Assembly (NCBI GenBank): GCA_965207735.1
Contig: OZ242296.1
Location: 4,896,001 to 4,960,000, forward strand
Direction of reading: 5' to 3'
Origin: Candidatus Versatilivorator sp.
Lineage (GTDB): Bacteria; Acidobacteriota; Terriglobia; Versatilivoradales; Versatilivoraceae
DNA length: 64,000 nt
Every line of letters begins with the position of its first letter. Within the stretch, counting starts at the first letter, position 1. The notes beneath the pieces were generated by a model that searched no databases, had not been told where the DNA came from, and saw only the letters and a list, made by a program, of their open reading frames with translations. This document shows, in pieces, positions 1-64,000 of the stretch. Both the position numbers and the translations under genes were made by a program.

Positions 1-149
1 GCCCCCTGCGGCTGGCCAGGGCCTTGGTGCGATCGGCCCTGGCCTACTTTCGGAAGCAGCCATTCCGACTGCTGGCCTCGCAGTGGGACCTGGTTCCGTC
101 GCTGATCGGCCGCGAGCTCGTCGCCCGCCGTCAGGACCGCTCTCTATGA
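1..149 (+). CDS. 3' end of an unidentified gene, truncated by the window edge
   Basis: Open frame from position 3 (PLRLARALVRS...RQDRSL) ends at TGA 147-149, converging on the acyltransferase gene. Confidence 0.45.
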   Translation, partial: PLRLARALVRSALAYFRKQPFRLLASQWDLVPSLIGRELVARRQDRSL

Positions 150-914
150 GAAATGCGGGCTCGGGGCGGCGTGGCCTGAAGGATGCTTCCGCAGATTCTC
201 CTCCACCGGTTCCGCAATGATACGGTGCACCCGGTCCATCAGGGCGGGAATGTCCCGCGGACGCAGCCCTTTGGTCTGGATGGTGTCATGCAGGTGCACG
301 GTAATTTGCGAAGGGTAGAGCATGACGCTTCCCTTGCGGCAGAACTGGAACGATCCGCAAACGCTCATGGGAACAATGGGGGCGCCCAGCCGCTGGGCGA
401 TGACAAAGGCCCCCTTCTGGAAGGGTCCGACCCGGCCGGTCAGGGTCCGCGACCCCTCGGCAAATATCACCACGCTGATTCCATCCTGGAGGTGGGAGCG
501 GACCCGGTTCAGCAGGGCCTTGAAGTGGGACGGCCCCCCGCCCCTGCTGACCGGAATGTTGCCGAAACGGCTCATCATCCATCCGTAGACCGGGATCTTG
601 AAGTGGGATTCCAGTTCCAGTCCTCGAACGAACTGAGGGATCCCGCAGTACACCACAAAGGCGTCGAAGATGTTCACATGGTTGCAGATGAAGATGCTGG
701 TTCGATCGGGGTCGAAACCCGGCGCCCATCGCTTGCGGAAACGGAGGCCTGCCAGTCGAACGATGTTGCGGCACAAGATCCTCTGGGGCCGGTCGTTCCA
801 GCGCGGGTCCACGAAGATGCCTAGCACCACCAGAAAGGTGCAGACGGTGAAGAAGTGAAGGCTGCTGGCCGCCCAGATCAGGCCACAGCGCAGGATCAGA
901 TAGAGTCGGCGCAT
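144..914 (-). CDS. Lysophospholipid acyltransferase (PlsC-like, 1-acyl-sn-glycerol-3-phosphate acyltransferase family)
   Basis: NHVNIFD (HxxxxD) and FAEGSRT motifs; hydrophobic N-terminus. Confidence 0.9.
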   Translation of the reverse strand: MRRLYLILRCGLIWAASSLHFFTVCTFLVVLGIFVDPRWNDRPQRILCRNIVRLAGLRFRKRWAPGFDPDRTSIFICNHVNIFDAFVVYCGIPQFVRGLELESHFKIPVYGWMMSRFGNIPVSRGGGPSHFKALLNRVRSHLQDGISVVIFAEGSRTLTGRVGPFQKGAFVIAQRLGAPIVPMSVCGSFQFCRKGSVMLYPSQITVHLHDTIQTKGLRPRDIPALMDRVHRIIAEPVEENLRKHPSGHAAPSPHFS

Positions 915-1005
915 GGAAGGTTTCGATTCGGTGGGCTCAACGGAGCCTGCTCGCCCGACGGGGATTGGTACACCAGGTGACCGGTGCTCGTGGAGCTTCT
1001 CCGAC

Positions 1006-1905
1006 TCACGCCGCCACCTGGAGAGCTCCAGGCAGGACCTGGATGAGCTGCGGTTGGCAAACGAGCACTTCGCCGTCGATCATGACCGGCGTGGGACCGT
1101 CAAGGTCGAAATCGACCCGTGAGGCCGCGGCTCGCCAGATCAGCGGGTGCGACATATGGGTTCCGGAGAAAATCCGGGGAAAGGTCTTCACGAACTCCCA
1201 GCGTCCAATGGCGCCGACCCGCGTGATCTCGATCAGCCCATCCGCGATATCGGCTTGCGGGGCGATCATGAGCTTCCCGCCGGTGAAGCGGCTGTTGGAG
1301 AAGGTCAGGTAGGTGCAGGGTTGGCGGTGGGTTTCGCTGTCCTGCTCCAACCGGAAGGGGAAGGTGGGGTAGCGCAGCCCCATCCAACACCTCAGAATCG
1401 CCATCAGGTAGCCCAACTCTCCCCAACCCTTGAAGCGCCGGTTGGTGAGCTCTCCGGCGTCCGCCGTAAAGCCGATGCTGAGCAGATTGATGTAGTGCAC
1501 CGCGCCCTCGGCATGGGTCAGGCGCATGACGTCGCAGGGGCGGGACCGTTGGGCCACCAGTGCTTCCACGGCATGATCCAGTCCCCGATGGCTGAAGTCC
1601 CTCAAAAAGGAATTCCCGGTGCCCAGGGGTAGAAATCCCAGGGTAACCGGTTCGGATTCGTCCTTACGCGGAAAGAGACCGTTGACTACCTCGAAGCTGG
1701 TTCCGTCTCCCCCCACGGCCAGAAAGCGGCGGAAACCGTTCCGGTAGGCCTCGCGGCAGAGACTGGTGGCATGCTCGGCTCTCCGGGTTTCCACCGACTC
1801 CACGGGCACCCCTTGCGAGCGCAGCCGCTCCAGGGCTGCCGGAGCCTGCCGCCCGCAGCGCCCTCCGCCGGCGGCGGGATTGACGATGGCGAAGTAAGGC
1901 TTCAT
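1006..1905 (-). CDS. Diacylglycerol/lipid kinase (YegS/DAGK family)
   Basis: IVNPAAGGG, GGDGT, LPLGTGN and IDGE motifs. Start moved to ATG 1905, just after the upstream stop at 1913. Confidence 0.9.
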   Translation of the reverse strand: MKPYFAIVNPAAGGGRCGRQAPAALERLRSQGVPVESVETRRAEHATSLCREAYRNGFRRFLAVGGDGTSFEVVNGLFPRKDESEPVTLGFLPLGTGNSFLRDFSHRGLDHAVEALVAQRSRPCDVMRLTHAEGAVHYINLLSIGFTADAGELTNRRFKGWGELGYLMAILRCWMGLRYPTFPFRLEQDSETHRQPCTYLTFSNSRFTGGKLMIAPQADIADGLIEITRVGAIGRWEFVKTFPRIFSGTHMSHPLIWRAAASRVDFDLDGPTPVMIDGEVLVCQPQLIQVLPGALQVAA

Positions 1906-1912
1906 GTTTGTT

Positions 1913-3637
1913 TCAGACAAGCGAATGGACGTCTTCCGGGTCCATGCGAGCCGCAATGGCGTCGGCCAGCAACTGGCGCTTGACCTTGAGCGAGGCCGTC
2001 CGAGGAAAGTCGTCCGGCCACATCAGGTAGCCCGAGAGCCGCTTGAAGTCGGGGAGCCTTCGGTTCCGGCGGCGCAGCTCCTCCAGCACTTCGGGGTCCA
2101 GGGAATCGCCCGCCTCCAGGTGGAGCGCCAAGATCAACTGCTCCCCGGTGAGGGAACGCCGCTTCCAGACATAATTCGCGGCAAAGATGCAAAGTTCCTT
2201 GACTTCGAGGCCGCTGAAGGCGTTCTCGATGTCCTCGGGATAGATGTTCTTGCCTCCCTCGGTGACCACCATGTTCTTGAGACGGCCCACCAAGTGGAGG
2301 TGCCCGCTGGCGTCCATGCGGCCCAGGTCCCCGGTCAGAAGCCAGCCGTCCTTGAAGGTTTCGGCTGTCAGTTCCGGCTCATCCAGGTAGCCTTGCATCA
2401 GCGTCTCGCTCCTGACTGCGATCTCGCCCACGCCTTCGGTGTCCGGATCCAGCACCCGGATCTCCACTCCCGGCAGGGGCTTGCCCACCGTGTCGGCGCG
2501 AAAGGGGTCGAGATCGTTTACGGTGACCGCCGTTCCGGCCTCGGTGAGACCGTAGCCGTTGGCAACCGGCAGACCCAGGTCATAGAAGAACTGCAGGGTT
2601 TCGGGGTCGGCAAAGGCCCCGCCGGTGATGAAGGCCACCAACTCCCCGCCCAGGGCCTGGTGGATCTGGGGCAACAGCCGCCGGCTCAGGGCCGGTCGCG
2701 GCTTGCCGGCCGTCAGCAGGCGGTTGATCCCGATCAGGCGGTTCAGAACCCAATGACGAAAGGGTGGAAGCTCGGCGAACTTGGCCTTCATGCCGGTTTC
2801 CATGGCCTTGAGCACCATGGGAACCACGGCGACGTAGTTGATGCGGTAGCGGGGGAAGGCCGCCTTCAGAAATTCGGGCCGGAGCGTCCTCAGATGGATG
2901 ACGGTAGCGCCGCAGATAAAGGGTCCGATGAAGCCCACCATGAAGTCGATGGCATGGTTGGTGGGCAGGATGCTGAGATAGCGCAGCCCCGGCCAGAAGG
3001 GATACCAGGCCAAGAGCGACTGGCACTGCTTCAGGTAGTTGTCATGGGTCAGCATGCACCCCTTGGGCCGGCCGCCGGTCCCGGAGGAGTATACGATGCA
3101 GGCCAGGTCCGAGCGGTCGCGGGGGACAAACTCCGGGGTGGGGTCCTGCCGGCAGTTCTCCCAGCGCTCCGCCCCGGAAAGATCCGCTTCCGCGGGGGCT
3201 TCGGTGACCAGGATGGTTTCGGGCCTGAAGTCTTCCGGCTTGATTTCCTTGGCCAGGGCCCGCCAGAGCGGGTACTCGATGATCAGCACCTTGGCCTTGG
3301 CGTGAGCCAACAGGGCAAGATGGTCCGAAGGCCCCAGCTTGTAGTCCAGGGGCACCAGCACGCCGCCGCTGTAGAAGACCGCGTAGGCGCCGATAAGCCA
3401 CTTGGACTGATTGGACATCAAGATGCTGGCCCGGTCGCCGGATACGAACCCGGCGGCCTGCAGGGTGGCGGCAATGGGCCGGGCAGCCTCGGCGAAGTCT
3501 CCGTGGGACAGGCGGCAGTTCTCCCGGTCGCGGTCGGCTTCGATCAGCGCCAGGTGATCCGCCCACTTGGAGGTGGAGGCACGCAGGGCTTCGCCCAGAG
3601 AACGGTAGGGGGTCAGGTCGGGGCCGGCAATCTTCAT
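1913..3637 (-). CDS. AMP-dependent long-chain fatty acid-CoA/ACP ligase
   Basis: [12 protein letters not shown]-loop, NGYGLTE, TGDLG and [11 protein letters not shown] motifs. Confidence 0.92.
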
Positions 3638-3879
3638 CAGAGTCTGGAATCCACGCGCTCGGCCAGGGTTCGAAAGTCGGTCACTCCCTGGAGTTCGTAG
3701 TCGGGAAGCTCGATGCTAAAGTGATTTTCCAGTTGGGTCAACAGATCCAGTGCCTGCAGACTGTTGATTCCCAACTTTTCGAAGAAGTCGTCGTCTCCGC
3801 TCAGTTGGCCGAGGGGAATTTGAAACCGCTCGGAGGCCAACTGAAGGATCCGGCTCAGGGTTTCTTCTTGCGCGGGCAT
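3637..3879 (-). CDS. Acyl carrier protein
   Basis: 80-aa acidic protein with LGINSL phosphopantetheine Ser motif; stop overlaps the ligase start. Confidence 0.9.
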
Positions 3880-3974
3880 GAATGGGTCTCCTTGGTTCTG
3901 TTGCCGCCTGGGCGGCGAAAGGGTTCACCCGATTCGGACGGCAGAACCGCGGTCGCTTGCGGTCCCTCCTCAAT

Positions 3975-4787
3975 TCAGGGCAGATAGGGCTGAACCTGGC
4001 TGCTCTCCACAAATTTGCGTAACGCCGCTTCCACTTCGGGCCGATCGAAGAGCGCGCAGAAGATTTCGATTTCCCGTTCGAGCTCCCGATGAGGGATCGG
4101 CTTGATGAAGCGCTTGGCCTCCTGGGCCGCACGCGAGTCGAACTTGGTTGCCTGGCTGGCGATCCCTCGGGCCGCCCTCAGGGCATGGCCCGGCGCTACC
4201 AGTTGGCTGACCAGCCCGGCCGCGGCCGCCTTGCCGGCGTTGATGCTCCTTCCGGTCAACAGCAGATCGCGGACCAGGGCGTTGCCCAGGTCCCGCTTGA
4301 GTCGAGGGATTCCGCCGAATCCGGGGATCAGCCCCAGCCTCAATTCTGGAAAGCAGAACCGGGCGGTGCGGTCGGCCACAATCATATCGCAGGTCAGGGC
4401 CAGTTCGAACCCTCCCCCGAAGACGACTCCGTGAACTGCCGCCACCGTGGTCACGGGGATCTGGTCGATCCGATTGAACACCCCATGGATGCGTTCCAGG
4501 AAATCGCGAACACCGGTGTTTCTTTCCGCCTGGCCGCGTGACTGCAGCCCGGAAAAGAGCTCCCTGAGGTCGGCTCCGGCGCTGAACCCGGCCTCGATCG
4601 AGCTGTAGACCACCAGGGCTTTGGCACGGGCCGCCTGTTCCTCCAGCGCCTGGACGAAGCCCTCCAACTCCTTCAGCGCGAGCGACCCGATTTCGTTGCA
4701 GGGCTGCCGGTGCAGCCGCAACTCGAAGATCTCATCGGCCAGGCTGTAGGAGAGCGTCTTGCCTTGAAATGGACTCATGATGGTCAA
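3975..4787 (-). CDS. Enoyl-CoA hydratase/isomerase family protein
   Basis: FSAGADL, GGGFELAL and PELRLGLIPGFGG motifs; both catalytic Glu positions present. Confidence 0.92.
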   Translation of the reverse strand: MTIMSPFQGKTLSYSLADEIFELRLHRQPCNEIGSLALKELEGFVQALEEQAARAKALVVYSSIEAGFSAGADLRELFSGLQSRGQAERNTGVRDFLERIHGVFNRIDQIPVTTVAAVHGVVFGGGFELALTCDMIVADRTARFCFPELRLGLIPGFGGIPRLKRDLGNALVRDLLLTGRSINAGKAAAAGLVSQLVAPGHALRAARGIASQATKFDSRAAQEAKRFIKPIPHRELEREIEIFCALFDRPEVEAALRKFVESSQVQPYLP

Positions 4788-6463
4788 TCAGACTGGTAGA
4801 GAGCCTCGATCTCTTCCCGAAAATGGGCCTCGATGGCCGCTCTGCGCTGCTTTCCGTTGGCGGCAAGCAGGCCGTTTTCGATGCTGAATAGCTCGGCGGC
4901 AATGTGGAACCGGCGAATCCGGCGGTAGTGCGGCAGTTGCCGGTTGACCTCTTCGATGGCTCGTGCCGACTCTTCCCGGCTCGCCGGTCCCGTCAGCAGG
5001 GCAGCCAGGTACTTGCGCCCGTTCCCGACCACCATCACCTGGGTCGAGGCCGGCAAGGCTTCCAGCAGGCATTGCTCGATGGGCTCCGGGCTGATGTTGT
5101 GCCCCCCGGTGGTGATGATGATGTTCTTCATTCTTCCCACGATTTTCCAGTTTCCGGTGGCGTCCACCTCACCCTGGTCGCCGGTGCGGAACCACCCCTC
5201 CTCGAAGACGTCCCGATTGGACTGGGGGCGGTTCCAGTATCCGGGGAAGATATTGGGTCCCTTCACCAGAATTTCTCCCTCCTGGCTCAGCCGCATTTCG
5301 ATGCCCCGGATGGCCGGACCCACCCGGCCCGCCGTCACCCGGCGCACGTCGTCCATGGTGCAGATGGCGGTGGTTTCCGTCAATCCGTACACCTGCAGGA
5401 CCGGAATGCCGATCATCTGAAAGAACTGCTGGGTTTCCTCCGCCAAGGGAGCGGAGCCGCAGATCAGGGCTCGCAGCCCGGACCCGATGCGGTCTCGGAT
5501 CTTGGGGAAAACCAAGTGTCCCGCCAGGGGCAGCCAGACCCCGTCAAGCAGCCGGGTTCGATTCTCCTGTGCCCGCAACCAAGCCGATTGACCTCGGCTG
5601 AAGAGCAGCAGGCCCACACCGCCGCCCTCCCGTATCTTTTCCTCGACACCGGTTCGGATCCGTTCCAGCAGGGCGGGGACGTTCAGCATGTATTGGGGGC
5701 GCGCCAGCTTCCACTCATCGGCCAGACGGTTGAGGTCCGTCGACAACATCAGGTTGTTGTTGCGGTAGAGGCAGGTGAGCAGCAGGATCCAGGAGCCGGC
5801 GAAGCAGAGGGGCAGATAGTGGAAGACTCGGTCATCTGCATCCCCGGGGACGCCCTCCATCAGCTCTTCCAGGCGGGCCGTGGTCCGTTCCAGCATGAAG
5901 TCGATGTTTTCGCCGTTGAGCATGACACCCTTGGGCTCGCCCGAGGTGCCCGAGGTGTAGATGATGGTTACCACCTGGAGTTGGCCGGGGGGCTCCCCGC
6001 CCCCGATTTCGTTGCCGCCGCCGGCAACGGGAGCGCCCTCTTCCCCTGGCGGCGCTTCCCCCAGTACCTGCGAGAAGTCGAGGACGGGAGGCAGGTCGCT
6101 CCAGCAGGAGCGGATGGTTTCGATTTCGGAGGCCCGGGAACAGCAGAGCAGGGAAACCCCGCAATCCTTCATCATGACAACCAGCTCGTCCGGGGCCTGC
6201 CTGGAATAGAGGGGAACGGCGATGGCCCCCTCGGCCATGATGGCCAGGTTCATGGCGACCCAGTGGCTGCTGTTGGGGCCCAGCAGTCCACAGCGGTCCC
6301 CGGGGCGGAGTCCGGCGTCCCTCAGGCCACGGCGGGCCTGGCCGATCCAATCCAGAAGACCGGCTCCGCTAACCGAGTGGAGACCGTCCTCCCGAACCTC
6401 TTGCAGGACCGTTTTTTGTGGGCTTTGCGCCAGATTGGAAAAAATTTTCCGTAGAAAGTTCAT
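4784..6463 (-). CDS. Long-chain acyl-CoA synthetase (AMP-binding)
   Basis: YTSGTSGEPKG, YGLTETT, FRTGD and GGHNISPEPIE motifs. Confidence 0.92.
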   Translation of the reverse strand: MNFLRKIFSNLAQSPQKTVLQEVREDGLHSVSGAGLLDWIGQARRGLRDAGLRPGDRCGLLGPNSSHWVAMNLAIMAEGAIAVPLYSRQAPDELVVMMKDCGVSLLCCSRASEIETIRSCWSDLPPVLDFSQVLGEAPPGEEGAPVAGGGNEIGGGEPPGQLQVVTIIYTSGTSGEPKGVMLNGENIDFMLERTTARLEELMEGVPGDADDRVFHYLPLCFAGSWILLLTCLYRNNNLMLSTDLNRLADEWKLARPQYMLNVPALLERIRTGVEEKIREGGGVGLLLFSRGQSAWLRAQENRTRLLDGVWLPLAGHLVFPKIRDRIGSGLRALICGSAPLAEETQQFFQMIGIPVLQVYGLTETTAICTMDDVRRVTAGRVGPAIRGIEMRLSQEGEILVKGPNIFPGYWNRPQSNRDVFEEGWFRTGDQGEVDATGNWKIVGRMKNIIITTGGHNISPEPIEQCLLEALPASTQVMVVGNGRKYLAALLTGPASREESARAIEEVNRQLPHYRRIRRFHIAAELFSIENGLLAANGKQRRAAIEAHFREEIEALYQSD

Positions 6464-6475
6464 GGGACCGCAAGG

Positions 6476-6662
6476 TGAATGATGAATGATGAGTGATGAA
6501 TGATGAATAGTGATGAGTGAATAGTGATTGAATCGACACGTCGAGCATCTTGTTGATCTTGTCGCAGCCGTTTAAAGAGTGCAACCAGGTCATAGGGCGC
6601 TTGCCTGCTCCCGAAACCCTCCGCTGACCACTCTCCAGTCATCATTCATCACTCATCATTCA
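6476..6662. repeat. Heptamer-like (TGAATGA/TGAGTGA) tandem repeats with an inverted counterpart, enclosing a probable four-helix-bundle gene relic
   Basis: tgaatgatgaatgatgagtgatgaatga... at ~6476-6530 and tcatcattcatcactcatcattca at ~6639-6662. The interior reads SAEGFGSR and CDKINKML on the minus strand in different frames. Confidence 0.6.
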
Positions 6663-8065
6663 TAAGTCTCGATCAGGCTGACCAGGTTGGCGCTCAACGG
6701 GGGAAGATAATCTTCCCAGGAGAGATGGCCGTTCCGAGTGGGGAATTCGGGATAGCGCTCCAGCAGGTGCTGCTGAAAATAGACCCCCATGCGCGCCATC
6801 ACCTTCAGGTTTCGCACCACCGTTGCCCCCAGGCTTGCCCGCATCTCCTCAGCCTGACTCAGCAATTTCGGGAGGAGGACCTCCAGCTTGGACTCCAGAT
6901 CGGGGTCATCGACCTCCAGCAGGAATTCCGAGTGCCCCCGTTCCCGCATCAGGTTGCGCAGGCGCTCATCCATGGTGATGCCCGCCGAGGCCACGCCGGC
7001 CGGCATGCTGGTGACCACTCCATGGAATCGGGAGGAAAGGAGCAGATGGCACTGCCTCAGGATGCTCACCAACTGGTACATGTCGAACTGGTCGGCGACA
7101 AAGCAGGGGGCGCCTCCCAGGTCATGGCTGATTCTCTCGCAACTGATTCGATCCAGCGCCTCCATGCCGATCAATACCGGAAACACCCGGTGATTCTTTT
7201 GGAAGGCCTGAATGCCGCGGCTCCAGGCATCGAGATAGCGCTGAAAGGCCTCCCGGACCTCGGGGTTGTCGTGATGGAAATAAATGGAACGGTAGTGGCT
7301 GGCCTTGTACAACCCCAGCAGGGTACGGGCGGTGAACTTGGCCAGCGAAGGCCGCACCGGCCACCAGAAGGGGTTGATAGGGCAGAGCCCCAGGATCGGG
7401 GTGTGTCCATCCCAACCGGCGGCCTTCAGCTGCTTTTGCCCGTATTCCGGCCCGTGGGGTTCAAAGGTCCAGGCCGTATCGGTCCCCAACTCGGTTGGAA
7501 CCCCCAAGCCGCCCAGGATGCCCTGGGATTCCTCGTTGCGGGTGATGACCAGTGAATCGGAACAGAAACGCCGGCACATGGATTTCAGGAAGCGGTCCAT
7601 GTCGCCGGCTTCCGCCCCATATCCCACCGAAAGCCTGTTATGGGCGGCAGCGATTCCCAGGCAGCCAATCATCATGGCGCTGAGGGCGTTGGCGAACTTG
7701 CTTTTGAACATCGAGCCCTCGCAAGCCAGAATCCCATGGTAGCGGCCGACCTCGCGAAAGAGGAAGGGCGGAAAGACATCCGGCAGCTTGACCTGGCGCA
7801 CCGAATCGAAATAGCCGCGAGACCACTCCAGGTTGTGCGAGAGGACACTCATTTCCAGGTTGGAGTCGCCCAGCACGTGGCGAACCTGACGAATCATCTC
7901 CTGGACTCGGACATCGGCCCCGGTATTGCGGTTTCCGTTGTACCCGGCAAAGAGCAGGCGCAGGGGGGTTCCCGGCTGCCAGGACTCTCCCGATCCCAGC
8001 ATCCATCTCAGCTTGGAAAGCTCGATCAGGCTACTGACCCACAGCTCCAGTCCCAGATCCATCAT
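6656..8065 (-). CDS. Polysaccharide pyruvyl transferase family protein
   Basis: GYNGNRNTGAD N-terminal motif and SSRFHG motif. ATG 8065 overlaps the upstream TGA (ATGA). Confidence 0.8.
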   Translation of the reverse strand: MMDLGLELWVSSLIELSKLRWMLGSGESWQPGTPLRLLFAGYNGNRNTGADVRVQEMIRQVRHVLGDSNLEMSVLSHNLEWSRGYFDSVRQVKLPDVFPPFLFREVGRYHGILACEGSMFKSKFANALSAMMIGCLGIAAAHNRLSVGYGAEAGDMDRFLKSMCRRFCSDSLVITRNEESQGILGGLGVPTELGTDTAWTFEPHGPEYGQKQLKAAGWDGHTPILGLCPINPFWWPVRPSLAKFTARTLLGLYKASHYRSIYFHHDNPEVREAFQRYLDAWSRGIQAFQKNHRVFPVLIGMEALDRISCERISHDLGGAPCFVADQFDMYQLVSILRQCHLLLSSRFHGVVTSMPAGVASAGITMDERLRNLMRERGHSEFLLEVDDPDLESKLEVLLPKLLSQAEEMRASLGATVVRNLKVMARMGVYFQQHLLERYPEFPTRNGHLSWEDYLPPLSANLVSLIETYE

Positions 8066-9192
8066 AGGGCAGCCCCCGTCTCGGGCCATTCCCGGTAGGG
8101 ATAGGTGAAGTGGTTCCTGGTGGCGAACTGATAGAGAGGATAGCAGTAGTCGGTGAAACGTGCGGGGGTCATCCCGGTTTCCTGCACCACCCGGCTGTTG
8201 TCAAAGACCGTGTTCCAATGCAGATAGGGAAGAAAGACCTGCATGAGACTGGCCAGATAGCCAACCGCGGTGCCCCGCCGCCGGGCCAGCCAGCTCACCA
8301 AGGAGTTGACGGGGCGGATCAGAGAGGGGACATAGGTCGGCCGTCGGCGGTTGCGCACGGCGCTCAAGGCGTTGGTAATGTCCTGGCAGGTGGGGGAAGC
8401 TCTTCCGGAAGAAAGATGGTAGGTGTCGAAGCCGGGACTCTCTTTCTGGTGCAGGGTCGCCACCGCCTCGGCCACAAAGTCCACGTTGACGATGTCCAGG
8501 CGGTCGCCCGGTCGCAGCGGAAGCAGTGGCAGCCCCGCCAGGAAGGCGAAGGCCTGGACCATGTCGAACTGGGTGGTTTCCGCCCGCCGACTGTCTCCCA
8601 TCACGATGCTGGGGCGAAAGATGGTCAGGGGAGTATCCGGCAGAAGCTCTCGGATCAGGTGTTCAGAGAACTTCTTGGTGCGGGCGTAAGGATCGTAGTC
8701 TGAGCGGTTCCAGTCGATGGCTTCCTCTTCTCCAATGACTTCGTCTTGACGGGTTCCCGCCACCGCCACCGTGCTGATGTGGCTGAAACGTTTCAGGCCG
8801 TGATGGGCAGAGATGGCCTGGGCCAGCTTGACGACCTCCAGGGTGCCTCTGAGATTGATGTTCAGGCAGGCTCGTTCCGATTTGCGGTTGAGAGAGGCTG
8901 CCACATGCAGGATCGAATCCGCGTTCTTGACCAGGTGGCGATACTGGTCCGGACTGAAGCCGAATCCTTCTTCGGTGAGGTCCCCGGTCAGCACCTCGAT
9001 GCCGGTATTCAGGTGGTGGTGGAAGCGGTCGAAGTCCAGGTGCAGCTGAAAGGCCCGCCAAAGGCGTTGGGCCGCGGCTTCACGGTTGGGAGCCCGCACC
9101 AGAAGAATGAGGCGCTGGTGGTGTTTTTCCAGCAACTCGGTGGCGATGTGAGCGCCGAGGTAGCCTGTGGATCCGGTGAGAAAGATGGCCAT
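8062..9192 (-). CDS. Extended SDR / thioester-reductase-like NAD(P)-dependent oxidoreductase
   Basis: TGSTGYLG Rossmann motif, YARTK catalytic motif, RPSIV. Confidence 0.88.
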   Translation of the reverse strand: MAIFLTGSTGYLGAHIATELLEKHHQRLILLVRAPNREAAAQRLWRAFQLHLDFDRFHHHLNTGIEVLTGDLTEEGFGFSPDQYRHLVKNADSILHVAASLNRKSERACLNINLRGTLEVVKLAQAISAHHGLKRFSHISTVAVAGTRQDEVIGEEEAIDWNRSDYDPYARTKKFSEHLIRELLPDTPLTIFRPSIVMGDSRRAETTQFDMVQAFAFLAGLPLLPLRPGDRLDIVNVDFVAEAVATLHQKESPGFDTYHLSSGRASPTCQDITNALSAVRNRRRPTYVPSLIRPVNSLVSWLARRRGTAVGYLASLMQVFLPYLHWNTVFDNSRVVQETGMTPARFTDYCYPLYQFATRNHFTYPYREWPETGAAL

Positions 9193-9197
9193 GTCGG

Positions 9198-11570
9198 TCA
9201 GCCTTGGCTCGACCGGGCATGGTAGACCCTGCCGCCCATCGGGTCTCCGGAGGCACTGGCGGTTGCCGCTGAGGTGGAGGCGGGCTCCAGCTTGAAGTTG
9301 CGGGGGAGCAGGCCGGTGTCGGGGCGGCGCCCTTCGATGATGGGATAGGTCCAGCGGCGCAATGCCGGAACGTGAAGGTTCACCCAGTAGTCGTACCAGT
9401 CGATGGATTCCGGATGGTATCCGAAATCCGCGACTTCATCGCTGGGCAAGGCTGCCCCCAGTTCTCGGATGTGGTCTGCGGCAAAGAAGTACTCGTTGTC
9501 CAGAATGAATGGCTGGTAGAGCTCGATGACCTTGTGAACCCGATCCAGGGCCCGTTGCTTTCGGGTGAGGCTGTCGTTATTGACGGGGAGCACCCCGGTC
9601 AAGCGCTGCAGACCCTGAAGCAACACCTTCAAGAGGGGAAGGGAAACGTTCCGGTAGCGGGCCTGGGAAACCGGGATGGTGTCGCAGCGGGCCCGGAGCC
9701 AATGTTCCAGGCCTTCCAGAGAGCGGTAGTACTTGCGATGAGCCAGGCCGGTCAATTCGATGGTCCGGCGCATGTCGGCGGGATTGGTGGCCGAGGTTGC
9801 CAGGTGGTAGACCCGGTCGTGACGCCGGCGCACCAGGGCTGCCGCCACCAGGGTGAGTCCGCGGCACACCAGGTCTACCGGGATGACATCCAGGCGCTTG
9901 CGCTTGTTGGAGGGGAGTTGCCGGAAGTAGGTGCTCAACAGGTAAGACAACGGGGCCGTCGTGTTGACGCCCTCGTTCCAGCCCCGAAACGGTTGACTGA
10001 TGGAGGACTCCACGATCGAGGGTCTGACCACGGCAATGGGGAGATCCTGGGTGGCCAGCAACGATTCTCCCAGGCTCTTGGTGAAGGTGTAGATGTTGGG
10101 CCAACCCCAGTGCTGAGCTCGCTCGATCCCGAATTCGATTCCGCGATCGCGAATCCAGCGGGTGCGTTCCTTGCGAATCAGGCGTGAGGGATCGCTCACA
10201 TTCGGCTTGCGGGCAGAGACCCGGGCTCGCACTTCCTCTGTTACCGCCTCGCTGTCTCCTTGGCTGGTGATGCGCTCGATGGATTGATGGACCAACCGGC
10301 ATTCCCGGTAGACGTCGAAATCGGCTCGGCCGGCCGGAGTGTAGTTGGGAAGCAGTTCCTCGGAAACCCGCCCGTCGATGCGACCGTTGACGAAACAGGT
10401 GGAGACATGCAGCAAGGCGGCCCGGCGGCAGCGCTTCAGAAAGTCGATCAGACCCATGACGCTGTCCACGTTGGTGGTCATGGCCAGGCGGATGTCCGGA
10501 TTGAAATCGGTGAGGCCGGCTGAATTGACCACCAGGTCCAGATCCTGCGTCAGGCGCTCCAGGGTGCCTTCGTTCAGTCCCAGGCCGGGATCGCCGATGT
10601 CTCCCTCCACCACTTCCACTCGGTCCATGAGCATCCGGGGCAGTCGGTCGCCGAAACGTTCATGAAGGGGAGCAAAAGCGGGGGATTCGGCGACGATCTT
10701 CTCGAAGCGCTGCAGGGCGCTGCGCGATCCCTGCCGTCGGATCAGCAGATAGATCCTTCCAATCTCCGGAAGATCTTCCAGCAGCATGGACAACCAGACC
10801 TTGCCGATGAATCCCGTCCCGCCGATCAGCAGAATGTGCTTGCCGGCCAGGGCCTGGCGTACCGAGAGATTCTCGTGTCTGGCCCGGCGCCGGTGGAAGT
10901 CCACCACCGGAGGAGCGAGGCTATTGGTTTGCCGGGCGGTGGTTTGGATGTGCGGTTCCAGGGCGCTGAAGGGAAGCCCGGGCAGACCGTCGATGAGAAA
11001 ACTTTGGAAACCGAACCGCGCCCGGCTCGGCTCGGGTTGCAGGGTGTCGGGGATGATGGGCGAATGCAGGCGCCCGGTGGCCAGTCCGTCCCGAAACTCC
11101 AGCCGGTTGGAGACCAGGCTCTGGACGCCCAGATGCTGGGCCAGGGGACGGAGCAGGTGGTCCAGTTCCCGGCTGACCAGCACCACCCGATTGCCGGCGG
11201 CGCTTAACTGCTTTATAGCCTTAACCCCTTGGGGCTCAAGCTGGTTTCGCAGCTTGTATTGGAAATATTCTTCACCCAGCAGGTCCAGCCGGTCGCGGCT
11301 GGTGCCCCGCAGGGGCAAGTGGATCAGTCGGGTAGCCAGCCGGGGGTTCCAGATACCCACGATCAGATGGATGGAACGCATCAGACCGACGCCCAGCAGG
11401 CGGTGGATTCGGCCCGAAAATGTCTGGGCATTGCTGGCGTAGTGGGCAGCCAGTCTCGAGGAGTTGACCCGGAACAGCCCACCGTCGGCACTCACATAGG
11501 CAAGCTTTCCAGTCTTATCATTGGTGTTCTGCAACGGATTGCTGTTGTCCCGCCGGACGCCGTGATTCAA
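9198..11570 (-). CDS. Fusion of a degenerate HAD-IB domain and a fatty acyl-CoA reductase (male-sterility/FAR) domain
   Basis: N-terminal HAD-IB-like segments (VVLVS, SNRLEFRDGLATGRL) followed by GGTGFIGK, YTFTK, RPSIV and a FAR C-terminal IDWYDYW. Start uncertain: the ORF stays open to 11774; in-frame TTG 11570 chosen. Confidence 0.82.
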   Translation of the reverse strand: MNHGVRRDNSNPLQNTNDKTGKLAYVSADGGLFRVNSSRLAAHYASNAQTFSGRIHRLLGVGLMRSIHLIVGIWNPRLATRLIHLPLRGTSRDRLDLLGEEYFQYKLRNQLEPQGVKAIKQLSAAGNRVVLVSRELDHLLRPLAQHLGVQSLVSNRLEFRDGLATGRLHSPIIPDTLQPEPSRARFGFQSFLIDGLPGLPFSALEPHIQTTARQTNSLAPPVVDFHRRRARHENLSVRQALAGKHILLIGGTGFIGKVWLSMLLEDLPEIGRIYLLIRRQGSRSALQRFEKIVAESPAFAPLHERFGDRLPRMLMDRVEVVEGDIGDPGLGLNEGTLERLTQDLDLVVNSAGLTDFNPDIRLAMTTNVDSVMGLIDFLKRCRRAALLHVSTCFVNGRIDGRVSEELLPNYTPAGRADFDVYRECRLVHQSIERITSQGDSEAVTEEVRARVSARKPNVSDPSRLIRKERTRWIRDRGIEFGIERAQHWGWPNIYTFTKSLGESLLATQDLPIAVVRPSIVESSISQPFRGWNEGVNTTAPLSYLLSTYFRQLPSNKRKRLDVIPVDLVCRGLTLVAAALVRRRHDRVYHLATSATNPADMRRTIELTGLAHRKYYRSLEGLEHWLRARCDTIPVSQARYRNVSLPLLKVLLQGLQRLTGVLPVNNDSLTRKQRALDRVHKVIELYQPFILDNEYFFAADHIRELGAALPSDEVADFGYHPESIDWYDYWVNLHVPALRRWTYPIIEGRRPDTGLLPRNFKLEPASTSAATASASGDPMGGRVYHARSSQG

Positions 11571-11746
11571 GGTTCGCGATCTGTCCCGGGCGGGAGAACC
11601 GTCCTCCTGTGGGCTGGCCGATTCCCGGACCCGGAATGTTGGCCCGGTCGCTACCGGCAATCGGAGAGAATACGTGAGCCCCCGGGGTTTTTCAAGCCAA
11701 AAGGGTCGCCGGGTGCACGCCAGTTGCTTCAATGCCCATCTCCCTA

Positions 11747-11775
11747 TTGAGTCGGGACCGAGGCTTGGGTACAAT
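11747..11775 (+). promoter_or_regulatory. Putative sigma70 promoter for the cytochrome c peroxidase gene
   Basis: TTGAGT (11747-11752), 17-bp spacer, TACAAT (11770-11775). Confidence 0.5.
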
Positions 11776-11986
11776 GGAACGCGGTTGTCGACGTAGCAGT
11801 CCTTCCTTCACTTCCATTCCTTTCAGGAATTGGCAGGGTAGCTCCGATTCTCCGAAGACGGTTGTCTGAGCGGAGCGACTCGAAATGCGAACGCCGTACC
11901 GCCAAGCCGGGGGTGGGGGTGCCCAGGGAACTTCAGCCGAGTGGACTGGAACCAGGGTAGACATCAAACAGAGTCGAGGAGGAATC

Positions 11987-13039
11987 ATGCGGTCCATGCA
12001 TTCATTGAGCCCTGTTGCTTTCTCGGTGGCGATCGGATTTTTTCTGGGTGTGTTCCTGACGGGATGCGCCCCGAGTGAACCGCCGGCTCCGGAGTACCAA
12101 CCGGAGATCCTGCCGTTGCCCGAGCAGCTGGCGACCTACGAGGAGATGTCGATTCCGGAGGACAATCCCATGACGCCGGAGAAGGTCGCCCTGGGACGCC
12201 AACTGTTTTTCGACAAGCGGCTCAGCGGGGATGGGTCCCGTTCCTGCTACTCCTGCCACCTGTGCGAGAACGGGCTGACGGACGGGTTGCCCACGGCCAT
12301 CGGGGCTCGGGAAAAGAAGCTGACCCGCAGCAGCCCCACGCTCTGGAATATCGGTTACCACTCGGAGTTCTATTGGGACGGCCGCAGCGGCTCTCTGGAA
12401 AAGCAGGCCTTGGCAGCCTGGAAGGGGGGCAACATGGGAGCCGACCTGGAGGCCGCGACCGCCAGGATCAATGCCCTCTCAGGCTATCGGTCCCAGTTTC
12501 AGACGTTGTTTGGCGGCGAGGCGACTCCCGAACGGATCGTCCAGGCCATTTCCGCCTTCGAACGGACCATCATCAGCGGAGACACGCCTTTCGACCGGTG
12601 GCGGGCCGGGGACGAAGCGGCGGTGGGTGAAGAGGTCAAGAGGGGCTACGAGGTCTTCAAGAAGTTGGAGTGCGACAACTGTCATGACGGGGTGCTGCTC
12701 ACCGACATGCAGTACCACAACGTCGGCATCGGAATGGACGCCGAAAAACCGGACGTCGGCAGATTCAAGGTGACCGAGAAGGAAGAGGATACCGGGGCCT
12801 TCAAGACGCCCACTCTGCGAGATATCGCCAAGTCGGGTCCCTACTTTCACAATGGCAGTGTGGCCACCCTGGAGGAGGCCGTGGACCTGATGATTGAAGG
12901 AGGCAAGCCCAACAAGTATCTGGACCGCACCAATCTCAAGAAGCGGAAGGCGACCGAGGCCGAGAAGAAGGACTTGATTGCCTTTTTGGGATCACTGACC
13001 AACGACTGTCAACTGACCGCACCCAAGCTGCCGGAGTAA
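11987..13039 (+). CDS. Di-heme cytochrome c peroxidase (bCCP/MauG family), probable lipoprotein
   Basis: CYSCH and CDNCH heme motifs; LGRQLFFDKRLS, FKTPTLR and PYFHNGS; lipobox LTGC; GGAGGA RBS before ATG 11987. Confidence 0.93.
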   Translation: MRSMHSLSPVAFSVAIGFFLGVFLTGCAPSEPPAPEYQPEILPLPEQLATYEEMSIPEDNPMTPEKVALGRQLFFDKRLSGDGSRSCYSCHLCENGLTDGLPTAIGAREKKLTRSSPTLWNIGYHSEFYWDGRSGSLEKQALAAWKGGNMGADLEAATARINALSGYRSQFQTLFGGEATPERIVQAISAFERTIISGDTPFDRWRAGDEAAVGEEVKRGYEVFKKLECDNCHDGVLLTDMQYHNVGIGMDAEKPDVGRFKVTEKEEDTGAFKTPTLRDIAKSGPYFHNGSVATLEEAVDLMIEGGKPNKYLDRTNLKKRKATEAEKKDLIAFLGSLTNDCQLTAPKLPE

Positions 13040-13150
13040 ACGACGACCGGATCGAAGGTCGTCACACCCACCCACGGATGCGGGCTTCAACCATCGGGGT
13101 CCGCCTGCTTTCTTGCCGGTGAGAGCCACAACTTTCCGGCAGGAACCTCA

Positions 13151-13804
13151 ATGGATTCCTATCTAATCCACATTGGGAAACGCCGGGTCCTGTATGCCGA
13201 GGACGCGCCTGCTCCAAAGGGGGAATCAGGCCACTCTCAGCATCCTGCCGACCGCATCATCCGGAACCTGGCTGCACGGGACGTCTGGTGGGCGGCGGGG
13301 ATGAGCCGTCTGATCCGCGCCGTACGGGATGGGTACTACGAACTCCAGAACCGGCTCGATCCCATGGAACGGGTGTTCAAGCGCATGCGCCATGCCGGCC
13401 CCATGCGGGTGCACTTTTCCTCCTCCCTTTCGGAATCGGAGGCCCGGGCCAGGCTGAAGTCGCTGCTGGTTGGCCAAAGAAATCGTCATGGAGCCTGGAT
13501 GATCTTCGACGGCCTGCTGGCCTTGGGCATGTTGCCGCTGACTCCCTTTCTGGTTCCCATCCCCGGGCCGAACCTGTTTTTTTACTACCCAGCCCTGAGG
13601 ACCTTCAGCCACTGGCTGGCATGGCAAGGGAGCTTGGCCGCGCTCAGGCAGAGGCCGCCGCAGCTGGTGGCTCAGGAAGAGATCGCCAACCTGGAGAACG
13701 CGATCGGCCGCAAGGGAATTCCCGACAGCCGAGCCGAAATTCAGGATTTTTCGTCCAGGCTGAAGCTGGATGGGCTTCCCGAGTTCATTACCCGAAATGG
13801 GTGA
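13151..13804 (+). CDS. Conserved hypothetical protein, resembles mitochondrial K+/H+ exchange-related (Mit_KHE1) family
   Basis: Central hydrophobic hairpin ending PIPGPNLFFYY; AGGA RBS. Family call from memory only. Confidence 0.55.
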   Translation: MDSYLIHIGKRRVLYAEDAPAPKGESGHSQHPADRIIRNLAARDVWWAAGMSRLIRAVRDGYYELQNRLDPMERVFKRMRHAGPMRVHFSSSLSESEARARLKSLLVGQRNRHGAWMIFDGLLALGMLPLTPFLVPIPGPNLFFYYPALRTFSHWLAWQGSLAALRQRPPQLVAQEEIANLENAIGRKGIPDSRAEIQDFSSRLKLDGLPEFITRNG

Positions 13805-13806
13805 CA

Positions 13807-13887
13807 TTTCTGGATTGTGGATTTGGGGCAGAATCCGTCGTCACAAGCTCCAAATCAACAATCAGAAATCACCAATCGACAATTCAT
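13807..13887. repeat. Intergenic heptamer-based inverted/tandem repeat (REP-like)
   Basis: tttctggattgtggatttgg followed by ccaaatcaacaatcagaaatcaccaatcgacaatt (AATC every 7 nt). Confidence 0.55.
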
Positions 13888-13918
13888 TTTACCGAAATTG
13901 AACCGACAGGAGACGGCC

Positions 13919-14404
13919 ATGCCTCTTTTTCGGACCATTCTGCCGAGCGTTTTTGCCGGGTTTGTGCTGCTGCTTCAGCCGGCGCTCGGTCAGCGAAACC
14001 TGATCGACCTGCGAGTGAACGGAGGGTACACCTACCTGTTGGAGGAATCGCTGCCCGATGCCTGGCTGGGAGGTGGGGCCGTGACTGCCGCTGTCTGGCC
14101 GGGCACTCGACTCGGGGTGGAGGTGCTGCGGGCCGAAGTGTTTGGACAGGAGCAGGAGACCGCCGAGGGCGGGCTGCTGATCAGTCCCATCATTGAGCGC
14201 ACGTTCCTGGAACTGCCGCGCTTCAAGCCTTACCTGGTGGGCGGAGTCTCATTTCTCCGCAGGAAACAGGAGAACAGCGTCAGCCTCGGCGGGGGACTGG
14301 GTGTGCGGTTGTTCCTGACCCGGCACCTGTTCCTGGCCCCGGAAGTGCGTCTGGGGAATTTTCCCAGGCTGCGGGCGACGGTGTCGGTCGGCATCGCCTT
14401 CTGA
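13919..14404 (+). CDS. Small outer-membrane beta-barrel protein
   Basis: Signal peptide, alternating beta-strand pattern, PYLVGG, terminal Phe; AGGAG RBS before ATG 13919. Confidence 0.75.
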   Translation: MPLFRTILPSVFAGFVLLLQPALGQRNLIDLRVNGGYTYLLEESLPDAWLGGGAVTAAVWPGTRLGVEVLRAEVFGQEQETAEGGLLISPIIERTFLELPRFKPYLVGGVSFLRRKQENSVSLGGGLGVRLFLTRHLFLAPEVRLGNFPRLRATVSVGIAF

Positions 14405-14414
14405 ACGGTGCCGG

Positions 14415-15731
14415 TCAGTCGTAGTACTCCAGGCCGAGGTGGGTGATCATCTCCTCACCCTTCAGGTACCGCAGGGTGTTCTTGAGCTTCATGAGCTGGA
14501 TGAAGAGGTCGTGTTCGGGATAGAGTTCCGGCGCGCATTGAGGACTCTTGAAGTAGAAGGACAGCCACTCCTGAATCCCATGCATTCCGGCGCGCTTGGA
14601 CAAGTCCAGGAACAGGGCCAGGTCCAGGCAGAGGGGAGCCGCCAGGATGCTGTCGCGGCAGAGAAAGTTCAGCTTGATCTGCATGGGATATCCCAGCCAC
14701 CCGAAGATATCCACGTTGTCCCATCCCTCCTTGTTGTCTCCACGCGGCGGGTAGTAGTTGATGCGCACCTGGTGGTGATAGTCCCCGTAGAGTTCGGGGT
14801 AGAGGCCGGGCTGCAGGATTTGATCCAGCACCGAGAGCTTGGTCTCCTCCTTGCTCTTGAATGACTGCGGTTCGTCCAGCACCTCGCCGTCCCGATTGCC
14901 CAGGATGTTGGTGGAGTACCAGCCGGCCAGGCCGATGAGCCGGGACTTCAGTCCGGGAGCGATGATGGTCTTCATGAGCGTCTGCCCCGTCTTGAAGTCC
15001 TTGCCGCAAACGGGAACCTTGTTCTTCCTGGCCAGTTCCAGCATGGCCGGAATGTCGCCCGACAGATTGGGAGCCCCGTTGGCATAAGGGATTCCCATCG
15101 AGAGGGCGGCATAGGTGTAGATCATGCTGGAGGAGATCTTGGGATCGTTCTCCTCCAGCCCCTTTTCGAACTTGGCCAGACTGGAGTGAACCTCGCTGGG
15201 CTTCAGGAAGACTTCGGTGCTGCCGCACCAGATCATCACCAGGCGGCTCAGGTCGTGCGCCTTCTGGAACTGCTCGATGTCCTTCATGACCTGCAGAGCC
15301 AATTGGCGTTTGTTGGAGGCTCTCTTGACGTGGCGTCCCGAGAGGCGCTTGACGTATTTACGGCTGAAGACGGCCTTCCAGGGGCGGATCTTCTCCAGGT
15401 GCGGCCGCAGCTCTTCCAGTTGTTGGGGATCGAGCACTCCGGAGCGAACGGCCGTCTCGTAGCAGGACTCGCCGTGAATGTCCCAACCGCCGAAGACCAG
15501 GTCATCCAGCGAAGCCAGGGGGACGAAGTCCTTGATCAAGGGCACCCTTTTATCGGTGCGCTTGCCCAGGCGGACCGTTCCCATTTGGGTCAGGGACCCG
15601 ATTGGCGGAGCGTTTCGCCTGCGAATGGCTTCGACTCCGGCAATGAAGGTGGAGGCCACGGCGCCCATCCCCGGCAGAAGAACTCCCAGCTTACCCTGGG
15701 GTCCGGCAACTTCGGTCCCTTTCTCGATCAC
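14415..15731 (-). CDS. ino1: myo-Inositol-1-phosphate synthase
   Basis: GMGAVASTFIAG, WCGSTE, GKDFKTGQT, NILGNRDG, RGDNKEGWD, CRDSILAAPL and SFYFKSP motifs. Confidence 0.95.
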   Translation of the reverse strand: MIEKGTEVAGPQGKLGVLLPGMGAVASTFIAGVEAIRRRNAPPIGSLTQMGTVRLGKRTDKRVPLIKDFVPLASLDDLVFGGWDIHGESCYETAVRSGVLDPQQLEELRPHLEKIRPWKAVFSRKYVKRLSGRHVKRASNKRQLALQVMKDIEQFQKAHDLSRLVMIWCGSTEVFLKPSEVHSSLAKFEKGLEENDPKISSSMIYTYAALSMGIPYANGAPNLSGDIPAMLELARKNKVPVCGKDFKTGQTLMKTIIAPGLKSRLIGLAGWYSTNILGNRDGEVLDEPQSFKSKEETKLSVLDQILQPGLYPELYGDYHHQVRINYYPPRGDNKEGWDNVDIFGWLGYPMQIKLNFLCRDSILAAPLCLDLALFLDLSKRAGMHGIQEWLSFYFKSPQCAPELYPEHDLFIQLMKLKNTLRYLKGEEMITHLGLEYYD

Positions 15732-15855
15732 GGCGCACTCTCCGAAACTTAGGCTGGCTCAAACGAACCGAAATCATGCACCGAAGTCGGCATGCATGGC
15801 AACTTGAAAATTCCCGGCGGTCGGGAAGAGGTAACGACTCCCCGGGTTGCAAGGG

Positions 15856-16572
15856 CTATCCGGCGGCCTGGCCGTGGACGATGATACTCAGCGGCAATTG
15901 CCCGCCGGATTCCTGAACCAGGGGCAGCGACAGGATCCAATGGTCGGAGTCATCTTTCTCCAGGAGAGGGCGCTCCACCGAGTCGGGAGGGAATGCCAGG
16001 TTGATGACAGTGGGATGGTGGGTTCCGGAGGCTTTCTTGCTGAGTTCCACCAGTTCCTCGGAGGTGAGGTGCGCATCCGGCGCCTGGTTGTCCTCGCTCA
16101 GGGGAACCAGCAGAACGAAGTCCACGATGGGCGCGGCCCCGACGTGGTTTCCATCCTGGGGAATCACTCCGTAGCGCATGGTGTAGGTTCCCTTCCCGAC
16201 GGGAAGACCCCGAAAATCGGTTCCACCCTCGGGAAATCTCATCAACCCCAGCAGGACTCCCGAATGGAAAGCCGGGTATACGGTTTCCGGGGAGGCCGGC
16301 TGTCCCGAATCGGAGATCTCTCGACGGATCCAGACTTCGCACCACGGGTTTCCCTGACCATTCAGCACACGAACTCCCTCCGGCTTCAGGATGGATTTGA
16401 GGGGTTCGGCCACGGCCCTGGGCAGATGCTCGGCCACCTCCAGGGAGAAGTCTTCTGCCTGGGCTGTTTGCGCTCCCGGGAGAGTGAGCAGCAGGAGGCC
16501 TAGGCTGGCGAAACGCAGGACCATGTCGGTGTAAAGAGTGGAAGGCCGGAAGCTGAGCTCCGGCCGTCGCAT
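15856..16572 (-). CDS. Hypothetical secreted protein
   Basis: Signal-peptide-like segment; DFRG...GTYTMRY...PQDGNHVG block; co-oriented with the DUF1326 gene. Start may be ATG 16524. Confidence 0.65.
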   Translation of the reverse strand: MRRPELSFRPSTLYTDMVLRFASLGLLLLTLPGAQTAQAEDFSLEVAEHLPRAVAEPLKSILKPEGVRVLNGQGNPWCEVWIRREISDSGQPASPETVYPAFHSGVLLGLMRFPEGGTDFRGLPVGKGTYTMRYGVIPQDGNHVGAAPIVDFVLLVPLSEDNQAPDAHLTSEELVELSKKASGTHHPTVINLAFPPDSVERPLLEKDDSDHWILSLPLVQESGGQLPLSIIVHGQAAG

Positions 16573-16597
16573 TCGGTTGGTGGCCGCCTGGTTGCGG

Positions 16598-17275
16598 TCA
16601 GCGTTGCTGGGCGGAGTCGTAGGAGAAGTGTCCCACGAAGGCGTTGGTCTTTCCGTTGATTCTCCAGTTCACTCCCAGTCCGCTTCCTCTGAACTCGTCG
16701 TTGATGGTGTAGGCCGGCATGGCATGGGAGAGCTGGGTCAGGGGAGGGTAGTAGACGTGCTCGTTGCCGCAGAGGTGGTCCTTGGCTCCAATGGGCCGGG
16801 CCTTGATCCTGGCCAGATTTCCGGCCCGCAACTCGGCGGAACCGTGAGACTCACCCTCACCGAGCGCCAGGTGGATGGGTGCGGTTTCGATGTTCACCAC
16901 GTTGCGCAGGAGTTCGGGGGCCATGGTTTGAGCAAAGGCCTCCAGGGCCGTGCGCTGCCGGGGGGTGGCCCGGGAATCCACGATGAGCACCGATTTTGCG
17001 GGATAGGGATTCCCATAGGGATCGCCCAGGGTGGCCTTGGCCTTGGTAACGCCCACCACGCCCAGACCGTCCAGCTTGACTCCCTTCCAGCTTCCCTTTC
17101 GGATCCGCCAGGCCAGAATGGCCTGATCGCCGGTCAGGCCGGTCTCGGCATTGGCCACACAGGGGCCGGTATAGACATTGGCGCTGCGGGTTTCCACATA
17201 GTCGCCCGAGATGACGGCCGCCCAGCCCGGGCAGGCCAGACCCAGGATCAAGACCAATAGGATGGTGGATTTCAT
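16598..17275 (-). CDS. DUF1326-like secreted protein
   Basis: Signal peptide, GDYVETRSANVYTGPCVANAE and HLCGNE blocks; GGAGGGA RBS before ATG 17275. Confidence 0.7.
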   Translation of the reverse strand: MKSTILLVLILGLACPGWAAVISGDYVETRSANVYTGPCVANAETGLTGDQAILAWRIRKGSWKGVKLDGLGVVGVTKAKATLGDPYGNPYPAKSVLIVDSRATPRQRTALEAFAQTMAPELLRNVVNIETAPIHLALGEGESHGSAELRAGNLARIKARPIGAKDHLCGNEHVYYPPLTQLSHAMPAYTINDEFRGSGLGVNWRINGKTNAFVGHFSYDSAQQR

Positions 17276-17320
17276 TCCTTGTCCCTCCCGTGGATGCTTC
17301 CTGATTACTTCTTCGCCGGC

Positions 17321-17350
17321 ATTATAGTACGCCGGAGAGGTGCAACTCAA
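17321..17350 (-). promoter_or_regulatory. Putative sigma70 promoter for the DUF1326 gene
   Basis: Minus strand TTGAGT, 18-bp spacer, TATAAT. Confidence 0.35.
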
Positions 17351-17382
17351 CCGCACCGGCCGAGTCTCCCCCTCAGCTGCCA

Positions 17383-17409
17383 ATCACGCCCCCTGGTGAG
17401 AAATGCGGG
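17383..17409. mobile_element. Orphan right end of the 243-bp MITE, abutting the next MITE TIR across a 4-bp spacer
   Basis: atcacgccccctggtgagaaatgcggg matches the MITE end atcatgccccctggtgagaaatgcggg; followed by CCAG and then MITE copy 1. Confidence 0.7.
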
Positions 17410-17413
17410 CCAG

Positions 17414-17656
17414 CCCGCATTTCTCACCAGGCCGCTGGTGCCATGACGAAAAGTAGTTTATCTTCAGTACCTTGATTGGTTCCATGGGAAGGGCTTGCGG
17501 GTAACAGACTGCGCTGGGCATGCCCTGGCTTGTCTTTTTCCCTTCAGCGCGCACATGCTCCCTCGCGCGTAGTGACCGCTACGCTCTTCGGTCGCGAGCA
17601 CGCGCTGAAGGGAAAAATCCTGCGCCATGATCATGCCCCCTGGTGAGAAATGCGGG
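17414..17656. mobile_element. 243-bp MITE, copy 1, with IS1380-type TIRs
   Basis: cccgcatttctcaccag...ctggtgagaaatgcggg ends; flanks CCAG/CTAG; near-identical to 52839-53081 and to the reverse complement of 46026-47137 minus the intron. Confidence 0.9.
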
Positions 17657-17872
17657 CTAGAAGCCTCCTCGGAAGCAGGTTCGCCCCAGCTTGCAGCTCT
17701 CAGGCTCCACCAGCTGCTCGTCGGGTCCCAGGATTCTCTGGGTCAGCGCGCACCAGTAGTTTTCGTCGCCTGCCGGAGGCACCGTCGGATCGGGGAGCGA
17801 CTCATAGAACAGGCTCTTCCAGCGCAGGCAGTTGCAGACTTCGTGTTCGTAACCTTCAAAGCGTCCGGCCAT
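17657..17872 (-). CDS. Small Cys-rich hypothetical protein, last gene of the molybdoenzyme operon
   Basis: 71 aa, five Cys; starts 3 nt after the FAD-subunit stop with GGAGG RBS; its TAG lies in the MITE's CTAG target. Confidence 0.7.
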   Translation of the reverse strand: MAGRFEGYEHEVCNCLRWKSLFYESLPDPTVPPAGDENYWCALTQRILGPDEQLVEPESCKLGRTCFRGGF

Positions 17873-17874
17873 GG

Positions 17875-18864
17875 CTATGCCCCTCCCATGACAGCGTTGA
17901 GAATCGCCCGTTTCACCGCCACCCGGGCCAGTTGAACCTTGTACCCATTCCTGCTCAGAGGTGTGGCTCCGGCAACGGCGGCAGCGCCAGCCTCGGCTGC
18001 CGTGCCTTCATCGATCGACTTGCCTACCAGGCCCTTGGCCGCCTGGTCGGCGTTCCAGGGAACCGGGGCGACGTGACCCAGGACGATGCGGGCCTGCTCC
18101 ACTGTCCCCTCGCTTAGCTTCAAGGCGACCGAGGCCGTGGCCAGCGGCCAGTCCAGTGCTTCCTTTTCCCGAACCTCGTAGGTGGCGTTGAGCGTTTGCC
18201 CGGCCGGGGGAATGTGGATTTCTCCCAGGATCTCGCCGGGCTTCAGGATCGTCTCGCGATCGGATTCCTGCTGCGGGATGCGGAAGAACTCGGCCACCGG
18301 CAGTTCGCGCGAACCGTCCTTGCTGACAATCCGCAGGGATGCGCCCAGGGCGATCAGCGGAGGCCCCAGGCTGGAAGCACTGACGAAGGCCGCCTCTCCC
18401 GAGTTGCCCAGGATGGCGTGGTATTGATTCTCGCCCTGTCGGACCAGGTCCTGTCCGGAGGCATCCTTGGGGAAGTAACCGAAGCCGTTGCGGAAATACC
18501 AGCAGCGCGGCCTCTGGCAAAGGTCGCCGCCAATGGTGCCGAAACTCTGGATCTGCTGGCTTCTGACACCGCCGGCAGCCTGTACCAGCGAAGGATAGTC
18601 CCTTTGGGCCGCCGGATGGTCGATCAGCTCCGACAGGCTGGCCAGGGCTCCCAGGCGCAGGCCGGAGGAGGAGATGTAGTCGATCCCCTGGAATTCCCGA
18701 ATGCCCTGAATGTTCACCACCCGCTTGGGAGTGGCGCCGAACGTCTTCATGAGGCTGAGGAGGTCGGTGCCGCCAGCCAAGACCTCCGCCTCTTCCCACT
18801 GGGCTCCCAGCAACCGGATGGCCTGCTCCTTGGTGGTGGGACTGGCATACTCGAAAGCCTTCAT
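17875..18864 (-). CDS. Xanthine dehydrogenase family FAD-binding subunit (YagS/PaoB-like)
   Basis: FEYASP, AGGTDL, TIGGDLCQRPRCWYFR and NGYKV motifs; ATG 18864 overlaps the upstream TGA. Confidence 0.92.
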   Translation of the reverse strand: MKAFEYASPTTKEQAIRLLGAQWEEAEVLAGGTDLLSLMKTFGATPKRVVNIQGIREFQGIDYISSSGLRLGALASLSELIDHPAAQRDYPSLVQAAGGVRSQQIQSFGTIGGDLCQRPRCWYFRNGFGYFPKDASGQDLVRQGENQYHAILGNSGEAAFVSASSLGPPLIALGASLRIVSKDGSRELPVAEFFRIPQQESDRETILKPGEILGEIHIPPAGQTLNATYEVREKEALDWPLATASVALKLSEGTVEQARIVLGHVAPVPWNADQAAKGLVGKSIDEGTAAEAGAAAVAGATPLSRNGYKVQLARVAVKRAILNAVMGGA

Positions 18865-21020
18865 GCGTAGAGCCCTCCTTTCTCTTCCAGTGCCGCCAGG
18901 ACGCGCCTGGGAATGAAGGGCGCCCGCGGGACCCGCACGCCGATGGCATTGGCCACGGCGTTGCCGATGGCGCCGACCGGCGCGATCACCGGGGGTTCCC
19001 CGAGACCGATCACCCCGCGGGCATCCTGCTCTGCATCCTTCCACATTTCCACGACCAGTTGACCGATGTCTCCCAGGCCCGCCAGCTTGTAGAACTCCAT
19101 CTCACCGTTCAGGAGCGCCCCGGATCGCTCGTCCATGATGCGCTCCTCGGTCAATGCCGAGGAGATCCCCATGATCAACGACCCGTAGACCTGGCTCTCG
19201 GCCAGCTTCTCATTGACGATCAGTCCGCAGTCCTGAATGGCCACGAACTTCTTCATCTTGACCACTCCGGTCTCGGTATCCACCAGGACTTCGGCCATTT
19301 GCACTCCGGCCACCCCGGAATCGATCAGCTTGCCGTCCGAGGCTCGACGGCTGGCGCTGATGTTTCTGCCGGTCACTTCCAGAGGAGTCACCCCCAGACG
19401 GGAGGCAGCCTGTTTCCAGGAAAAACTTCTGAAGGGTTTGCCCTTGACCCGGATGCGGCCGCTTGCGGCCTCCAGCTCGGACGGCTCCACCCCCAGCCTG
19501 GGCGCCACTTTTTCGAAGAGTTCTTCCAGGGCCAGTTGGCAGGCCCGCCGGGTGGCCGCGCAAACGCCGCCGACGGTCGTGCTGCCGCCGGAGGGGCCTG
19601 AACGGGGGTAGTCGGGGGAGCGGCCGGTGTTGACCTTGATGGAATTGACCGGCAATCCAAAGGTCTCGGCGGCCACCATGGCAATGACGGTGGTGGTGCC
19701 GGTTCCGATATCCTGGGTGCCCAGGCTAATGGAAACCGAACCGTCCGGATCGATCACCAAACGGGCCGTGCTGTTGTGGCCCCGTCCTCCCCAGGTGTGA
19801 AAGGCCAGCCCCATCCCCTGCTTGACCGGACCTGCCGTTTCCTGCCCCCTGGCGCGCCACTTCTTCCGCCACCCCATCAGCTCTTGCGCCCGGATCAGCT
19901 GCTTGCGATAGAGGTCGGGCCGCTCGGTGAGGTTGAGGTTCTTGAGGTAGAAATCGAGGGGGTCCATCTCCAACTTGGCCGCCAGGTCGTCAAGGGCGGC
20001 GAAGGTCAACCAGCAGGTCTGAGGATGGTTGGGCGCCCTCCAGGCCCGCGCCGCGCCGGTGTTGGTCGCAATCCCGGTGTGCTTCTTGCGGACATTGGGC
20101 GGGTTTATCACGTAGGGAAGGACCTGCATGGAGATCCCCCCTCCACTCAAGCCGCTGGTGCCCCAGGACTCCGCTTCCCAGGCAGTTAGCGAACCGTCTT
20201 TCTTGGCTCCCACCTTGATCCTGGCGAAACCGGAGGGGCGGACCCCGGCCACGAACAGCTCGGCGTCCCGTTCCAGAAAGTTGCGCACCGGCCTGCCGGT
20301 TTCCCGAGACAGCCTGGCGGTTTCCAGGCCCCAGCTATCGGCCCCGAACTTGCTCCCGTAGCCACCGCCGACGTGATCCTGAACAATGGAGACGTTGGCG
20401 GCCGGGATCTCCAGCGGTTGGGCGAACTGGTTGGCCATCCCGGAAATGTTCTGAGTCGATTGATAAGCCGTGAGCGAGTCCCCGCTCCAATCGATGACCT
20501 GGCCGTGCGGCTCCAGGCAGCAATGGGTGATGACCGGGATCCCATACTCGCCTTCGACCACCGCGTCGGCATCCTGAAAGGCCTGATCGGGGTCGCCCTT
20601 GACCTGTTCCGAAGCCGGTTTGCTGTGGTCGCCGACCTTGGCGGGGTCGTCTTCGTTGACCAGGTGGGGCAGCACTTCGTACTCCACCACGATCCGTCGA
20701 ACCGCGTCCTCAGCGGTGGCTTCATCCACGGCAGCCACCACCGCGATGTCATCCAGGGACCACTGGACCTCCTTGCCCGCACCCTGGATCACCCGCACGG
20801 CCTTGACGCCGGGCAGGCTCTCGGCGGCGCTGGTGTCAATACTGGTAACCCTGGCATGGGCGTGGGGGCAGCGCAGGAACTTGGCGTGCAGGGTTCCAGC
20901 CAGATTGACGTCGGAGGTGTACTTGGCCTTTCCCGTGACTTTGTCGGGGCCGTCGAGCCGACTGACTCGTTTTCCCAGGATTTGGCGTTCGTTCCTGTCA
21001 GGCCATCGATACTCAGGCAT
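18861..21020 (-). CDS. Xanthine dehydrogenase family molybdopterin-binding subunit (YagR/PaoC-like)
   Basis: KVTGKAKY, LEPH, GGGYGSK, WRAP, QDIGTG, SGGST and GLGEP motifs. Confidence 0.94.
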   Translation of the reverse strand: MPEYRWPDRNERQILGKRVSRLDGPDKVTGKAKYTSDVNLAGTLHAKFLRCPHAHARVTSIDTSAAESLPGVKAVRVIQGAGKEVQWSLDDIAVVAAVDEATAEDAVRRIVVEYEVLPHLVNEDDPAKVGDHSKPASEQVKGDPDQAFQDADAVVEGEYGIPVITHCCLEPHGQVIDWSGDSLTAYQSTQNISGMANQFAQPLEIPAANVSIVQDHVGGGYGSKFGADSWGLETARLSRETGRPVRNFLERDAELFVAGVRPSGFARIKVGAKKDGSLTAWEAESWGTSGLSGGGISMQVLPYVINPPNVRKKHTGIATNTGAARAWRAPNHPQTCWLTFAALDDLAAKLEMDPLDFYLKNLNLTERPDLYRKQLIRAQELMGWRKKWRARGQETAGPVKQGMGLAFHTWGGRGHNSTARLVIDPDGSVSISLGTQDIGTGTTTVIAMVAAETFGLPVNSIKVNTGRSPDYPRSGPSGGSTTVGGVCAATRRACQLALEELFEKVAPRLGVEPSELEAASGRIRVKGKPFRSFSWKQAASRLGVTPLEVTGRNISASRRASDGKLIDSGVAGVQMAEVLVDTETGVVKMKKFVAIQDCGLIVNEKLAESQVYGSLIMGISSALTEERIMDERSGALLNGEMEFYKLAGLGDIGQLVVEMWKDAEQDARGVIGLGEPPVIAPVGAIGNAVANAIGVRVPRAPFIPRRVLAALEEKGGLYA

Positions 21021-21672
21021 GGTTCCTCCCTTCGCCGACCAGGCTGCCGGTTTGACTCTCTGACGACTGCAGCACGGCCTGGGCCACGCCCACGTAGGTT
21101 CCGCAGCGACAGAGGTTGCCTCCCAGACCGGTCCGGACCTGGTCCAAGGTGGGGTTGGGGTTCTTGTCGAGAAAGGCCTTGCAGGCCATCACGAACCCGG
21201 GCGTACAATAGCCGCACTGTTGGGCGTCGTTGTCGACGAAGGCCTGTTGAATCGGATGCAATCGGTCGCCCTGGGCCAGCCCCTCCACCGTCCGGATGTC
21301 CTTCGCCTGGGCCTGGATGGCCAGAACGGAGCAGGCATAGGCGGGTTTACCGTCGATGGTGACCGTGCAGGCCCCGCAGGTGCCGCGGTCGCAGACTTTC
21401 TTGGCCCCGGTGAGATCCAGTTCGAAGCGAAGCGCATCCAGCAGGGTGATGCGGGGTTCCAGCGCCAGCGTTCTCTCGGCTCCGTTCACCTTGAGGGTGA
21501 TGTCGACCTTGCCCGGACCGACCACCGGAGTCCCCGTGGATTCCGGAGCGGCGCGCAACGCCTCGGTTCCGGCTACCAGGCTGGAGGAAATCACGGCTCC
21601 GGCGCCGCTGAGGAAGCCTCTGCGCGATACCTCGAGCGCGCCCTTGGCTTCGGGCTCTTTGGGTTTTGGCAT
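21013..21672 (-). CDS. [2Fe-2S] subunit with Tat signal (YagT/PaoA-like)
   Basis: SRRGFL twin-arginine motif; CDRGTCGACT, QCGYCTPG and CRCG. Confidence 0.95.
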   Translation of the reverse strand: MPKPKEPEAKGALEVSRRGFLSGAGAVISSSLVAGTEALRAAPESTGTPVVGPGKVDITLKVNGAERTLALEPRITLLDALRFELDLTGAKKVCDRGTCGACTVTIDGKPAYACSVLAIQAQAKDIRTVEGLAQGDRLHPIQQAFVDNDAQQCGYCTPGFVMACKAFLDKNPNPTLDQVRTGLGGNLCRCGTYVGVAQAVLQSSESQTGSLVGEGRNHA

Positions 21673-21819
21673 GCGTTACCTCCTGAGGGGGAAGACCATC
21701 GCTTTCGCAAAGCAGGCCGTAGCTGCCGACAGGCGTCTCACGGGCCGATATCCGGCCCTGGCGGACCGCCGGCCTTTGGTGATTTAGCGTTGATTCCGTA
21801 TGAAGCTAGAGAGCCTTGC

Positions 21820-21849
21820 ATCATAGAGGCAGGCTTTCTCGGTTGTCAA
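21820..21849 (-). promoter_or_regulatory. Putative sigma70 promoter of the molybdoenzyme operon
   Basis: Minus strand TTGACA (21849-21844), 18-bp spacer, TATGAT (21825-21820). Confidence 0.55.
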
Positions 21850-21930
21850 CTTCTATCCGACCGGGTCAGTCGGGACCGGTCCGGCCCCTGGCGGAGCCGG
21901 AAGGCTTGAAGGGTTGTCGGCGGAAGCTTT

Positions 21931-21985
21931 AGCCTGAAACCCCGGCAAAAAGGACCGGAGACCCCGGAAGCATCCCATGCAAAAG
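21931..21985 (+). other. 55-bp relic of the group II intron (domain IV region)
   Basis: agcctgaaaccccg...ccggagaccccggaagcatcccatgcaaaag aligns with 46548-46604 with a few mismatches and a short indel. Confidence 0.75.
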
Positions 21986-22830
21986 ACAACTGACCGGAAT
22001 CCCACCATCGATCGTGTCCAGGTGCAGCTTATAGCCGATCCAACTCTCCTGATGCCCCTTGGCGTTGAGCTTGACGCCGACGTCGCAGACCTTGGGCAGG
22101 TCCTTCAGCATCTCCTCCAGCGTCATCGCCGTCTGCCGTTCGAGTCGGCGCGGCTCCTTTGCCTGTCGCTCGCCCTTCGGCGGCCGGCCCCGCCAGCGCT
22201 TCAGCCGGGCCGTCCGGCCGGGCTTGGGCACCGGCGACTCCCGTCCCACGATGGCGGTCGAGTCCCTCGAAACGTGGCCCGCCAGCGTCCATTCCAGCAG
22301 CGCCTCGTGCCAACGCCCCGCCAAGTCGCTCTCAGCAAACTCCGCAAACGCACGCGAGAAGGTCGCCTCGCTCGGCACCGCCCCCGCCACCTCCCAGCCG
22401 CACAGCCGGCGCAGGGTGCCATCGGTCCGCAGACGCTCCACCAGCCCCCGGGTGGTTGCCACGTTCAGCACCGCCTTCGCCAGGAAGGCCCGGGCCAGCG
22501 CTGCCCGATCCTTCAGCGGCCGGCCCCGCCACCCCTTGCTGTAGGGCAGCGACTCTTCCACCCCCACCAGTTCCAGCACCCGGACAAGCCTCTGGTAGCG
22601 CTCGCCCAGGGGGCCCACAACCTCCTCCAGCCAGGGGAACAGCTCCCGTTGAAACCGGAACCAATGTCGTGATAGGGTTTGTCTGAGGGGCACGTTCAAT
22701 CTCCATTCATCATGTGGTTTAGACACCTTCATGATACAACAGAGAGTGGTCTTGCCCCTCTACTTACCTATCCTCCCCTACCCCTCACGTTATCAAAATC
22801 CCCCTTCTTGCCCGTTTTTGCAAAAGGCTT
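21984..22830 (-). pseudogene. Truncated, diverged relative of the IS at 32490/41460 (IS4/IS5-like DDE transposase fragment)
   Basis: Protein MKVSKPHDEWR...GYKLHLDTIDGGIPVSCL is similar to the 391-aa transposase but stops early; one IR (ttttgcaaaaggct) at ~22816-22829. Confidence 0.85.
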
Positions 22831-23007
22831 GAAGATACAGGTGATCCATACGATTGGGACGATTTTCTTTCGGTTTCAACTAAAGATCCAGCAATAACCC
22901 ACGTGGGCGACGTGTGCAGCTTTGTTGCAATCCGAAGATTGATACACGGACTCCATCCGTCAGACTTTCCGAACGGCTTCGCTTGGCGCGCTGGATGGTG
23001 TGACACC

Positions 23008-26000
23008 ATGCGCCGCAAGCATCACCGGTGCCATTCGGGGTGCTTCACCCGTCTTGCAAGCCTTGCTCGATCCCTGACTGCCCACTCGGCGGCGGGACTG
23101 CTGCTGACGCTCGCTACGCTGCCAGTGATCACGTCGGCGCAGGGCAACCCGCAATCGGTCACCTACCGGGTGACCTTTGAAGCCAAATTCACCGCAAGTG
23201 CCCTTGCCAGCGGGGTATCGGTCCCGTCTGGTGCGCATTTCACGACCTTGATCGGCGCCGTGCACAACGGAAGCGCCACTTTCTGGAGCGATGGAGGTAC
23301 GGCCAGCGCAGGGATCGAGAGCATGGCGGAAGTTGGGGGAACGAGCGCCCTCAAGTCCGAGATCAACGCCGCCGGCTCGAATGCTCTCGCCGTCATCGAG
23401 CAGTCCATCGCATCGGGCGGGACAGCCACGGCTACGGTAGACATCACGCTCACCACAGACCATCCTCTGGTCACCCTGACCTCGATGGTCGCCCCCAGCC
23501 CGGACTGGTTCGTCGGTGTCTCGGGGCTGTCCCTGCGCAATACGGCCGATGACGGCTGGCAGCCGACCCTCACGGTGAACCTGTTTCCCTGGGACGCCGG
23601 GACCGAGGAGGGAACCGAGTTCTCTTTGTCGAACTCCGCGACCTCGCCGCAGGGAACCATCACCAGCATCAAGGGAATGGGCAAGTTTTCAGACGAACCG
23701 ATCGCAACGCTTACTTTCGATCTCCTGTCGGCGCCGGAGATCACGACGACCTCACCGATTCTCGTATCGGAAAACGAGACGGCGGTAGCCACGCTCACTG
23801 CAGACGACAGCGACACGACCGCAGGGGAGCTGATCTGGTCGAAGACGGGCGGAGCCGACTCGGACAAGTTTTCACTCACTGAGGCCGGCGTCCTCACCTT
23901 CAGTTCGGCCAAGGACTACGAGGCCCCGGACGACGCCGACACGGACCGCACCTACGAAGTGACCGTGCAGGTGAGCGACGGGACCGATTCGGACATGGCG
24001 GAGTTGCTCGTGACGCTCCAGAACGTCACCGAGCTCACGGCGATCACCGGGCCGGAGAGCGTCACCTTCCCGGAGAACAGTTGGTCGCGGGCGGCGACCT
24101 TCACGGCGTCCTCGGAGGAGGACCGGGCCGGCATCGAGTGGATCCTCGGCGGGACCGACAGTGACCACTTCAGCATCGACAACCCGGCCGGCGCGCTGCG
24201 GTTCGCCCTCGACGAGGTCTCCCCGCGGATCTTCTCCGAGCCGCCCGACTTTGAGGCGCCGGTCGACGGCGACGCGGCCAACACCTACGAGCTGACGCTG
24301 TTCGGGAGAGCCGGCACGTCCGTTACGGACACGCGGACCTTGACGGTGACCGTTACCGACGAGGACGAGGAAGGGGAGTTGTCGCTGTCTTCGACCCTTC
24401 CCGCGCTGGGGGCCGAGCTGACCGCCGACCTCAGCGACCCGGACGGCGTGACCGACTCGACGGCGGTCTGGCAGTGGGAGCGGTCGACGGGCCGCAACTC
24501 CTGGGCCGTGATCGACGGCGCCGATGCGGCGAGCTACACGCCGGTGGCGGCGGACGCGAACACGTTTCTGCGGGTGACGGCGACCTACGATGACGAGCAC
24601 GGGACCGGCAAGACGGTCAGCGAGGTGGCGCCCAACGTGGTCACGGGGCCCCTGTTGACGGGTCTGACGGCGGAGACCGGCAACTCCCAGGCCGACACCG
24701 CGCGGGGCCTGTATCCGGCCTTCGACGCGCAGACGCTTCACTACGGCATCGGGTGCAACGGCACCGACACGATGGTCCTGACCGTGTCGGCGCCGGCGAA
24801 CGCGCGCGTGGCGGTGGACGGCGTGCAGGCCGGAAGCGCGCCCATGTCAGTGGACGTGTCCGAGGATAGCGACGTGGCGATCCGCGTGACCGAGGCGAGC
24901 GGCGCCGCCACGGCCTACGTCGTGCACTGCCTGGCGAACGTGTTCTTCGAAATCGAGATGCACACGTTCCCGGGCACTGACGCGTTCGAGGATCTGATCC
25001 TGCTCAACCGCGGGGGCTACTTCAGACTGATGGACCGTAACGGGGTGCCGCGATTCCGCCGCGCCTACTCGACTCTGGGACCGTTCGCCATCAGGTTCTA
25101 CCGGATCGGTGCCGACGGTGCGTACCGCTACGGGTTCTACCTGGATTCCGCCTACACCATCCTCGACGAGAACTTCGAGGTCGTTGCCGGCGGCGTGAGT
25201 GTCGTGGCGCCGTTGACCGTGTTGGGCTACCACGACTTCCAGATTCTGGAGGACGGCAACTACCTGCTCATGACATTCGAACCGGCGACGCGCGACTTCA
25301 GAGACATCGATCTGCCGCCTCCCGCCGATTCGACTGTTGATCTCTCCGCCGTCAGCGTCCGGGACTCGGCGTTCCAGATCGTCACGCCGGGGGGGGAAGC
25401 CGCATTCACCTGGAACTCCTGGGGCAACATAGCCATCGAGGATTGCGTGTCACACTACTTCCCCGTGACTCTCTCCACCGATCCCGATGCGAGGAGTCCC
25501 CGAACAAGCTACTCGCATATCAACGGGATGCACGTGGTTGACGGCGTCCTCGCCGCCTCGCTGCGGGGTTGCTCGAAGGTGTTGGCCATAGACGTGGAAC
25601 CCGGCGCTACGCGAGGAGACGTGCTGTGGCGGATGGGCCGCACCAACCTGAGCGACGCGGAATGGGCGGCGCGCGACATCGGCCCGCGGCCGCTGGACTT
25701 CGTCAACGATCCCGAAGGCGAGTTCTGCGGCCAGCACACGGCGCGCTTCCTGCCCAGCGGCAACGTCTTCCTCTTCGACAACGGCGTAGAGTGCGTGATC
25801 GACCCGTGGACGTTCGAGGAGTTGGGCCGCGAAGGGAACGACTTCAGCCGCGCGGTGGAGTACGCGCTCGACCTCGACAACCACGAGGCGGTCTTCGTGC
25901 GCGATCACTCCCTGCGGGGCGAGCGGGCCCACGTTGGCTACGCCACCGGCAACGTCAATGCGCTCGACAACGGCGACTGGCTGGTGAGCTGGGGCCGGGT

Positions 26001-29000
26001 TCTCGACGAGAATGACCGCTTTCCGGACAACGAGATGGCCACGCTGGTCGATCCCGCCACCGGTCAGGAGAAGCTGGGCATCCGCTTCAGGGAGTTGCCC
26101 GCCCTTGCGAGTGCGCGCCGCATCAGCCCGAGCGTGGCCCCGGCCGAAGCCCTGGCACCGCAACCCGTCCCCCTTGCGGCGGAGTTCCCGGTCAGCGACC
26201 ACACCTCGCTTCTCCATACGGGCGCTGGGGACGCGCCGCAGGTGGTCGTCGCCTTCAACCGGCCCGTGGTGGACTTCGACGAGACCTCCCCGTCGCTGAG
26301 CGTCACAGGCGCCACGATTGCAAGCGTCAGCCCACACCGAGTGGCCGGTGAGGCGGCCAACGCCTATGTTGTCACCCTGACGCCCGCCGGCGCCGGCGAC
26401 ATCACCTTCGGCCTGGTGGCCGATCAGACCTGCGCCGGTGACGGCATCTGCACGGCCGACGGCGCCGAGGTCTCGGAAGTGCCCGCATCACAGGTCATCC
26501 GTGCGGATACGACTCCCCCGGAGGTGAGCAGGAACGAGGTCAGCTCGAACCCGGGGACGGACCGGACGTATGCGGCGGGAGACCGGATTCGGGTGACGGT
26601 GACCTTCAGCGAGACGGTGGAGGTGACGGGGATGCCGCAGTTGAGGCTGGAGGTGGGAGGAGGGACGCGAACGGCGACCTATGAAGGCGGCTCGGGAACG
26701 GCGGCTCTGGTGTTCGGCCACACAGTCGCTGGGGGGGAAAGCGGCACGGACGGAGTGGGGGTTGAGGCCGACAGCCTGTCGCTGAACGGAGGGATGATCC
26801 GGGACGTTGCGGGCAATGACGCGGTGCTGGACCATGAGGCGGTGGCTGCCAACGCGAGTCACAAGGTGGACGGGGTCAAGCCGCGCCTGGCCTCGACCGG
26901 CGGAGCGGTGGTCGATGGGACGATGCTGACGCTGACCTACGACGAGCCGCTCGACCGGAGCTCAACGCCCGATGCGGGAGACTTCACGGTGTCGGGAGGC
27001 GATCAGACCCGGACGGTCACCCGGGTTTCAGTGAGCGGAAGCGCGGTGGCGCTGACCCTGAGTGTGGGAGCCGAGCACGAGGAGGTGGGGATCCAGGTGA
27101 GCTACACGCCTGGGACAAACAAGATCCGGGACGTGCCCGGCAACGAAGCGGAGGCGCTCAGCCGCCAAGCGGTGACGAACGAAACGCCCGACACGACCGC
27201 TCCAGAGGTAAGCAGTCTGTCCATCAGTTCGAACCCGGAAGCTGACGAGACTTATGCAGCAGGGGACGAGATCGAGGTGACGGTGACCTTCAACGAGACG
27301 GTGAAGGTGACGGGGACGCCGCAGTTGACGCTGAGAGTCGGGAACCGGAACCGGCCGGCCGGCTACGACAGAGGTACGGATACGGAGGCGCTGGTGTTTG
27401 CCTATGAGGTAGCCGATGGCGACGAAGACACTGACGGGGTCAGTGTGCAGGCAAACCGACTGAGGCTCAACGGAGGGACCATCAAGGACGAGGCGGAGAA
27501 TGCGGCGGAGCTGGCTCACGAGGCGGCAGCGGCCGACACGGGGCACCAGGTGGACGGGGTGCGGCCGGCGTTTGTGAGCGCGGCGGTGGACGGGGCCTCG
27601 CTGACGCTGACTTACCGGGAGGCGCTGGATGGGGGGTCGAGGCCCGCGTCGGGGGACTTCGCGGTGACGGTGGATGGGTCTGCGAGAACGGTTTCCGGAG
27701 TGTCGATCGGCGGGAGCGTGGTGACGCTGACCCTCGACACGGCGGTCGAGCACGGGGATACGGGGATTTGGGTGAGCTACACAGCGGGGACCAACCCGAT
27801 TCAGGACGAGGTGGGCAATGACGCAGCGGGGTTGAGCAACCGGTCGGTGACCAACACGACGGGAGCGCCGAACACGGATCCGGAGATCACGAGTTCGAGT
27901 GCGATTAGTGTTCCGGAGAACCAGGTGCTGGTGAGGCGGTTGGCAGGAAGGGACACCGACCTGGGGGACGAGGTGACGGAATGGGCGATCACGGGCGGGG
28001 CCGACCAGGGGCAGTTCGAGATCACCTCGGATATGGGAGAGCTGAGCTTCCGGGATCCTCCGGATTTCGAAGCTCCCGGAGACAACGAGTACGAGGTAAC
28101 GGTGGAAGCGACCAGCGGAGCGGGCGGAAGGGAGCTGACGGTGGAGAAGACCTTCACGATCACGGTGACGGATGAGCGGGAACCTCCTGGCGTTCCGGAC
28201 GCACCCACGTTTTCGGGGGAGACGGCAAACAGCCTGACGGTGAGCTGGAGCGAGCCGGACAACACCGGCCCTCCCATCACCGACTATGACGTGCAGTACC
28301 GGGAAAAGGACAGGGGGGGCTTCCGAGACGGAGGCCACGAGGGGCCGGGTCTCAGCTTGACGCTTTCCGACCTCGAGCCGGGGACGGACTACGAGGTGCA
28401 GATCAAGGCCAGAAACGACGAGGGGGCGAGCGACTGGTCGGCCTCGGGCGAGGGGATGACCGTGACGCCGCTGACGGTCGTGATGACGAGCGGGACCGAG
28501 CCTCCGGTGTCGGGTTCGTTTATGGTGAGAATCAGCTTCTCTGAGCCGGTGTCGGGGTTCAGCGGGAGCGACATCGAATCCGACCAGGATCCTGAGTGCA
28601 CGGACGATCTGAACAATGCGGTGTTCTGCGATCCGGGGATCGGGGCTCTGCAGACGGCCGACGACCGGGTCTACACCACCACGGTGACGCCGGAGACCAG
28701 CGGTGTGGCCCACAGCTACGCGTTGACGCTGACACTTCCGGCAGACGCAGTGAGGTCGTCGGTAGACAGCAAGCCCAACGAGGAACCCGAGGAGCCGCTG
28801 GCGGTGCGGGTGTCGCCGCCGGGGGCGCCCGAGGCGATTTCAACTTTGAGTCCGGAAGCCAATGGGGCAAACGGATCGGTGAGGTTGAGCTGGAACCGGC
28901 CGTCGGATAACGGAGGCTCTCCGATCATCCGCTACGAGTACCGGCACGCGGCTACCGGGGAGGCGTGGAGCGAGTGGGGAAGCGTGGGAGCGGGGTCGAG

Positions 29001-32000
29001 CGGGGTGACGGTGGGAGGCCTGATCAACGGCCGGGAGTATGTCTTCGAGGTGCGGGCGGTCAATGCTTTGGGGAAAGGGGGAGTGGAGACGGCGATGGTG
29101 ACACCTGAGCAAGGGGTAACGCGGCCCGGCACCGGCACCGGCGGCGGCGGCGGAGGAGGCGGCCTGCTGTTTGCGCCGGAGGCGCCGGCAGCCCTGACGG
29201 CGACACCCGGGGACGGGGCGGTGCGGTTGGCGTGGAGCCCGCCGGAAAGCGACGGGGGCGCCGAGATCCTGCGCTATGAGTACCGCCTCAAAGAAGGCCT
29301 GGGCGAGTTCGGCGAGTGGACACCCATCCCGGACAGCGCCCCCGGGGAGGTCAACGCCTCCGGCTACACCCTCATGGGGCTTCTCAACGGGACGGTCTAT
29401 GCCTTGGAGCTGCGTGGGGTCAACCAGATCGGCAACGGGCGGGAGACGGAGGCGGTGGAGGCGGTGATGCCTCTGGACCCGGCCTATCGGTCGAACTTCC
29501 GGGCGGAGGACCTGGAGGGTGGAGAGGCCGGATTGGAGTGGACGCCGTTTGGAGGAAGCCGGCGGAGTCTGAAGGTGAGGTTTGGAGGGGGGCTGCGGTT
29601 CGAGGAGAGGGAGCTGGATGCAGCGGGGGAAGTGACGGCGACCCGCATGGGGAGCTACCGGTACCGCTACACCAGCCGGACGACGGGAGAGCTGAGCCTG
29701 GACTACGACGGGGGGGAGACGTGCCAGCTGGGGATGAGCTTCAGCGGAGTGGGAGCAGGCAGCTACAGCTACCGCTGCGGGGGCGCGTTGCAGGGACAGG
29801 GGAGCTTCCGGCTGAGCGAGCTGAACCGGCTGCCGGAGATCACGAGCACAGGTCCGTTGGAGGTGGCGGAGAACCAGAAAAAGGTAGTGCGGCTGGAGGC
29901 GGTGGACTCCGACGAGGGGGACGAGGTTGCCGGCTACGAAGTCACGGGAGGAGCGGACGGGGCGCTGTTTAGGGTAGTTGAGCAGACGGGAGAGCTGAGC
30001 TTCACGGAGGCGCCGGACTATGAGAGGCCTGCCGATGCGGTGAGCGCGGAGCCCGAAAGCCCTGCAGCAGACAACGAATACGTGGTGGTGGTGGAGGCGA
30101 GGAGCGGGGAGGGAGAGAGGGAACGGAGGAGGCAGAGGGCCATACGGGTGCGGGTGAGTGACGAGGAGGAGCCACCGGGGGCGCCGCCGGCTCCGGAGGT
30201 GAGAGCGGAGGGCACGGACAGCCTGAAGGTGAGCTGGTCCGAGCCTGAGAACTGTGGGCCTGAGATCACCGGCTATGAGGTGCGCTACCGGGAGGAGGGA
30301 GAGGAAGGCTACCGGGATGGGGGACACGAGGGGACGGGACTGACGTTGACGCTGACGGGCCTGGAGGAGGAGAGGCTCTACCGGGTGGAGGTGAGGGCCA
30401 TGAACGAAGAGGGGAGGGGTGAGTGGTCGCAGCCGGGGGAAGGCAGGACGGGGATGGAGGAGCCCGACGCAGAGGATCCGGCGGACTTCAGCGAGGAGGA
30501 CCTGGAGGGGAGGCGGGCGACCTTGAGGATCACGGGCGAAGAGGGGACCGCCAGACGCATTGAACTGCGGTTTGCAGAAGGCAACCGATTCGAGCAGATC
30601 GAGAGGGTGGAAGCGCAGGCGGCGATTCGGTCGGAGAGCGCCGAATCCCGATCGGAGAGCACCACCTCGCGATCGGGCAGCTACGCCTATGAGAGGACAG
30701 GTCCGGGCAGGGGGACGGTGAGGCTCGACTACGATGACGGGGCCTCCTGCGAGCTTCGTTTGAGCTTCACCGAGTCGGGAGTGGGCGGGTACCTCTACGA
30801 CTGCGGGGAAGGGGAGGTGGCCGAGGGGAGCTTCCGGCTGACGACGGGGTCGCTGTTCGTTCCGGTGATCCTGTCCTCGGCGGGGCGGAACAACTCGTTT
30901 TTCACCTCGGAGCTGACGCTGACCAACCGGGGGATGGAAGAGGCCACGCTCCACTACATCTACACGGCGGATGCAGGCGGGGGAAGCGGCACGGCCACCG
31001 ACCGGCTCGACGCAGGTCGGCAGAAGATCGAGACCGACGCCCTGGACTATCTGAGGGGTCTGGGGGTACCGATTCCCGCAACCGGGAACCGGATCGGGAC
31101 ATTGAGGGTGGAGGTCAAGCTGGGCTCCGAGGTGGAGGCGGTGGTGCGGACCACCACGCTGGTGCCAGAGGGGAGGGCGGGGCTGGCCTACCCGGGGGTG
31201 GCCGAGGGAGAGGGCTTTGAGGAGCCGGTCTACCTGTGCGGGCTCAGGCAGAACAGCCAGGACCGCTCCAACGTGGCCTTCCAGAACATGGGGACTTCAG
31301 AAGAGGGTGCCATCACTCTGAGGACCACGGTCTACTCGGGAGAAGCGGCGGATACGACGGCCCGGGAGCTGGACGATGTAACGCTGGAGCCGGGAGGGTT
31401 TCACCAGTACTCGGGGCTGCTGGGCAGTGTGGAGAACGGCTACGTGAAGGTGGAACGTGTGGAGGGAGAGGCGCCCTTCTACGCCTATGGGGTGATCAAT
31501 GACCAGGAGAACTCGGACGGGTCGTTCGTCTTTCCGGTGACGGCAGGTTCGCTGGAGGGGAAGGTGGCGCAGACCTTGCCGGTGATCGTGGAGACGAGCG
31601 AGTTCACCAGCGAGTTGACGGTGACGAACTTCTCCGAGGAGCCCAGGAGGCTGGATTTCGAGTTTGTGGGCGAGCAAGTCAAAGCCGACGACAGGACGGC
31701 TGCTTTCAGCATGGTGCTGGAAGGGGGCGAGCAGGCGATCGTGCCCGAGGTGGTGGAGGAGTTGCGGCGCCAGGGAGTGGCGGGGTTGGGGGCGACGCGG
31801 GGGTTCTACGCGGGGCCGTTGTTCGTCACGGCCGAAGAGGGAGACCTGAGCGGGGTGGTGATCGGAGCCAGGACGGGTTCGAAGGGAGGGGGGGGATCCT
31901 ACAGCGTCTTCTACAACGCGGTGCCGCAGGGTGAGGGTTTCACCGAGGAGGCCTGGGTGGAGGGATTGCAGCAGAACCAGGAGAACCGCAGCAACCTGGC

Positions 32001-32292
32001 TCTGGTGAACACGGGGGAGGTGGACGGCAGTGAGAGCGTCTTCCATCTGGAGATCTACGACGGGGAGACAGGGATGCTGGCCGAGACGGTGGTGACCAAG
32101 CCGATCCCGGCGCGGAGCTGGAATCAGATCAACGGGATCCTGGGCAGAGCCTCTTCGGAGACCCGGCAGGGGTATATCCGGATCGAGAAGGTGTCGGGGG
32201 AGAACCCGTTTCTGGCCTATGGGGTGGTCAATGACGGCGGGGCCCCGGGACAGCGCAGCGGAGATGGAGCCTATGGGCCGGCACGGGAATAA
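23008..32292 (+). CDS. Giant secreted/surface multidomain protein (~3100 aa): Spondin_N, cadherin-like, arylsulfotransferase-like, Ig/SwmB-like and Fn3 repeats, plus a duplicated C-terminal domain
   Basis: Signal peptide; APSPDWFVG and WDAGTE (spondin); DYEAPDD and PPDFEAP (cadherin); HIN/SLR/QHTARF/FDNG (ASST); WSEP...YDVQYR...YEVQIKARN (Fn3). ORF is open from 22903. Confidence 0.85.
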   Translation: MRRKHHRCHSGCFTRLASLARSLTAHSAAGLLLTLATLPVITSAQGNPQSVTYRVTFEAKFTASALASGVSVPSGAHFTTLIGAVHNGSATFWSDGGTASAGIESMAEVGGTSALKSEINAAGSNALAVIEQSIASGGTATATVDITLTTDHPLVTLTSMVAPSPDWFVGVSGLSLRNTADDGWQPTLTVNLFPWDAGTEEGTEFSLSNSATSPQGTITSIKGMGKFSDEPIATLTFDLLSAPEITTTSPILVSENETAVATLTADDSDTTAGELIWSKTGGADSDKFSLTEAGVLTFSSAKDYEAPDDADTDRTYEVTVQVSDGTDSDMAELLVTLQNVTELTAITGPESVTFPENSWSRAATFTASSEEDRAGIEWILGGTDSDHFSIDNPAGALRFALDEVSPRIFSEPPDFEAPVDGDAANTYELTLFGRAGTSVTDTRTLTVTVTDEDEEGELSLSSTLPALGAELTADLSDPDGVTDSTAVWQWERSTGRNSWAVIDGADAASYTPVAADANTFLRVTATYDDEHGTGKTVSEVAPNVVTGPLLTGLTAETGNSQADTARGLYPAFDAQTLHYGIGCNGTDTMVLTVSAPANARVAVDGVQAGSAPMSVDVSEDSDVAIRVTEASGAATAYVVHCLANVFFEIEMHTFPGTDAFEDLILLNRGGYFRLMDRNGVPRFRRAYSTLGPFAIRFYRIGADGAYRYGFYLDSAYTILDENFEVVAGGVSVVAPLTVLGYHDFQILEDGNYLLMTFEPATRDFRDIDLPPPADSTVDLSAVSVRDSAFQIVTPGGEAAFTWNSWGNIAIEDCVSHYFPVTLSTDPDARSPRTSYSHINGMHVVDGVLAASLRGCSKVLAIDVEPGATRGDVLWRMGRTNLSDAEWAARDIGPRPLDFVNDPEGEFCGQHTARFLPSGNVFLFDNGVECVIDPWTFEELGREGNDFSRAVEYALDLDNHEAVFVRDHSLRGERAHVGYATGNVNALDNGDWLVSWGRVLDENDRFPDNEMATLVDPATGQEKLGIRFRELPALASARRISPSVAPAEALAPQPVPLAAEFPVSDHTSLLHTGAGDAPQVVVAFNRPVVDFDETSPSLSVTGATIASVSPHRVAGEAANAYVVTLTPAGAGDITFGLVADQTCAGDGICTADGAEVSEVPASQVIRADTTPPEVSRNEVSSNPGTDRTYAAGDRIRVTVTFSETVEVTGMPQLRLEVGGGTRTATYEGGSGTAALVFGHTVAGGESGTDGVGVEADSLSLNGGMIRDVAGNDAVLDHEAVAANASHKVDGVKPRLASTGGAVVDGTMLTLTYDEPLDRSSTPDAGDFTVSGGDQTRTVTRVSVSGSAVALTLSVGAEHEEVGIQVSYTPGTNKIRDVPGNEAEALSRQAVTNETPDTTAPEVSSLSISSNPEADETYAAGDEIEVTVTFNETVKVTGTPQLTLRVGNRNRPAGYDRGTDTEALVFAYEVADGDEDTDGVSVQANRLRLNGGTIKDEAENAAELAHEAAAADTGHQVDGVRPAFVSAAVDGASLTLTYREALDGGSRPASGDFAVTVDGSARTVSGVSIGGSVVTLTLDTAVEHGDTGIWVSYTAGTNPIQDEVGNDAAGLSNRSVTNTTGAPNTDPEITSSSAISVPENQVLVRRLAGRDTDLGDEVTEWAITGGADQGQFEITSDMGELSFRDPPDFEAPGDNEYEVTVEATSGAGGRELTVEKTFTITVTDEREPPGVPDAPTFSGETANSLTVSWSEPDNTGPPITDYDVQYREKDRGGFRDGGHEGPGLSLTLSDLEPGTDYEVQIKARNDEGASDWSASGEGMTVTPLTVVMTSGTEPPVSGSFMVRISFSEPVSGFSGSDIESDQDPECTDDLNNAVFCDPGIGALQTADDRVYTTTVTPETSGVAHSYALTLTLPADAVRSSVDSKPNEEPEEPLAVRVSPPGAPEAISTLSPEANGANGSVRLSWNRPSDNGGSPIIRYEYRHAATGEAWSEWGSVGAGSSGVTVGGLINGREYVFEVRAVNALGKGGVETAMVTPEQGVTRPGTGTGGGGGGGGLLFAPEAPAALTATPGDGAVRLAWSPPESDGGAEILRYEYRLKEGLGEFGEWTPIPDSAPGEVNASGYTLMGLLNGTVYALELRGVNQIGNGRETEAVEAVMPLDPAYRSNFRAEDLEGGEAGLEWTPFGGSRRSLKVRFGGGLRFEERELDAAGEVTATRMGSYRYRYTSRTTGELSLDYDGGETCQLGMSFSGVGAGSYSYRCGGALQGQGSFRLSELNRLPEITSTGPLEVAENQKKVVRLEAVDSDEGDEVAGYEVTGGADGALFRVVEQTGELSFTEAPDYERPADAVSAEPESPAADNEYVVVVEARSGEGERERRRQRAIRVRVSDEEEPPGAPPAPEVRAEGTDSLKVSWSEPENCGPEITGYEVRYREEGEEGYRDGGHEGTGLTLTLTGLEEERLYRVEVRAMNEEGRGEWSQPGEGRTGMEEPDAEDPADFSEEDLEGRRATLRITGEEGTARRIELRFAEGNRFEQIERVEAQAAIRSESAESRSESTTSRSGSYAYERTGPGRGTVRLDYDDGASCELRLSFTESGVGGYLYDCGEGEVAEGSFRLTTGSLFVPVILSSAGRNNSFFTSELTLTNRGMEEATLHYIYTADAGGGSGTATDRLDAGRQKIETDALDYLRGLGVPIPATGNRIGTLRVEVKLGSEVEAVVRTTTLVPEGRAGLAYPGVAEGEGFEEPVYLCGLRQNSQDRSNVAFQNMGTSEEGAITLRTTVYSGEAADTTARELDDVTLEPGGFHQYSGLLGSVENGYVKVERVEGEAPFYAYGVINDQENSDGSFVFPVTAGSLEGKVAQTLPVIVETSEFTSELTVTNFSEEPRRLDFEFVGEQVKADDRTAAFSMVLEGGEQAIVPEVVEELRRQGVAGLGATRGFYAGPLFVTAEEGDLSGVVIGARTGSKGGGGSYSVFYNAVPQGEGFTEEAWVEGLQQNQENRSNLALVNTGEVDGSESVFHLEIYDGETGMLAETVVTKPIPARSWNQINGILGRASSETRQGYIRIEKVSGENPFLAYGVVNDGGAPGQRSGDGAYGPARE

Positions 32293-32489
32293 AAGGACGA
32301 AGGACGCTCTACCCGTCAAAGACAGGAACAATCGCGAATATTTCTGTCAAAACAGTACTGTCCGGTATAACAACAGAAGGTGCGGGACAAAACGCCAATG
32401 TGCAGCTGTACGAGGTGCGCAGGTGCTTCCGATAACGTCTCATTGTGTCAGCTTTCCGGACAGCGACTCATTCCTTATCAATGACGTAA

Positions 32490-33976
32490 GAGCCTTTTGC
32501 AAAATTCGCAGATAGCGGGAATTTTCACGTGGGGAAAGATCAAGGAGGGCAGGTGGAAGGAGGGGCAAGACCACTGTCTGTTGTATCATGAAGGTGTCTG
32601 AACCACATGATGAACGGAGGTGGAACTTGCCCCTTAGGGAAACCCTATCACGACACTGGTTCCGGTTTCAACGAGAGCTGTTTCCCCTGCTGGAGGAAGT
32701 TTTGGGGCCTCTGGGAGAGCGTTACCAGCGGCTGGTGCAGGTATTGGAGTTGGTGCGGGTGGAGGAGTTGCTGCCTTACAGTCGGGGCTGGCGTGGCCGG
32801 CCGCTGGAGGATCGGGCAGTGCTGGCGCGAGCCTATCTGGCGAAGTCGATGCTGGAGGTGGCGACCACGCGGGGATTGGTGGAGCGGCTGAGGAGTGAGG
32901 GGAGGCTGCGGCGGCTGTGCGGCTGGGAGAGGGCGTGGGAGGTACCGAGCGAGTCGACCTTCTCGCGGGCCTTTGCGGAATTCGCTGAGAGCGACCTGCC
33001 GGGGCGTTTGCACGAGGCATTGCTGGAGGAGACGCTGAAGGGCCACTTGGCGGGGCATGTGTCGAGGGACTCGACGGCGATTGCGGGACGGGAAAAGCCA
33101 GCGGCCAAGGCTGCGCCGGAGGCCAAGCGGAAACGCCGGCGGGGCCGGCCGCCGAAGGGCGAGCGACGGCCCAAGCGGTTGAGCCGGCTGGAGCGGCAGG
33201 GGTCGATGACGCTGGAGGAAATGTTGAAGGAGTTGCCCAAGGCCTGCGACATCGGCGTCAAGCGCAACGCCAAGGGGCATCAGGAGAGCTGGACCGGCTA
33301 CAAGCTACACCTCGACGCCATTGACGGCGGGATTCCGGTCAGTTGTCTGCTGACCTCGGCCTCGGTGCATGACTCTCAGGCAGCCATTCCGCTGGCGACG
33401 CTGACGGCAAGGCGGGTCGAGAGTCTCTACGACTTGATGGACAGCGCCTACGATGCGCCGGAGATCCGGGCCTTCAGTGAGAAGCTGGGGCATGTGCCGA
33501 TTATTGACGTCAACCCCCGCCGAAGAGCTACCTTGAAAGCCGAGCGGAAGCGGGAGGCACTGGCCCGGCGCTGTATCGGCCAAGTGACTCCCGAGGCGCG
33601 GCGCTACCGGGAACGCTCGACGGTGGAGCGGGTCAACGGACGGCTCAAGGAGGAGTTTGGCGGGAGGCAGGTGAGGGTTCGCGGCCCCGACAAGGTGAGG
33701 TGCCACCTGATGTTCGGCATTCTGGCCCTGACGGTGGATCAGTTGATGCGCCTGACGCTCTGAAGACCGGGTTGCCACCCCCAACCGCACAGCAGGTTCG
33801 CCCGCCTCAAGGCCGGGAGAGGGTAAGCTGTGCCTGCGTCCGGCGACCGCTGGCCATCCGGCCATCAGATTCGGGCTTTTTCCTTCAAAAGGGTCTTTGC
33901 AGCTGGGTAGTCACCGCCGGAACATCACTGTTGCCAGCCCAATGTCATGCCCGATTCCGAATTTTGCAAAAGGCTC
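32490..33976 (+). mobile_element. Insertion sequence, IS4/IS5-like, 1487 bp, copy 1
   Basis: TIRs gagccttttgcaaaattcg / cgaattttgcaaaaggctc; appears identical to 41460-42946; no target duplication (GTAA/TTTT). Confidence 0.92.
32588..33763 (+). CDS. DDE transposase (IS4/IS5-like)
   Basis: PSESTFSR, DSTAI, GYKLH, HDS, DSAYD and YRERSTVERVNGRLK motifs. Confidence 0.92.
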   Translation: MKVSEPHDERRWNLPLRETLSRHWFRFQRELFPLLEEVLGPLGERYQRLVQVLELVRVEELLPYSRGWRGRPLEDRAVLARAYLAKSMLEVATTRGLVERLRSEGRLRRLCGWERAWEVPSESTFSRAFAEFAESDLPGRLHEALLEETLKGHLAGHVSRDSTAIAGREKPAAKAAPEAKRKRRRGRPPKGERRPKRLSRLERQGSMTLEEMLKELPKACDIGVKRNAKGHQESWTGYKLHLDAIDGGIPVSCLLTSASVHDSQAAIPLATLTARRVESLYDLMDSAYDAPEIRAFSEKLGHVPIIDVNPRRRATLKAERKREALARRCIGQVTPEARRYRERSTVERVNGRLKEEFGGRQVRVRGPDKVRCHLMFGILALTVDQLMRLTL

Positions 33977-34360
33977 TTTTGTCTTTTGTCGGTTGTTTCA
34001 GGCAAGTCCCGCCCCCGCCCTGCCGTGCGGATCATTCGAGAATGAAACAATCAGAAATCGACAATCCTTTCGCGAACTTGGTACCCCGTCGCGGCCAACC
34101 TCAGCGCCTTAGTGCCCCTTCGTCGTTCTTCGTGCCCCTTCGTGGAAATGTCTTTTTCTTTTGTCTTTTTAGGTTGTTTCAGACAAGCCGGACCCCCGCC
34201 CTGCCGTGCGGATCATACATAGAGTGAAACAAACGGAAATCGATCATCCCTTCGCGACCTTGGCACCCCGTCGCGGTTAACCTCAACGCCTTAGTGCCCC
34301 TTCGTGGTCCTTCGTGGATAAGTCTTTTTCTTTGTCTTTTTTCGGTTGTTTCAGGCAAGG
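33977..34360. repeat. About 2.2 tandem copies of a 172-181 bp non-coding unit
   Basis: ggttgtttcag recurs at 33991, 34172 and 34344; ccctgccgtgcggatcat and cgccttagtgccccttcgt each occur twice. Confidence 0.8.
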
Positions 34361-34368
34361 CAAGCGGC

Positions 34369-37300
34369 CTACCGGATCAGGATATTGCTGGCATACTGTC
34401 CCGTTTTGCCATCGATGGTGATTTCCGCGACCAGCCTGAATTCTCCGGGAGCCGACGGCGCATGGGCGCAGAGTTCTCCGACCGTTTGCGTTCCCTCGAT
34501 GTCGTCCCATTCGGCGTCCGGACCGGCTCGGGTCTGCCACTTCGATTGGAGGACGGCGAAGTGGGTGCCGTCGATGAACACGTTTTCGACCGCGATGCAG
34601 TCACTGCTGGAAACGGGACCGAACCTGACCTGGCCGGGTGAAACGGAGAGCATTTCCAGTCGCACAAATCGATCGGCACCGACACCGATACGCTCGAAGA
34701 TGAGGAGTCCCGCCTCTTCGGTGCTGAGGTAGGCGTGCCTGCCGTCGGGACTGGCCACAAAGTGTCGTGTGTGGCCGAACTCGGGGATGGGGTTGTTGAA
34801 CCGATCCGGCCGCCAGGGCGCAACCAGGTCGGTCGGCTCCAGGACACCGTTTTCCGGCTGCCATTGCACGCCGAAGGCCAGGTCCTTGCAAAACAGGTCG
34901 ACCGCCGGGCCTCCCCTTCTTGCGATTCCTCCGCAGCGGTTGTCGAAGGTGAAGAACTCGAACGGCGGGTTCCAGAACGGCGGCAGGCTGCCGATCGGCT
35001 GCGGACTGGAGGGATCCTCTTCCAGTCGGAACAGGTTCGACCTCCTGCCGTTGTCGTCGAAGGCGAACAGGTAGCGGTCGTCGCTGCTGATCACAATGGA
35101 TTCCAGGTTCCGCAAGCCCTGTTCGACGCTCCCAGCCTGGGTGAGCGCCCCTGTTTCCCCGTCGCGCTGGAAAACCAGAAGCGAGGAGTGGGTGGCCGCG
35201 TAGACGTGGCTGCCGCCGTTGGAGATCAGGGCTCGCTTCAGCCCGGGAACCGTCAGGGTCTGGACGTGGCGCAGCTCGCCCGCCGTATCGAAGGCCAGAA
35301 CCTGCAGCTGACCCTGTAGGGGATCGACCGTATGGATGAACGATCCCCCGGAGTCCATGAAGACATCGCCACTGCAATTGGCGGCACCGGACAGGTCGGT
35401 GACCGACAGCATGCCTTCGTCCCGAAGTTCCCGGTGGGTTTCATCGACCGGTGCAAACCGGCGCCAGGCCCCGCACCGATGGGCATAGAGCGCGGCTCTT
35501 TGCCCATCCCAGATCAGCGAACTGTCTTCCAGATCGTAGTCTCCCAGTTCCTGAAGCAGGGTCAGATTACCGGTCTTGGAGTCGCGTTCGAACACTTGCA
35601 GGCCTAGCCCCGAAGCCACGTAGAGCACCGTTCCCCGGTCATTGAGGGCCAGGCTGGCCGGACCCCGAATTGCCACCGGGGTTCCCTGGGCGTCCAGATC
35701 CCCGTCAGCCAGACTTCCGACGTACTTGAGCCAGACCGGAGCTTCACTCTCATCCCAGTCCAAGGAGAACTCGTCGCCGGATTCACTGCCTCGGGTTCCA
35801 AGCCGGATCTTGTATCGGGACCCGGCCTCGGCAAAAAAGACAACCTCGATGGCGTAGGAACCCGTCCATTCCGGCTGATGGCTGCTTCTCACGAACTCGA
35901 GCGGTCCGAAACCGTCGAGGGATTCCCTGTAGACGGCCAGCACCCAGGGAGCGAAGGGCTCATCGATCCGGAATCTGTACCATCCGGAAGCGGGCGCTTC
36001 GTAGGTCCACCAGAGCGAGGAGTGGCCCAGCGGGCCGATCCGTTCGCTCGGCTCCATGGTCGCATAGCGATTCGAGCCGGTGATCGAACCCGTGGCTCCC
36101 GACAGCGGCGCGGCGCTGTGGAAACGGTCGTTGCCGGGGGTGGGTCCCCAGACGATTTTCGCGCTGGCCCCTGGTTCTGAAAAGCCCGAGAGGTCACCCG
36201 TCGGGAAGCCGGCCGCGATCCAGTACCGTTGCCCGCCCGCGGCCTGAAAGACGAAATCGGACGGCTCCGCATCCATCCGGCTCTCCGCCACCAGGTGCAG
36301 GGCCTCGATGGAGCTTCCGGTAAACACGGTCACCCGCAGCCTCGAATGCGTCGGGAACAGCGATAGAGAGAACTCGCCGGGATCCTTCAGGCTCCAGGTA
36401 TAGAGGCCGTCCTCCGGAGCTTCCCACACCCACCACTTGGTCCGGACTCCGCTCTCGGCCGACTCTCCAGGCTCCACGGTCGCGAAGGGATCCACCACGA
36501 TAAGGTGTTCCGAGGCCAGCGCGCTCTCGATCGGTTCCGCACCCGCAATGTCGTCGTTTGGAGGGCGGGGAGCGAAGGGCAGCGCCGACCATCTCAGCGG
36601 GTAGGCGCCTCCGGACGAATAGGCCGTGGGCTCGGCGACGGCGATGAGATACTCCCTTCCGCCTCCGGCAGTGACAACCGAGCCCTCCAAGGGGAAGCTC
36701 GACACCAGCCGGAGCCGGGAAATGCCGTCTGTGGCGGTGGTGTCGGGCGGGAAGAGGTCTCTCTCGAAGACGCCGCTCTCGGCTGGGTATTTCTCGAACA
36801 CAAAGACACGCCGCGGGGCATCGGTCTCGAACACCCACAAGCCGTCGGCGGGCGCGGTCCACCGGTACCAGGTGGTGGCCGCCGCGAACCCGAACCACTC
36901 GCCGGGCTCCAGAGTGGCCCCCCGGTTGTTGCCAAGGACCAGGCCGGCCGGGCCCTCAATCAGGCTGGCCTCCGCCAGGTTGTCGTTGACGGGGCGGGAT
37001 CCCCTGGCCCAGCGAAGCTCGAGGGCAGCGCCTCTGGCGTCGTTGCTCACCCGGATGCGATAGGTCCGTCCTTGCTCGGCGAAGAATGTCGATCCCCACT
37101 GGCCGGAGGCGATCCGGTCCAGGGCCGCGATGCGGTCGCCTCGAAAGATGTCGATGCGGTCGCTGCGCATGTCACCGGGATCGACAGGCGGAGGAATGTC
37201 GAAATGGACCGGACCGTCGGCCTGCGCCGTCCATGCGTACCAGACCGAACCGGCCGGGCGCCCCCGGCTGGCGGTGAACAGCGGTTCTCCCGGCTCCGGG

Positions 37301-40251
37301 GTGGCCAGTAGCAGATCCAGAGCCGCTGACCCCTCCTGGCCCTCGATCGGGGCTGCCGCCAGGAAGTCGTCGTTCGGGGGCCTGCCGGCAATCCCGGATG
37401 CGGCTTGGCCCGCACCCGCGCCGACCGACACCGATGCCGCCTGCGCGTTCCAGGCGCTCGCGCTAAAGTAGAGGCGCGCCGTGCCCGACTCCCCGGTGTG
37501 GGAAACCCTCAACTTGATTTCCCGAGCCTCTCCCGCCGAGATTTCGCCGAGCGGGATCGAAGACCCCAGAGGAACGGGGGAGGCCTCGACCGCTTCCTGC
37601 CCCGGAAATGCAGGGATCTCGGGTTCCGGCGCCTCGAGTTCACCCGACAACTCCACCGTCAGTCCATCCTGGCGGGACACCTCCACGGTGTGAATCCGCA
37701 CCTGGTCGCAGCCGGAGAGGCCTCCCTCGTCCCGGCAGTCGATGTGGAGCCGGGTTCCGGAGGCCACGTAGTCGTTTGCGCTCAGGGTCAGGGTCAGTTC
37801 CTGTTCCGGGCCGCCTTCGAGGGCGCTGCTGTCGGCTTCGATCCTCAGGTTGGGGGTGGAGGCGCCCCGGATCACCGTCCAGGCCAGCGCCGCCCGAGGC
37901 GCGGCGGTGTAGATGCGGTGGGCCGCCACCTTGGCCCGGTAGACGCCTGGTTGTGGATTTCTGAGGATGATCCACTCCACGTTGTCCACCCGGGAAGAGG
38001 AAACATGCTCCCCACAGGCGACGGCCCCGCAATCGGCGTCGCGGTCGAGCCACAGGTCGAGATCGTTCAACACGGCGCTTGCGATGGTGTCGGTGGGCGG
38101 CTCGTCCCAGGCCATCACCAGGTCGAGGCGGCTGGCGCCTTCCGGCACCAGGATGTCCTGAAAGGCGTACTCGCCGTCCTGCAACTCGGAGACCGCGCCG
38201 CCGCCGCTCCAGCCGTCGGTTCGATCCCGGTTGAGCACGGCGGTTCGGGCAGACACCTTGCCCAGTCCGTACTGGGCATGCAGCCTTCCCGGCCCGCCGG
38301 TGTTCGTCGCGGGGAACGCCGCGGCGTCCTCCAGCCATGCGTCCGGCCGGATGGCGCTGGCCATCAGCCGGGCCCGGGCCAGCGCGGGCTGCTCCCGGAA
38401 GGCCGGGACCGCATCCATCAGCAGGGCGGCCACCCCGGCCACCGCAGGCGACGAGAAACTGGTGCCGTTGAAGCGGACATAGCCCCCGGGGCTGCCCTCG
38501 CCCCGGGCCGTGTGGATGCCGACGCCGGTGGCGACCACCTGGGGCGCCAGGCGTCCGTCGAAGGTGGGCCCGTGACTGCTGAAGGACGCGATGTCCCCGC
38601 TGTCCAGCACGGCGCCGACGGCCAGCGAGTTCTTGGCGCTGGCGAAGTCGGAGAATCCATTGATCCCTTCGTTCGATTGCGCGACCACATACAGTTGGCG
38701 GTGACTCCAGACGATGGAGTCGAGCTTGCGCTCGTCGACTCCCCTTCCCTCGAATTCCCTGGAGGACCCACTAAGGCTCACATTGACGATCAGGGGTTTA
38801 GCCGGAAGGGACGGGTTGGCTGCTTCGGCGCACTCGGTCGGGCGGGCAAGAAAATCCATGGCTCGATTGACGCCGTCCCCGAATCCGAATCCGGAGCTGT
38901 TCAAGACCTTGGCGAAACGGATGTGGCGAACCGAAGGCGCCATGCCGGCGAAACGGGGTTCGTCGGAACCGTTTCCGAGGATGGTTCCGGTGACGGCGGT
39001 ACCGTGTGAACCTGCATCGATCCACAGGTCCTCGGACTCGTCGGTCCCGCCGAACCCCAAGAAGCCGAGGTCCAGCGAGAAGTTGGCCCCGCACACGCTT
39101 TCCCGGTTGGACGCGATGTCGGGATGGTTGATATTGATTCCGGTGTCCATGACGCCGATAGGGACCGAGGCCCCGCCGATGCCCGAGAAGAGACCGGGAG
39201 CCCCGTCGTATCTTCGCAAGGCATCGGCGCCCATGGCGGGAACAGCCGTGTCGAGCCTGGATTCGAAGATCCCGATGGGCTCGACCGCCAGCACGAAATC
39301 CGCCGCGGCAATTGCCTCCATCCGAGCCTGGGGCAGACTGGCCGCATAGACCCGGATGTTCGGGTCGAAGCGACCCACCACCGCCCCCAGCTCCTCGAGC
39401 GCCTGCCGCCAGCGGGCGTCGGGATCGCCGGTCATCAGGGTGATGTACACGGGCGTCGATTCCTGGGCGGAGGCGCCGGGCGATGGGTTCACCAGCGCCT
39501 GGGCAAGTTTTCTCTCCAGGGGCAGGGCGCCCAGCCCATCGACCTCCGGCAAGGCCGCGATGGCTTGCAGACGGGCCTCGTCGCCCGGGAGCCTGGCGCG
39601 AACGAGCACTCCCGAGGAACCGACGATCCGGGCGCCCGTGCCTTCGAGCGCCTGCGCCAGGTCATTGGCCGTGGCGTCCCCGGCAAGCCGGATCCAGCCG
39701 AAAGACCAGTCACGTCCGGCCGCGGCGGCCTGGGCGGACAGCCTCTCGATCGCAGTCTCCGTGCCGAGCCAGTCGAGATCCATCAGGGAGCGTTCGCCTC
39801 CAGCGGCCACCTCACCCTGGAGTCGCTCCCGGGGCATCTCACCGTGGTAGGAGACGAACGAATAGCCGGCGGGAGGGGAGGGAGAGGAGTCTTGCACGGA
39901 CTGTTCGGAGACGGACGACGCCGCGGAAGATCGAGGCGCGGCCTCAATGGCCGGTTCCCGGACGCCTCCACGGCTTTCCTCGGATATCCGGGCCGCGGCG
40001 GCTCGGGTCATCTTGGATGCCTGCGCCGGGGCCAACCGTGCCTTTTCCCGGCCCTCGCCAGGGGAAGTCTCGGAAGTGACCAGGTCCGGCGAGCCTGCCA
40101 TCACGCACAGGACGCCAAGGGTAGTGAGACTGCTTCTATACGCTTGCGCAAACCGCGATGCCCGGCTCGAAGCAGTTGGCCAGGTCCCGCCGCCGGTCTT
40201 GCTCAGCCGGCTGACCGCTTCCCGGATGTGCCGTTTGAGAGGTTCGGTCAC
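34369..40251 (-). CDS. Large S8 (subtilisin-like) serine peptidase with repeated 'PxND' beta-sandwich modules and a C-terminal beta-propeller
   Basis: Catalytic triad VMDTG / SHGTAV / GTSFSSP; four PPNDD/PVNDN/PGNDR repeats; lactonase-like SPDGRHAY blades. Start uncertain. Confidence 0.88.
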   Translation of the reverse strand: MTEPLKRHIREAVSRLSKTGGGTWPTASSRASRFAQAYRSSLTTLGVLCVMAGSPDLVTSETSPGEGREKARLAPAQASKMTRAAAARISEESRGGVREPAIEAAPRSSAASSVSEQSVQDSSPSPPAGYSFVSYHGEMPRERLQGEVAAGGERSLMDLDWLGTETAIERLSAQAAAAGRDWSFGWIRLAGDATANDLAQALEGTGARIVGSSGVLVRARLPGDEARLQAIAALPEVDGLGALPLERKLAQALVNPSPGASAQESTPVYITLMTGDPDARWRQALEELGAVVGRFDPNIRVYAASLPQARMEAIAAADFVLAVEPIGIFESRLDTAVPAMGADALRRYDGAPGLFSGIGGASVPIGVMDTGININHPDIASNRESVCGANFSLDLGFLGFGGTDESEDLWIDAGSHGTAVTGTILGNGSDEPRFAGMAPSVRHIRFAKVLNSSGFGFGDGVNRAMDFLARPTECAEAANPSLPAKPLIVNVSLSGSSREFEGRGVDERKLDSIVWSHRQLYVVAQSNEGINGFSDFASAKNSLAVGAVLDSGDIASFSSHGPTFDGRLAPQVVATGVGIHTARGEGSPGGYVRFNGTSFSSPAVAGVAALLMDAVPAFREQPALARARLMASAIRPDAWLEDAAAFPATNTGGPGRLHAQYGLGKVSARTAVLNRDRTDGWSGGGAVSELQDGEYAFQDILVPEGASRLDLVMAWDEPPTDTIASAVLNDLDLWLDRDADCGAVACGEHVSSSRVDNVEWIILRNPQPGVYRAKVAAHRIYTAAPRAALAWTVIRGASTPNLRIEADSSALEGGPEQELTLTLSANDYVASGTRLHIDCRDEGGLSGCDQVRIHTVEVSRQDGLTVELSGELEAPEPEIPAFPGQEAVEASPVPLGSSIPLGEISAGEAREIKLRVSHTGESGTARLYFSASAWNAQAASVSVGAGAGQAASGIAGRPPNDDFLAAAPIEGQEGSAALDLLLATPEPGEPLFTASRGRPAGSVWYAWTAQADGPVHFDIPPPVDPGDMRSDRIDIFRGDRIAALDRIASGQWGSTFFAEQGRTYRIRVSNDARGAALELRWARGSRPVNDNLAEASLIEGPAGLVLGNNRGATLEPGEWFGFAAATTWYRWTAPADGLWVFETDAPRRVFVFEKYPAESGVFERDLFPPDTTATDGISRLRLVSSFPLEGSVVTAGGGREYLIAVAEPTAYSSGGAYPLRWSALPFAPRPPNDDIAGAEPIESALASEHLIVVDPFATVEPGESAESGVRTKWWVWEAPEDGLYTWSLKDPGEFSLSLFPTHSRLRVTVFTGSSIEALHLVAESRMDAEPSDFVFQAAGGQRYWIAAGFPTGDLSGFSEPGASAKIVWGPTPGNDRFHSAAPLSGATGSITGSNRYATMEPSERIGPLGHSSLWWTYEAPASGWYRFRIDEPFAPWVLAVYRESLDGFGPLEFVRSSHQPEWTGSYAIEVVFFAEAGSRYKIRLGTRGSESGDEFSLDWDESEAPVWLKYVGSLADGDLDAQGTPVAIRGPASLALNDRGTVLYVASGLGLQVFERDSKTGNLTLLQELGDYDLEDSSLIWDGQRAALYAHRCGAWRRFAPVDETHRELRDEGMLSVTDLSGAANCSGDVFMDSGGSFIHTVDPLQGQLQVLAFDTAGELRHVQTLTVPGLKRALISNGGSHVYAATHSSLLVFQRDGETGALTQAGSVEQGLRNLESIVISSDDRYLFAFDDNGRRSNLFRLEEDPSSPQPIGSLPPFWNPPFEFFTFDNRCGGIARRGGPAVDLFCKDLAFGVQWQPENGVLEPTDLVAPWRPDRFNNPIPEFGHTRHFVASPDGRHAYLSTEEAGLLIFERIGVGADRFVRLEMLSVSPGQVRFGPVSSSDCIAVENVFIDGTHFAVLQSKWQTRAGPDAEWDDIEGTQTVGELCAHAPSAPGEFRLVAEITIDGKTGQYASNILIR

Positions 40252-40257
40252 GTGTCG

Positions 40258-41319
40258 TTACCCCGATATCGAGATCTCTGAAATCGTCCAGCTCCCGTCG
40301 TCATTCCTGCCGGCCACGAAGGTAATCCGATACTGACTCACCGCGGTATTGCTCAAGTTGTGGGATGAGCCCGAACAGGAAGTGAAGCTACCGATGCTCA
40401 AACAGCTTGTACCGTTGGGGTTCACCGTGAAGGTCCCGATCCGGCTGCCCCCGCTGGTGAGGCTGCATTGGCCTCCGGATCGAAGGACGGTTTCGGAAGT
40501 GCAAGCCTGAGACTCACCGGTTCCGGTGGGCGGTCCGGCGCCGTCTTCCGGCTTCATCGGATAAACCAGGGTTCCATCGTTGGATCGATTGTCGACCGAC
40601 ACCGCCCATAGGTAGGTACCACCGCTTGTTTTCCACTCGATCCATCCGAAGTTTACCGTGGCGCTGATGGGTTTTTGCTGCCAGGAGTAGGGCGCCATTT
40701 CAAAGCTGAGGGTCTCGACCAGGCCGGACTCGTCGGAGACCTCGGCCTGAATCGAAACAGGCTCATCGCTTGGATTGAAAGCGCCAATATTGGTTCTTTG
40801 ATGCTCATTGACGGTGATTCCAAAATTGTAGGCCCGATCTCCTTCATCGACCAATGGAGCGATCCCATTGACGACCGGCGTGGTGAAACGGCCGTTCTCC
40901 GAGTCTGCGTAGACCTCGGCGGTCAAGTAGAACTTGTAACGGGACTCTGCAGAATCGCCGGCCTCACTGTCTCTCTCGGACTGAAGCACGACCGATCCGT
41001 TGCCCGTGTAGTTGAACACCGACCTGAAAAAATTATCCCACCCTCTGTAGTGAGTCTCCGGCATGGAGATGATTTTCTGACTCACCAGGCCATTCGGACC
41101 GTAGAGAGTGGCCGTAATGGAATATTCATGCGAAGTAAGGTTGCCTATCACGACTCGGGTTCTGAAGCTCTTCACGTGGGCCGCCGTGGGAATCACGGCC
41201 AGCGAAGTGGGTCGAGCGTATCCGAGCGCATTCACGTCGCGTTCAGAAACTGCCGTTTCCGCGAAGGCAAGCATCCCGAGTTGAATCAACAGGGCACAAC
41301 AAGCAATGAGGTGTTTCAT
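40258..41319 (-). CDS. Hypothetical secreted protein sharing the C-terminal domain type of the giant adhesin
   Basis: Signal peptide from ATG 41319; VIPTAAH..SFRT, RTNIGAFN and SVDNRSNDG blocks; Cys-containing tail. Confidence 0.7.
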   Translation of the reverse strand: MKHLIACCALLIQLGMLAFAETAVSERDVNALGYARPTSLAVIPTAAHVKSFRTRVVIGNLTSHEYSITATLYGPNGLVSQKIISMPETHYRGWDNFFRSVFNYTGNGSVVLQSERDSEAGDSAESRYKFYLTAEVYADSENGRFTTPVVNGIAPLVDEGDRAYNFGITVNEHQRTNIGAFNPSDEPVSIQAEVSDESGLVETLSFEMAPYSWQQKPISATVNFGWIEWKTSGGTYLWAVSVDNRSNDGTLVYPMKPEDGAGPPTGTGESQACTSETVLRSGGQCSLTSGGSRIGTFTVNPNGTSCLSIGSFTSCSGSSHNLSNTAVSQYRITFVAGRNDDGSWTISEISISG

Positions 41320-41459
41320 GGCTCTCTCTTGTGTCTTCTCTACGGATCCTCTCCGACTGGAAAATGGCGGATTCCTTGGACATTTCGTCCCGGACGGCCG
41401 AAGTGGGAATTCTTCCCTTTCCGCGAACACTCCGGTGCAACCTTTCTCCATTGTAGCAG

Positions 41460-42946
41460 GAGCCTTTTGCAAAATTCGCAGATAGCGGGAATTTTCACGT
41501 GGGGAAAGATCAAGGAGGGCAGGTGGAAGGAGGGGCAAGACCACTGTCTGTTGTATCATGAAGGTGTCTGAACCACATGATGAACGGAGGTGGAACTTGC
41601 CCCTTAGGGAAACCCTATCACGACACTGGTTCCGGTTTCAACGAGAGCTGTTTCCCCTGCTGGAGGAAGTTTTGGGGCCTCTGGGAGAGCGTTACCAGCG
41701 GCTGGTGCAGGTATTGGAGTTGGTGCGGGTGGAGGAGTTGCTGCCTTACAGTCGGGGCTGGCGTGGCCGGCCGCTGGAGGATCGGGCAGTGCTGGCGCGA
41801 GCCTATCTGGCGAAGTCGATGCTGGAGGTGGCGACCACGCGGGGATTGGTGGAGCGGCTGAGGAGTGAGGGGAGGCTGCGGCGGCTGTGCGGCTGGGAGA
41901 GGGCGTGGGAGGTACCGAGCGAGTCGACCTTCTCGCGGGCCTTTGCGGAATTCGCTGAGAGCGACCTGCCGGGGCGTTTGCACGAGGCATTGCTGGAGGA
42001 GACGCTGAAGGGCCACTTGGCGGGGCATGTGTCGAGGGACTCGACGGCGATTGCGGGACGGGAAAAGCCAGCGGCCAAGGCTGCGCCGGAGGCCAAGCGG
42101 AAACGCCGGCGGGGCCGGCCGCCGAAGGGCGAGCGACGGCCCAAGCGGTTGAGCCGGCTGGAGCGGCAGGGGTCGATGACGCTGGAGGAAATGTTGAAGG
42201 AGTTGCCCAAGGCCTGCGACATCGGCGTCAAGCGCAACGCCAAGGGGCATCAGGAGAGCTGGACCGGCTACAAGCTACACCTCGACGCCATTGACGGCGG
42301 GATTCCGGTCAGTTGTCTGCTGACCTCGGCCTCGGTGCATGACTCTCAGGCAGCCATTCCGCTGGCGACGCTGACGGCAAGGCGGGTCGAGAGTCTCTAC
42401 GACTTGATGGACAGCGCCTACGATGCGCCGGAGATCCGGGCCTTCAGTGAGAAGCTGGGGCATGTGCCGATTATTGACGTCAACCCCCGCCGAAGAGCTA
42501 CCTTGAAAGCCGAGCGGAAGCGGGAGGCACTGGCCCGGCGCTGTATCGGCCAAGTGACTCCCGAGGCGCGGCGCTACCGGGAACGCTCGACGGTGGAGCG
42601 GGTCAACGGACGGCTCAAGGAGGAGTTTGGCGGGAGGCAGGTGAGGGTTCGCGGCCCCGACAAGGTGAGGTGCCACCTGATGTTCGGCATTCTGGCCCTG
42701 ACGGTGGATCAGTTGATGCGCCTGACGCTCTGAAGACCGGGTTGCCACCCCCAACCGCACAGCAGGTTCGCCCGCCTCAAGGCCGGGAGAGGGTAAGCTG
42801 TGCCTGCGTCCGGCGACCGCTGGCCATCCGGCCATCAGATTCGGGCTTTTTCCTTCAAAAGGGTCTTTGCAGCTGGGTAGTCACCGCCGGAACATCACTG
42901 TTGCCAGCCCAATGTCATGCCCGATTCCGAATTTTGCAAAAGGCTC
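41460..42946 (+). mobile_element. Insertion sequence, IS4/IS5-like, copy 2
   Basis: Same TIRs and sequence as copy 1; 4-bp target duplication GCAG (41456-41459 and 42947-42950). Confidence 0.93.
41558..42733 (+). CDS. DDE transposase (IS4/IS5-like), identical to 32588-33763
   Basis: Identical 391-aa translation. Confidence 0.92.
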   Translation: MKVSEPHDERRWNLPLRETLSRHWFRFQRELFPLLEEVLGPLGERYQRLVQVLELVRVEELLPYSRGWRGRPLEDRAVLARAYLAKSMLEVATTRGLVERLRSEGRLRRLCGWERAWEVPSESTFSRAFAEFAESDLPGRLHEALLEETLKGHLAGHVSRDSTAIAGREKPAAKAAPEAKRKRRRGRPPKGERRPKRLSRLERQGSMTLEEMLKELPKACDIGVKRNAKGHQESWTGYKLHLDAIDGGIPVSCLLTSASVHDSQAAIPLATLTARRVESLYDLMDSAYDAPEIRAFSEKLGHVPIIDVNPRRRATLKAERKREALARRCIGQVTPEARRYRERSTVERVNGRLKEEFGGRQVRVRGPDKVRCHLMFGILALTVDQLMRLTL

Positions 42947-42990
42947 GCAGTAATAAACGGGAGGCGGAGCGGCCGCTTTGCGCCGAGGCT

Positions 42991-44868
42991 TTACTTGGAT
43001 AGGACGGTGGAGGACTGCTCCTTCAGCGGCACCCGAAAGCCCACCCTGGTTCGGCCGGCGGCAGACTGCACCTCGAGGGTGCCCTGCTCCCCGTAACAGA
43101 GCCGCAGGCGGCGCCGGACGTTCTCAAGGCCCTGTCCGTTCTCCCGGTGTCCGGAGGATTGAAACCCGGGGCCGTCGTCGGAGACCGTGACCCTGAGGGC
43201 GCCGTCTTCCAGGGCGGCGTCCAGCCCGATGCTTCCCCCCTCGGCCTTCCTGCCGATCCCGTGCTTGATGGCGTTTTCGACCAGGGGCTGGATCGAGAGG
43301 GCCGGGATTTCCACCCGGAGGGCTTCCGGGCTGACATCGATCCGGGTAGACAGGCGGTCCCCCAGCCGCAAGCGCTCCACCTCCAGGTAGGCCTGCACGG
43401 TTCGGAGTTCCTCTTCCAGCGGCACCTGCTGGCGATTCCCCTGCAGCAGGTAGCGAAAGATCTCGGCCAGGTTGACCACGGTGCGCCGTGCCTCGGCGGC
43501 CGCTCGCGGAATGAGGCCGTAGAGCGCATTGAGGGAGTTGAAGAGGAAGTGGGGATTGATCTGCGCCCGCAGGGCCTGCAGCTCCGCCCGGGTGGCCAGA
43601 CCCTGCAGCTCGGTGCGCCTCCGGCGAGCCACTTGCGCCTCCACCTCGGTGGCCAGGCGGTTCAGATCCTCCAGGTCCTGGCTGAGGTAGCGTCTCCCCG
43701 CCTGCCGCCCGCTCAAGAGCAGTACCTGGCGGTCTCCCTCGGCAAACCGCAGGGGCACCGCCACTTCGGCCCATCTCCTGGAGCCGAGTTCCGCACTTTG
43801 GCCACGGTCCAGAACCTGCGGGCCGATTCCCTCCCTGACAACAGGCCCCGGTGTGTCGCTCTCCGCCAGCAGCTCCGCGCGGCCGGCCTTGGCGAAGGCG
43901 GCCACTTCCCGGCCCGCCTGCTGCAGAAACACCTCTTCGCTCCCGGCGCCGGCCAGCGCCTGGAGCTTCTGCAGCGCCGCACTCAGGCTCCCCCTGCGAA
44001 AGACCCGGCGCTCCACCCATCTCTGAAGGTGGCCGCGCAGCTCGGAAAATCCGAGCAGGGCCAAGCCCACCCCGGTGATGGTCACCGCCAGTGAGAATCC
44101 CCCTTGGGCGGAGGCGGGATCGAGCTCCAGCCGGCTCAACAGCCCGATTAAGCCCACCGCGAATACCACCGCCAGCAGCGCATTCCCCAGAAAGCGAACG
44201 AAGACGTCCAGCAGCAGAAAGCGGTAGTCCTGCAGCAGCACCACCAGGGCCACGGGGATGCCGACATGGTGCAGGAGGAGTTCGTGAGCCCAGGCATCGG
44301 GTCCGTGGACCTCCCCGAAGTGGAGGAAGGAGACGGCAAACAGGAACAGGGCCATGGCGCCCAGCATGCGCATGCCCGCCCCCTTGCGCCGCTGCTGGTC
44401 TTTCCAGAGGACAAGGGCCGCCAGCACGGCCAGGCCGCCGAATCCGAAGGTGATCAGCCGGAGCCCGAACTGATGGGAAGCCCCCTCGGTGCCGAAGATT
44501 TCAGCCAGATGGATGCCGCAGGCCAGCAACCCCACTCCGTAACCGGTCCAGCTCAGCAGCGAACGCCGTGAGCCCATCGAAACGTGCAGCAGCACACTCG
44601 GCAGCAGGCTCAAGGTGGCAAAACTTCCCGCCACCATCACACGGCGCGCCAGGCTGGGTGAATCCGCCGCCGCCAGCACTCCCAAGGAACCGGCGTTCCA
44701 CAGCAGGGCCAGCAGGGCCGCCCCGCCCGGCAGCCAGATGTCCCCGCGGAGCGACCGGCGCCGGCTGCGCCAAAGGAAGTAGAGAAAACCGCTGAAGGCC
44801 GCCAAGCCAAAGATGTGGCCCAGCGTATTGACCAGCAGCGGCAGATGAATGGTGGATTCATTGTCCAT
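42991..44868 (-). CDS. LytS/YehU-family membrane sensor histidine kinase
   Basis: Multiple N-terminal TM helices; LRAQINPHFLFNSLN, QPLVENAIKHG and DDGPG motifs. Confidence 0.93.
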   Translation of the reverse strand: MDNESTIHLPLLVNTLGHIFGLAAFSGFLYFLWRSRRRSLRGDIWLPGGAALLALLWNAGSLGVLAAADSPSLARRVMVAGSFATLSLLPSVLLHVSMGSRRSLLSWTGYGVGLLACGIHLAEIFGTEGASHQFGLRLITFGFGGLAVLAALVLWKDQQRRKGAGMRMLGAMALFLFAVSFLHFGEVHGPDAWAHELLLHHVGIPVALVVLLQDYRFLLLDVFVRFLGNALLAVVFAVGLIGLLSRLELDPASAQGGFSLAVTITGVGLALLGFSELRGHLQRWVERRVFRRGSLSAALQKLQALAGAGSEEVFLQQAGREVAAFAKAGRAELLAESDTPGPVVREGIGPQVLDRGQSAELGSRRWAEVAVPLRFAEGDRQVLLLSGRQAGRRYLSQDLEDLNRLATEVEAQVARRRRTELQGLATRAELQALRAQINPHFLFNSLNALYGLIPRAAAEARRTVVNLAEIFRYLLQGNRQQVPLEEELRTVQAYLEVERLRLGDRLSTRIDVSPEALRVEIPALSIQPLVENAIKHGIGRKAEGGSIGLDAALEDGALRVTVSDDGPGFQSSGHRENGQGLENVRRRLRLCYGEQGTLEVQSAAGRTRVGFRVPLKEQSSTVLSK

Positions 44869-45193
44869 GGATCGGGCCTGCCCCCATCAGTATACGTTCT
44901 GAACGGGCATTTTCCATTGGCTCTGCGCCGTTGGTGCATAATAGGAACTTTGGCAGGAAAACCGGTACGCGTCTCGATCGCCCGACAGGGGGCGGCGCTC
45001 GAGTCATCCGGCAGCCGGCAACGACATGCCATGGCTCCGGGAGCCGATGCCGACCGCTCCGGCTCGGGTCGTCACGACGGGTCCCGGGTTATCCGCCCGC
45101 GGTTCGGATGGGGCCGCCGATGCGGCAGATCCTCCCACCGGTCGAAACCCACTCTGCCTTGAACCCGGGATTGGTTTATAAGAACGAGCAACT

Positions 45194-45955
45194 ATGCTCA
45201 GGAAACCCCTTCGAACGCTGGTGGTGGACGACGAACCCGTATCCCGGCGGGTGCTGCTGGAGGACCTGGCCGAGATGGAGGACGTCTCGGTGGTCGGTGA
45301 AGCCGACAACGGCCAGCGGGCGCTGCAGCAGATCGAGAAGCTCCGGCCGGACCTGGTCCTGCTCGACATTCAAATGCCGGTCATGGACGGCTTCCAGGTG
45401 CTCAGCCAACTCCAGGGGCCGCTGCCATCCATCATCTTCGTGACCGCTTACAGCGAGCATGCCCTCAATGCCTTCGAGGTCGGGGCAGTCGACTACCTGC
45501 TGAAACCCGTCAGTCCCGATCGTCTGAACAGAGCGGTGGAGCGTGCCTGGGCCGCCCTGGGGAACCGGCTGGAAGCCGTGGAACGGGTGGCCTTAACGCT
45601 GGGTGCGGCCGAGGCCGGGAAGAAGCGGCGAGTAGTGAAGATCGCCGCCAGGAAAGGTGAAGACTACTATCTGCTGGATATGGATGAAGTCTTTGCTTTT
45701 CAGGCCGATCGCGAAATCGTCTGGATCAGGACCCGCGACAAGAGCTACATGGCCGCTCAGACCCTCCAGGCCATCGACGATCGCCTGGGCGGAACCCAGT
45801 TTCAGCGGGTCCATCGGAGCGTTCTGGTCAACCTGGACAAGGTCCGCAAGATAAGCACTCTCAGCAGCCAGCGCTGGTTGCTGACTCTGACCAACGGACT
45901 GGAATACACCGTGAGCAAGCGGCAGACTCCCCTGCTCCGGGACCTGCTGCGGTAA
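45194..45955 (+). CDS. LytTR-family response regulator
   Basis: VDDE, LDIQMP, FVTAY and DYLLKP receiver motifs; FQRVHRS LytTR motif. Confidence 0.95.
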   Translation: MLRKPLRTLVVDDEPVSRRVLLEDLAEMEDVSVVGEADNGQRALQQIEKLRPDLVLLDIQMPVMDGFQVLSQLQGPLPSIIFVTAYSEHALNAFEVGAVDYLLKPVSPDRLNRAVERAWAALGNRLEAVERVALTLGAAEAGKKRRVVKIAARKGEDYYLLDMDEVFAFQADREIVWIRTRDKSYMAAQTLQAIDDRLGGTQFQRVHRSVLVNLDKVRKISTLSSQRWLLTLTNGLEYTVSKRQTPLLRDLLR

Positions 45956-46025
45956 GCCGCGTTGCTCACCGGCGCCCGGGTAGTGGAACAAGCGGGAGGA
46001 TTGCTTCCGCCGCCTATGCAGCTAG

Positions 46026-47137
46026 CCCGCATTTCTCAGTGCGCCATGGAAAGGCGCCTTCTTCCAACGGGTGCGAAACCCGTCCAACAACTGTCGCTCC
46101 GGTTGGTAGCAGTCAGGGCGGATCATGGAGGTAACGATATGGTCTGAAGCCCTCTGGTGTCAAAGGGCCGCTTAAGGCGGTTCAGCGAGCATGCGGGCCG
46201 GAACGCGAGTGAACGTCGAGCAGGCCTCGAAACGGGCAATGCGGGGGCCGACCCACCTGAGAAATGGGGAAGGCCGAAGACGGAGGGGGAAGCGAGCGAC
46301 GCGGGCACCCCTTTGGACCCGCCGGGGTAGTGGCGCTGGCACGCATGGAAGGGGAAGAAGGCAGCAACATGGGAAGCCCTGTGGGTGGTGAGGCACGCAC
46401 CGAACCGGAAGCTCGCGAGAGTCAGTCTAGGCCGACAGGGTGGCGGAGAGGCCTGTAGTACCGGAGAAGCCGGGTAATACCGGTGGAGGGAAGGGGCCTC
46501 AGGTGAGGAGCGGTGACCGAAGGGGGAAGGGTCCCGGGAGTGGCGAAAGCCTGAAACCCCGACCAAAAAAGGGCCGGAGACTCCGGAAGCATCACATGCA
46601 AAAGTGAAAGGGTCGTCGGAGGAGGACGGCGTCGTCAGGGCATCAACAGGCCTGGCGGCAACCCGGGAGCGGAAGTGGATGGAGTGGGGGACGGGTGCCA
46701 ATCCCATAGGAGTCGTCCACGGATGCGAGCGGGGACCTGTGTGCGAGACGCATGATCCCACTGGAGAGCCGAGATGCGGGAAAACCGCACGTCCGGTTCG
46801 GAGAGCGGGGACTGGAAACGTGATAAGGGAGCCGGACTGAGGCCCGAAGCGAAAGCGACGGAATAGCCACCGGACCCTATAGTCAACGCGCCAGTCCTCG
46901 ACTCTACCCAGGGGGCATGATCATGGCGCAGGATTTTTCCCTTCAGCGCGTGCTCGCGACCGAAGAGCGTAGCGGTCACTACGCGCGAGGGAGCATGTGC
47001 GCGCTGAAGGGAAAAAGACAAGCCAGGGCATGCCCAGCGCCGTCTGTTACCCGCAAACCCTTACCATGGAGCCAATCAAAGTACTGAAGATGAACTACTT
47101 TTCGTCATGGCACCAGCGACCTGGTGAGAGATGCGGG
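46026..47137. mobile_element. 243-bp MITE, copy 2 (inverted), interrupted in its TIR by a group II intron
   Basis: CTAG at 46022-46025 and 47138-47141. Removing 46039-46907 restores cccgcatttctca|ccagggggcatg and gives exactly 243 bp. Confidence 0.9.
46039..46907 (+). ncRNA. ORF-less group II intron ribozyme (869 nt)
   Basis: 5' GTGCG; domain V gagccgagatgcgggaaaaccgcacgtccggttc (46766-46799) with AGC triad; domain VI with bulged A at 46901; 3' end ...CTCTAC; EBS1 and EBS2 complementary to the 5' exon; no RT ORF. Confidence 0.92.
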
Positions 47138-47295
47138 CTAGGGGGTTGAACTGACCTGTTCCAATGGGCTGCCGCCCCGACTTACGCCCACGGTTAAGTG
47201 CGGACGCCGCCTTGGCGGCTTATTGGCCCCCAGAGTGGCGCCCCGGGGGATGATCATTGGAAAATGCCGGCCCCTGTCCCAGCCAGGGATTCCAT

Positions 47296-47910
47296 CTACA
47301 CGATGAATTGCCTGGTCAGATAGACGGTGGCCGCTTCGCCGATCAGAACGGCCAGGATGAAGAGGGCGATGGCCCGGCCGCCCCTCATGTTGCAGGAGAT
47401 CGAGAAGGCCTTCCACATCAAGGCCACCATCCACACCACCCCGGCCAAGGTCACCAGGATACCGGTGGCCAGGGCCCCCCAGGGAAGTCCGGCCAGTTGA
47501 CCGCTTATCACGGCCGCCGCCACCCCGTCGAAAGCGTCTTGGATCAAGGGAAGGTTGCAGATCGCGGCCACCAGGAGCAGGGGCATCCGGGCCATGGCCT
47601 GGGTGCCTGCAATGTCGATAAGCCGAACGGCGCTCTTGCTGAAGAGCAGAGCCACCAACAGCAGCAGCAGAGTGAACACGGACCAGTTCACCAGCCCCTC
47701 CACCACCGGCACCCACAGCGCGACCTCGTTGCCCCCATGCACGTCGAGCAACCCGTCGAAGTGTATGCCGGCGCCGGCGGCCGCCAGTCCGGCCGCCACA
47801 ATCCCGGCGAGGCCGATAGCCAGGGACCGGGCACCGGCGATTCGAACGAAGGGATTGAACATCCACCGGCCGACGGTCATCTCCTGATGGGCTGAGGGGC
47901 TATTCTCCAT
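47296..47910 (-). CDS. YIP1-like integral membrane protein
   Basis: About five hydrophobic helices; FNPF..IAG and HFDGLLDVH blocks. Confidence 0.65.
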   Translation of the reverse strand: MENSPSAHQEMTVGRWMFNPFVRIAGARSLAIGLAGIVAAGLAAAGAGIHFDGLLDVHGGNEVALWVPVVEGLVNWSVFTLLLLLVALLFSKSAVRLIDIAGTQAMARMPLLLVAAICNLPLIQDAFDGVAAAVISGQLAGLPWGALATGILVTLAGVVWMVALMWKAFSISCNMRGGRAIALFILAVLIGEAATVYLTRQFIV

Positions 47911-48018
47911 CTTTCACCTCGTGTCCGTTGAGAGCCTCCATGACATCGCTCAGCAGGGAAATCAGATCGTCCAGCCGGTCGCGCACGGTCGCATGCCGCA
48001 CGCTGAATTTCCTGCCGG
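47900..48018 (-). pseudogene. Possible 3' relic of a DUF2089-like HTH gene
   Basis: Minus-strand frame reads FSVRHATVRDRLDDLIS, resembling the SYPTVRxRLDxLI pattern (from memory); no start codon. Confidence 0.3.
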
Positions 48019-48020
48019 TT

Positions 48021-48437
48021 TCAATTCGTTTTCATTAGGATGATGAAGCCTTCCTGGGCGAAATGGCGGTCATTGGTCAGGATTTCGGTGATGGATTCGG
48101 CCTCCATGACGTTCATGGAAATACAATCCTGCAGACTGTAAGCCTTGTCGCTTCGCGCCTCAAACCGCGCCAGTCCTTTTTGAAAGGATTCTCGCGATTG
48201 GGGAACCACACTTACGTTCGGATTCGCGAGAATCGTATGCACGATTCTTGCCGCACCGAGGCGAAGCGCGGGGCTACCCCGGGACAAAGCCGCCAGAAAC
48301 TCCGTCAGAACTTCATCCGTAGTAACAAGGCGCGCGTGACCCAATTGCCGGCGGGCTCTTGTCGCAGCTTCTTTCCACGGATCGTTCGGCCGGACTGTAG
48401 CAATCCAATAGACAGTGTCAACGAATACGGTCTTCAC
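48021..48437 (-). CDS. vapC: PIN-domain ribonuclease toxin (VapC family)
   Basis: VFVDT, VLTE, SLQDCIS and TNDRHF acidic PIN residues; GTG start overlaps the upstream TGA (GTGA 48437-48434). Confidence 0.88.
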   Translation of the reverse strand: MKTVFVDTVYWIATVRPNDPWKEAATRARRQLGHARLVTTDEVLTEFLAALSRGSPALRLGAARIVHTILANPNVSVVPQSRESFQKGLARFEARSDKAYSLQDCISMNVMEAESITEILTNDRHFAQEGFIILMKTN

Positions 48438-49267
48438 CAGTTCTGGTCGCCGTACAGGTAGTGGTCCAATCGGTCCGTAAGGTCTGCAGGAAGGCTTTCC
48501 CAATCCTCGGCGGTGACACCCTTCAATGCTTCAGCCATTGCATCCTCCACATCGGGAGGCTTTACCTGTGCAGTGGACTCATCAGGAATCAGAATCGCTC
48601 GAATGGCCGCCTCGATCTCAGTCGGATTGGTCAGAAACCATTCTTTCCCGGGTAAGTCATCGATCACCTGTTTGCGCTCCCTGAACCATGCATGGAGGAG
48701 ATCCTCACGTCTCTTGGCTTCAGCCTCGTCCTCACACCCAATCCGAAGCAGGTAGCACGGCCGTTCAGGTAGATTCTCCCAGAAATCCCCAAGCCGCCGC
48801 CGGAACCCGTCTGCGCCAGCCCGTCCGATCTTTATCCTCCATCTTCGCCGGAAAGTTTCGCGGTAACGTGGAAGGCACCAAGCATAGACCTCACAGGGTC
48901 CTTCCCCGAAGTCCTTCTCAGGAGCCAGAGAATCGCCGTCGTACGAATCGCTTACCTGAAGCGGAGAAGCAGCCGAGTGGTCCGCGTATTCCGCCTGATC
49001 GGGGAAGGCTGTAAACCGATAGCGACCGCGGGCTTCCTTCCGGAAGGGGCTCTCATTTCCAACCAGCCATTTCTTGAGAACGATCGCTATGTTTTTTTTG
49101 GTGGTGTCCCTGCTCCCACCCAAGCGAAGGAATTGTTCCCTCAGCACTTCACAGATTCTGTCCTTCTTGTACAATTCCCCAAGGTTAAAGATCCCTGGAA
49201 GTCGACACAGTTCCCGGGCTACCTCCGCCCCAAACGGCTCCTTTGCCAATTCGTGTAACAGATCCAT
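48434..49267 (-). CDS. GIY-YIG (T5orf172/MUG113-like) nuclease-domain protein with a C-terminal antitoxin-like tail
   Basis: VYAW, IKIGRA, RRL, EDLLH and GKEWF motifs; tail LPADLTDRLDHYLYG; GGAGG RBS before ATG 49267. Confidence 0.75.
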   Translation of the reverse strand: MDLLHELAKEPFGAEVARELCRLPGIFNLGELYKKDRICEVLREQFLRLGGSRDTTKKNIAIVLKKWLVGNESPFRKEARGRYRFTAFPDQAEYADHSAASPLQVSDSYDGDSLAPEKDFGEGPCEVYAWCLPRYRETFRRRWRIKIGRAGADGFRRRLGDFWENLPERPCYLLRIGCEDEAEAKRREDLLHAWFRERKQVIDDLPGKEWFLTNPTEIEAAIRAILIPDESTAQVKPPDVEDAMAEALKGVTAEDWESLPADLTDRLDHYLYGDQNW

Positions 49268-49552
49268 TCCCTCCCCCTGTTGGGTCACTTCCCTCCAAGA
49301 GTCCTTCAAATAACGCCAGTGGAATCTGTCGCTCCCAGTACTTCGGGCCTACTGCAACGCTGCGGTGGCAGGCAATCCTTCCTTCCCTGATCTCGCCAGC
49401 GCATCGCCCGCGACCGGCAAGAAGACTATCACAGATTGGCACCTTAGGTCAATAGGAACCTGAAAGGTACACAGGAAGAGACTATATGGACCGTAAGGAT
49501 ACAATGGCTTGCATATTGTAGGAACTACTGTCACGCCGCCACCCGGCACTAG

Positions 49553-51250
49553 CCCGCATTTCTCACCAGAGTTCGCACAGGAGCGGTAAAAGGGGCCATG
49601 GAGGCATTTGAGGCCGAGTTTAACAACGTTGGTGGCTGGATCGGTAGGCAAAGGCCAACAGCGGAGGCTTCTGAGGCTCTCCGAGGAACCTCAGGCGGCA
49701 TTTTCCCTCGAAAACAGCGACACCTCTGCCATCGGGCCTGGTGGCCGCGTCTTCAAGGGCCAGGAGTGACGGTCGGGTCAGGGCACCTCAGGGCGGCAGG
49801 TGAGCCCAAGCGATGCGGAACTCCCTCTGGTAAGGACATCCGGAAGCCATGGCGACCTTGATGCGACGGACCGAGATGGTGACCTGAGCGCCGATCTTGA
49901 GCAGTTTGAGTCTGATGGAACCGACGGTGGCCCGGGCCAGGCAGGTGGATTGCAGCGCCCGCCGGCGCAAGCCCTCCACCAGCACATAGGCGAAAGAGGT
50001 CATCAGGAGCCGGAGCTGATTCGCCCGGAAGGAGTGGGTGGAGGTGCGATCGGCAAACAGGTCGAGTTGCTGCTCCTTGATGCGGTTTTCCATCTCACCG
50101 CGGGCACAGTAGATCTTCTCATAGAGGAACTGGGCGGGGTAGTCCTGGACCGACAGAGAGGTGACGACGAAGCGGGGGTTGGGGCCGCGGGGCAGGACCT
50201 CGGCTTTGGCGACCAGGCGGCGCTCGTGGGACCAGCTCTTGTGAGTGCGGTAGGAGAGGTCGGTGAAGATCCGGGCGGGCTGCTGTTGCTGGTCTGAGAG
50301 GGCCTGGGCCTGAGCCAACTCGGGGGCGATGGCGTCTTGGAGGCGGGAGTTGCGGGCCAGGCCGAAGAGATAGTCGACCTGATGCTGCTCACACCACCCC
50401 ATCAGCTCCTCACGGGCAAAGCCGGAGTCGGCCCGCAGCAGGATCTTGACCTGAGGCCAGACACGCCGTAGGCGGGAGACGATGCGCTGGACCTGCTCCA
50501 GAGCGCCGGCGGAGGCATCGATGTTGGCGGGTCTGAGCAGGGCCGAGAGCAGATGGCGGCCCGAGAAGATGTAGAGGGGCAGGTAGCAGTAGCCTCGGTA
50601 GTAGCCGTGGAAGAAGCGGTCCTCTTGTTCCCCGTGGAGGGGATCGTCAGTGGCGTCGAGGTCGAGGATGATCTCATCGGGGGGTTGGGGATGGGCTTGC
50701 AGAAACAGTTTCACCAGGAGGGCTTGCAAGGCCTCGGGGTCGTGGTCAATCTTGTGGTAGCGGGTGGGGCCTTGGGTGGGGGCGTGTTCGAGTCGGTTGA
50801 GGGTGCTCTTGCCTGCCAGGGGAGGCGAGTCGCCACGACGGCCTTTCTCTGAAAACAAGGCCATGAGGGGATCGTGACGGAGTTGGTCGTGGTCGATGAG
50901 ATCCTCGTAGCCGAGGGCGATGCCACGGATGCGCTGAGCGATGAGGGTGCGCAGGCTGTATTGGGTCCGCTTGGGGTCGCGGTGATCGGTGAAACAGTCG
51001 GCCACCTGGTCGGAGAGAGATAAGCCCCGATCCACCCGGCGCAACAGCAGGGAGCCGGCATCGGAAGTGATGGGACCGCCGTCGAAATCAGCCACCACGC
51101 GGCGGCGGCCGTGGGGTTCAAACTCCAGGGGTTTGGTGTTACACTGTGTCGGCATCGGTTCTCCTTTAAGAATCTGGTTAACTCCTTAGACAAGAGTATT
51201 TTACCAGATTCCGAGAACCGATGCTTCCTACCTCTGGTGAGAAATGCGGG
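49553..51250 (-). mobile_element. IS1380-family insertion sequence (1698 bp)
   Basis: TIRs cccgcatttctcaccagag / ctctggtgagaaatgcggg; CTAG on both sides (49549-49552 and 51251-51254). Confidence 0.93.
49788..51155 (-). CDS. IS1380-family transposase
   Basis: FDGGPITSDAG, GYED, DLDATDD, HGEQE, RADSGF and YCARGEMENRIKE motifs. Confidence 0.95.
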   Translation of the reverse strand: MPTQCNTKPLEFEPHGRRRVVADFDGGPITSDAGSLLLRRVDRGLSLSDQVADCFTDHRDPKRTQYSLRTLIAQRIRGIALGYEDLIDHDQLRHDPLMALFSEKGRRGDSPPLAGKSTLNRLEHAPTQGPTRYHKIDHDPEALQALLVKLFLQAHPQPPDEIILDLDATDDPLHGEQEDRFFHGYYRGYCYLPLYIFSGRHLLSALLRPANIDASAGALEQVQRIVSRLRRVWPQVKILLRADSGFAREELMGWCEQHQVDYLFGLARNSRLQDAIAPELAQAQALSDQQQQPARIFTDLSYRTHKSWSHERRLVAKAEVLPRGPNPRFVVTSLSVQDYPAQFLYEKIYCARGEMENRIKEQQLDLFADRTSTHSFRANQLRLLMTSFAYVLVEGLRRRALQSTCLARATVGSIRLKLLKIGAQVTISVRRIKVAMASGCPYQREFRIAWAHLPP

Positions 51251-51254
51251 CTAG

Positions 51255-52834
51255 GAGTCTGCGCCGCAGAAAACCCGGGCAGGGCTGAATGATACAATAA
51301 CGGGCTTAGAGACATCATAGGAGGTGGTGGATGGGGACAAGGTTTCGCCCGTATCAGCCGAAGCAACTGTTGATGTTGCCGCCGGACCTGGGGGAGTGGG
51401 TACCGGAAGGGCACTTGGCCCATCAGGTGAGTGAGTTGGTGGATGGGCTGGAGTTGAGAGCGTTTTACCGGCCCTATGAAGAGGACGGGAGGCGCAACTC
51501 GCCCTACGAGCCGCGGATGATGGTGAAGGTGTTGATTTACGCCTATGCGACAGGGGTGTTCTCGTCGCGCAAGATCGCGAGGAAGCTGGAGGAAGACGTG
51601 GCGTTTCGGATGCTGGCGGCGGGGAACTTTCCGCAGCATCGGACGTTGTGCGAGTTTCGCCGCCGGCATTTGAAGGACTTCAAGCAGCTGTTCGTACAGG
51701 TGGTGAGCTTGGCGCGGGAGATGGGGATGGTGGGGTTGGGGCGATTGGGGATCGACGGGACGAAGGTGCGGGCGAACGCGAGCCGGCGCAAGGCGATGAG
51801 CTATGGTCGGATGAAGGAGCGGGAGCGGCAACTGAAGGCAGAGATCCATGAGTTGTTGAAGAAGGCGCGGCGGGAGGACCGGGAGGAAGATGAGCGGTAC
51901 GGGGAAGACCGGCGTGGGGATGAGTTGCCCGAGGAGTTGCGGCGGCGGGAGGACCGGCTGGCGGCGATCGAGGCGGCCAAGCAGCGGCTGGAGGCGGCCC
52001 AGCGGGAGGCCGATGAGGAGCGGGGGCGCAAACCGGGACAGGACCGCAACCCGAAAGCACGACGGCCCTACAAGCGGGCCTACGGAGAACCGGAGGAGAA
52101 GGCGCAGAGTAATTTCACCGATCCGGAAAGCCGGATCATGAAGACTTCCACCGAGGGGTTCCAGCAATGCTACAACGCGCAGGTGGCGGTGGACGGAGAG
52201 CACCAGATCATTGTGGCCACCGAGGTAACGGCGCAGGCGAGCGATCAGGGGCAGATGATGGAGTTGCTGGAGGAGGTGGAGGAGAGCTTCCAGGAGATAC
52301 CGAAACAGGTGCTGGCGGATGCGGGCTACTGCAATGAGGAGGACTTGCAGGCCCTGGAAGAGAGAGGAGTGGACGGTTATGTTGCGCTGGGGCGCGAGGG
52401 GAAGCGGGCGGTAGAGATCGATCCCAGGAAGCATCCGGCCAAGAGTCGTATGAGGAAGAAGCTGGCCAGCCTAGCCGGTCAGGTGGAGTATCGGCGGAGG
52501 AAGTGGATTGCCGAAGCCCCTCATGGGTGGATCAAGGAGGGGCTGGGATTCCGACGGTTCAGTCTGCGGGGCTTGCAATCAGTGCAGGGGGAGTGGGACT
52601 TGGTGTGTCTGGCCCTCAACATCAAGAGGATGAGTGCGTTGATGGCGGCCTGAAGCAAGGGATTTCCACCCAATACCCAGGGCCACGGAGGTCCTCAACC
52701 GCCCATTGTGGGAGCCCACAGGACGCTTGAGACTCTATCAACGCCCAAGTGGCTCCCAAGCACTCCTTGGAACCGGCCTTGCGCAGTAGCCTCTCGCTCT
52801 TGAACTTTCCGAAATCGTCCTGCGGCGCAGACTC
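51255..52834 (+). mobile_element. IS1182-family insertion sequence (1580 bp)
   Basis: Perfect 15-bp TIRs gagtctgcgccgcag / ctgcggcgcagactc; CTAG on both sides. Confidence 0.92.
51331..52653 (+). CDS. IS1182-family transposase
   Basis: PYEPRMMVKVLIYAY, SSRKI, DGTKVRANAS, TDPESR, YNAQ, ADAGY and GFRRFSLRG motifs. Confidence 0.94.
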   Translation: MGTRFRPYQPKQLLMLPPDLGEWVPEGHLAHQVSELVDGLELRAFYRPYEEDGRRNSPYEPRMMVKVLIYAYATGVFSSRKIARKLEEDVAFRMLAAGNFPQHRTLCEFRRRHLKDFKQLFVQVVSLAREMGMVGLGRLGIDGTKVRANASRRKAMSYGRMKERERQLKAEIHELLKKARREDREEDERYGEDRRGDELPEELRRREDRLAAIEAAKQRLEAAQREADEERGRKPGQDRNPKARRPYKRAYGEPEEKAQSNFTDPESRIMKTSTEGFQQCYNAQVAVDGEHQIIVATEVTAQASDQGQMMELLEEVEESFQEIPKQVLADAGYCNEEDLQALEERGVDGYVALGREGKRAVEIDPRKHPAKSRMRKKLASLAGQVEYRRRKWIAEAPHGWIKEGLGFRRFSLRGLQSVQGEWDLVCLALNIKRMSALMAA

Positions 52835-52838
52835 CTAG

Positions 52839-53081
52839 CCCGCATTTCTCGCCAGGTCGCTGGTGCCATGACGAAAAGCAGTTTATCTTCAGTACTTTGA
52901 TTGGCTCCATGGTAAGGGCTTGCGGGTAACAGACTGCGCTGGGCATGCCCTGGCTTGTCTTTTTCCCTTCAGCGCGCACATGCTCCCTCGCGCGTAGTGA
53001 CCGCTACGCTCTTCGGTCGCGAGCACGCCCTGAAGGGAAATATCCTGCGCCATGTTCATGCCCCCTGGTGAGAAATGCGGG
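52839..53081. mobile_element. 243-bp MITE, copy 3
   Basis: Near-identical to 17414-17656; CTAG at 52835-52838 and 53082-53085. Confidence 0.9.
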
Positions 53082-53168
53082 CTAGGCAGCACGGCCCCCG
53101 GCCGCCTTGGGGAGGGAGACGGAGTATAGGACGGAATGGCTTTGGATGGGGGCCGGCTGCGTGCCGGG

Positions 53169-54626
53169 TCAGGCCAGGACTTCCTTGATGGGCCTGCCGC
53201 CTAGGTCGGTGAGCCGCTTGAGGCGTCCCGCGTGGTAGTAGGTCAGGCGCATGTCGTCCAGACCCATCAGGCGAAGGATGGTGGCGTGCAGGTCGTGCAG
53301 GTGGTAGACGTTCTCGGCGGCCTTGATGCCCAGCTCGTCGGTGTTGCCGACGACCGTGCCTCCCTTGATCCCTCCGCCGGCGAACCACATCACCATGGCT
53401 TCCTTGTTGTGGTCGCGGCCGGGATTGGAACGGAAGAAGTCCATGGAATTGTCGGCCGTGCGTCCGAATTCGCCGCCCCAGACCAGCAGGGTCTGGTCCA
53501 GCAGCCCCCGCTGCTTCAGATCCTTCAGCAGGGCGGTCACCGGTCGGTCGGTTTCATAGCCCCGCCTTCGATGCTCGGCCGCGATGTTCTCGTGGGAGTC
53601 CCAGCCGCTGCAGTAGACCTGCACGAAGCGCACCCCGCGCTCCACCAGGCGGCGGGCCATCAGGCACTTGCGGGCCATGGGCTCGGTGATCTCGTCGTTG
53701 AGTCCGTAGAGCTCCTTGGTCTTCTCCGACTCGCTGTCGACGTCGAGAGCCCCCGGGACGGCGAATTGCATGCGGAAGGCCAGTTCGTAGTTCTTCATGC
53801 GGGTCAGCAAGCCGCTGTTGGAGGGGTCCGACTGCAGATAGGGCTCGTTCAGCTCGTTCAGAAGCGTGACGCTGGCCTCCTGTTCCTCCCGGCTCGTCCC
53901 CGCGGGTGGCTGCAGGTCCACGATGGGGACACCGTCGGGGTTGAGCATGGTGCCGTGACAAGCCGCCGGCAGATAGGCGTTGGAGTAGTTGACCGCGCCT
54001 CCCGAAATGCCTCGCCGCCGGTCGGGCAACACCACGAAGGAGGGCAGGTTCTGGTTCTCGCTGCCCAGCCCGTAGATCAGCCAGGAGCCCACCGAGGGAC
54101 TTCCCGGAATGGAGACCCCGGTGTTCATCAGAAAGCACCCCGCCGGATGGTTGTGGGAATCGGTATGCAGCGACCGGACCACCGCGATGTCGTCCACGCA
54201 GGTGGACAGGTGGGGAAAGATATCCGAGACCTCCATGCCGCACTGCCCGTGCCTGGCGAACTTGAAGGGGGAGCCCACGTAGATCCGCTTCTCCATGCTG
54301 CCGTAAATCCGGGTGACCGGTGTGCCGTGGTGCTTGTCCAGAGCGGGCTTGGGATCGAAGGTGTCCATCTGGCTGGGGGCGCCTTCCATGAAGAGGAAGA
54401 TGCAGGACTTGGCCTTGCTCTGGAAATGGGGGGCCTTGGGCAGCAGGGGATCCTCGAGCCGGCTACTGGCGCCGCGAAGCGTGTCCTGGAAGAGCATCGA
54501 GGACAGGGCCAGGCTTCCCAGGCCGCGGCCGAACCGGAACAGGAAGTCCCTGCGCCCCAACCCGCCCAGGCGAGGGTCGGGACCGGGCTCGACCTGTCCG
54601 CAGAAGCTGAATTCGGGCTTTGGCAT
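53169..54626 (-). CDS. DUF1501 domain protein (Tat-exported, planctomycete-type)
   Basis: GRRDFL Tat motif; IFLFMEGAPSQMDTFDPKP, ARRLVERGVRFVQ, WDSH, GEFGRT and GRDH. Confidence 0.92.
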   Translation of the reverse strand: MPKPEFSFCGQVEPGPDPRLGGLGRRDFLFRFGRGLGSLALSSMLFQDTLRGASSRLEDPLLPKAPHFQSKAKSCIFLFMEGAPSQMDTFDPKPALDKHHGTPVTRIYGSMEKRIYVGSPFKFARHGQCGMEVSDIFPHLSTCVDDIAVVRSLHTDSHNHPAGCFLMNTGVSIPGSPSVGSWLIYGLGSENQNLPSFVVLPDRRRGISGGAVNYSNAYLPAACHGTMLNPDGVPIVDLQPPAGTSREEQEASVTLLNELNEPYLQSDPSNSGLLTRMKNYELAFRMQFAVPGALDVDSESEKTKELYGLNDEITEPMARKCLMARRLVERGVRFVQVYCSGWDSHENIAAEHRRRGYETDRPVTALLKDLKQRGLLDQTLLVWGGEFGRTADNSMDFFRSNPGRDHNKEAMVMWFAGGGIKGGTVVGNTDELGIKAAENVYHLHDLHATILRLMGLDDMRLTYYHAGRLKRLTDLGGRPIKEVLA

Positions 54627-54661
54627 CGGGGACTCCTTATTGGGTTCCGTGGCCCTTCAGG

Positions 54662-57208
54662 CTATTCCAGGAACACGAATTCGTTCATGTTGAACAGCAC
54701 CAGGCAGAGGCCGGCCAGCGAATATTTGCGGGATCCTGCTCGAGCCGGAGCCTTCGCTTCCGCCCCGGCGCCGCCTGAAAACGAGATGGCCTTCAGGGTC
54801 AACTCCCGGCTCTCGTCGGGCAGGTCCCGACCTCCGCCCAAGAAGGACAGGCACTTTTGCTTTTCCTCGGGAGAGGGCGGCCGTTGCAACGCCAGGCGGA
54901 AGGCTCGTTCGATCTGGCGTTCAGGATCCTTCCCCACTTCTCCGACGATGCGGCGGGCCATGGCCTGGCTCTGCTGGTGGGAGAAGTCGCTGTTGAAGAG
55001 CGCGAACACCTGAGGAGTCACCGTGGTCACTCCCCTCACGGGACAGGTCTCCTGGATATTGGGTCCGTCGAAGGCGCTGATCATGGGAGACTGCAGCGAG
55101 CGGCACTGCAGCATGTAGGCGGTGCGCCGGTTGCGGTCTTCGACCGGAGAGGGCTCCCACCAGGTGCCGGCCCGGTCCATGACTTCCTGGTCGATCCTGG
55201 GAAAGAAAGGCGGGCCTCCCTGCAAGGGGTTCAGTTCGCCGCTGGCCGCCAGCAGGCTGTCGCGAATGACCTCGGCCTCCAGGCGAATGGGACTGCGCTT
55301 CCACAGATAGCGGTTGGCGCTGTCGATCTCCTGGTAGGACTCCCACCGGGGATGGCGCAGAGACTGCTGGTAGGTATTCGACTGCAGAATCAGGCGATGG
55401 ATCGCCTTCACGCTCCACCCGCTCCGGATGAATTTCCAGGCCAGCCAGTCGATGAGCTCGGGATGGCGGGTCCCGCCTCCGTTCTTCCCCAGGTCGCTGG
55501 GTTGGGGCACCAGCCCCGTGCCGAAGTGGTATTGCCAGATGCGATTGACCATCACCCTGGCGGTAAGGGGGTTGTCGGGACTGGCGATCCATTCGGCCAG
55601 CACCTTGCGCCGGTTGGACAATCCCTCCAGGTTCACCGGATCGGAGTGTCCGGTCACCGCGCTGAGGAAGCCGGGCTGGACTTCCTCTCCCCTCAAGAGG
55701 TAGTTGCCGCCCTTCAGCACGTAAGTGCCCACCGTGTCCCGCAGGGGGGAGTCGGAAGCCGTAAAGGCCATGGGCTTGAAATAGCCCGGATTGTTGGGGT
55801 TGGCGAAACGGGTGGTTTGCTTGCGCAGCAACTGGTAAAGGTCCTGCTCCTCCTTGCTGAAGAGCACTCCCTGCTTCATGGCCCATCTCAGATCGGTGTC
55901 GCTGATATCCAGGGCCCAGTCCTTGAGATCCTGGGCCATGATCGGCCAGCGGTGGGCCTTCATGCGGGCCTTGAACTCGGCATTCTTTCGTTCTCCCAGG
56001 GCCTTTCGGGATTCCAGGACGGCGTCCCAGGCGGCAGCCTTCTCTTTCCAGACCTCGGGCCGGCGGCCGGCCAGTTCGAACTCGGTAAAGGGAACGGGCG
56101 TGGCCTTGAGCAGCAGCGGGGCGAAGAAGGCCTCCAGCCGGTAGTAGTCGCGGGTGGGAATGGGGTCGTACTTGTGGTCGTGGCAGCGGGCGCAACCCAG
56201 GGTCATGCCCAGGAAGACCGAACCGGTGGTGCCGACCACGTCGTTGAGGACATCCCGGCGCCGCTCCGGACCTCTGTCCCGCTGCACCGGAATCCACTGG
56301 TAGAGGAACCCGGTTCCCAGCTTGGCCTCGTCGCCGTAGTGGCGGTAGGCTTCGCCGGCGATCTGTTCCTTGATGAATCGATCGTAGGGGCGATCCTGGT
56401 TGAATGCCCGGATCACGTAGTCGCGGTATCGCCACAGATGGGAGCGGGCATCGTCGGTCGACTCTCCCCCGGTGTCGGCGTAGCGTACCAGGTCCAGCCA
56501 GTGCCGGCCCCAGCGGACGCCGTAATCGTGACGGGAAAGCAGCCTCTCGATCTCCCGGCCATAGGCCTCGGAGGACGGATCCTCAAGAAAGCGTTCGGCT
56601 TCCTCCGGAGTGGGCGGCAGTCCGATCAGGCCGAAATAGAGGCGCCGCAGGCGAGCCCGGTCGGAGGCGGGCGGCGCCGGGACCATTCCCTTCTCTTCCA
56701 GCCTGGCCAGGATGAAGGCATCCACCCCGTTCTTGACCCGGGATCGGTTGCGCACCTGGGGCATCGCAGGCTCGGCCAAGGGCGTCCAGGGCCAGGCGAG
56801 CGACCGCTCCCCGCCCCCTCCATCGGCAGCCGCCGGCAGTTCGTCAATCCATTGGGAGATGGCTGCGATGTCGGCTTCCGGCAGCGGATTGCCGGTGAGA
56901 GGCATCCGAGGCTGCTTTTCTCCCTTGAGGTACTGGACAAGGGGGCTGGAGCTGCTTTGCCCGGCCAGCACCGCGGGCCCCGCAAGGGCGCCCCCCTTGA
57001 GAATATCGGCCACGCTTTCCAGCGCCAGTCCGCTCTGGCGGGTTTCGCCGTCGTGACAGGCAAGGCAGTTCCGGCTCAGGATGGGCCGGATCTCGCGTTC
57101 GAACCGTTCCTGCGCCTCCGGCGGGACGGCAGCCTCCTCGCCGGCGGCGGGAAGCGCCAGAACCGGCAAAAGACAGCAGGCCAGAAGATGTCGAAACAGG
57201 GAGCTCAT
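54662..57208 (-). CDS. PSD1/PSCyt (DUF1553/DUF1549) planctomycete cytochrome c domain protein
   Basis: CLACH and CARCHDHKYDPI; WLDLVRYADT, NPLTARVMVNRIWQYHFG and HPELIDWLA; C-terminal NEFVFLE. Confidence 0.93.
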   Translation of the reverse strand: MSSLFRHLLACCLLPVLALPAAGEEAAVPPEAQERFEREIRPILSRNCLACHDGETRQSGLALESVADILKGGALAGPAVLAGQSSSSPLVQYLKGEKQPRMPLTGNPLPEADIAAISQWIDELPAAADGGGGERSLAWPWTPLAEPAMPQVRNRSRVKNGVDAFILARLEEKGMVPAPPASDRARLRRLYFGLIGLPPTPEEAERFLEDPSSEAYGREIERLLSRHDYGVRWGRHWLDLVRYADTGGESTDDARSHLWRYRDYVIRAFNQDRPYDRFIKEQIAGEAYRHYGDEAKLGTGFLYQWIPVQRDRGPERRRDVLNDVVGTTGSVFLGMTLGCARCHDHKYDPIPTRDYYRLEAFFAPLLLKATPVPFTEFELAGRRPEVWKEKAAAWDAVLESRKALGERKNAEFKARMKAHRWPIMAQDLKDWALDISDTDLRWAMKQGVLFSKEEQDLYQLLRKQTTRFANPNNPGYFKPMAFTASDSPLRDTVGTYVLKGGNYLLRGEEVQPGFLSAVTGHSDPVNLEGLSNRRKVLAEWIASPDNPLTARVMVNRIWQYHFGTGLVPQPSDLGKNGGGTRHPELIDWLAWKFIRSGWSVKAIHRLILQSNTYQQSLRHPRWESYQEIDSANRYLWKRSPIRLEAEVIRDSLLAASGELNPLQGGPPFFPRIDQEVMDRAGTWWEPSPVEDRNRRTAYMLQCRSLQSPMISAFDGPNIQETCPVRGVTTVTPQVFALFNSDFSHQQSQAMARRIVGEVGKDPERQIERAFRLALQRPPSPEEKQKCLSFLGGGRDLPDESRELTLKAISFSGGAGAEAKAPARAGSRKYSLAGLCLVLFNMNEFVFLE

Positions 57209-57348
57209 GTGGCGGTAAGAACCCGGAGGAAGATATGCGTTGTCGGAAGGATCAAGTTACCTCCAAGGGCTTGAAAAGTCAACCTCAACGCACCTCGACG
57301 CCCTGAACCGTCAATGTTTTTGCGGTCCGCGGTGCGGGAGGGGGCGCC

Positions 57349-58908
57349 TCAGTCGAGGCCGGTCCGCCCTTTCCAGATCGTCAGCCCGGCCAGGTGCCCC
57401 TGCTTGCGGCTGCCCATCAGCAGGCTGGAGACGTAGGCGATCCCGAACAGCAGCAGGTTGGCGAAGGTGCTGACCCAGAAGTTGCCGGGCATGGCGGCGG
57501 CCAACCCCGGGAACATCCCCCGTCCCAGCGGCGTGTCCATGAAGAGCCAGCCGGCTACCGACACCACGGTGACGGCGGTGGCCGTCATGGCCGCCCGGCT
57601 GTTGACCCGGAGCGTCACGAAACCGACCAGGAAAAGGCTGAGCAATCCCCCGCCCATGACCGAAAGCAGCATTCGTTGAAGGTCGTCCAGGGTCTCGGAA
57701 ACCCGGTAGAAGTGGATGCCGCAGGCGGTGGCGATCATCACCAGGCTGAACAGCAGGCTCACCAACTTCCCCACATTGCCGTAGTGGATCGGGTTCCGGC
57801 CCTTCACCCAGAGCCTCTTGTAGAAGTCGGTGGTGACGGTGGCGGCGGTGGCGTTGATGCTTGAATCCAGGGTGGACATGGCCGAGGCCAGCAGTCCCGA
57901 AAGCACGAAGCCGCCCAGGCCGGCCGGGACCTGGGTCAGGATGAAGCGGGGGAAAACGGCATCGGGAGGCAGTCCCTCCAGCCCCGTCCCGGGCACCACC
58001 TTGATATAGACATAGAGGCAGGTGCCCAAAAACAGGTAGTAGCTCCAGGTCGGCACCGACAGCCAGCAACCGATCCAGGCCCCCCGGGCGGCCGCCTTGT
58101 CGCTGGCGGCGGCGGCATAGCGCTGCACGTTGGTCTGATCGGTGCCCATCAGGTGCATCAGGATCATGAACTCGGCAAACAGGTAGGCCCAGAGGGTCTT
58201 CCCCTGCAGAGTCAGGGTGGGATCGCCCAGGTCGAACTTGTTGTCGGCGGCGGCCACCCGAATCAACTCGGAGAAACCTCCGGGAATCTGGGACAGGATG
58301 ATGGGCAGGCAAAGCAGCCCGCCGCCGATCAGGGCGATGCCCTGGAAGACGTCGGTCCAGATGACGGCTCTCAGACCGCCCACCACGGTGTAGATCGATA
58401 CCAGCACTCCCCCGACCACGATAATGGCCGGCACCGAGTCCTCCCCGGTCCGCAGAATCGACTGGATGGCCAGAGAGACCGTATAGAGCACCATGCCCGT
58501 ACGGATGAAATGAAACAGGACAAAGGTGCCGGCGGCATACATCCTGGCCCAGAGCCCGAACCGCCGTTCCAGGTACTCGTAGGCCGAGCTGACCCGGGTC
58601 GAACGGTACATTGGAATGAACAGGTGGACCGCGATCGCGATGGCGGGGATGTAGCCGAAATGAGACGCGAAGTTCCGCCAGTTGCCGTCGCCGTAGGCGA
58701 AGGCCGGCAGCGCCAGAAAGGTGACTGAACTGACGATGGTGGCCATCAGCGAGAATCCGATGACCCATCCCGGCATGGACCTGCCCGCCAGGAAATAGCC
58801 TTCGTCGGTCTGGCTCGATCGCGAGGAGCGTACGCCGATCAGGATCAGCACCGCTATGCCGGCGGCCACCACCAGTTGATCCAGCAACCTGATTTCAAGA
58901 CCGATCAT
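57349..58908 (-). CDS. Sodium:solute symporter family protein
   Basis: YFLAGRSMP, SAYEYLERRFG, GGLRAVIWTDVFQ and AMSTLDSSIN motifs. Confidence 0.93.
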   Translation of the reverse strand: MIGLEIRLLDQLVVAAGIAVLILIGVRSSRSSQTDEGYFLAGRSMPGWVIGFSLMATIVSSVTFLALPAFAYGDGNWRNFASHFGYIPAIAIAVHLFIPMYRSTRVSSAYEYLERRFGLWARMYAAGTFVLFHFIRTGMVLYTVSLAIQSILRTGEDSVPAIIVVGGVLVSIYTVVGGLRAVIWTDVFQGIALIGGGLLCLPIILSQIPGGFSELIRVAAADNKFDLGDPTLTLQGKTLWAYLFAEFMILMHLMGTDQTNVQRYAAAASDKAAARGAWIGCWLSVPTWSYYLFLGTCLYVYIKVVPGTGLEGLPPDAVFPRFILTQVPAGLGGFVLSGLLASAMSTLDSSINATAATVTTDFYKRLWVKGRNPIHYGNVGKLVSLLFSLVMIATACGIHFYRVSETLDDLQRMLLSVMGGGLLSLFLVGFVTLRVNSRAAMTATAVTVVSVAGWLFMDTPLGRGMFPGLAAAMPGNFWVSTFANLLLFGIAYVSSLLMGSRKQGHLAGLTIWKGRTGLD

Positions 58909-58924
58909 GTGGGTTCATCCGGCT

Positions 58925-59755
58925 CTAACGCCTCGGCCAAACCAGCGCGCCCAGCGGCACTGCCGCCAGGACCGCCCAGACCAGGGCCGCCGCCTCCAGT
59001 CCCGCCTGTCCCCGGGCGAGCGCCTGCAATCCGGCCAGCAGACCCACCGCCATACCGGCCCGAACACGAGCCGAAGAAAGGGCAATCCCGGTGGCGTCGG
59101 CCACGGATGTTACCGCACGGGTTCGCCACATCGTCAGGCCGTAGGCCACTGTAACCATCAGAAGCAGCCCCGCCGCGGTTGCCGGCAGTGTTTCCGGGGA
59201 CCACGACAGCGCTTGCCGGTCCAGGTAGACCCAGGTGGCCGCCAAGCAGATACCGGCGAAAAACCATTGACGGCGAAGACGCTCCTTCATGGACGCATCC
59301 AGTCCAAAGGCCAGGGAGCCGATGACCCCCAGCCCGGGAAACGCCCCGCCCCAAGCCGACCAAACGGTGAGTACCGCCACGAAAACTGAATCGATACCTC
59401 GGGCCGGCAAGCCGACGCTGCGGTTGACGATGCGCACCAGAAACTGGGCCGCAAACAGGAGCAACAGGCTGGAGGATTCCACAGTCAGGAAGGCGCCTAA
59501 AGTCAGCAGCAGACTGAGAAAGGCAAGCCGTTCCAGATCGGGAGCCAGTTCCCGTGCAAAGGCCCAACCGGCCAGCGCGGCTGCCGCCCCGAACAGCGCC
59601 GCCTGCGCAATATCCGGCAAGCCGCTTCCCCGCAACAGGGCCATGGCTCCCGCCACGCCGGCGGCCGCCGGCAGCAGGACCAGGACAGCAAGATTGGTGG
59701 GAAAGCGGGGATCGAGGGTCCGAGCGATCGAGGTAATGCGATAGAGGGATTTCAC
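58925..59755 (-). CDS. Hypothetical multi-pass membrane protein
   Basis: Ala/Leu-rich TM helices; WAFARELAPD block; co-oriented just upstream of the symporter. Confidence 0.7.
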   Translation of the reverse strand: MKSLYRITSIARTLDPRFPTNLAVLVLLPAAAGVAGAMALLRGSGLPDIAQAALFGAAAALAGWAFARELAPDLERLAFLSLLLTLGAFLTVESSSLLLLFAAQFLVRIVNRSVGLPARGIDSVFVAVLTVWSAWGGAFPGLGVIGSLAFGLDASMKERLRRQWFFAGICLAATWVYLDRQALSWSPETLPATAAGLLLMVTVAYGLTMWRTRAVTSVADATGIALSSARVRAGMAVGLLAGLQALARGQAGLEAAALVWAVLAAVPLGALVWPRR

Positions 59756-60110
59756 AGGTTCCTGCCGGGACGGGATTGATCGAATCCATTCTACCTGTCT
59801 ACCTGCAACTTTTGTCTCAGTGGAACTGCGCCTCGAGTTTACAATGACTTCCCTATCTTCGTCCGGTGCTCGACGCCGCCACCCGGTCGCTCAGCCTCGA
59901 CAGGATTCGGTAGCCTGAAACAACTCCCTGCGCGGGCTGGCGGGAAAGCAGCTCAAAGTCAAGCATTGGTAGTTGGTTTATTAATCCAGAAAACCAGTTT
60001 AACGGGACATGGCACTTACTCTCGAAAGGCCATTACAGTCCCTTGTTTCAATTTATGATCCGCACGGCAGCGCGCAGCACCGGCTAGCCAGCTTGGTTCA
60101 AGGTCGCCCC

Positions 60111-60518
60111 ATGTACGCCTTCCTGGACCTCTTCTTTATGGTCTTCCACACCGTTCAGATCGTTTTCAACCTGACGGGGTGGATCTGGCGGCGCACACGC
60201 CGCTTCCACCTGGGGTTGATGACCCTCACCCTCTTCTCCTGGTTCGGCCTGGGATGGTTCTACGGCTTCGGCTACTGCCCCAGCACCGACTGGCACTGGC
60301 AAATCAAGGAGGCCATGGGCCAGACCGGCCTCCCCAACTCATTCATCAAGTACTACATGGACCTGCTGACGGGAAAGGATTGGGACCCGGACGTGTTGGA
60401 CGCCTCGGTCGTATTCTTCGGCGTGGCGGCCCTGGGGGTTTCGGCCTGGGTCAACTGGCGGGATTGGCGCCGCCAGGCCCGCCGCTCGGCACCCGGCCGG
60501 CACCCCGCCCAGGGCTAA
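60111..60518 (+). CDS. DUF2784-like membrane protein
   Basis: FH..FNLTGW, SWFGLG.FYGFGYCPSTDWHW and SFIKYY blocks. Confidence 0.75.
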   Translation: MYAFLDLFFMVFHTVQIVFNLTGWIWRRTRRFHLGLMTLTLFSWFGLGWFYGFGYCPSTDWHWQIKEAMGQTGLPNSFIKYYMDLLTGKDWDPDVLDASVVFFGVAALGVSAWVNWRDWRRQARRSAPGRHPAQG

Positions 60519-61630
60519 ACCGTCAGGCAGCGGTCGCGGGCGGCCACCTCCCAGCGCTCCCGGATGCGTCCTTGGCTGACCACCACCACATCCTTGTTCA
60601 AGGCGGTGGTGGGACAGATATGCCAGGGAATGGCCACCAGTTCGTCTCCCGGGCGCAGGGTCCCGGCCCGGGAGGTCTCAATGACCAGGTGCTCTTCGTT
60701 CTGCAGGACCAGCCTGGCGTCGGGCAATTGGGGGAAAACCGCCCGCGTTTCCATGGGTTGGTCGGAGGCCACGGCCTTGTAGCCCAGGTCCAGAGTGACC
60801 CGGTTCTCTCCCGGCAAGCTGATGACACGGGTCAGAACGACCGCTGCCGGCACGAAAGGGAGATCGGGGAAACTCGTTCCGTATCCGGCGTCGTGGAAGA
60901 TGCAGGCGCCCGGGCTGAGTTCGATGGCCGGATCCTCCATCCCGGCATAGACGGGAAAGGTCACCGACCCTCCACAGACCAGGCGCGGCACCTCCCAGCC
61001 GGCTGCGGTCAGCTCCCGGCGAAAGCCGTCCACCCCTTGGAATCGCTCCCTCACCGCGGCCGACCGCTCCGCCAGCGAAGGATAGCGCACGTGGCCGTCG
61101 TAAACGTGGAATCCACCCGCTCGCAGACCCGGGCTTTCGGCGATCTGTCCGTAAAGCCGGCGCGCACGGTTGCCGACCGGAAGACCGGTGCGCTGCTGGC
61201 CGGTATCCAGGTCCAGCAGAACTTCCACCTCTTGTCCGGCCTCGGCCATCAGCCTGGACAGGGCTTCCACCGGTTCGGGGTGGTCGGCGATCACCATGAA
61301 CCGGACCTTGGGAAACCCTTGCACGAAGCGAACGGCCCGCTCGATGTTGCGCCCCACCAGGTGGTAAGCCAGCAACACATCCCGCGCGCCGGCCCGAGCC
61401 ACCATTTCGCACTCGGCAAAGGTGGCCGCCTTGAATTTGTCGATTCCCCGCTGCATTTGCAGTTGGACGACCTCCCGGGTCTTGTGGGTCTTGACGTGGG
61501 GTCGCAGGCGGGCCGGGTCTCCGGCCATCGCCACCATCCGGTCCAGGTTTTCCCGGACCAGTTCCAGAAAGACCACCAGCGCCGGCGTGGCGAGTTGCCG
61601 GCTGTCCTCGATGCGGTATCGATCGGGCAT
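60515..61630 (-). CDS. D-threonine aldolase/DSD1-family PLP-dependent enzyme
   Basis: TPALVV, LRPHVKTHK (PLP Lys), YDGH, DLGYKA, EEH and PWHICPT; AGGAAGGA RBS before ATG 61630. Confidence 0.9.
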   Translation of the reverse strand: MPDRYRIEDSRQLATPALVVFLELVRENLDRMVAMAGDPARLRPHVKTHKTREVVQLQMQRGIDKFKAATFAECEMVARAGARDVLLAYHLVGRNIERAVRFVQGFPKVRFMVIADHPEPVEALSRLMAEAGQEVEVLLDLDTGQQRTGLPVGNRARRLYGQIAESPGLRAGGFHVYDGHVRYPSLAERSAAVRERFQGVDGFRRELTAAGWEVPRLVCGGSVTFPVYAGMEDPAIELSPGACIFHDAGYGTSFPDLPFVPAAVVLTRVISLPGENRVTLDLGYKAVASDQPMETRAVFPQLPDARLVLQNEEHLVIETSRAGTLRPGDELVAIPWHICPTTALNKDVVVVSQGRIRERWEVAARDRCLTV

Positions 61631-61638
61631 GTTCCTTC

Positions 61639-62976
61639 CTAAGCGGCCACGGTGGCATCGGCGGCCCGGGCGCGGTCGACTTCCCCGGTCTTCACCAGCA
61701 ACAGCAGAATTACGGGGACGATGGTCATGATACCCAGCCACCAGAAAGCCGACTGGTAGGAAAGCAGATTGTCGGCCGCGCCGCCCTGCGACCAGATCAA
61801 CCATTCTCGCAGCGGGCCGGCCAGCCAGTTCCCGATGACGTGGGAAACGTTGGACAGCGTCATATAGGTGGTGAACACGGTTCCCGCGGCCACGGTCCAG
61901 GAAATCCTCATGGCCATGGAGAGGAACCCGACCGAACCGATGGCCGCCAGGGTCTCGTAGGAAAGCACATAGGACATGGCGAACCAGCCCTCGTTCCACA
62001 GGCCGGGGAAGGACGCGAAGATCATGGCGGCCGCCCCATAGCCGAAATAGCCGACGGTCAGGATCAAGCGCCTCCCATAGCGGTCGGCCAGATATCCGCC
62101 CAGCACGGCGCCCACGATAATGGGAGCGGTGGCATACAGACCGGAGGCTCTCGAGAACTCCACATCCGTCCAGCGCGGGCTCAGGTACTGGGTGTAGAGC
62201 GCGTTGGACAGGACCTCGTTGACTCCCAACCCAATCAGCTTCAGCAGCGTGAACAGGATGAAGACCCAGGTGGTCGTCAGCGAAAATGCCCTGAGAACAC
62301 TGCCCATGACCCGGAGCGGGTTGCTCACGCTCCCGACGGCCGTAGAGGCGGCCCGGCCGGCGCTCCAGGGGAACCGCTTCTCTCCCCGCCGCTCCAAGAA
62401 CACTACCGGAACCAGCATGACGGCCAGCAGCAACAGCACCTGAACGGCCACACAGGCCTCCAGACCCCAGGCGTTGATCACATGGGACAGGCTCCAGGCT
62501 CCCAACCCCTTGCCGATGAGCTTGGAAGCCCACATCATGCCGTTGGTCTGCCCCTGCTCGTGCGGCGGCAGAATGTCGACCGCCAGGGCGTCGGTGCAGA
62601 CATCCTGCAGGGAGGCAAAGCAGTTGTGCAGAAAGAACATGTAGAGGATGAACTTCAACTCCTGGGAGGGATCGGCGATGCCGATGAATCCCAGCAGCGT
62701 CAGCGCCATCATCAATTCGGAACCGATGATCCAGGGCCGTCTTCTCCCCATGGAGCGAATGGTGAAGCTGTCCATCAAGGGCGCCCATATCAGCTTGAAG
62801 GACCAGGGCACCAGGATGATGGCCTTGAGGCTGCCGATATCGCTGTCGGAAATCTGGTAGTTGTAGGAGAGGTAGGAGGGCAGCGTAATCAACATGAAGC
62901 CCCAGGGAATCCCCTGGGCGAAATAGAGCGCGCACAGGGTCACCCTGCGCTGCCATCGAGTGTCGACCAAGGCCAT
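61639..62976 (-). CDS. AmpG-like MFS transporter
   Basis: LYFAQGIPWGF, PWSFKLIWAPLMD, GRRRPWI and QDVCTDALAVD motifs. Confidence 0.9.
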   Translation of the reverse strand: MALVDTRWQRRVTLCALYFAQGIPWGFMLITLPSYLSYNYQISDSDIGSLKAIILVPWSFKLIWAPLMDSFTIRSMGRRRPWIIGSELMMALTLLGFIGIADPSQELKFILYMFFLHNCFASLQDVCTDALAVDILPPHEQGQTNGMMWASKLIGKGLGAWSLSHVINAWGLEACVAVQVLLLLAVMLVPVVFLERRGEKRFPWSAGRAASTAVGSVSNPLRVMGSVLRAFSLTTTWVFILFTLLKLIGLGVNEVLSNALYTQYLSPRWTDVEFSRASGLYATAPIIVGAVLGGYLADRYGRRLILTVGYFGYGAAAMIFASFPGLWNEGWFAMSYVLSYETLAAIGSVGFLSMAMRISWTVAAGTVFTTYMTLSNVSHVIGNWLAGPLREWLIWSQGGAADNLLSYQSAFWWLGIMTIVPVILLLLVKTGEVDRARAADATVAA

Positions 62977-63061
62977 GGAAAGTATCGACCTCCCGGGTGT
63001 CTCAAGAGTCCGCCGCGGAGCAGCCCAAACTCTACCAGCCGGCTACCCTTCCCGCAAGGGA

Positions 63062-64000
63062 CTAGGTCTTCACCACATAGATCGGGCTCGACCAGGCCAT
63101 GTGCCCGTCCTCCTGAACCACCTTCACCAGGATCGGATTGTCCCCTTTGCGGCAGTCTCCGGCGGAAAGCCTGTAGGTGAACTCACAATGAGCCGGACCG
63201 TCGGCGGCCGGCAGGCGGTAGAGCGAGATGCGCTTGTCCAGGCCGCCCAGGGGCCAGGTTCTGCCCTCCACCCCCAGGCCCTGCAGCCCTGCCTCAAGAC
63301 AGGTCTGATCGGTTTCCACCCGGATCCGGCCGGCTTCCGGACGGGCCAAGTCCAGGATCAGGCCGGCCACCCCGCCGGTGGTGATGGATTCCCAGTCGAG
63401 CCGCCTGGGGTCGGCTTGCCGGCAGGGAAGATCGGGATTGTGGAAATTGAGCGGGGTCACTCCCTGAATCCGATTCCCGGACAGGGTCAAAGATCCGTTC
63501 CAGGCGACCTGCCGGCCTCTCCCCCGCACCTCGGCTCCCTCCCAAAGCAGCTTGATCCGGTTGGTAAGATGGGCGGCGGAGTAGGTTCGAAAACACTCCA
63601 CCACCCGCGTTCCGTTACGAACCTCGACCCGCTCGATGGGGGCGGTTCCGCAGACCCGGATGCGGAACTCGGGATCTGAACCGGACCCGGGGTTGAGCAA
63701 ACCCCCCATCGGAATTCCATCCTCGGCTTCGACATCCAGATAAATGCGAGCGCCGCTGGTCGCATAGACCCGACGGGCCCGGTAGGCCTCCCACACGCAT
63801 TCTCGGGTCAGGCCCTCGGCCAGAACGCAGGTGAGCCCCCCGTAGCTGCCGAAGGTGGCGGCGCCCGGATAGCTGGCTCCGGGGCGGCCCTTGTGCCCGT
63901 CGGAATTGGCCACGATGGCCAGGCGATGCCCCCGGGCAAAGGCGTCCGCCAACATCCATTCGAACGTCCCCCAGGCCGAATGAACCTCCACCGCCCATTC
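63062..64000 (-). CDS. DUF3604/PHP-like metallohydrolase, C-terminal part (start lies beyond the window)
   Basis: EVHSAWGTFEW, NSDGHKGRPG, RRVYATSG and C-terminal AWSSPIY. Confidence 0.8.
   Translation of the reverse strand, partial: EWAVEVHSAWGTFEWMLADAFARGHRLAIVANSDGHKGRPGASYPGAATFGSYGGLTCVLAEGLTRECVWEAYRARRVYATSGARIYLDVEAEDGIPMGGLLNPGSGSDPEFRIRVCGTAPIERVEVRNGTRVVECFRTYSAAHLTNRIKLLWEGAEVRGRGRQVAWNGSLTLSGNRIQGVTPLNFHNPDLPCRQADPRRLDWESITTGGVAGLILDLARPEAGRIRVETDQTCLEAGLQGLGVEGRTWPLGGLDKRISLYRLPAADGPAHCEFTYRLSAGDCRKGDNPILVKVVQEDGHMAWSSPIYVVKT

Follow-up and report, generated by a model that had tools for sequence, protein, structure and literature searches.

The question raised by this locus is why a group II intron that encodes no protein should sit within the terminal inverted repeat (TIR) of a MITE: whether it serves as an RNA-guided inactivator of transposons, as the first-pass annotation proposed, or is placed there by its own mode of spread. 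The window (the whole stretch of DNA analysed, 64,000 nucleotides of a Candidatus Versatilivorator sp. genome) contains the following features at and around this site, all on the plus strand unless stated otherwise:

45194–45955, plus strand: LytTR response regulator gene, a possible source of read-through into the intron, which begins after a gap of 83 nt
46022–46025, plus strand: left 4-bp target duplication CTAG, the G of which (position −14) faces EBS2
46026–46038, plus strand: outer 13 bp of the MITE left TIR, forming the end of the 5′ exon (IBS2 at −14 to −11, IBS1 at −7 to −1)
46039–46907, plus strand: ORF-less group II intron of 869 nt, GTGCG...CTCTAC (Rfam, census, fold)
46093–46099, plus strand: predicted alpha loop, complement of 46294–46300 (sequence and folds; putative tertiary contact)
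46234–46239, plus strand: EBS2, its first four bases pairing with exon −14 to −11 (covariation, permutation, consensus structure)
46257–46264, plus strand: terminal loop with predicted delta (46257, placed by IIB anatomy) and EBS1 (46258–46264)
46294–46300, plus strand: predicted alpha-prime at a stem-loop tip 3′ of EBS1, a class E/F trait (folds)
46330, plus strand: EBS3 (G), partner of C46908, the first base of the 3′ exon (covariation)
46508–46763, plus strand: domain IV without an ORF, faintly resembling by eye the beginning and the end of the RT gene in the sibling
46766–46799, plus strand: domain V, with the AGC triad at 46767–46769 and a 5-nt loop (Rfam, fold)
46802–46907, plus strand: domain VI, long, with a bulged A at 46901 (seventh base from the end) as predicted branch point (fold)
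46908–47137, plus strand: remainder of the 243-bp MITE, including its uninvaded right TIR
47138–47141, plus strand: right target duplication CTAG
49553–51250, minus strand: IS1380-family element of 1698 bp, intact and uninvaded, which shares the TIR (transposase 49788–51155)
51255–52834, plus strand: IS1182-family element, with its transposase at 51331–52653, inserted at a CTAG that has an IS1380 end on one side and a MITE end on the other

The boundaries first proposed for the intron are confirmed: it splits the MITE TIR 13 bp from the element end, and its excision in silico yields an intact 243-bp MITE flanked by the CTAG duplication. The only two Rfam matches in the window both belong to this intron, group-II-D1D4-4 at 46065–46208 (81.5 bits; cut-off 49) and Intron_gpII at 46764–46907 (41.2 bits; cut-off 40); it has the GUGYG 5′ end, the AY 3′ end, the domain V AGC triad and the domain VI bulged A that are hallmarks of group II introns, pairing of its EBS sequences with the flanking exons is borne out by covariation and by a consensus structure, and the whole 869 nt fold with z=−2.5 relative to 20 shuffles. 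The first-pass annotation was also right that no RT is encoded. The sole ORF of more than 200 aa within 46039–46907 is antisense (46123–46761) and has no Pfam match, and a tblastn search for an RT remnant in domain IV with three sibling RTs returned nothing below E=0.19. A sigma-70-like promoter match (10/12) lies on the minus strand of the intron at window positions 46134–46163, pointing outward to LytTR, with 0.1 such matches expected by chance in the scanned region.

We classify the intron as IIB-like with class E/F features. The RT of a sibling intron in the same genome is 45% identical to that of Nitrobacter hamburgensis X14 plasmid 1, whose intron we take to be class F, and 32–38% identical to GR4 plasmid RTs (32–34% for the full-length ones), in pairwise comparisons; the class D motif LX3AX3PXLF[V/A]HW is absent, by eye, from three sibling RTs. 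The location of EBS2 in a multibranch loop and the presence of EBS3 agree with the definition of IIB introns used here, taken from the available part of PMC8643678. An alpha-prime at a stem-loop's tip and a 5-nt domain V loop, together with EBS1, EBS2 and EBS3, are the traits given for IIE and IIF introns in the accessible sections of PMC3753933, and all are found here. Class C (IIC) introns seek hairpins and have no EBS2; this class is ruled out, because EBS2 covaries with the targets.

The MITE is non-coding and has the same TIR and 4-bp duplication as the IS1380 element, in keeping with the relationship suggested for the two, although they share only 17–20 bp of their ends in addition to the duplication; flanks are identical in 25 of 35 full-length MITEs. 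The IS1380 assignment rests on a transposase match to NF033539 (410.6 bits; cut-off 180) and on identical 4-bp flanks in 20 of the 21 full-length copies; the transposase frame is open in all 21, including the 14 that are uninvaded. We infer that the MITE moves by means of the IS1380 transposase, and the 1698-bp element is its likely mover. The right TIR of the MITE at this locus has one mismatch in the EBS1 target. No terminator was called between the LytTR gene and the intron, and read-through from this gene is a possible supply of precursor transcript here.

A search of the genome with the 5′ end of the intron gave 47 matches, comprising 45 two-ended introns, one short remnant and one chance match. 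The ORF-less family accounts for 28 copies in six haplotypes; 22 are identical, which supports a recent spread, and the copy in the window departs from the family consensus by a single base (46113). The predicted flanks are found throughout: the TIR 13-mer lies directly 5′ of all 28 copies (27 exact, one with one mismatch) and CC directly 3′. There are 157 exact TIR 13-mers in the genome, 143 of them followed by CC, and of these 27 are filled and 116 (81%) are empty; none of the 14 without the following CC is invaded. Introns occupy 7 of the 21 full-length IS1380 copies (one of them by an RT-bearing sibling) and 15 of the 35 full-length MITEs, and the remaining seven ORF-less copies lie in shorter MITE variants or lone ends. 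Copies that share an intron variant sit in different elements or ends.

The same junction is present in three complete genomes of relatives (16 copies in G005, 8 in G009 and 13 in G011) at about 95% identity. Filled and empty sites number 16 and 207 in G005, 8 and 602 in G009, 13 and 48 in G011, and 1 and 47 in G002, where filled sites allow one mismatch and empty sites none; G004 has 108 empty sites. Two scars of intron loss were seen. At G000:C1:572744–572990 a MITE end is followed by just the first seven intron bases, and at G000:C1:331225 about 19 intron bases remain next to a TIR-like site; these suggest imprecise deletion as a route of loss. Sequencing runs were checked as assembled contigs only, from 4 of the 24 listed runs. 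RNA contigs from two runs contain no spliced or lariat joint, and in such contigs spliced RNA and empty MITEs look alike; a DNA contig from the unique flank enters the intron by only 11 bases, too short for bridging. Intron-like contigs are far deeper than LytTR-like ones in two RNA runs, in a depth that sums copies and organisms and so shows neither splicing nor expression of the locus at 46039–46907.

Target recognition was examined with 87 intron/target pairs (61 distinct introns) from this genome and related loci, leaving out tandem copies, short flanks and mis-called 5′ ends; the counts include related sequences, so the numbers are inflated, and the EBS2 register is free to shift by two bases (−12 to −10). 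The EBS1 proposed at 46258–46264 (TGAGAAA) holds up well: it forms a terminal loop in folds and covaries with exon −1 to −5, with intron positions 220–224 tracking exon −1, −3, −4 and −5, the best being −4 (97% paired, 53% expected). EBS3, at intron position 292 (46330), is paired with +1 in 98% of cases (68% expected; MI 1.0 bit), and exon −12 and −13 point to intron 197–198. The EBS2 originally placed at 46193–46198 has to be moved, since 65 pairs show only two variants of that segment and its score is 2.73, against 2.69 when shuffled. It is 46234–46237 (GGGC) that covaries instead, with 3.22 of 4 pairs formed against a null of 2.24 ± 0.14 (maximum 2.75 in 300 shuffles of 22 distinct EBS2 sequences). 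In a consensus fold of 14 sequences this EBS2 is unpaired in a multibranch loop, EBS1 is a terminal loop and alpha-prime is at a stem-loop tip. A look-alike at 46240–46245 was rejected, being base-paired in the consensus structure and different in L066, a relative with the same target.

With EBS2 at 46234–46237, IBS2 takes one base, the last, from the target duplication and its other three from the start of the TIR. The earlier idea that the duplication contributes a G to IBS2 survives in part: G−14 is paired, with C46237 of the corrected EBS2, but it is not required, since 5 of 20 sites with an A are invaded, as are 22 of 120 with a G. T and A are the commonest bases at −16 and −15 in the clade targets (64% and 69%, respectively), and in this element both come from the duplication; 27 of 132 sites with A−15 are invaded and 0 of 11 without it, the second group being small. 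EBS2 is dispensable for splicing of class E/F introns and a role in homing has been suggested for it, according to PMC3753933; its covariation with targets here fits such a role. A second IS end with 29 matches in the genome has none invaded, as expected since a matching EBS1 is lacking. The covariation and the uniform flanks of all 28 copies thus bear out the proposal of guide-directed homing into the TIR.

Fifteen RT-bearing sibling introns are present in the genome, in families B (one copy), C (13) and D (one). Sibling B (G000:C1:5004992) is an RT-bearing relative of the kind that was to be looked for: it has the EBS1 and EBS3 of the ORF-less intron and lies inside a variant IS1380 TIR. Its protein is a 456-aa RT/maturase above the TIGR04416 cut-off, in which a Pfam scan found only RVT_1 and GIIM, with no endonuclease domain; the C and D proteins are of equal length and 83% identical to B, the only one covered by the domain scan. 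Most of the 13 C copies are in another repeat, and the window contains, at 33985–34388, dispersed repeats resembling the C-intron target, with about 296 loose matches genome-wide. Sibling D occupies a hairpin repeat in which an ORF-less copy of 866 nt and a deletion remnant of 117 nt are found as well. This remnant (G000:C1:4260992–4261108) has exact 5′ and 3′ intron ends around an internal deletion, and the hairpin repeat has 18 empty copies. Sequence features expected of an ORF-less intron mobilised in trans are found: it lacks an RT ORF, numerous recent copies occupy cognate sites, and an RT sibling is co-resident.

The occupied sites are strongly biased with respect to replication. If the origin is taken to lie at dnaA (3.54 Mb) and the skew maximum (0.73 Mb), near which a dif site was sought and not found, to mark the terminus, 24 of 64 sites on the lagging-strand template are filled and only 3 of 79 on the other strand (p=2e-7); by local skew the figures are 21 of 62 and 6 of 81 (p=8e-5). 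Among the other 17 introns, 14 are on the lagging template by origin and terminus (p=0.013) and 11 by local skew (p=0.33), and four of the 28 ORF-less copies are on the opposite strand. The region G000:C1:3960000–4510000 has a GC skew reversed relative to its replichore, suggesting a recent inversion or a misassembly, and the two introns in it follow the local skew. Transcription was considered as the cause of the strand bias and rejected, as orientation of the upstream gene has no effect (17/82 and 10/61, with a crude ORF caller). The claim that each insertion creates two homing sites needs correction: in practice there is about one, the invaded end being the lagging-template end in 19 of the 22 invaded full-length elements. 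Both ends are filled in none of the 56 full-length elements, but this is uninformative as evidence of exclusion, since only about 1.8 double-filled elements are expected.

We thus favor, with a probability of roughly 0.8, a non-autonomous intron of IS1380 and MITE ends whose likely mode of spread is retrohoming into the lagging-strand template, assisted by a sibling RT. A transcript initiated outside the element would be spliced with the sibling maturase, and the excised RNA would reverse-splice into single-stranded DNA at the replication fork, where the nascent lagging strand would prime cDNA. The inverted repeat would present one correctly oriented site per element whichever way the element faces, and bursts of IS1380 and MITE would bring a fresh supply of sites. 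A lagging-template bias is reported for the endonuclease-minus introns RmInt1 and RmInt2 in the available parts of PMC4615759 and PMC5894124. The element at 46039–46907 is real and probably active. We regard it as a selfish hitch-hiker that exploits a harmless and renewable target, any damage to the transposon being a side effect.

The proposal that the intron is an RNA-guided inactivator, which wrecks the TIR, takes the copy out of the mobile pool and restrains IS1380 and the MITE, perhaps to the benefit of the host, is in our view doubtful. Insertion does leave the outer 13 bp cut off from the inner part of the TIR and, in left ends, also from the region of the transposase gene start, and a comparable role has been argued for RmInt1 (accessible parts of PMC4238363 and PMC5894124). 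Frequent copying of invaded elements would also be expected to erode the strand bias, which is strong at invaded ends while the orientation of the elements themselves is 10/21 and 12/35; a recent arrival of the intron also explains the bias, however, and right-invaded MITEs are somewhat more alike than chance predicts (p=0.019; 0.12 for lagging ends only), which fits some copying with the intron inside. Moreover, the outer 13 of about 18 TIR bases stay at the element end, and since ISEcp1/ISEc9, of the IS1380 family, transposes with right ends matching only 3–12 of 14 bp (PMC12116815, in the part available), 13 intact terminal bases may suffice. Nor is there a sign of restraint across genomes, with 602 empty and 8 filled sites in G009 and 108 empty in G004; in this genome 116 of 143 sites are empty, no intron has entered 14 of the 21 full-length IS copies, whose transposase frame is open, and most of the invaded elements are MITEs, which supply no transposase.

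The likeness among right-invaded MITEs also bears on the alternative that invaded elements transpose, or are gene-converted, with the intron inside, so that part of the spread is DNA-based, which we regard as unlikely. The 11 right-invaded MITEs have a nearest-neighbour distance of 3.7 where 5.9 is expected, so some copies may not be independent homing events; the sole identical pair among 595 MITE pairs (5027596 and 5213340) is invaded at the right end in both members, and a wrong-strand copy (54570) is two changes from a right-strand invaded copy. Against this, the clustering falls to p=0.12 when lagging-template ends alone are considered, copies with a shared intron variant occupy different elements or ends, and the overall strand bias speaks for a spread chiefly by homing. 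Finally, although activity is a prediction from sequence and consensus polishing may inflate the near-identity of repeats, it is very improbable that this is a dead relic or an assembly artefact, a decayed intron multiplied by collapsed repeats, given six haplotypes, unrelated flanks, intact domains V and VI, the strand bias and the junction's recurrence, with about 95% identity, in three further complete genomes.

Returning to the retrohoming intron that we favor, comparison with its siblings bears on its ancestry. The last 150 nt are 97–100% identical among ORF-less copies at three different targets, in this and five other genomes, and only 62–65% identical to those of the tested co-resident RT siblings. 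Up to position 403 the ORF-less D copy agrees with the RT-bearing D at 58 of 61 informative sites, and beyond it with the 28-copy family at 15 of 17 (p=2e-11); L045 shows the same switch with C (48/53, then 13/14; p=4e-9) and L044 a switch near position 300, the breakpoints having been picked after seeing the data. At the level of sequence these switches show a mosaic ancestry, in which the guide-bearing 5′ part and the ORF-less 3′ part differ in their closest relatives, and they point to an ORF-less 3′ backbone that bears three different guide modules gained by recombination. Gene conversion between intron copies is known, with a 700-bp event described in the available part of PMC3522654. It is not the case that ORF-less-type domains V–VI never occur with an RT, as one RT intron of G012 has them at 91%; exchange may thus go both ways, or the G012 lineage may be the source.

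We tentatively suggest, at somewhat less than even odds, that ORF-less domains IV–VI are a long-lived parasitic chassis that captures domain I guides from RT siblings, within a clade pre-adapted to integrated IS ends. EBS2 and the upstream TA would then read the duplication/TIR junction, and mainly a change of EBS1 would shift the intron between IS1380 and IS1634 at the same 13-bp offset. If true, this would be a natural and modular reprogramming of an RNA-guided integrator against transposon families. The survey of the wider clade, which covered the best 72 loci of 267 RT matches, places the nearest RT relatives in Ca. Versatilivorator, Versatilivoraceae and Terriglobia (Acidobacteriota), then Gemmatimonadota and Alphaproteobacteria. 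The opposite TIR of a host element is found within the locus at 11 of the 72 (leaving out a twelfth match, L129, which is local-repeat-like). At L080, L082, L085, L086, L088, L091 and L109 the intron is 13 bp inside a 2.07-kb element, which is of the IS1634 family as judged by the L082 ORF; L124 (Gemmatimonadota) has it 13 bp inside an IS1380, and L122 (Amylibacter) in an IS1634 end in a slightly different register. Sister introns thus lie in IS1634 ends at the same offset. Many other of the 72 loci are unrelated sites or tandem arrays, so the hunting of ends is recurrent, not universal. The Paracoccaceae loci L105, L113, L114 and L117 are head-to-tail arrays of at least three intron copies, including 719-nt ORF-less copies beside RT-bearing ones.

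The IS1182-family element of the window is one of 13 full-length matches in the genome, with one further interrupted copy, and an IS1380/MITE TIR adjoins one or both IS1182 ends in 10 of these 14; in nine cases it is the left end that lies against the TIR. IS1182 therefore also seems to seek IS1380/MITE ends. Lagging-template sites beside IS1182 are filled in 7 of 7 cases and others in 17 of 57 (p=6e-4, post hoc), and a consensus scan found no outward promoter in the IS1182 left end. In relatives, IS1182-type ends adjoin the same TIR in 13 cases in three genomes; two of the 13 TIRs have an intron start. G009, with only about 1% of its sites filled, accounts for 8 of these TIRs and for 0 of the starts.

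The closest published counterpart is RmInt2 of Sinorhizobium meliloti GR4, all copies of which lie in ISRm17 inverted repeats and which is described, in the available parts of PMC4615759 and PMC5894124, as targeted by EBS1, EBS2 and EBS3 without an endonuclease and with a lagging-strand bias. The intron studied here likewise homes into IS inverted repeats, with the same three guides, no endonuclease found (in the B protein) and a lagging-strand bias. The accessible part of PMC4615759 further notes that with inverted repeats there are twice as many targets and one is sure to lie on the lagging strand, and that the IEPs of related introns are partly interchangeable. RmInt2 is, however, a class D intron with its own RT and seven copies, whereas ours is ORF-less, class E/F-like and present in 28 copies; unlike RmInt2 it occupies MITEs as well, and what its EBS2 reads is the junction between duplication and TIR. 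TeI3 of Thermosynechococcus elongatus has many ORF-less copies in families with different EBS sequences, as here, driven in trans by an IEP, and its F4 family lies in an IS; its IEPs have an endonuclease domain, and ORF-less TeI3 arose from one deletion with clear remnants, in contrast to what we find (PMC2882425, in the part available). The same portion of PMC2882425 describes neither exchange of guide modules between ORF-less and ORF-bearing families nor a TIR target. RmInt1 in ISRm2011-2 is argued to limit its host IS through poor splicing (PMC4238363 and PMC5894124, available sections); for the intron at 46039–46907 the block proposed would instead be at the DNA end.

Homing into IS inverted repeats, control of an IS by an intron and trans-mobilised ORF-less introns are therefore already published; what is added here is recombination of guide modules, hits in IS1634 at the same offset and over-invasion beside IS1182. 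A literature search outside which most subscription papers lay found no paper on introns in IS1380 ends or on this intron group, and none on exchange of guide modules or retargeting of an ORF-less intron by recombination. The intron does not represent a new kind of element. It does offer a natural system, with invaded copies beside matching empty ones, for three questions: whether an intron in the TIR stops a DNA transposon; what EBS2 does in class E/F introns, its covariation with targets pointing to homing; and how ORF-less introns change target, which in this family happens through exchange of modules. The ribozyme, compact at 869 nt and with guides that can be swapped, is a candidate for a targeting vector as well.

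Elsewhere in the window there are very long ORFs at 22903–32292 (3129 aa, with internal repeats of about 680 bp) and 34369–40251 (1960 aa), and two near-identical copies, at 32479–33986 and from 41449 onward, of another IS with a DDE transposase. The latter is IS5/IS1182-like, below the family cut-offs, and has a diverged partial copy near 21929–22829.
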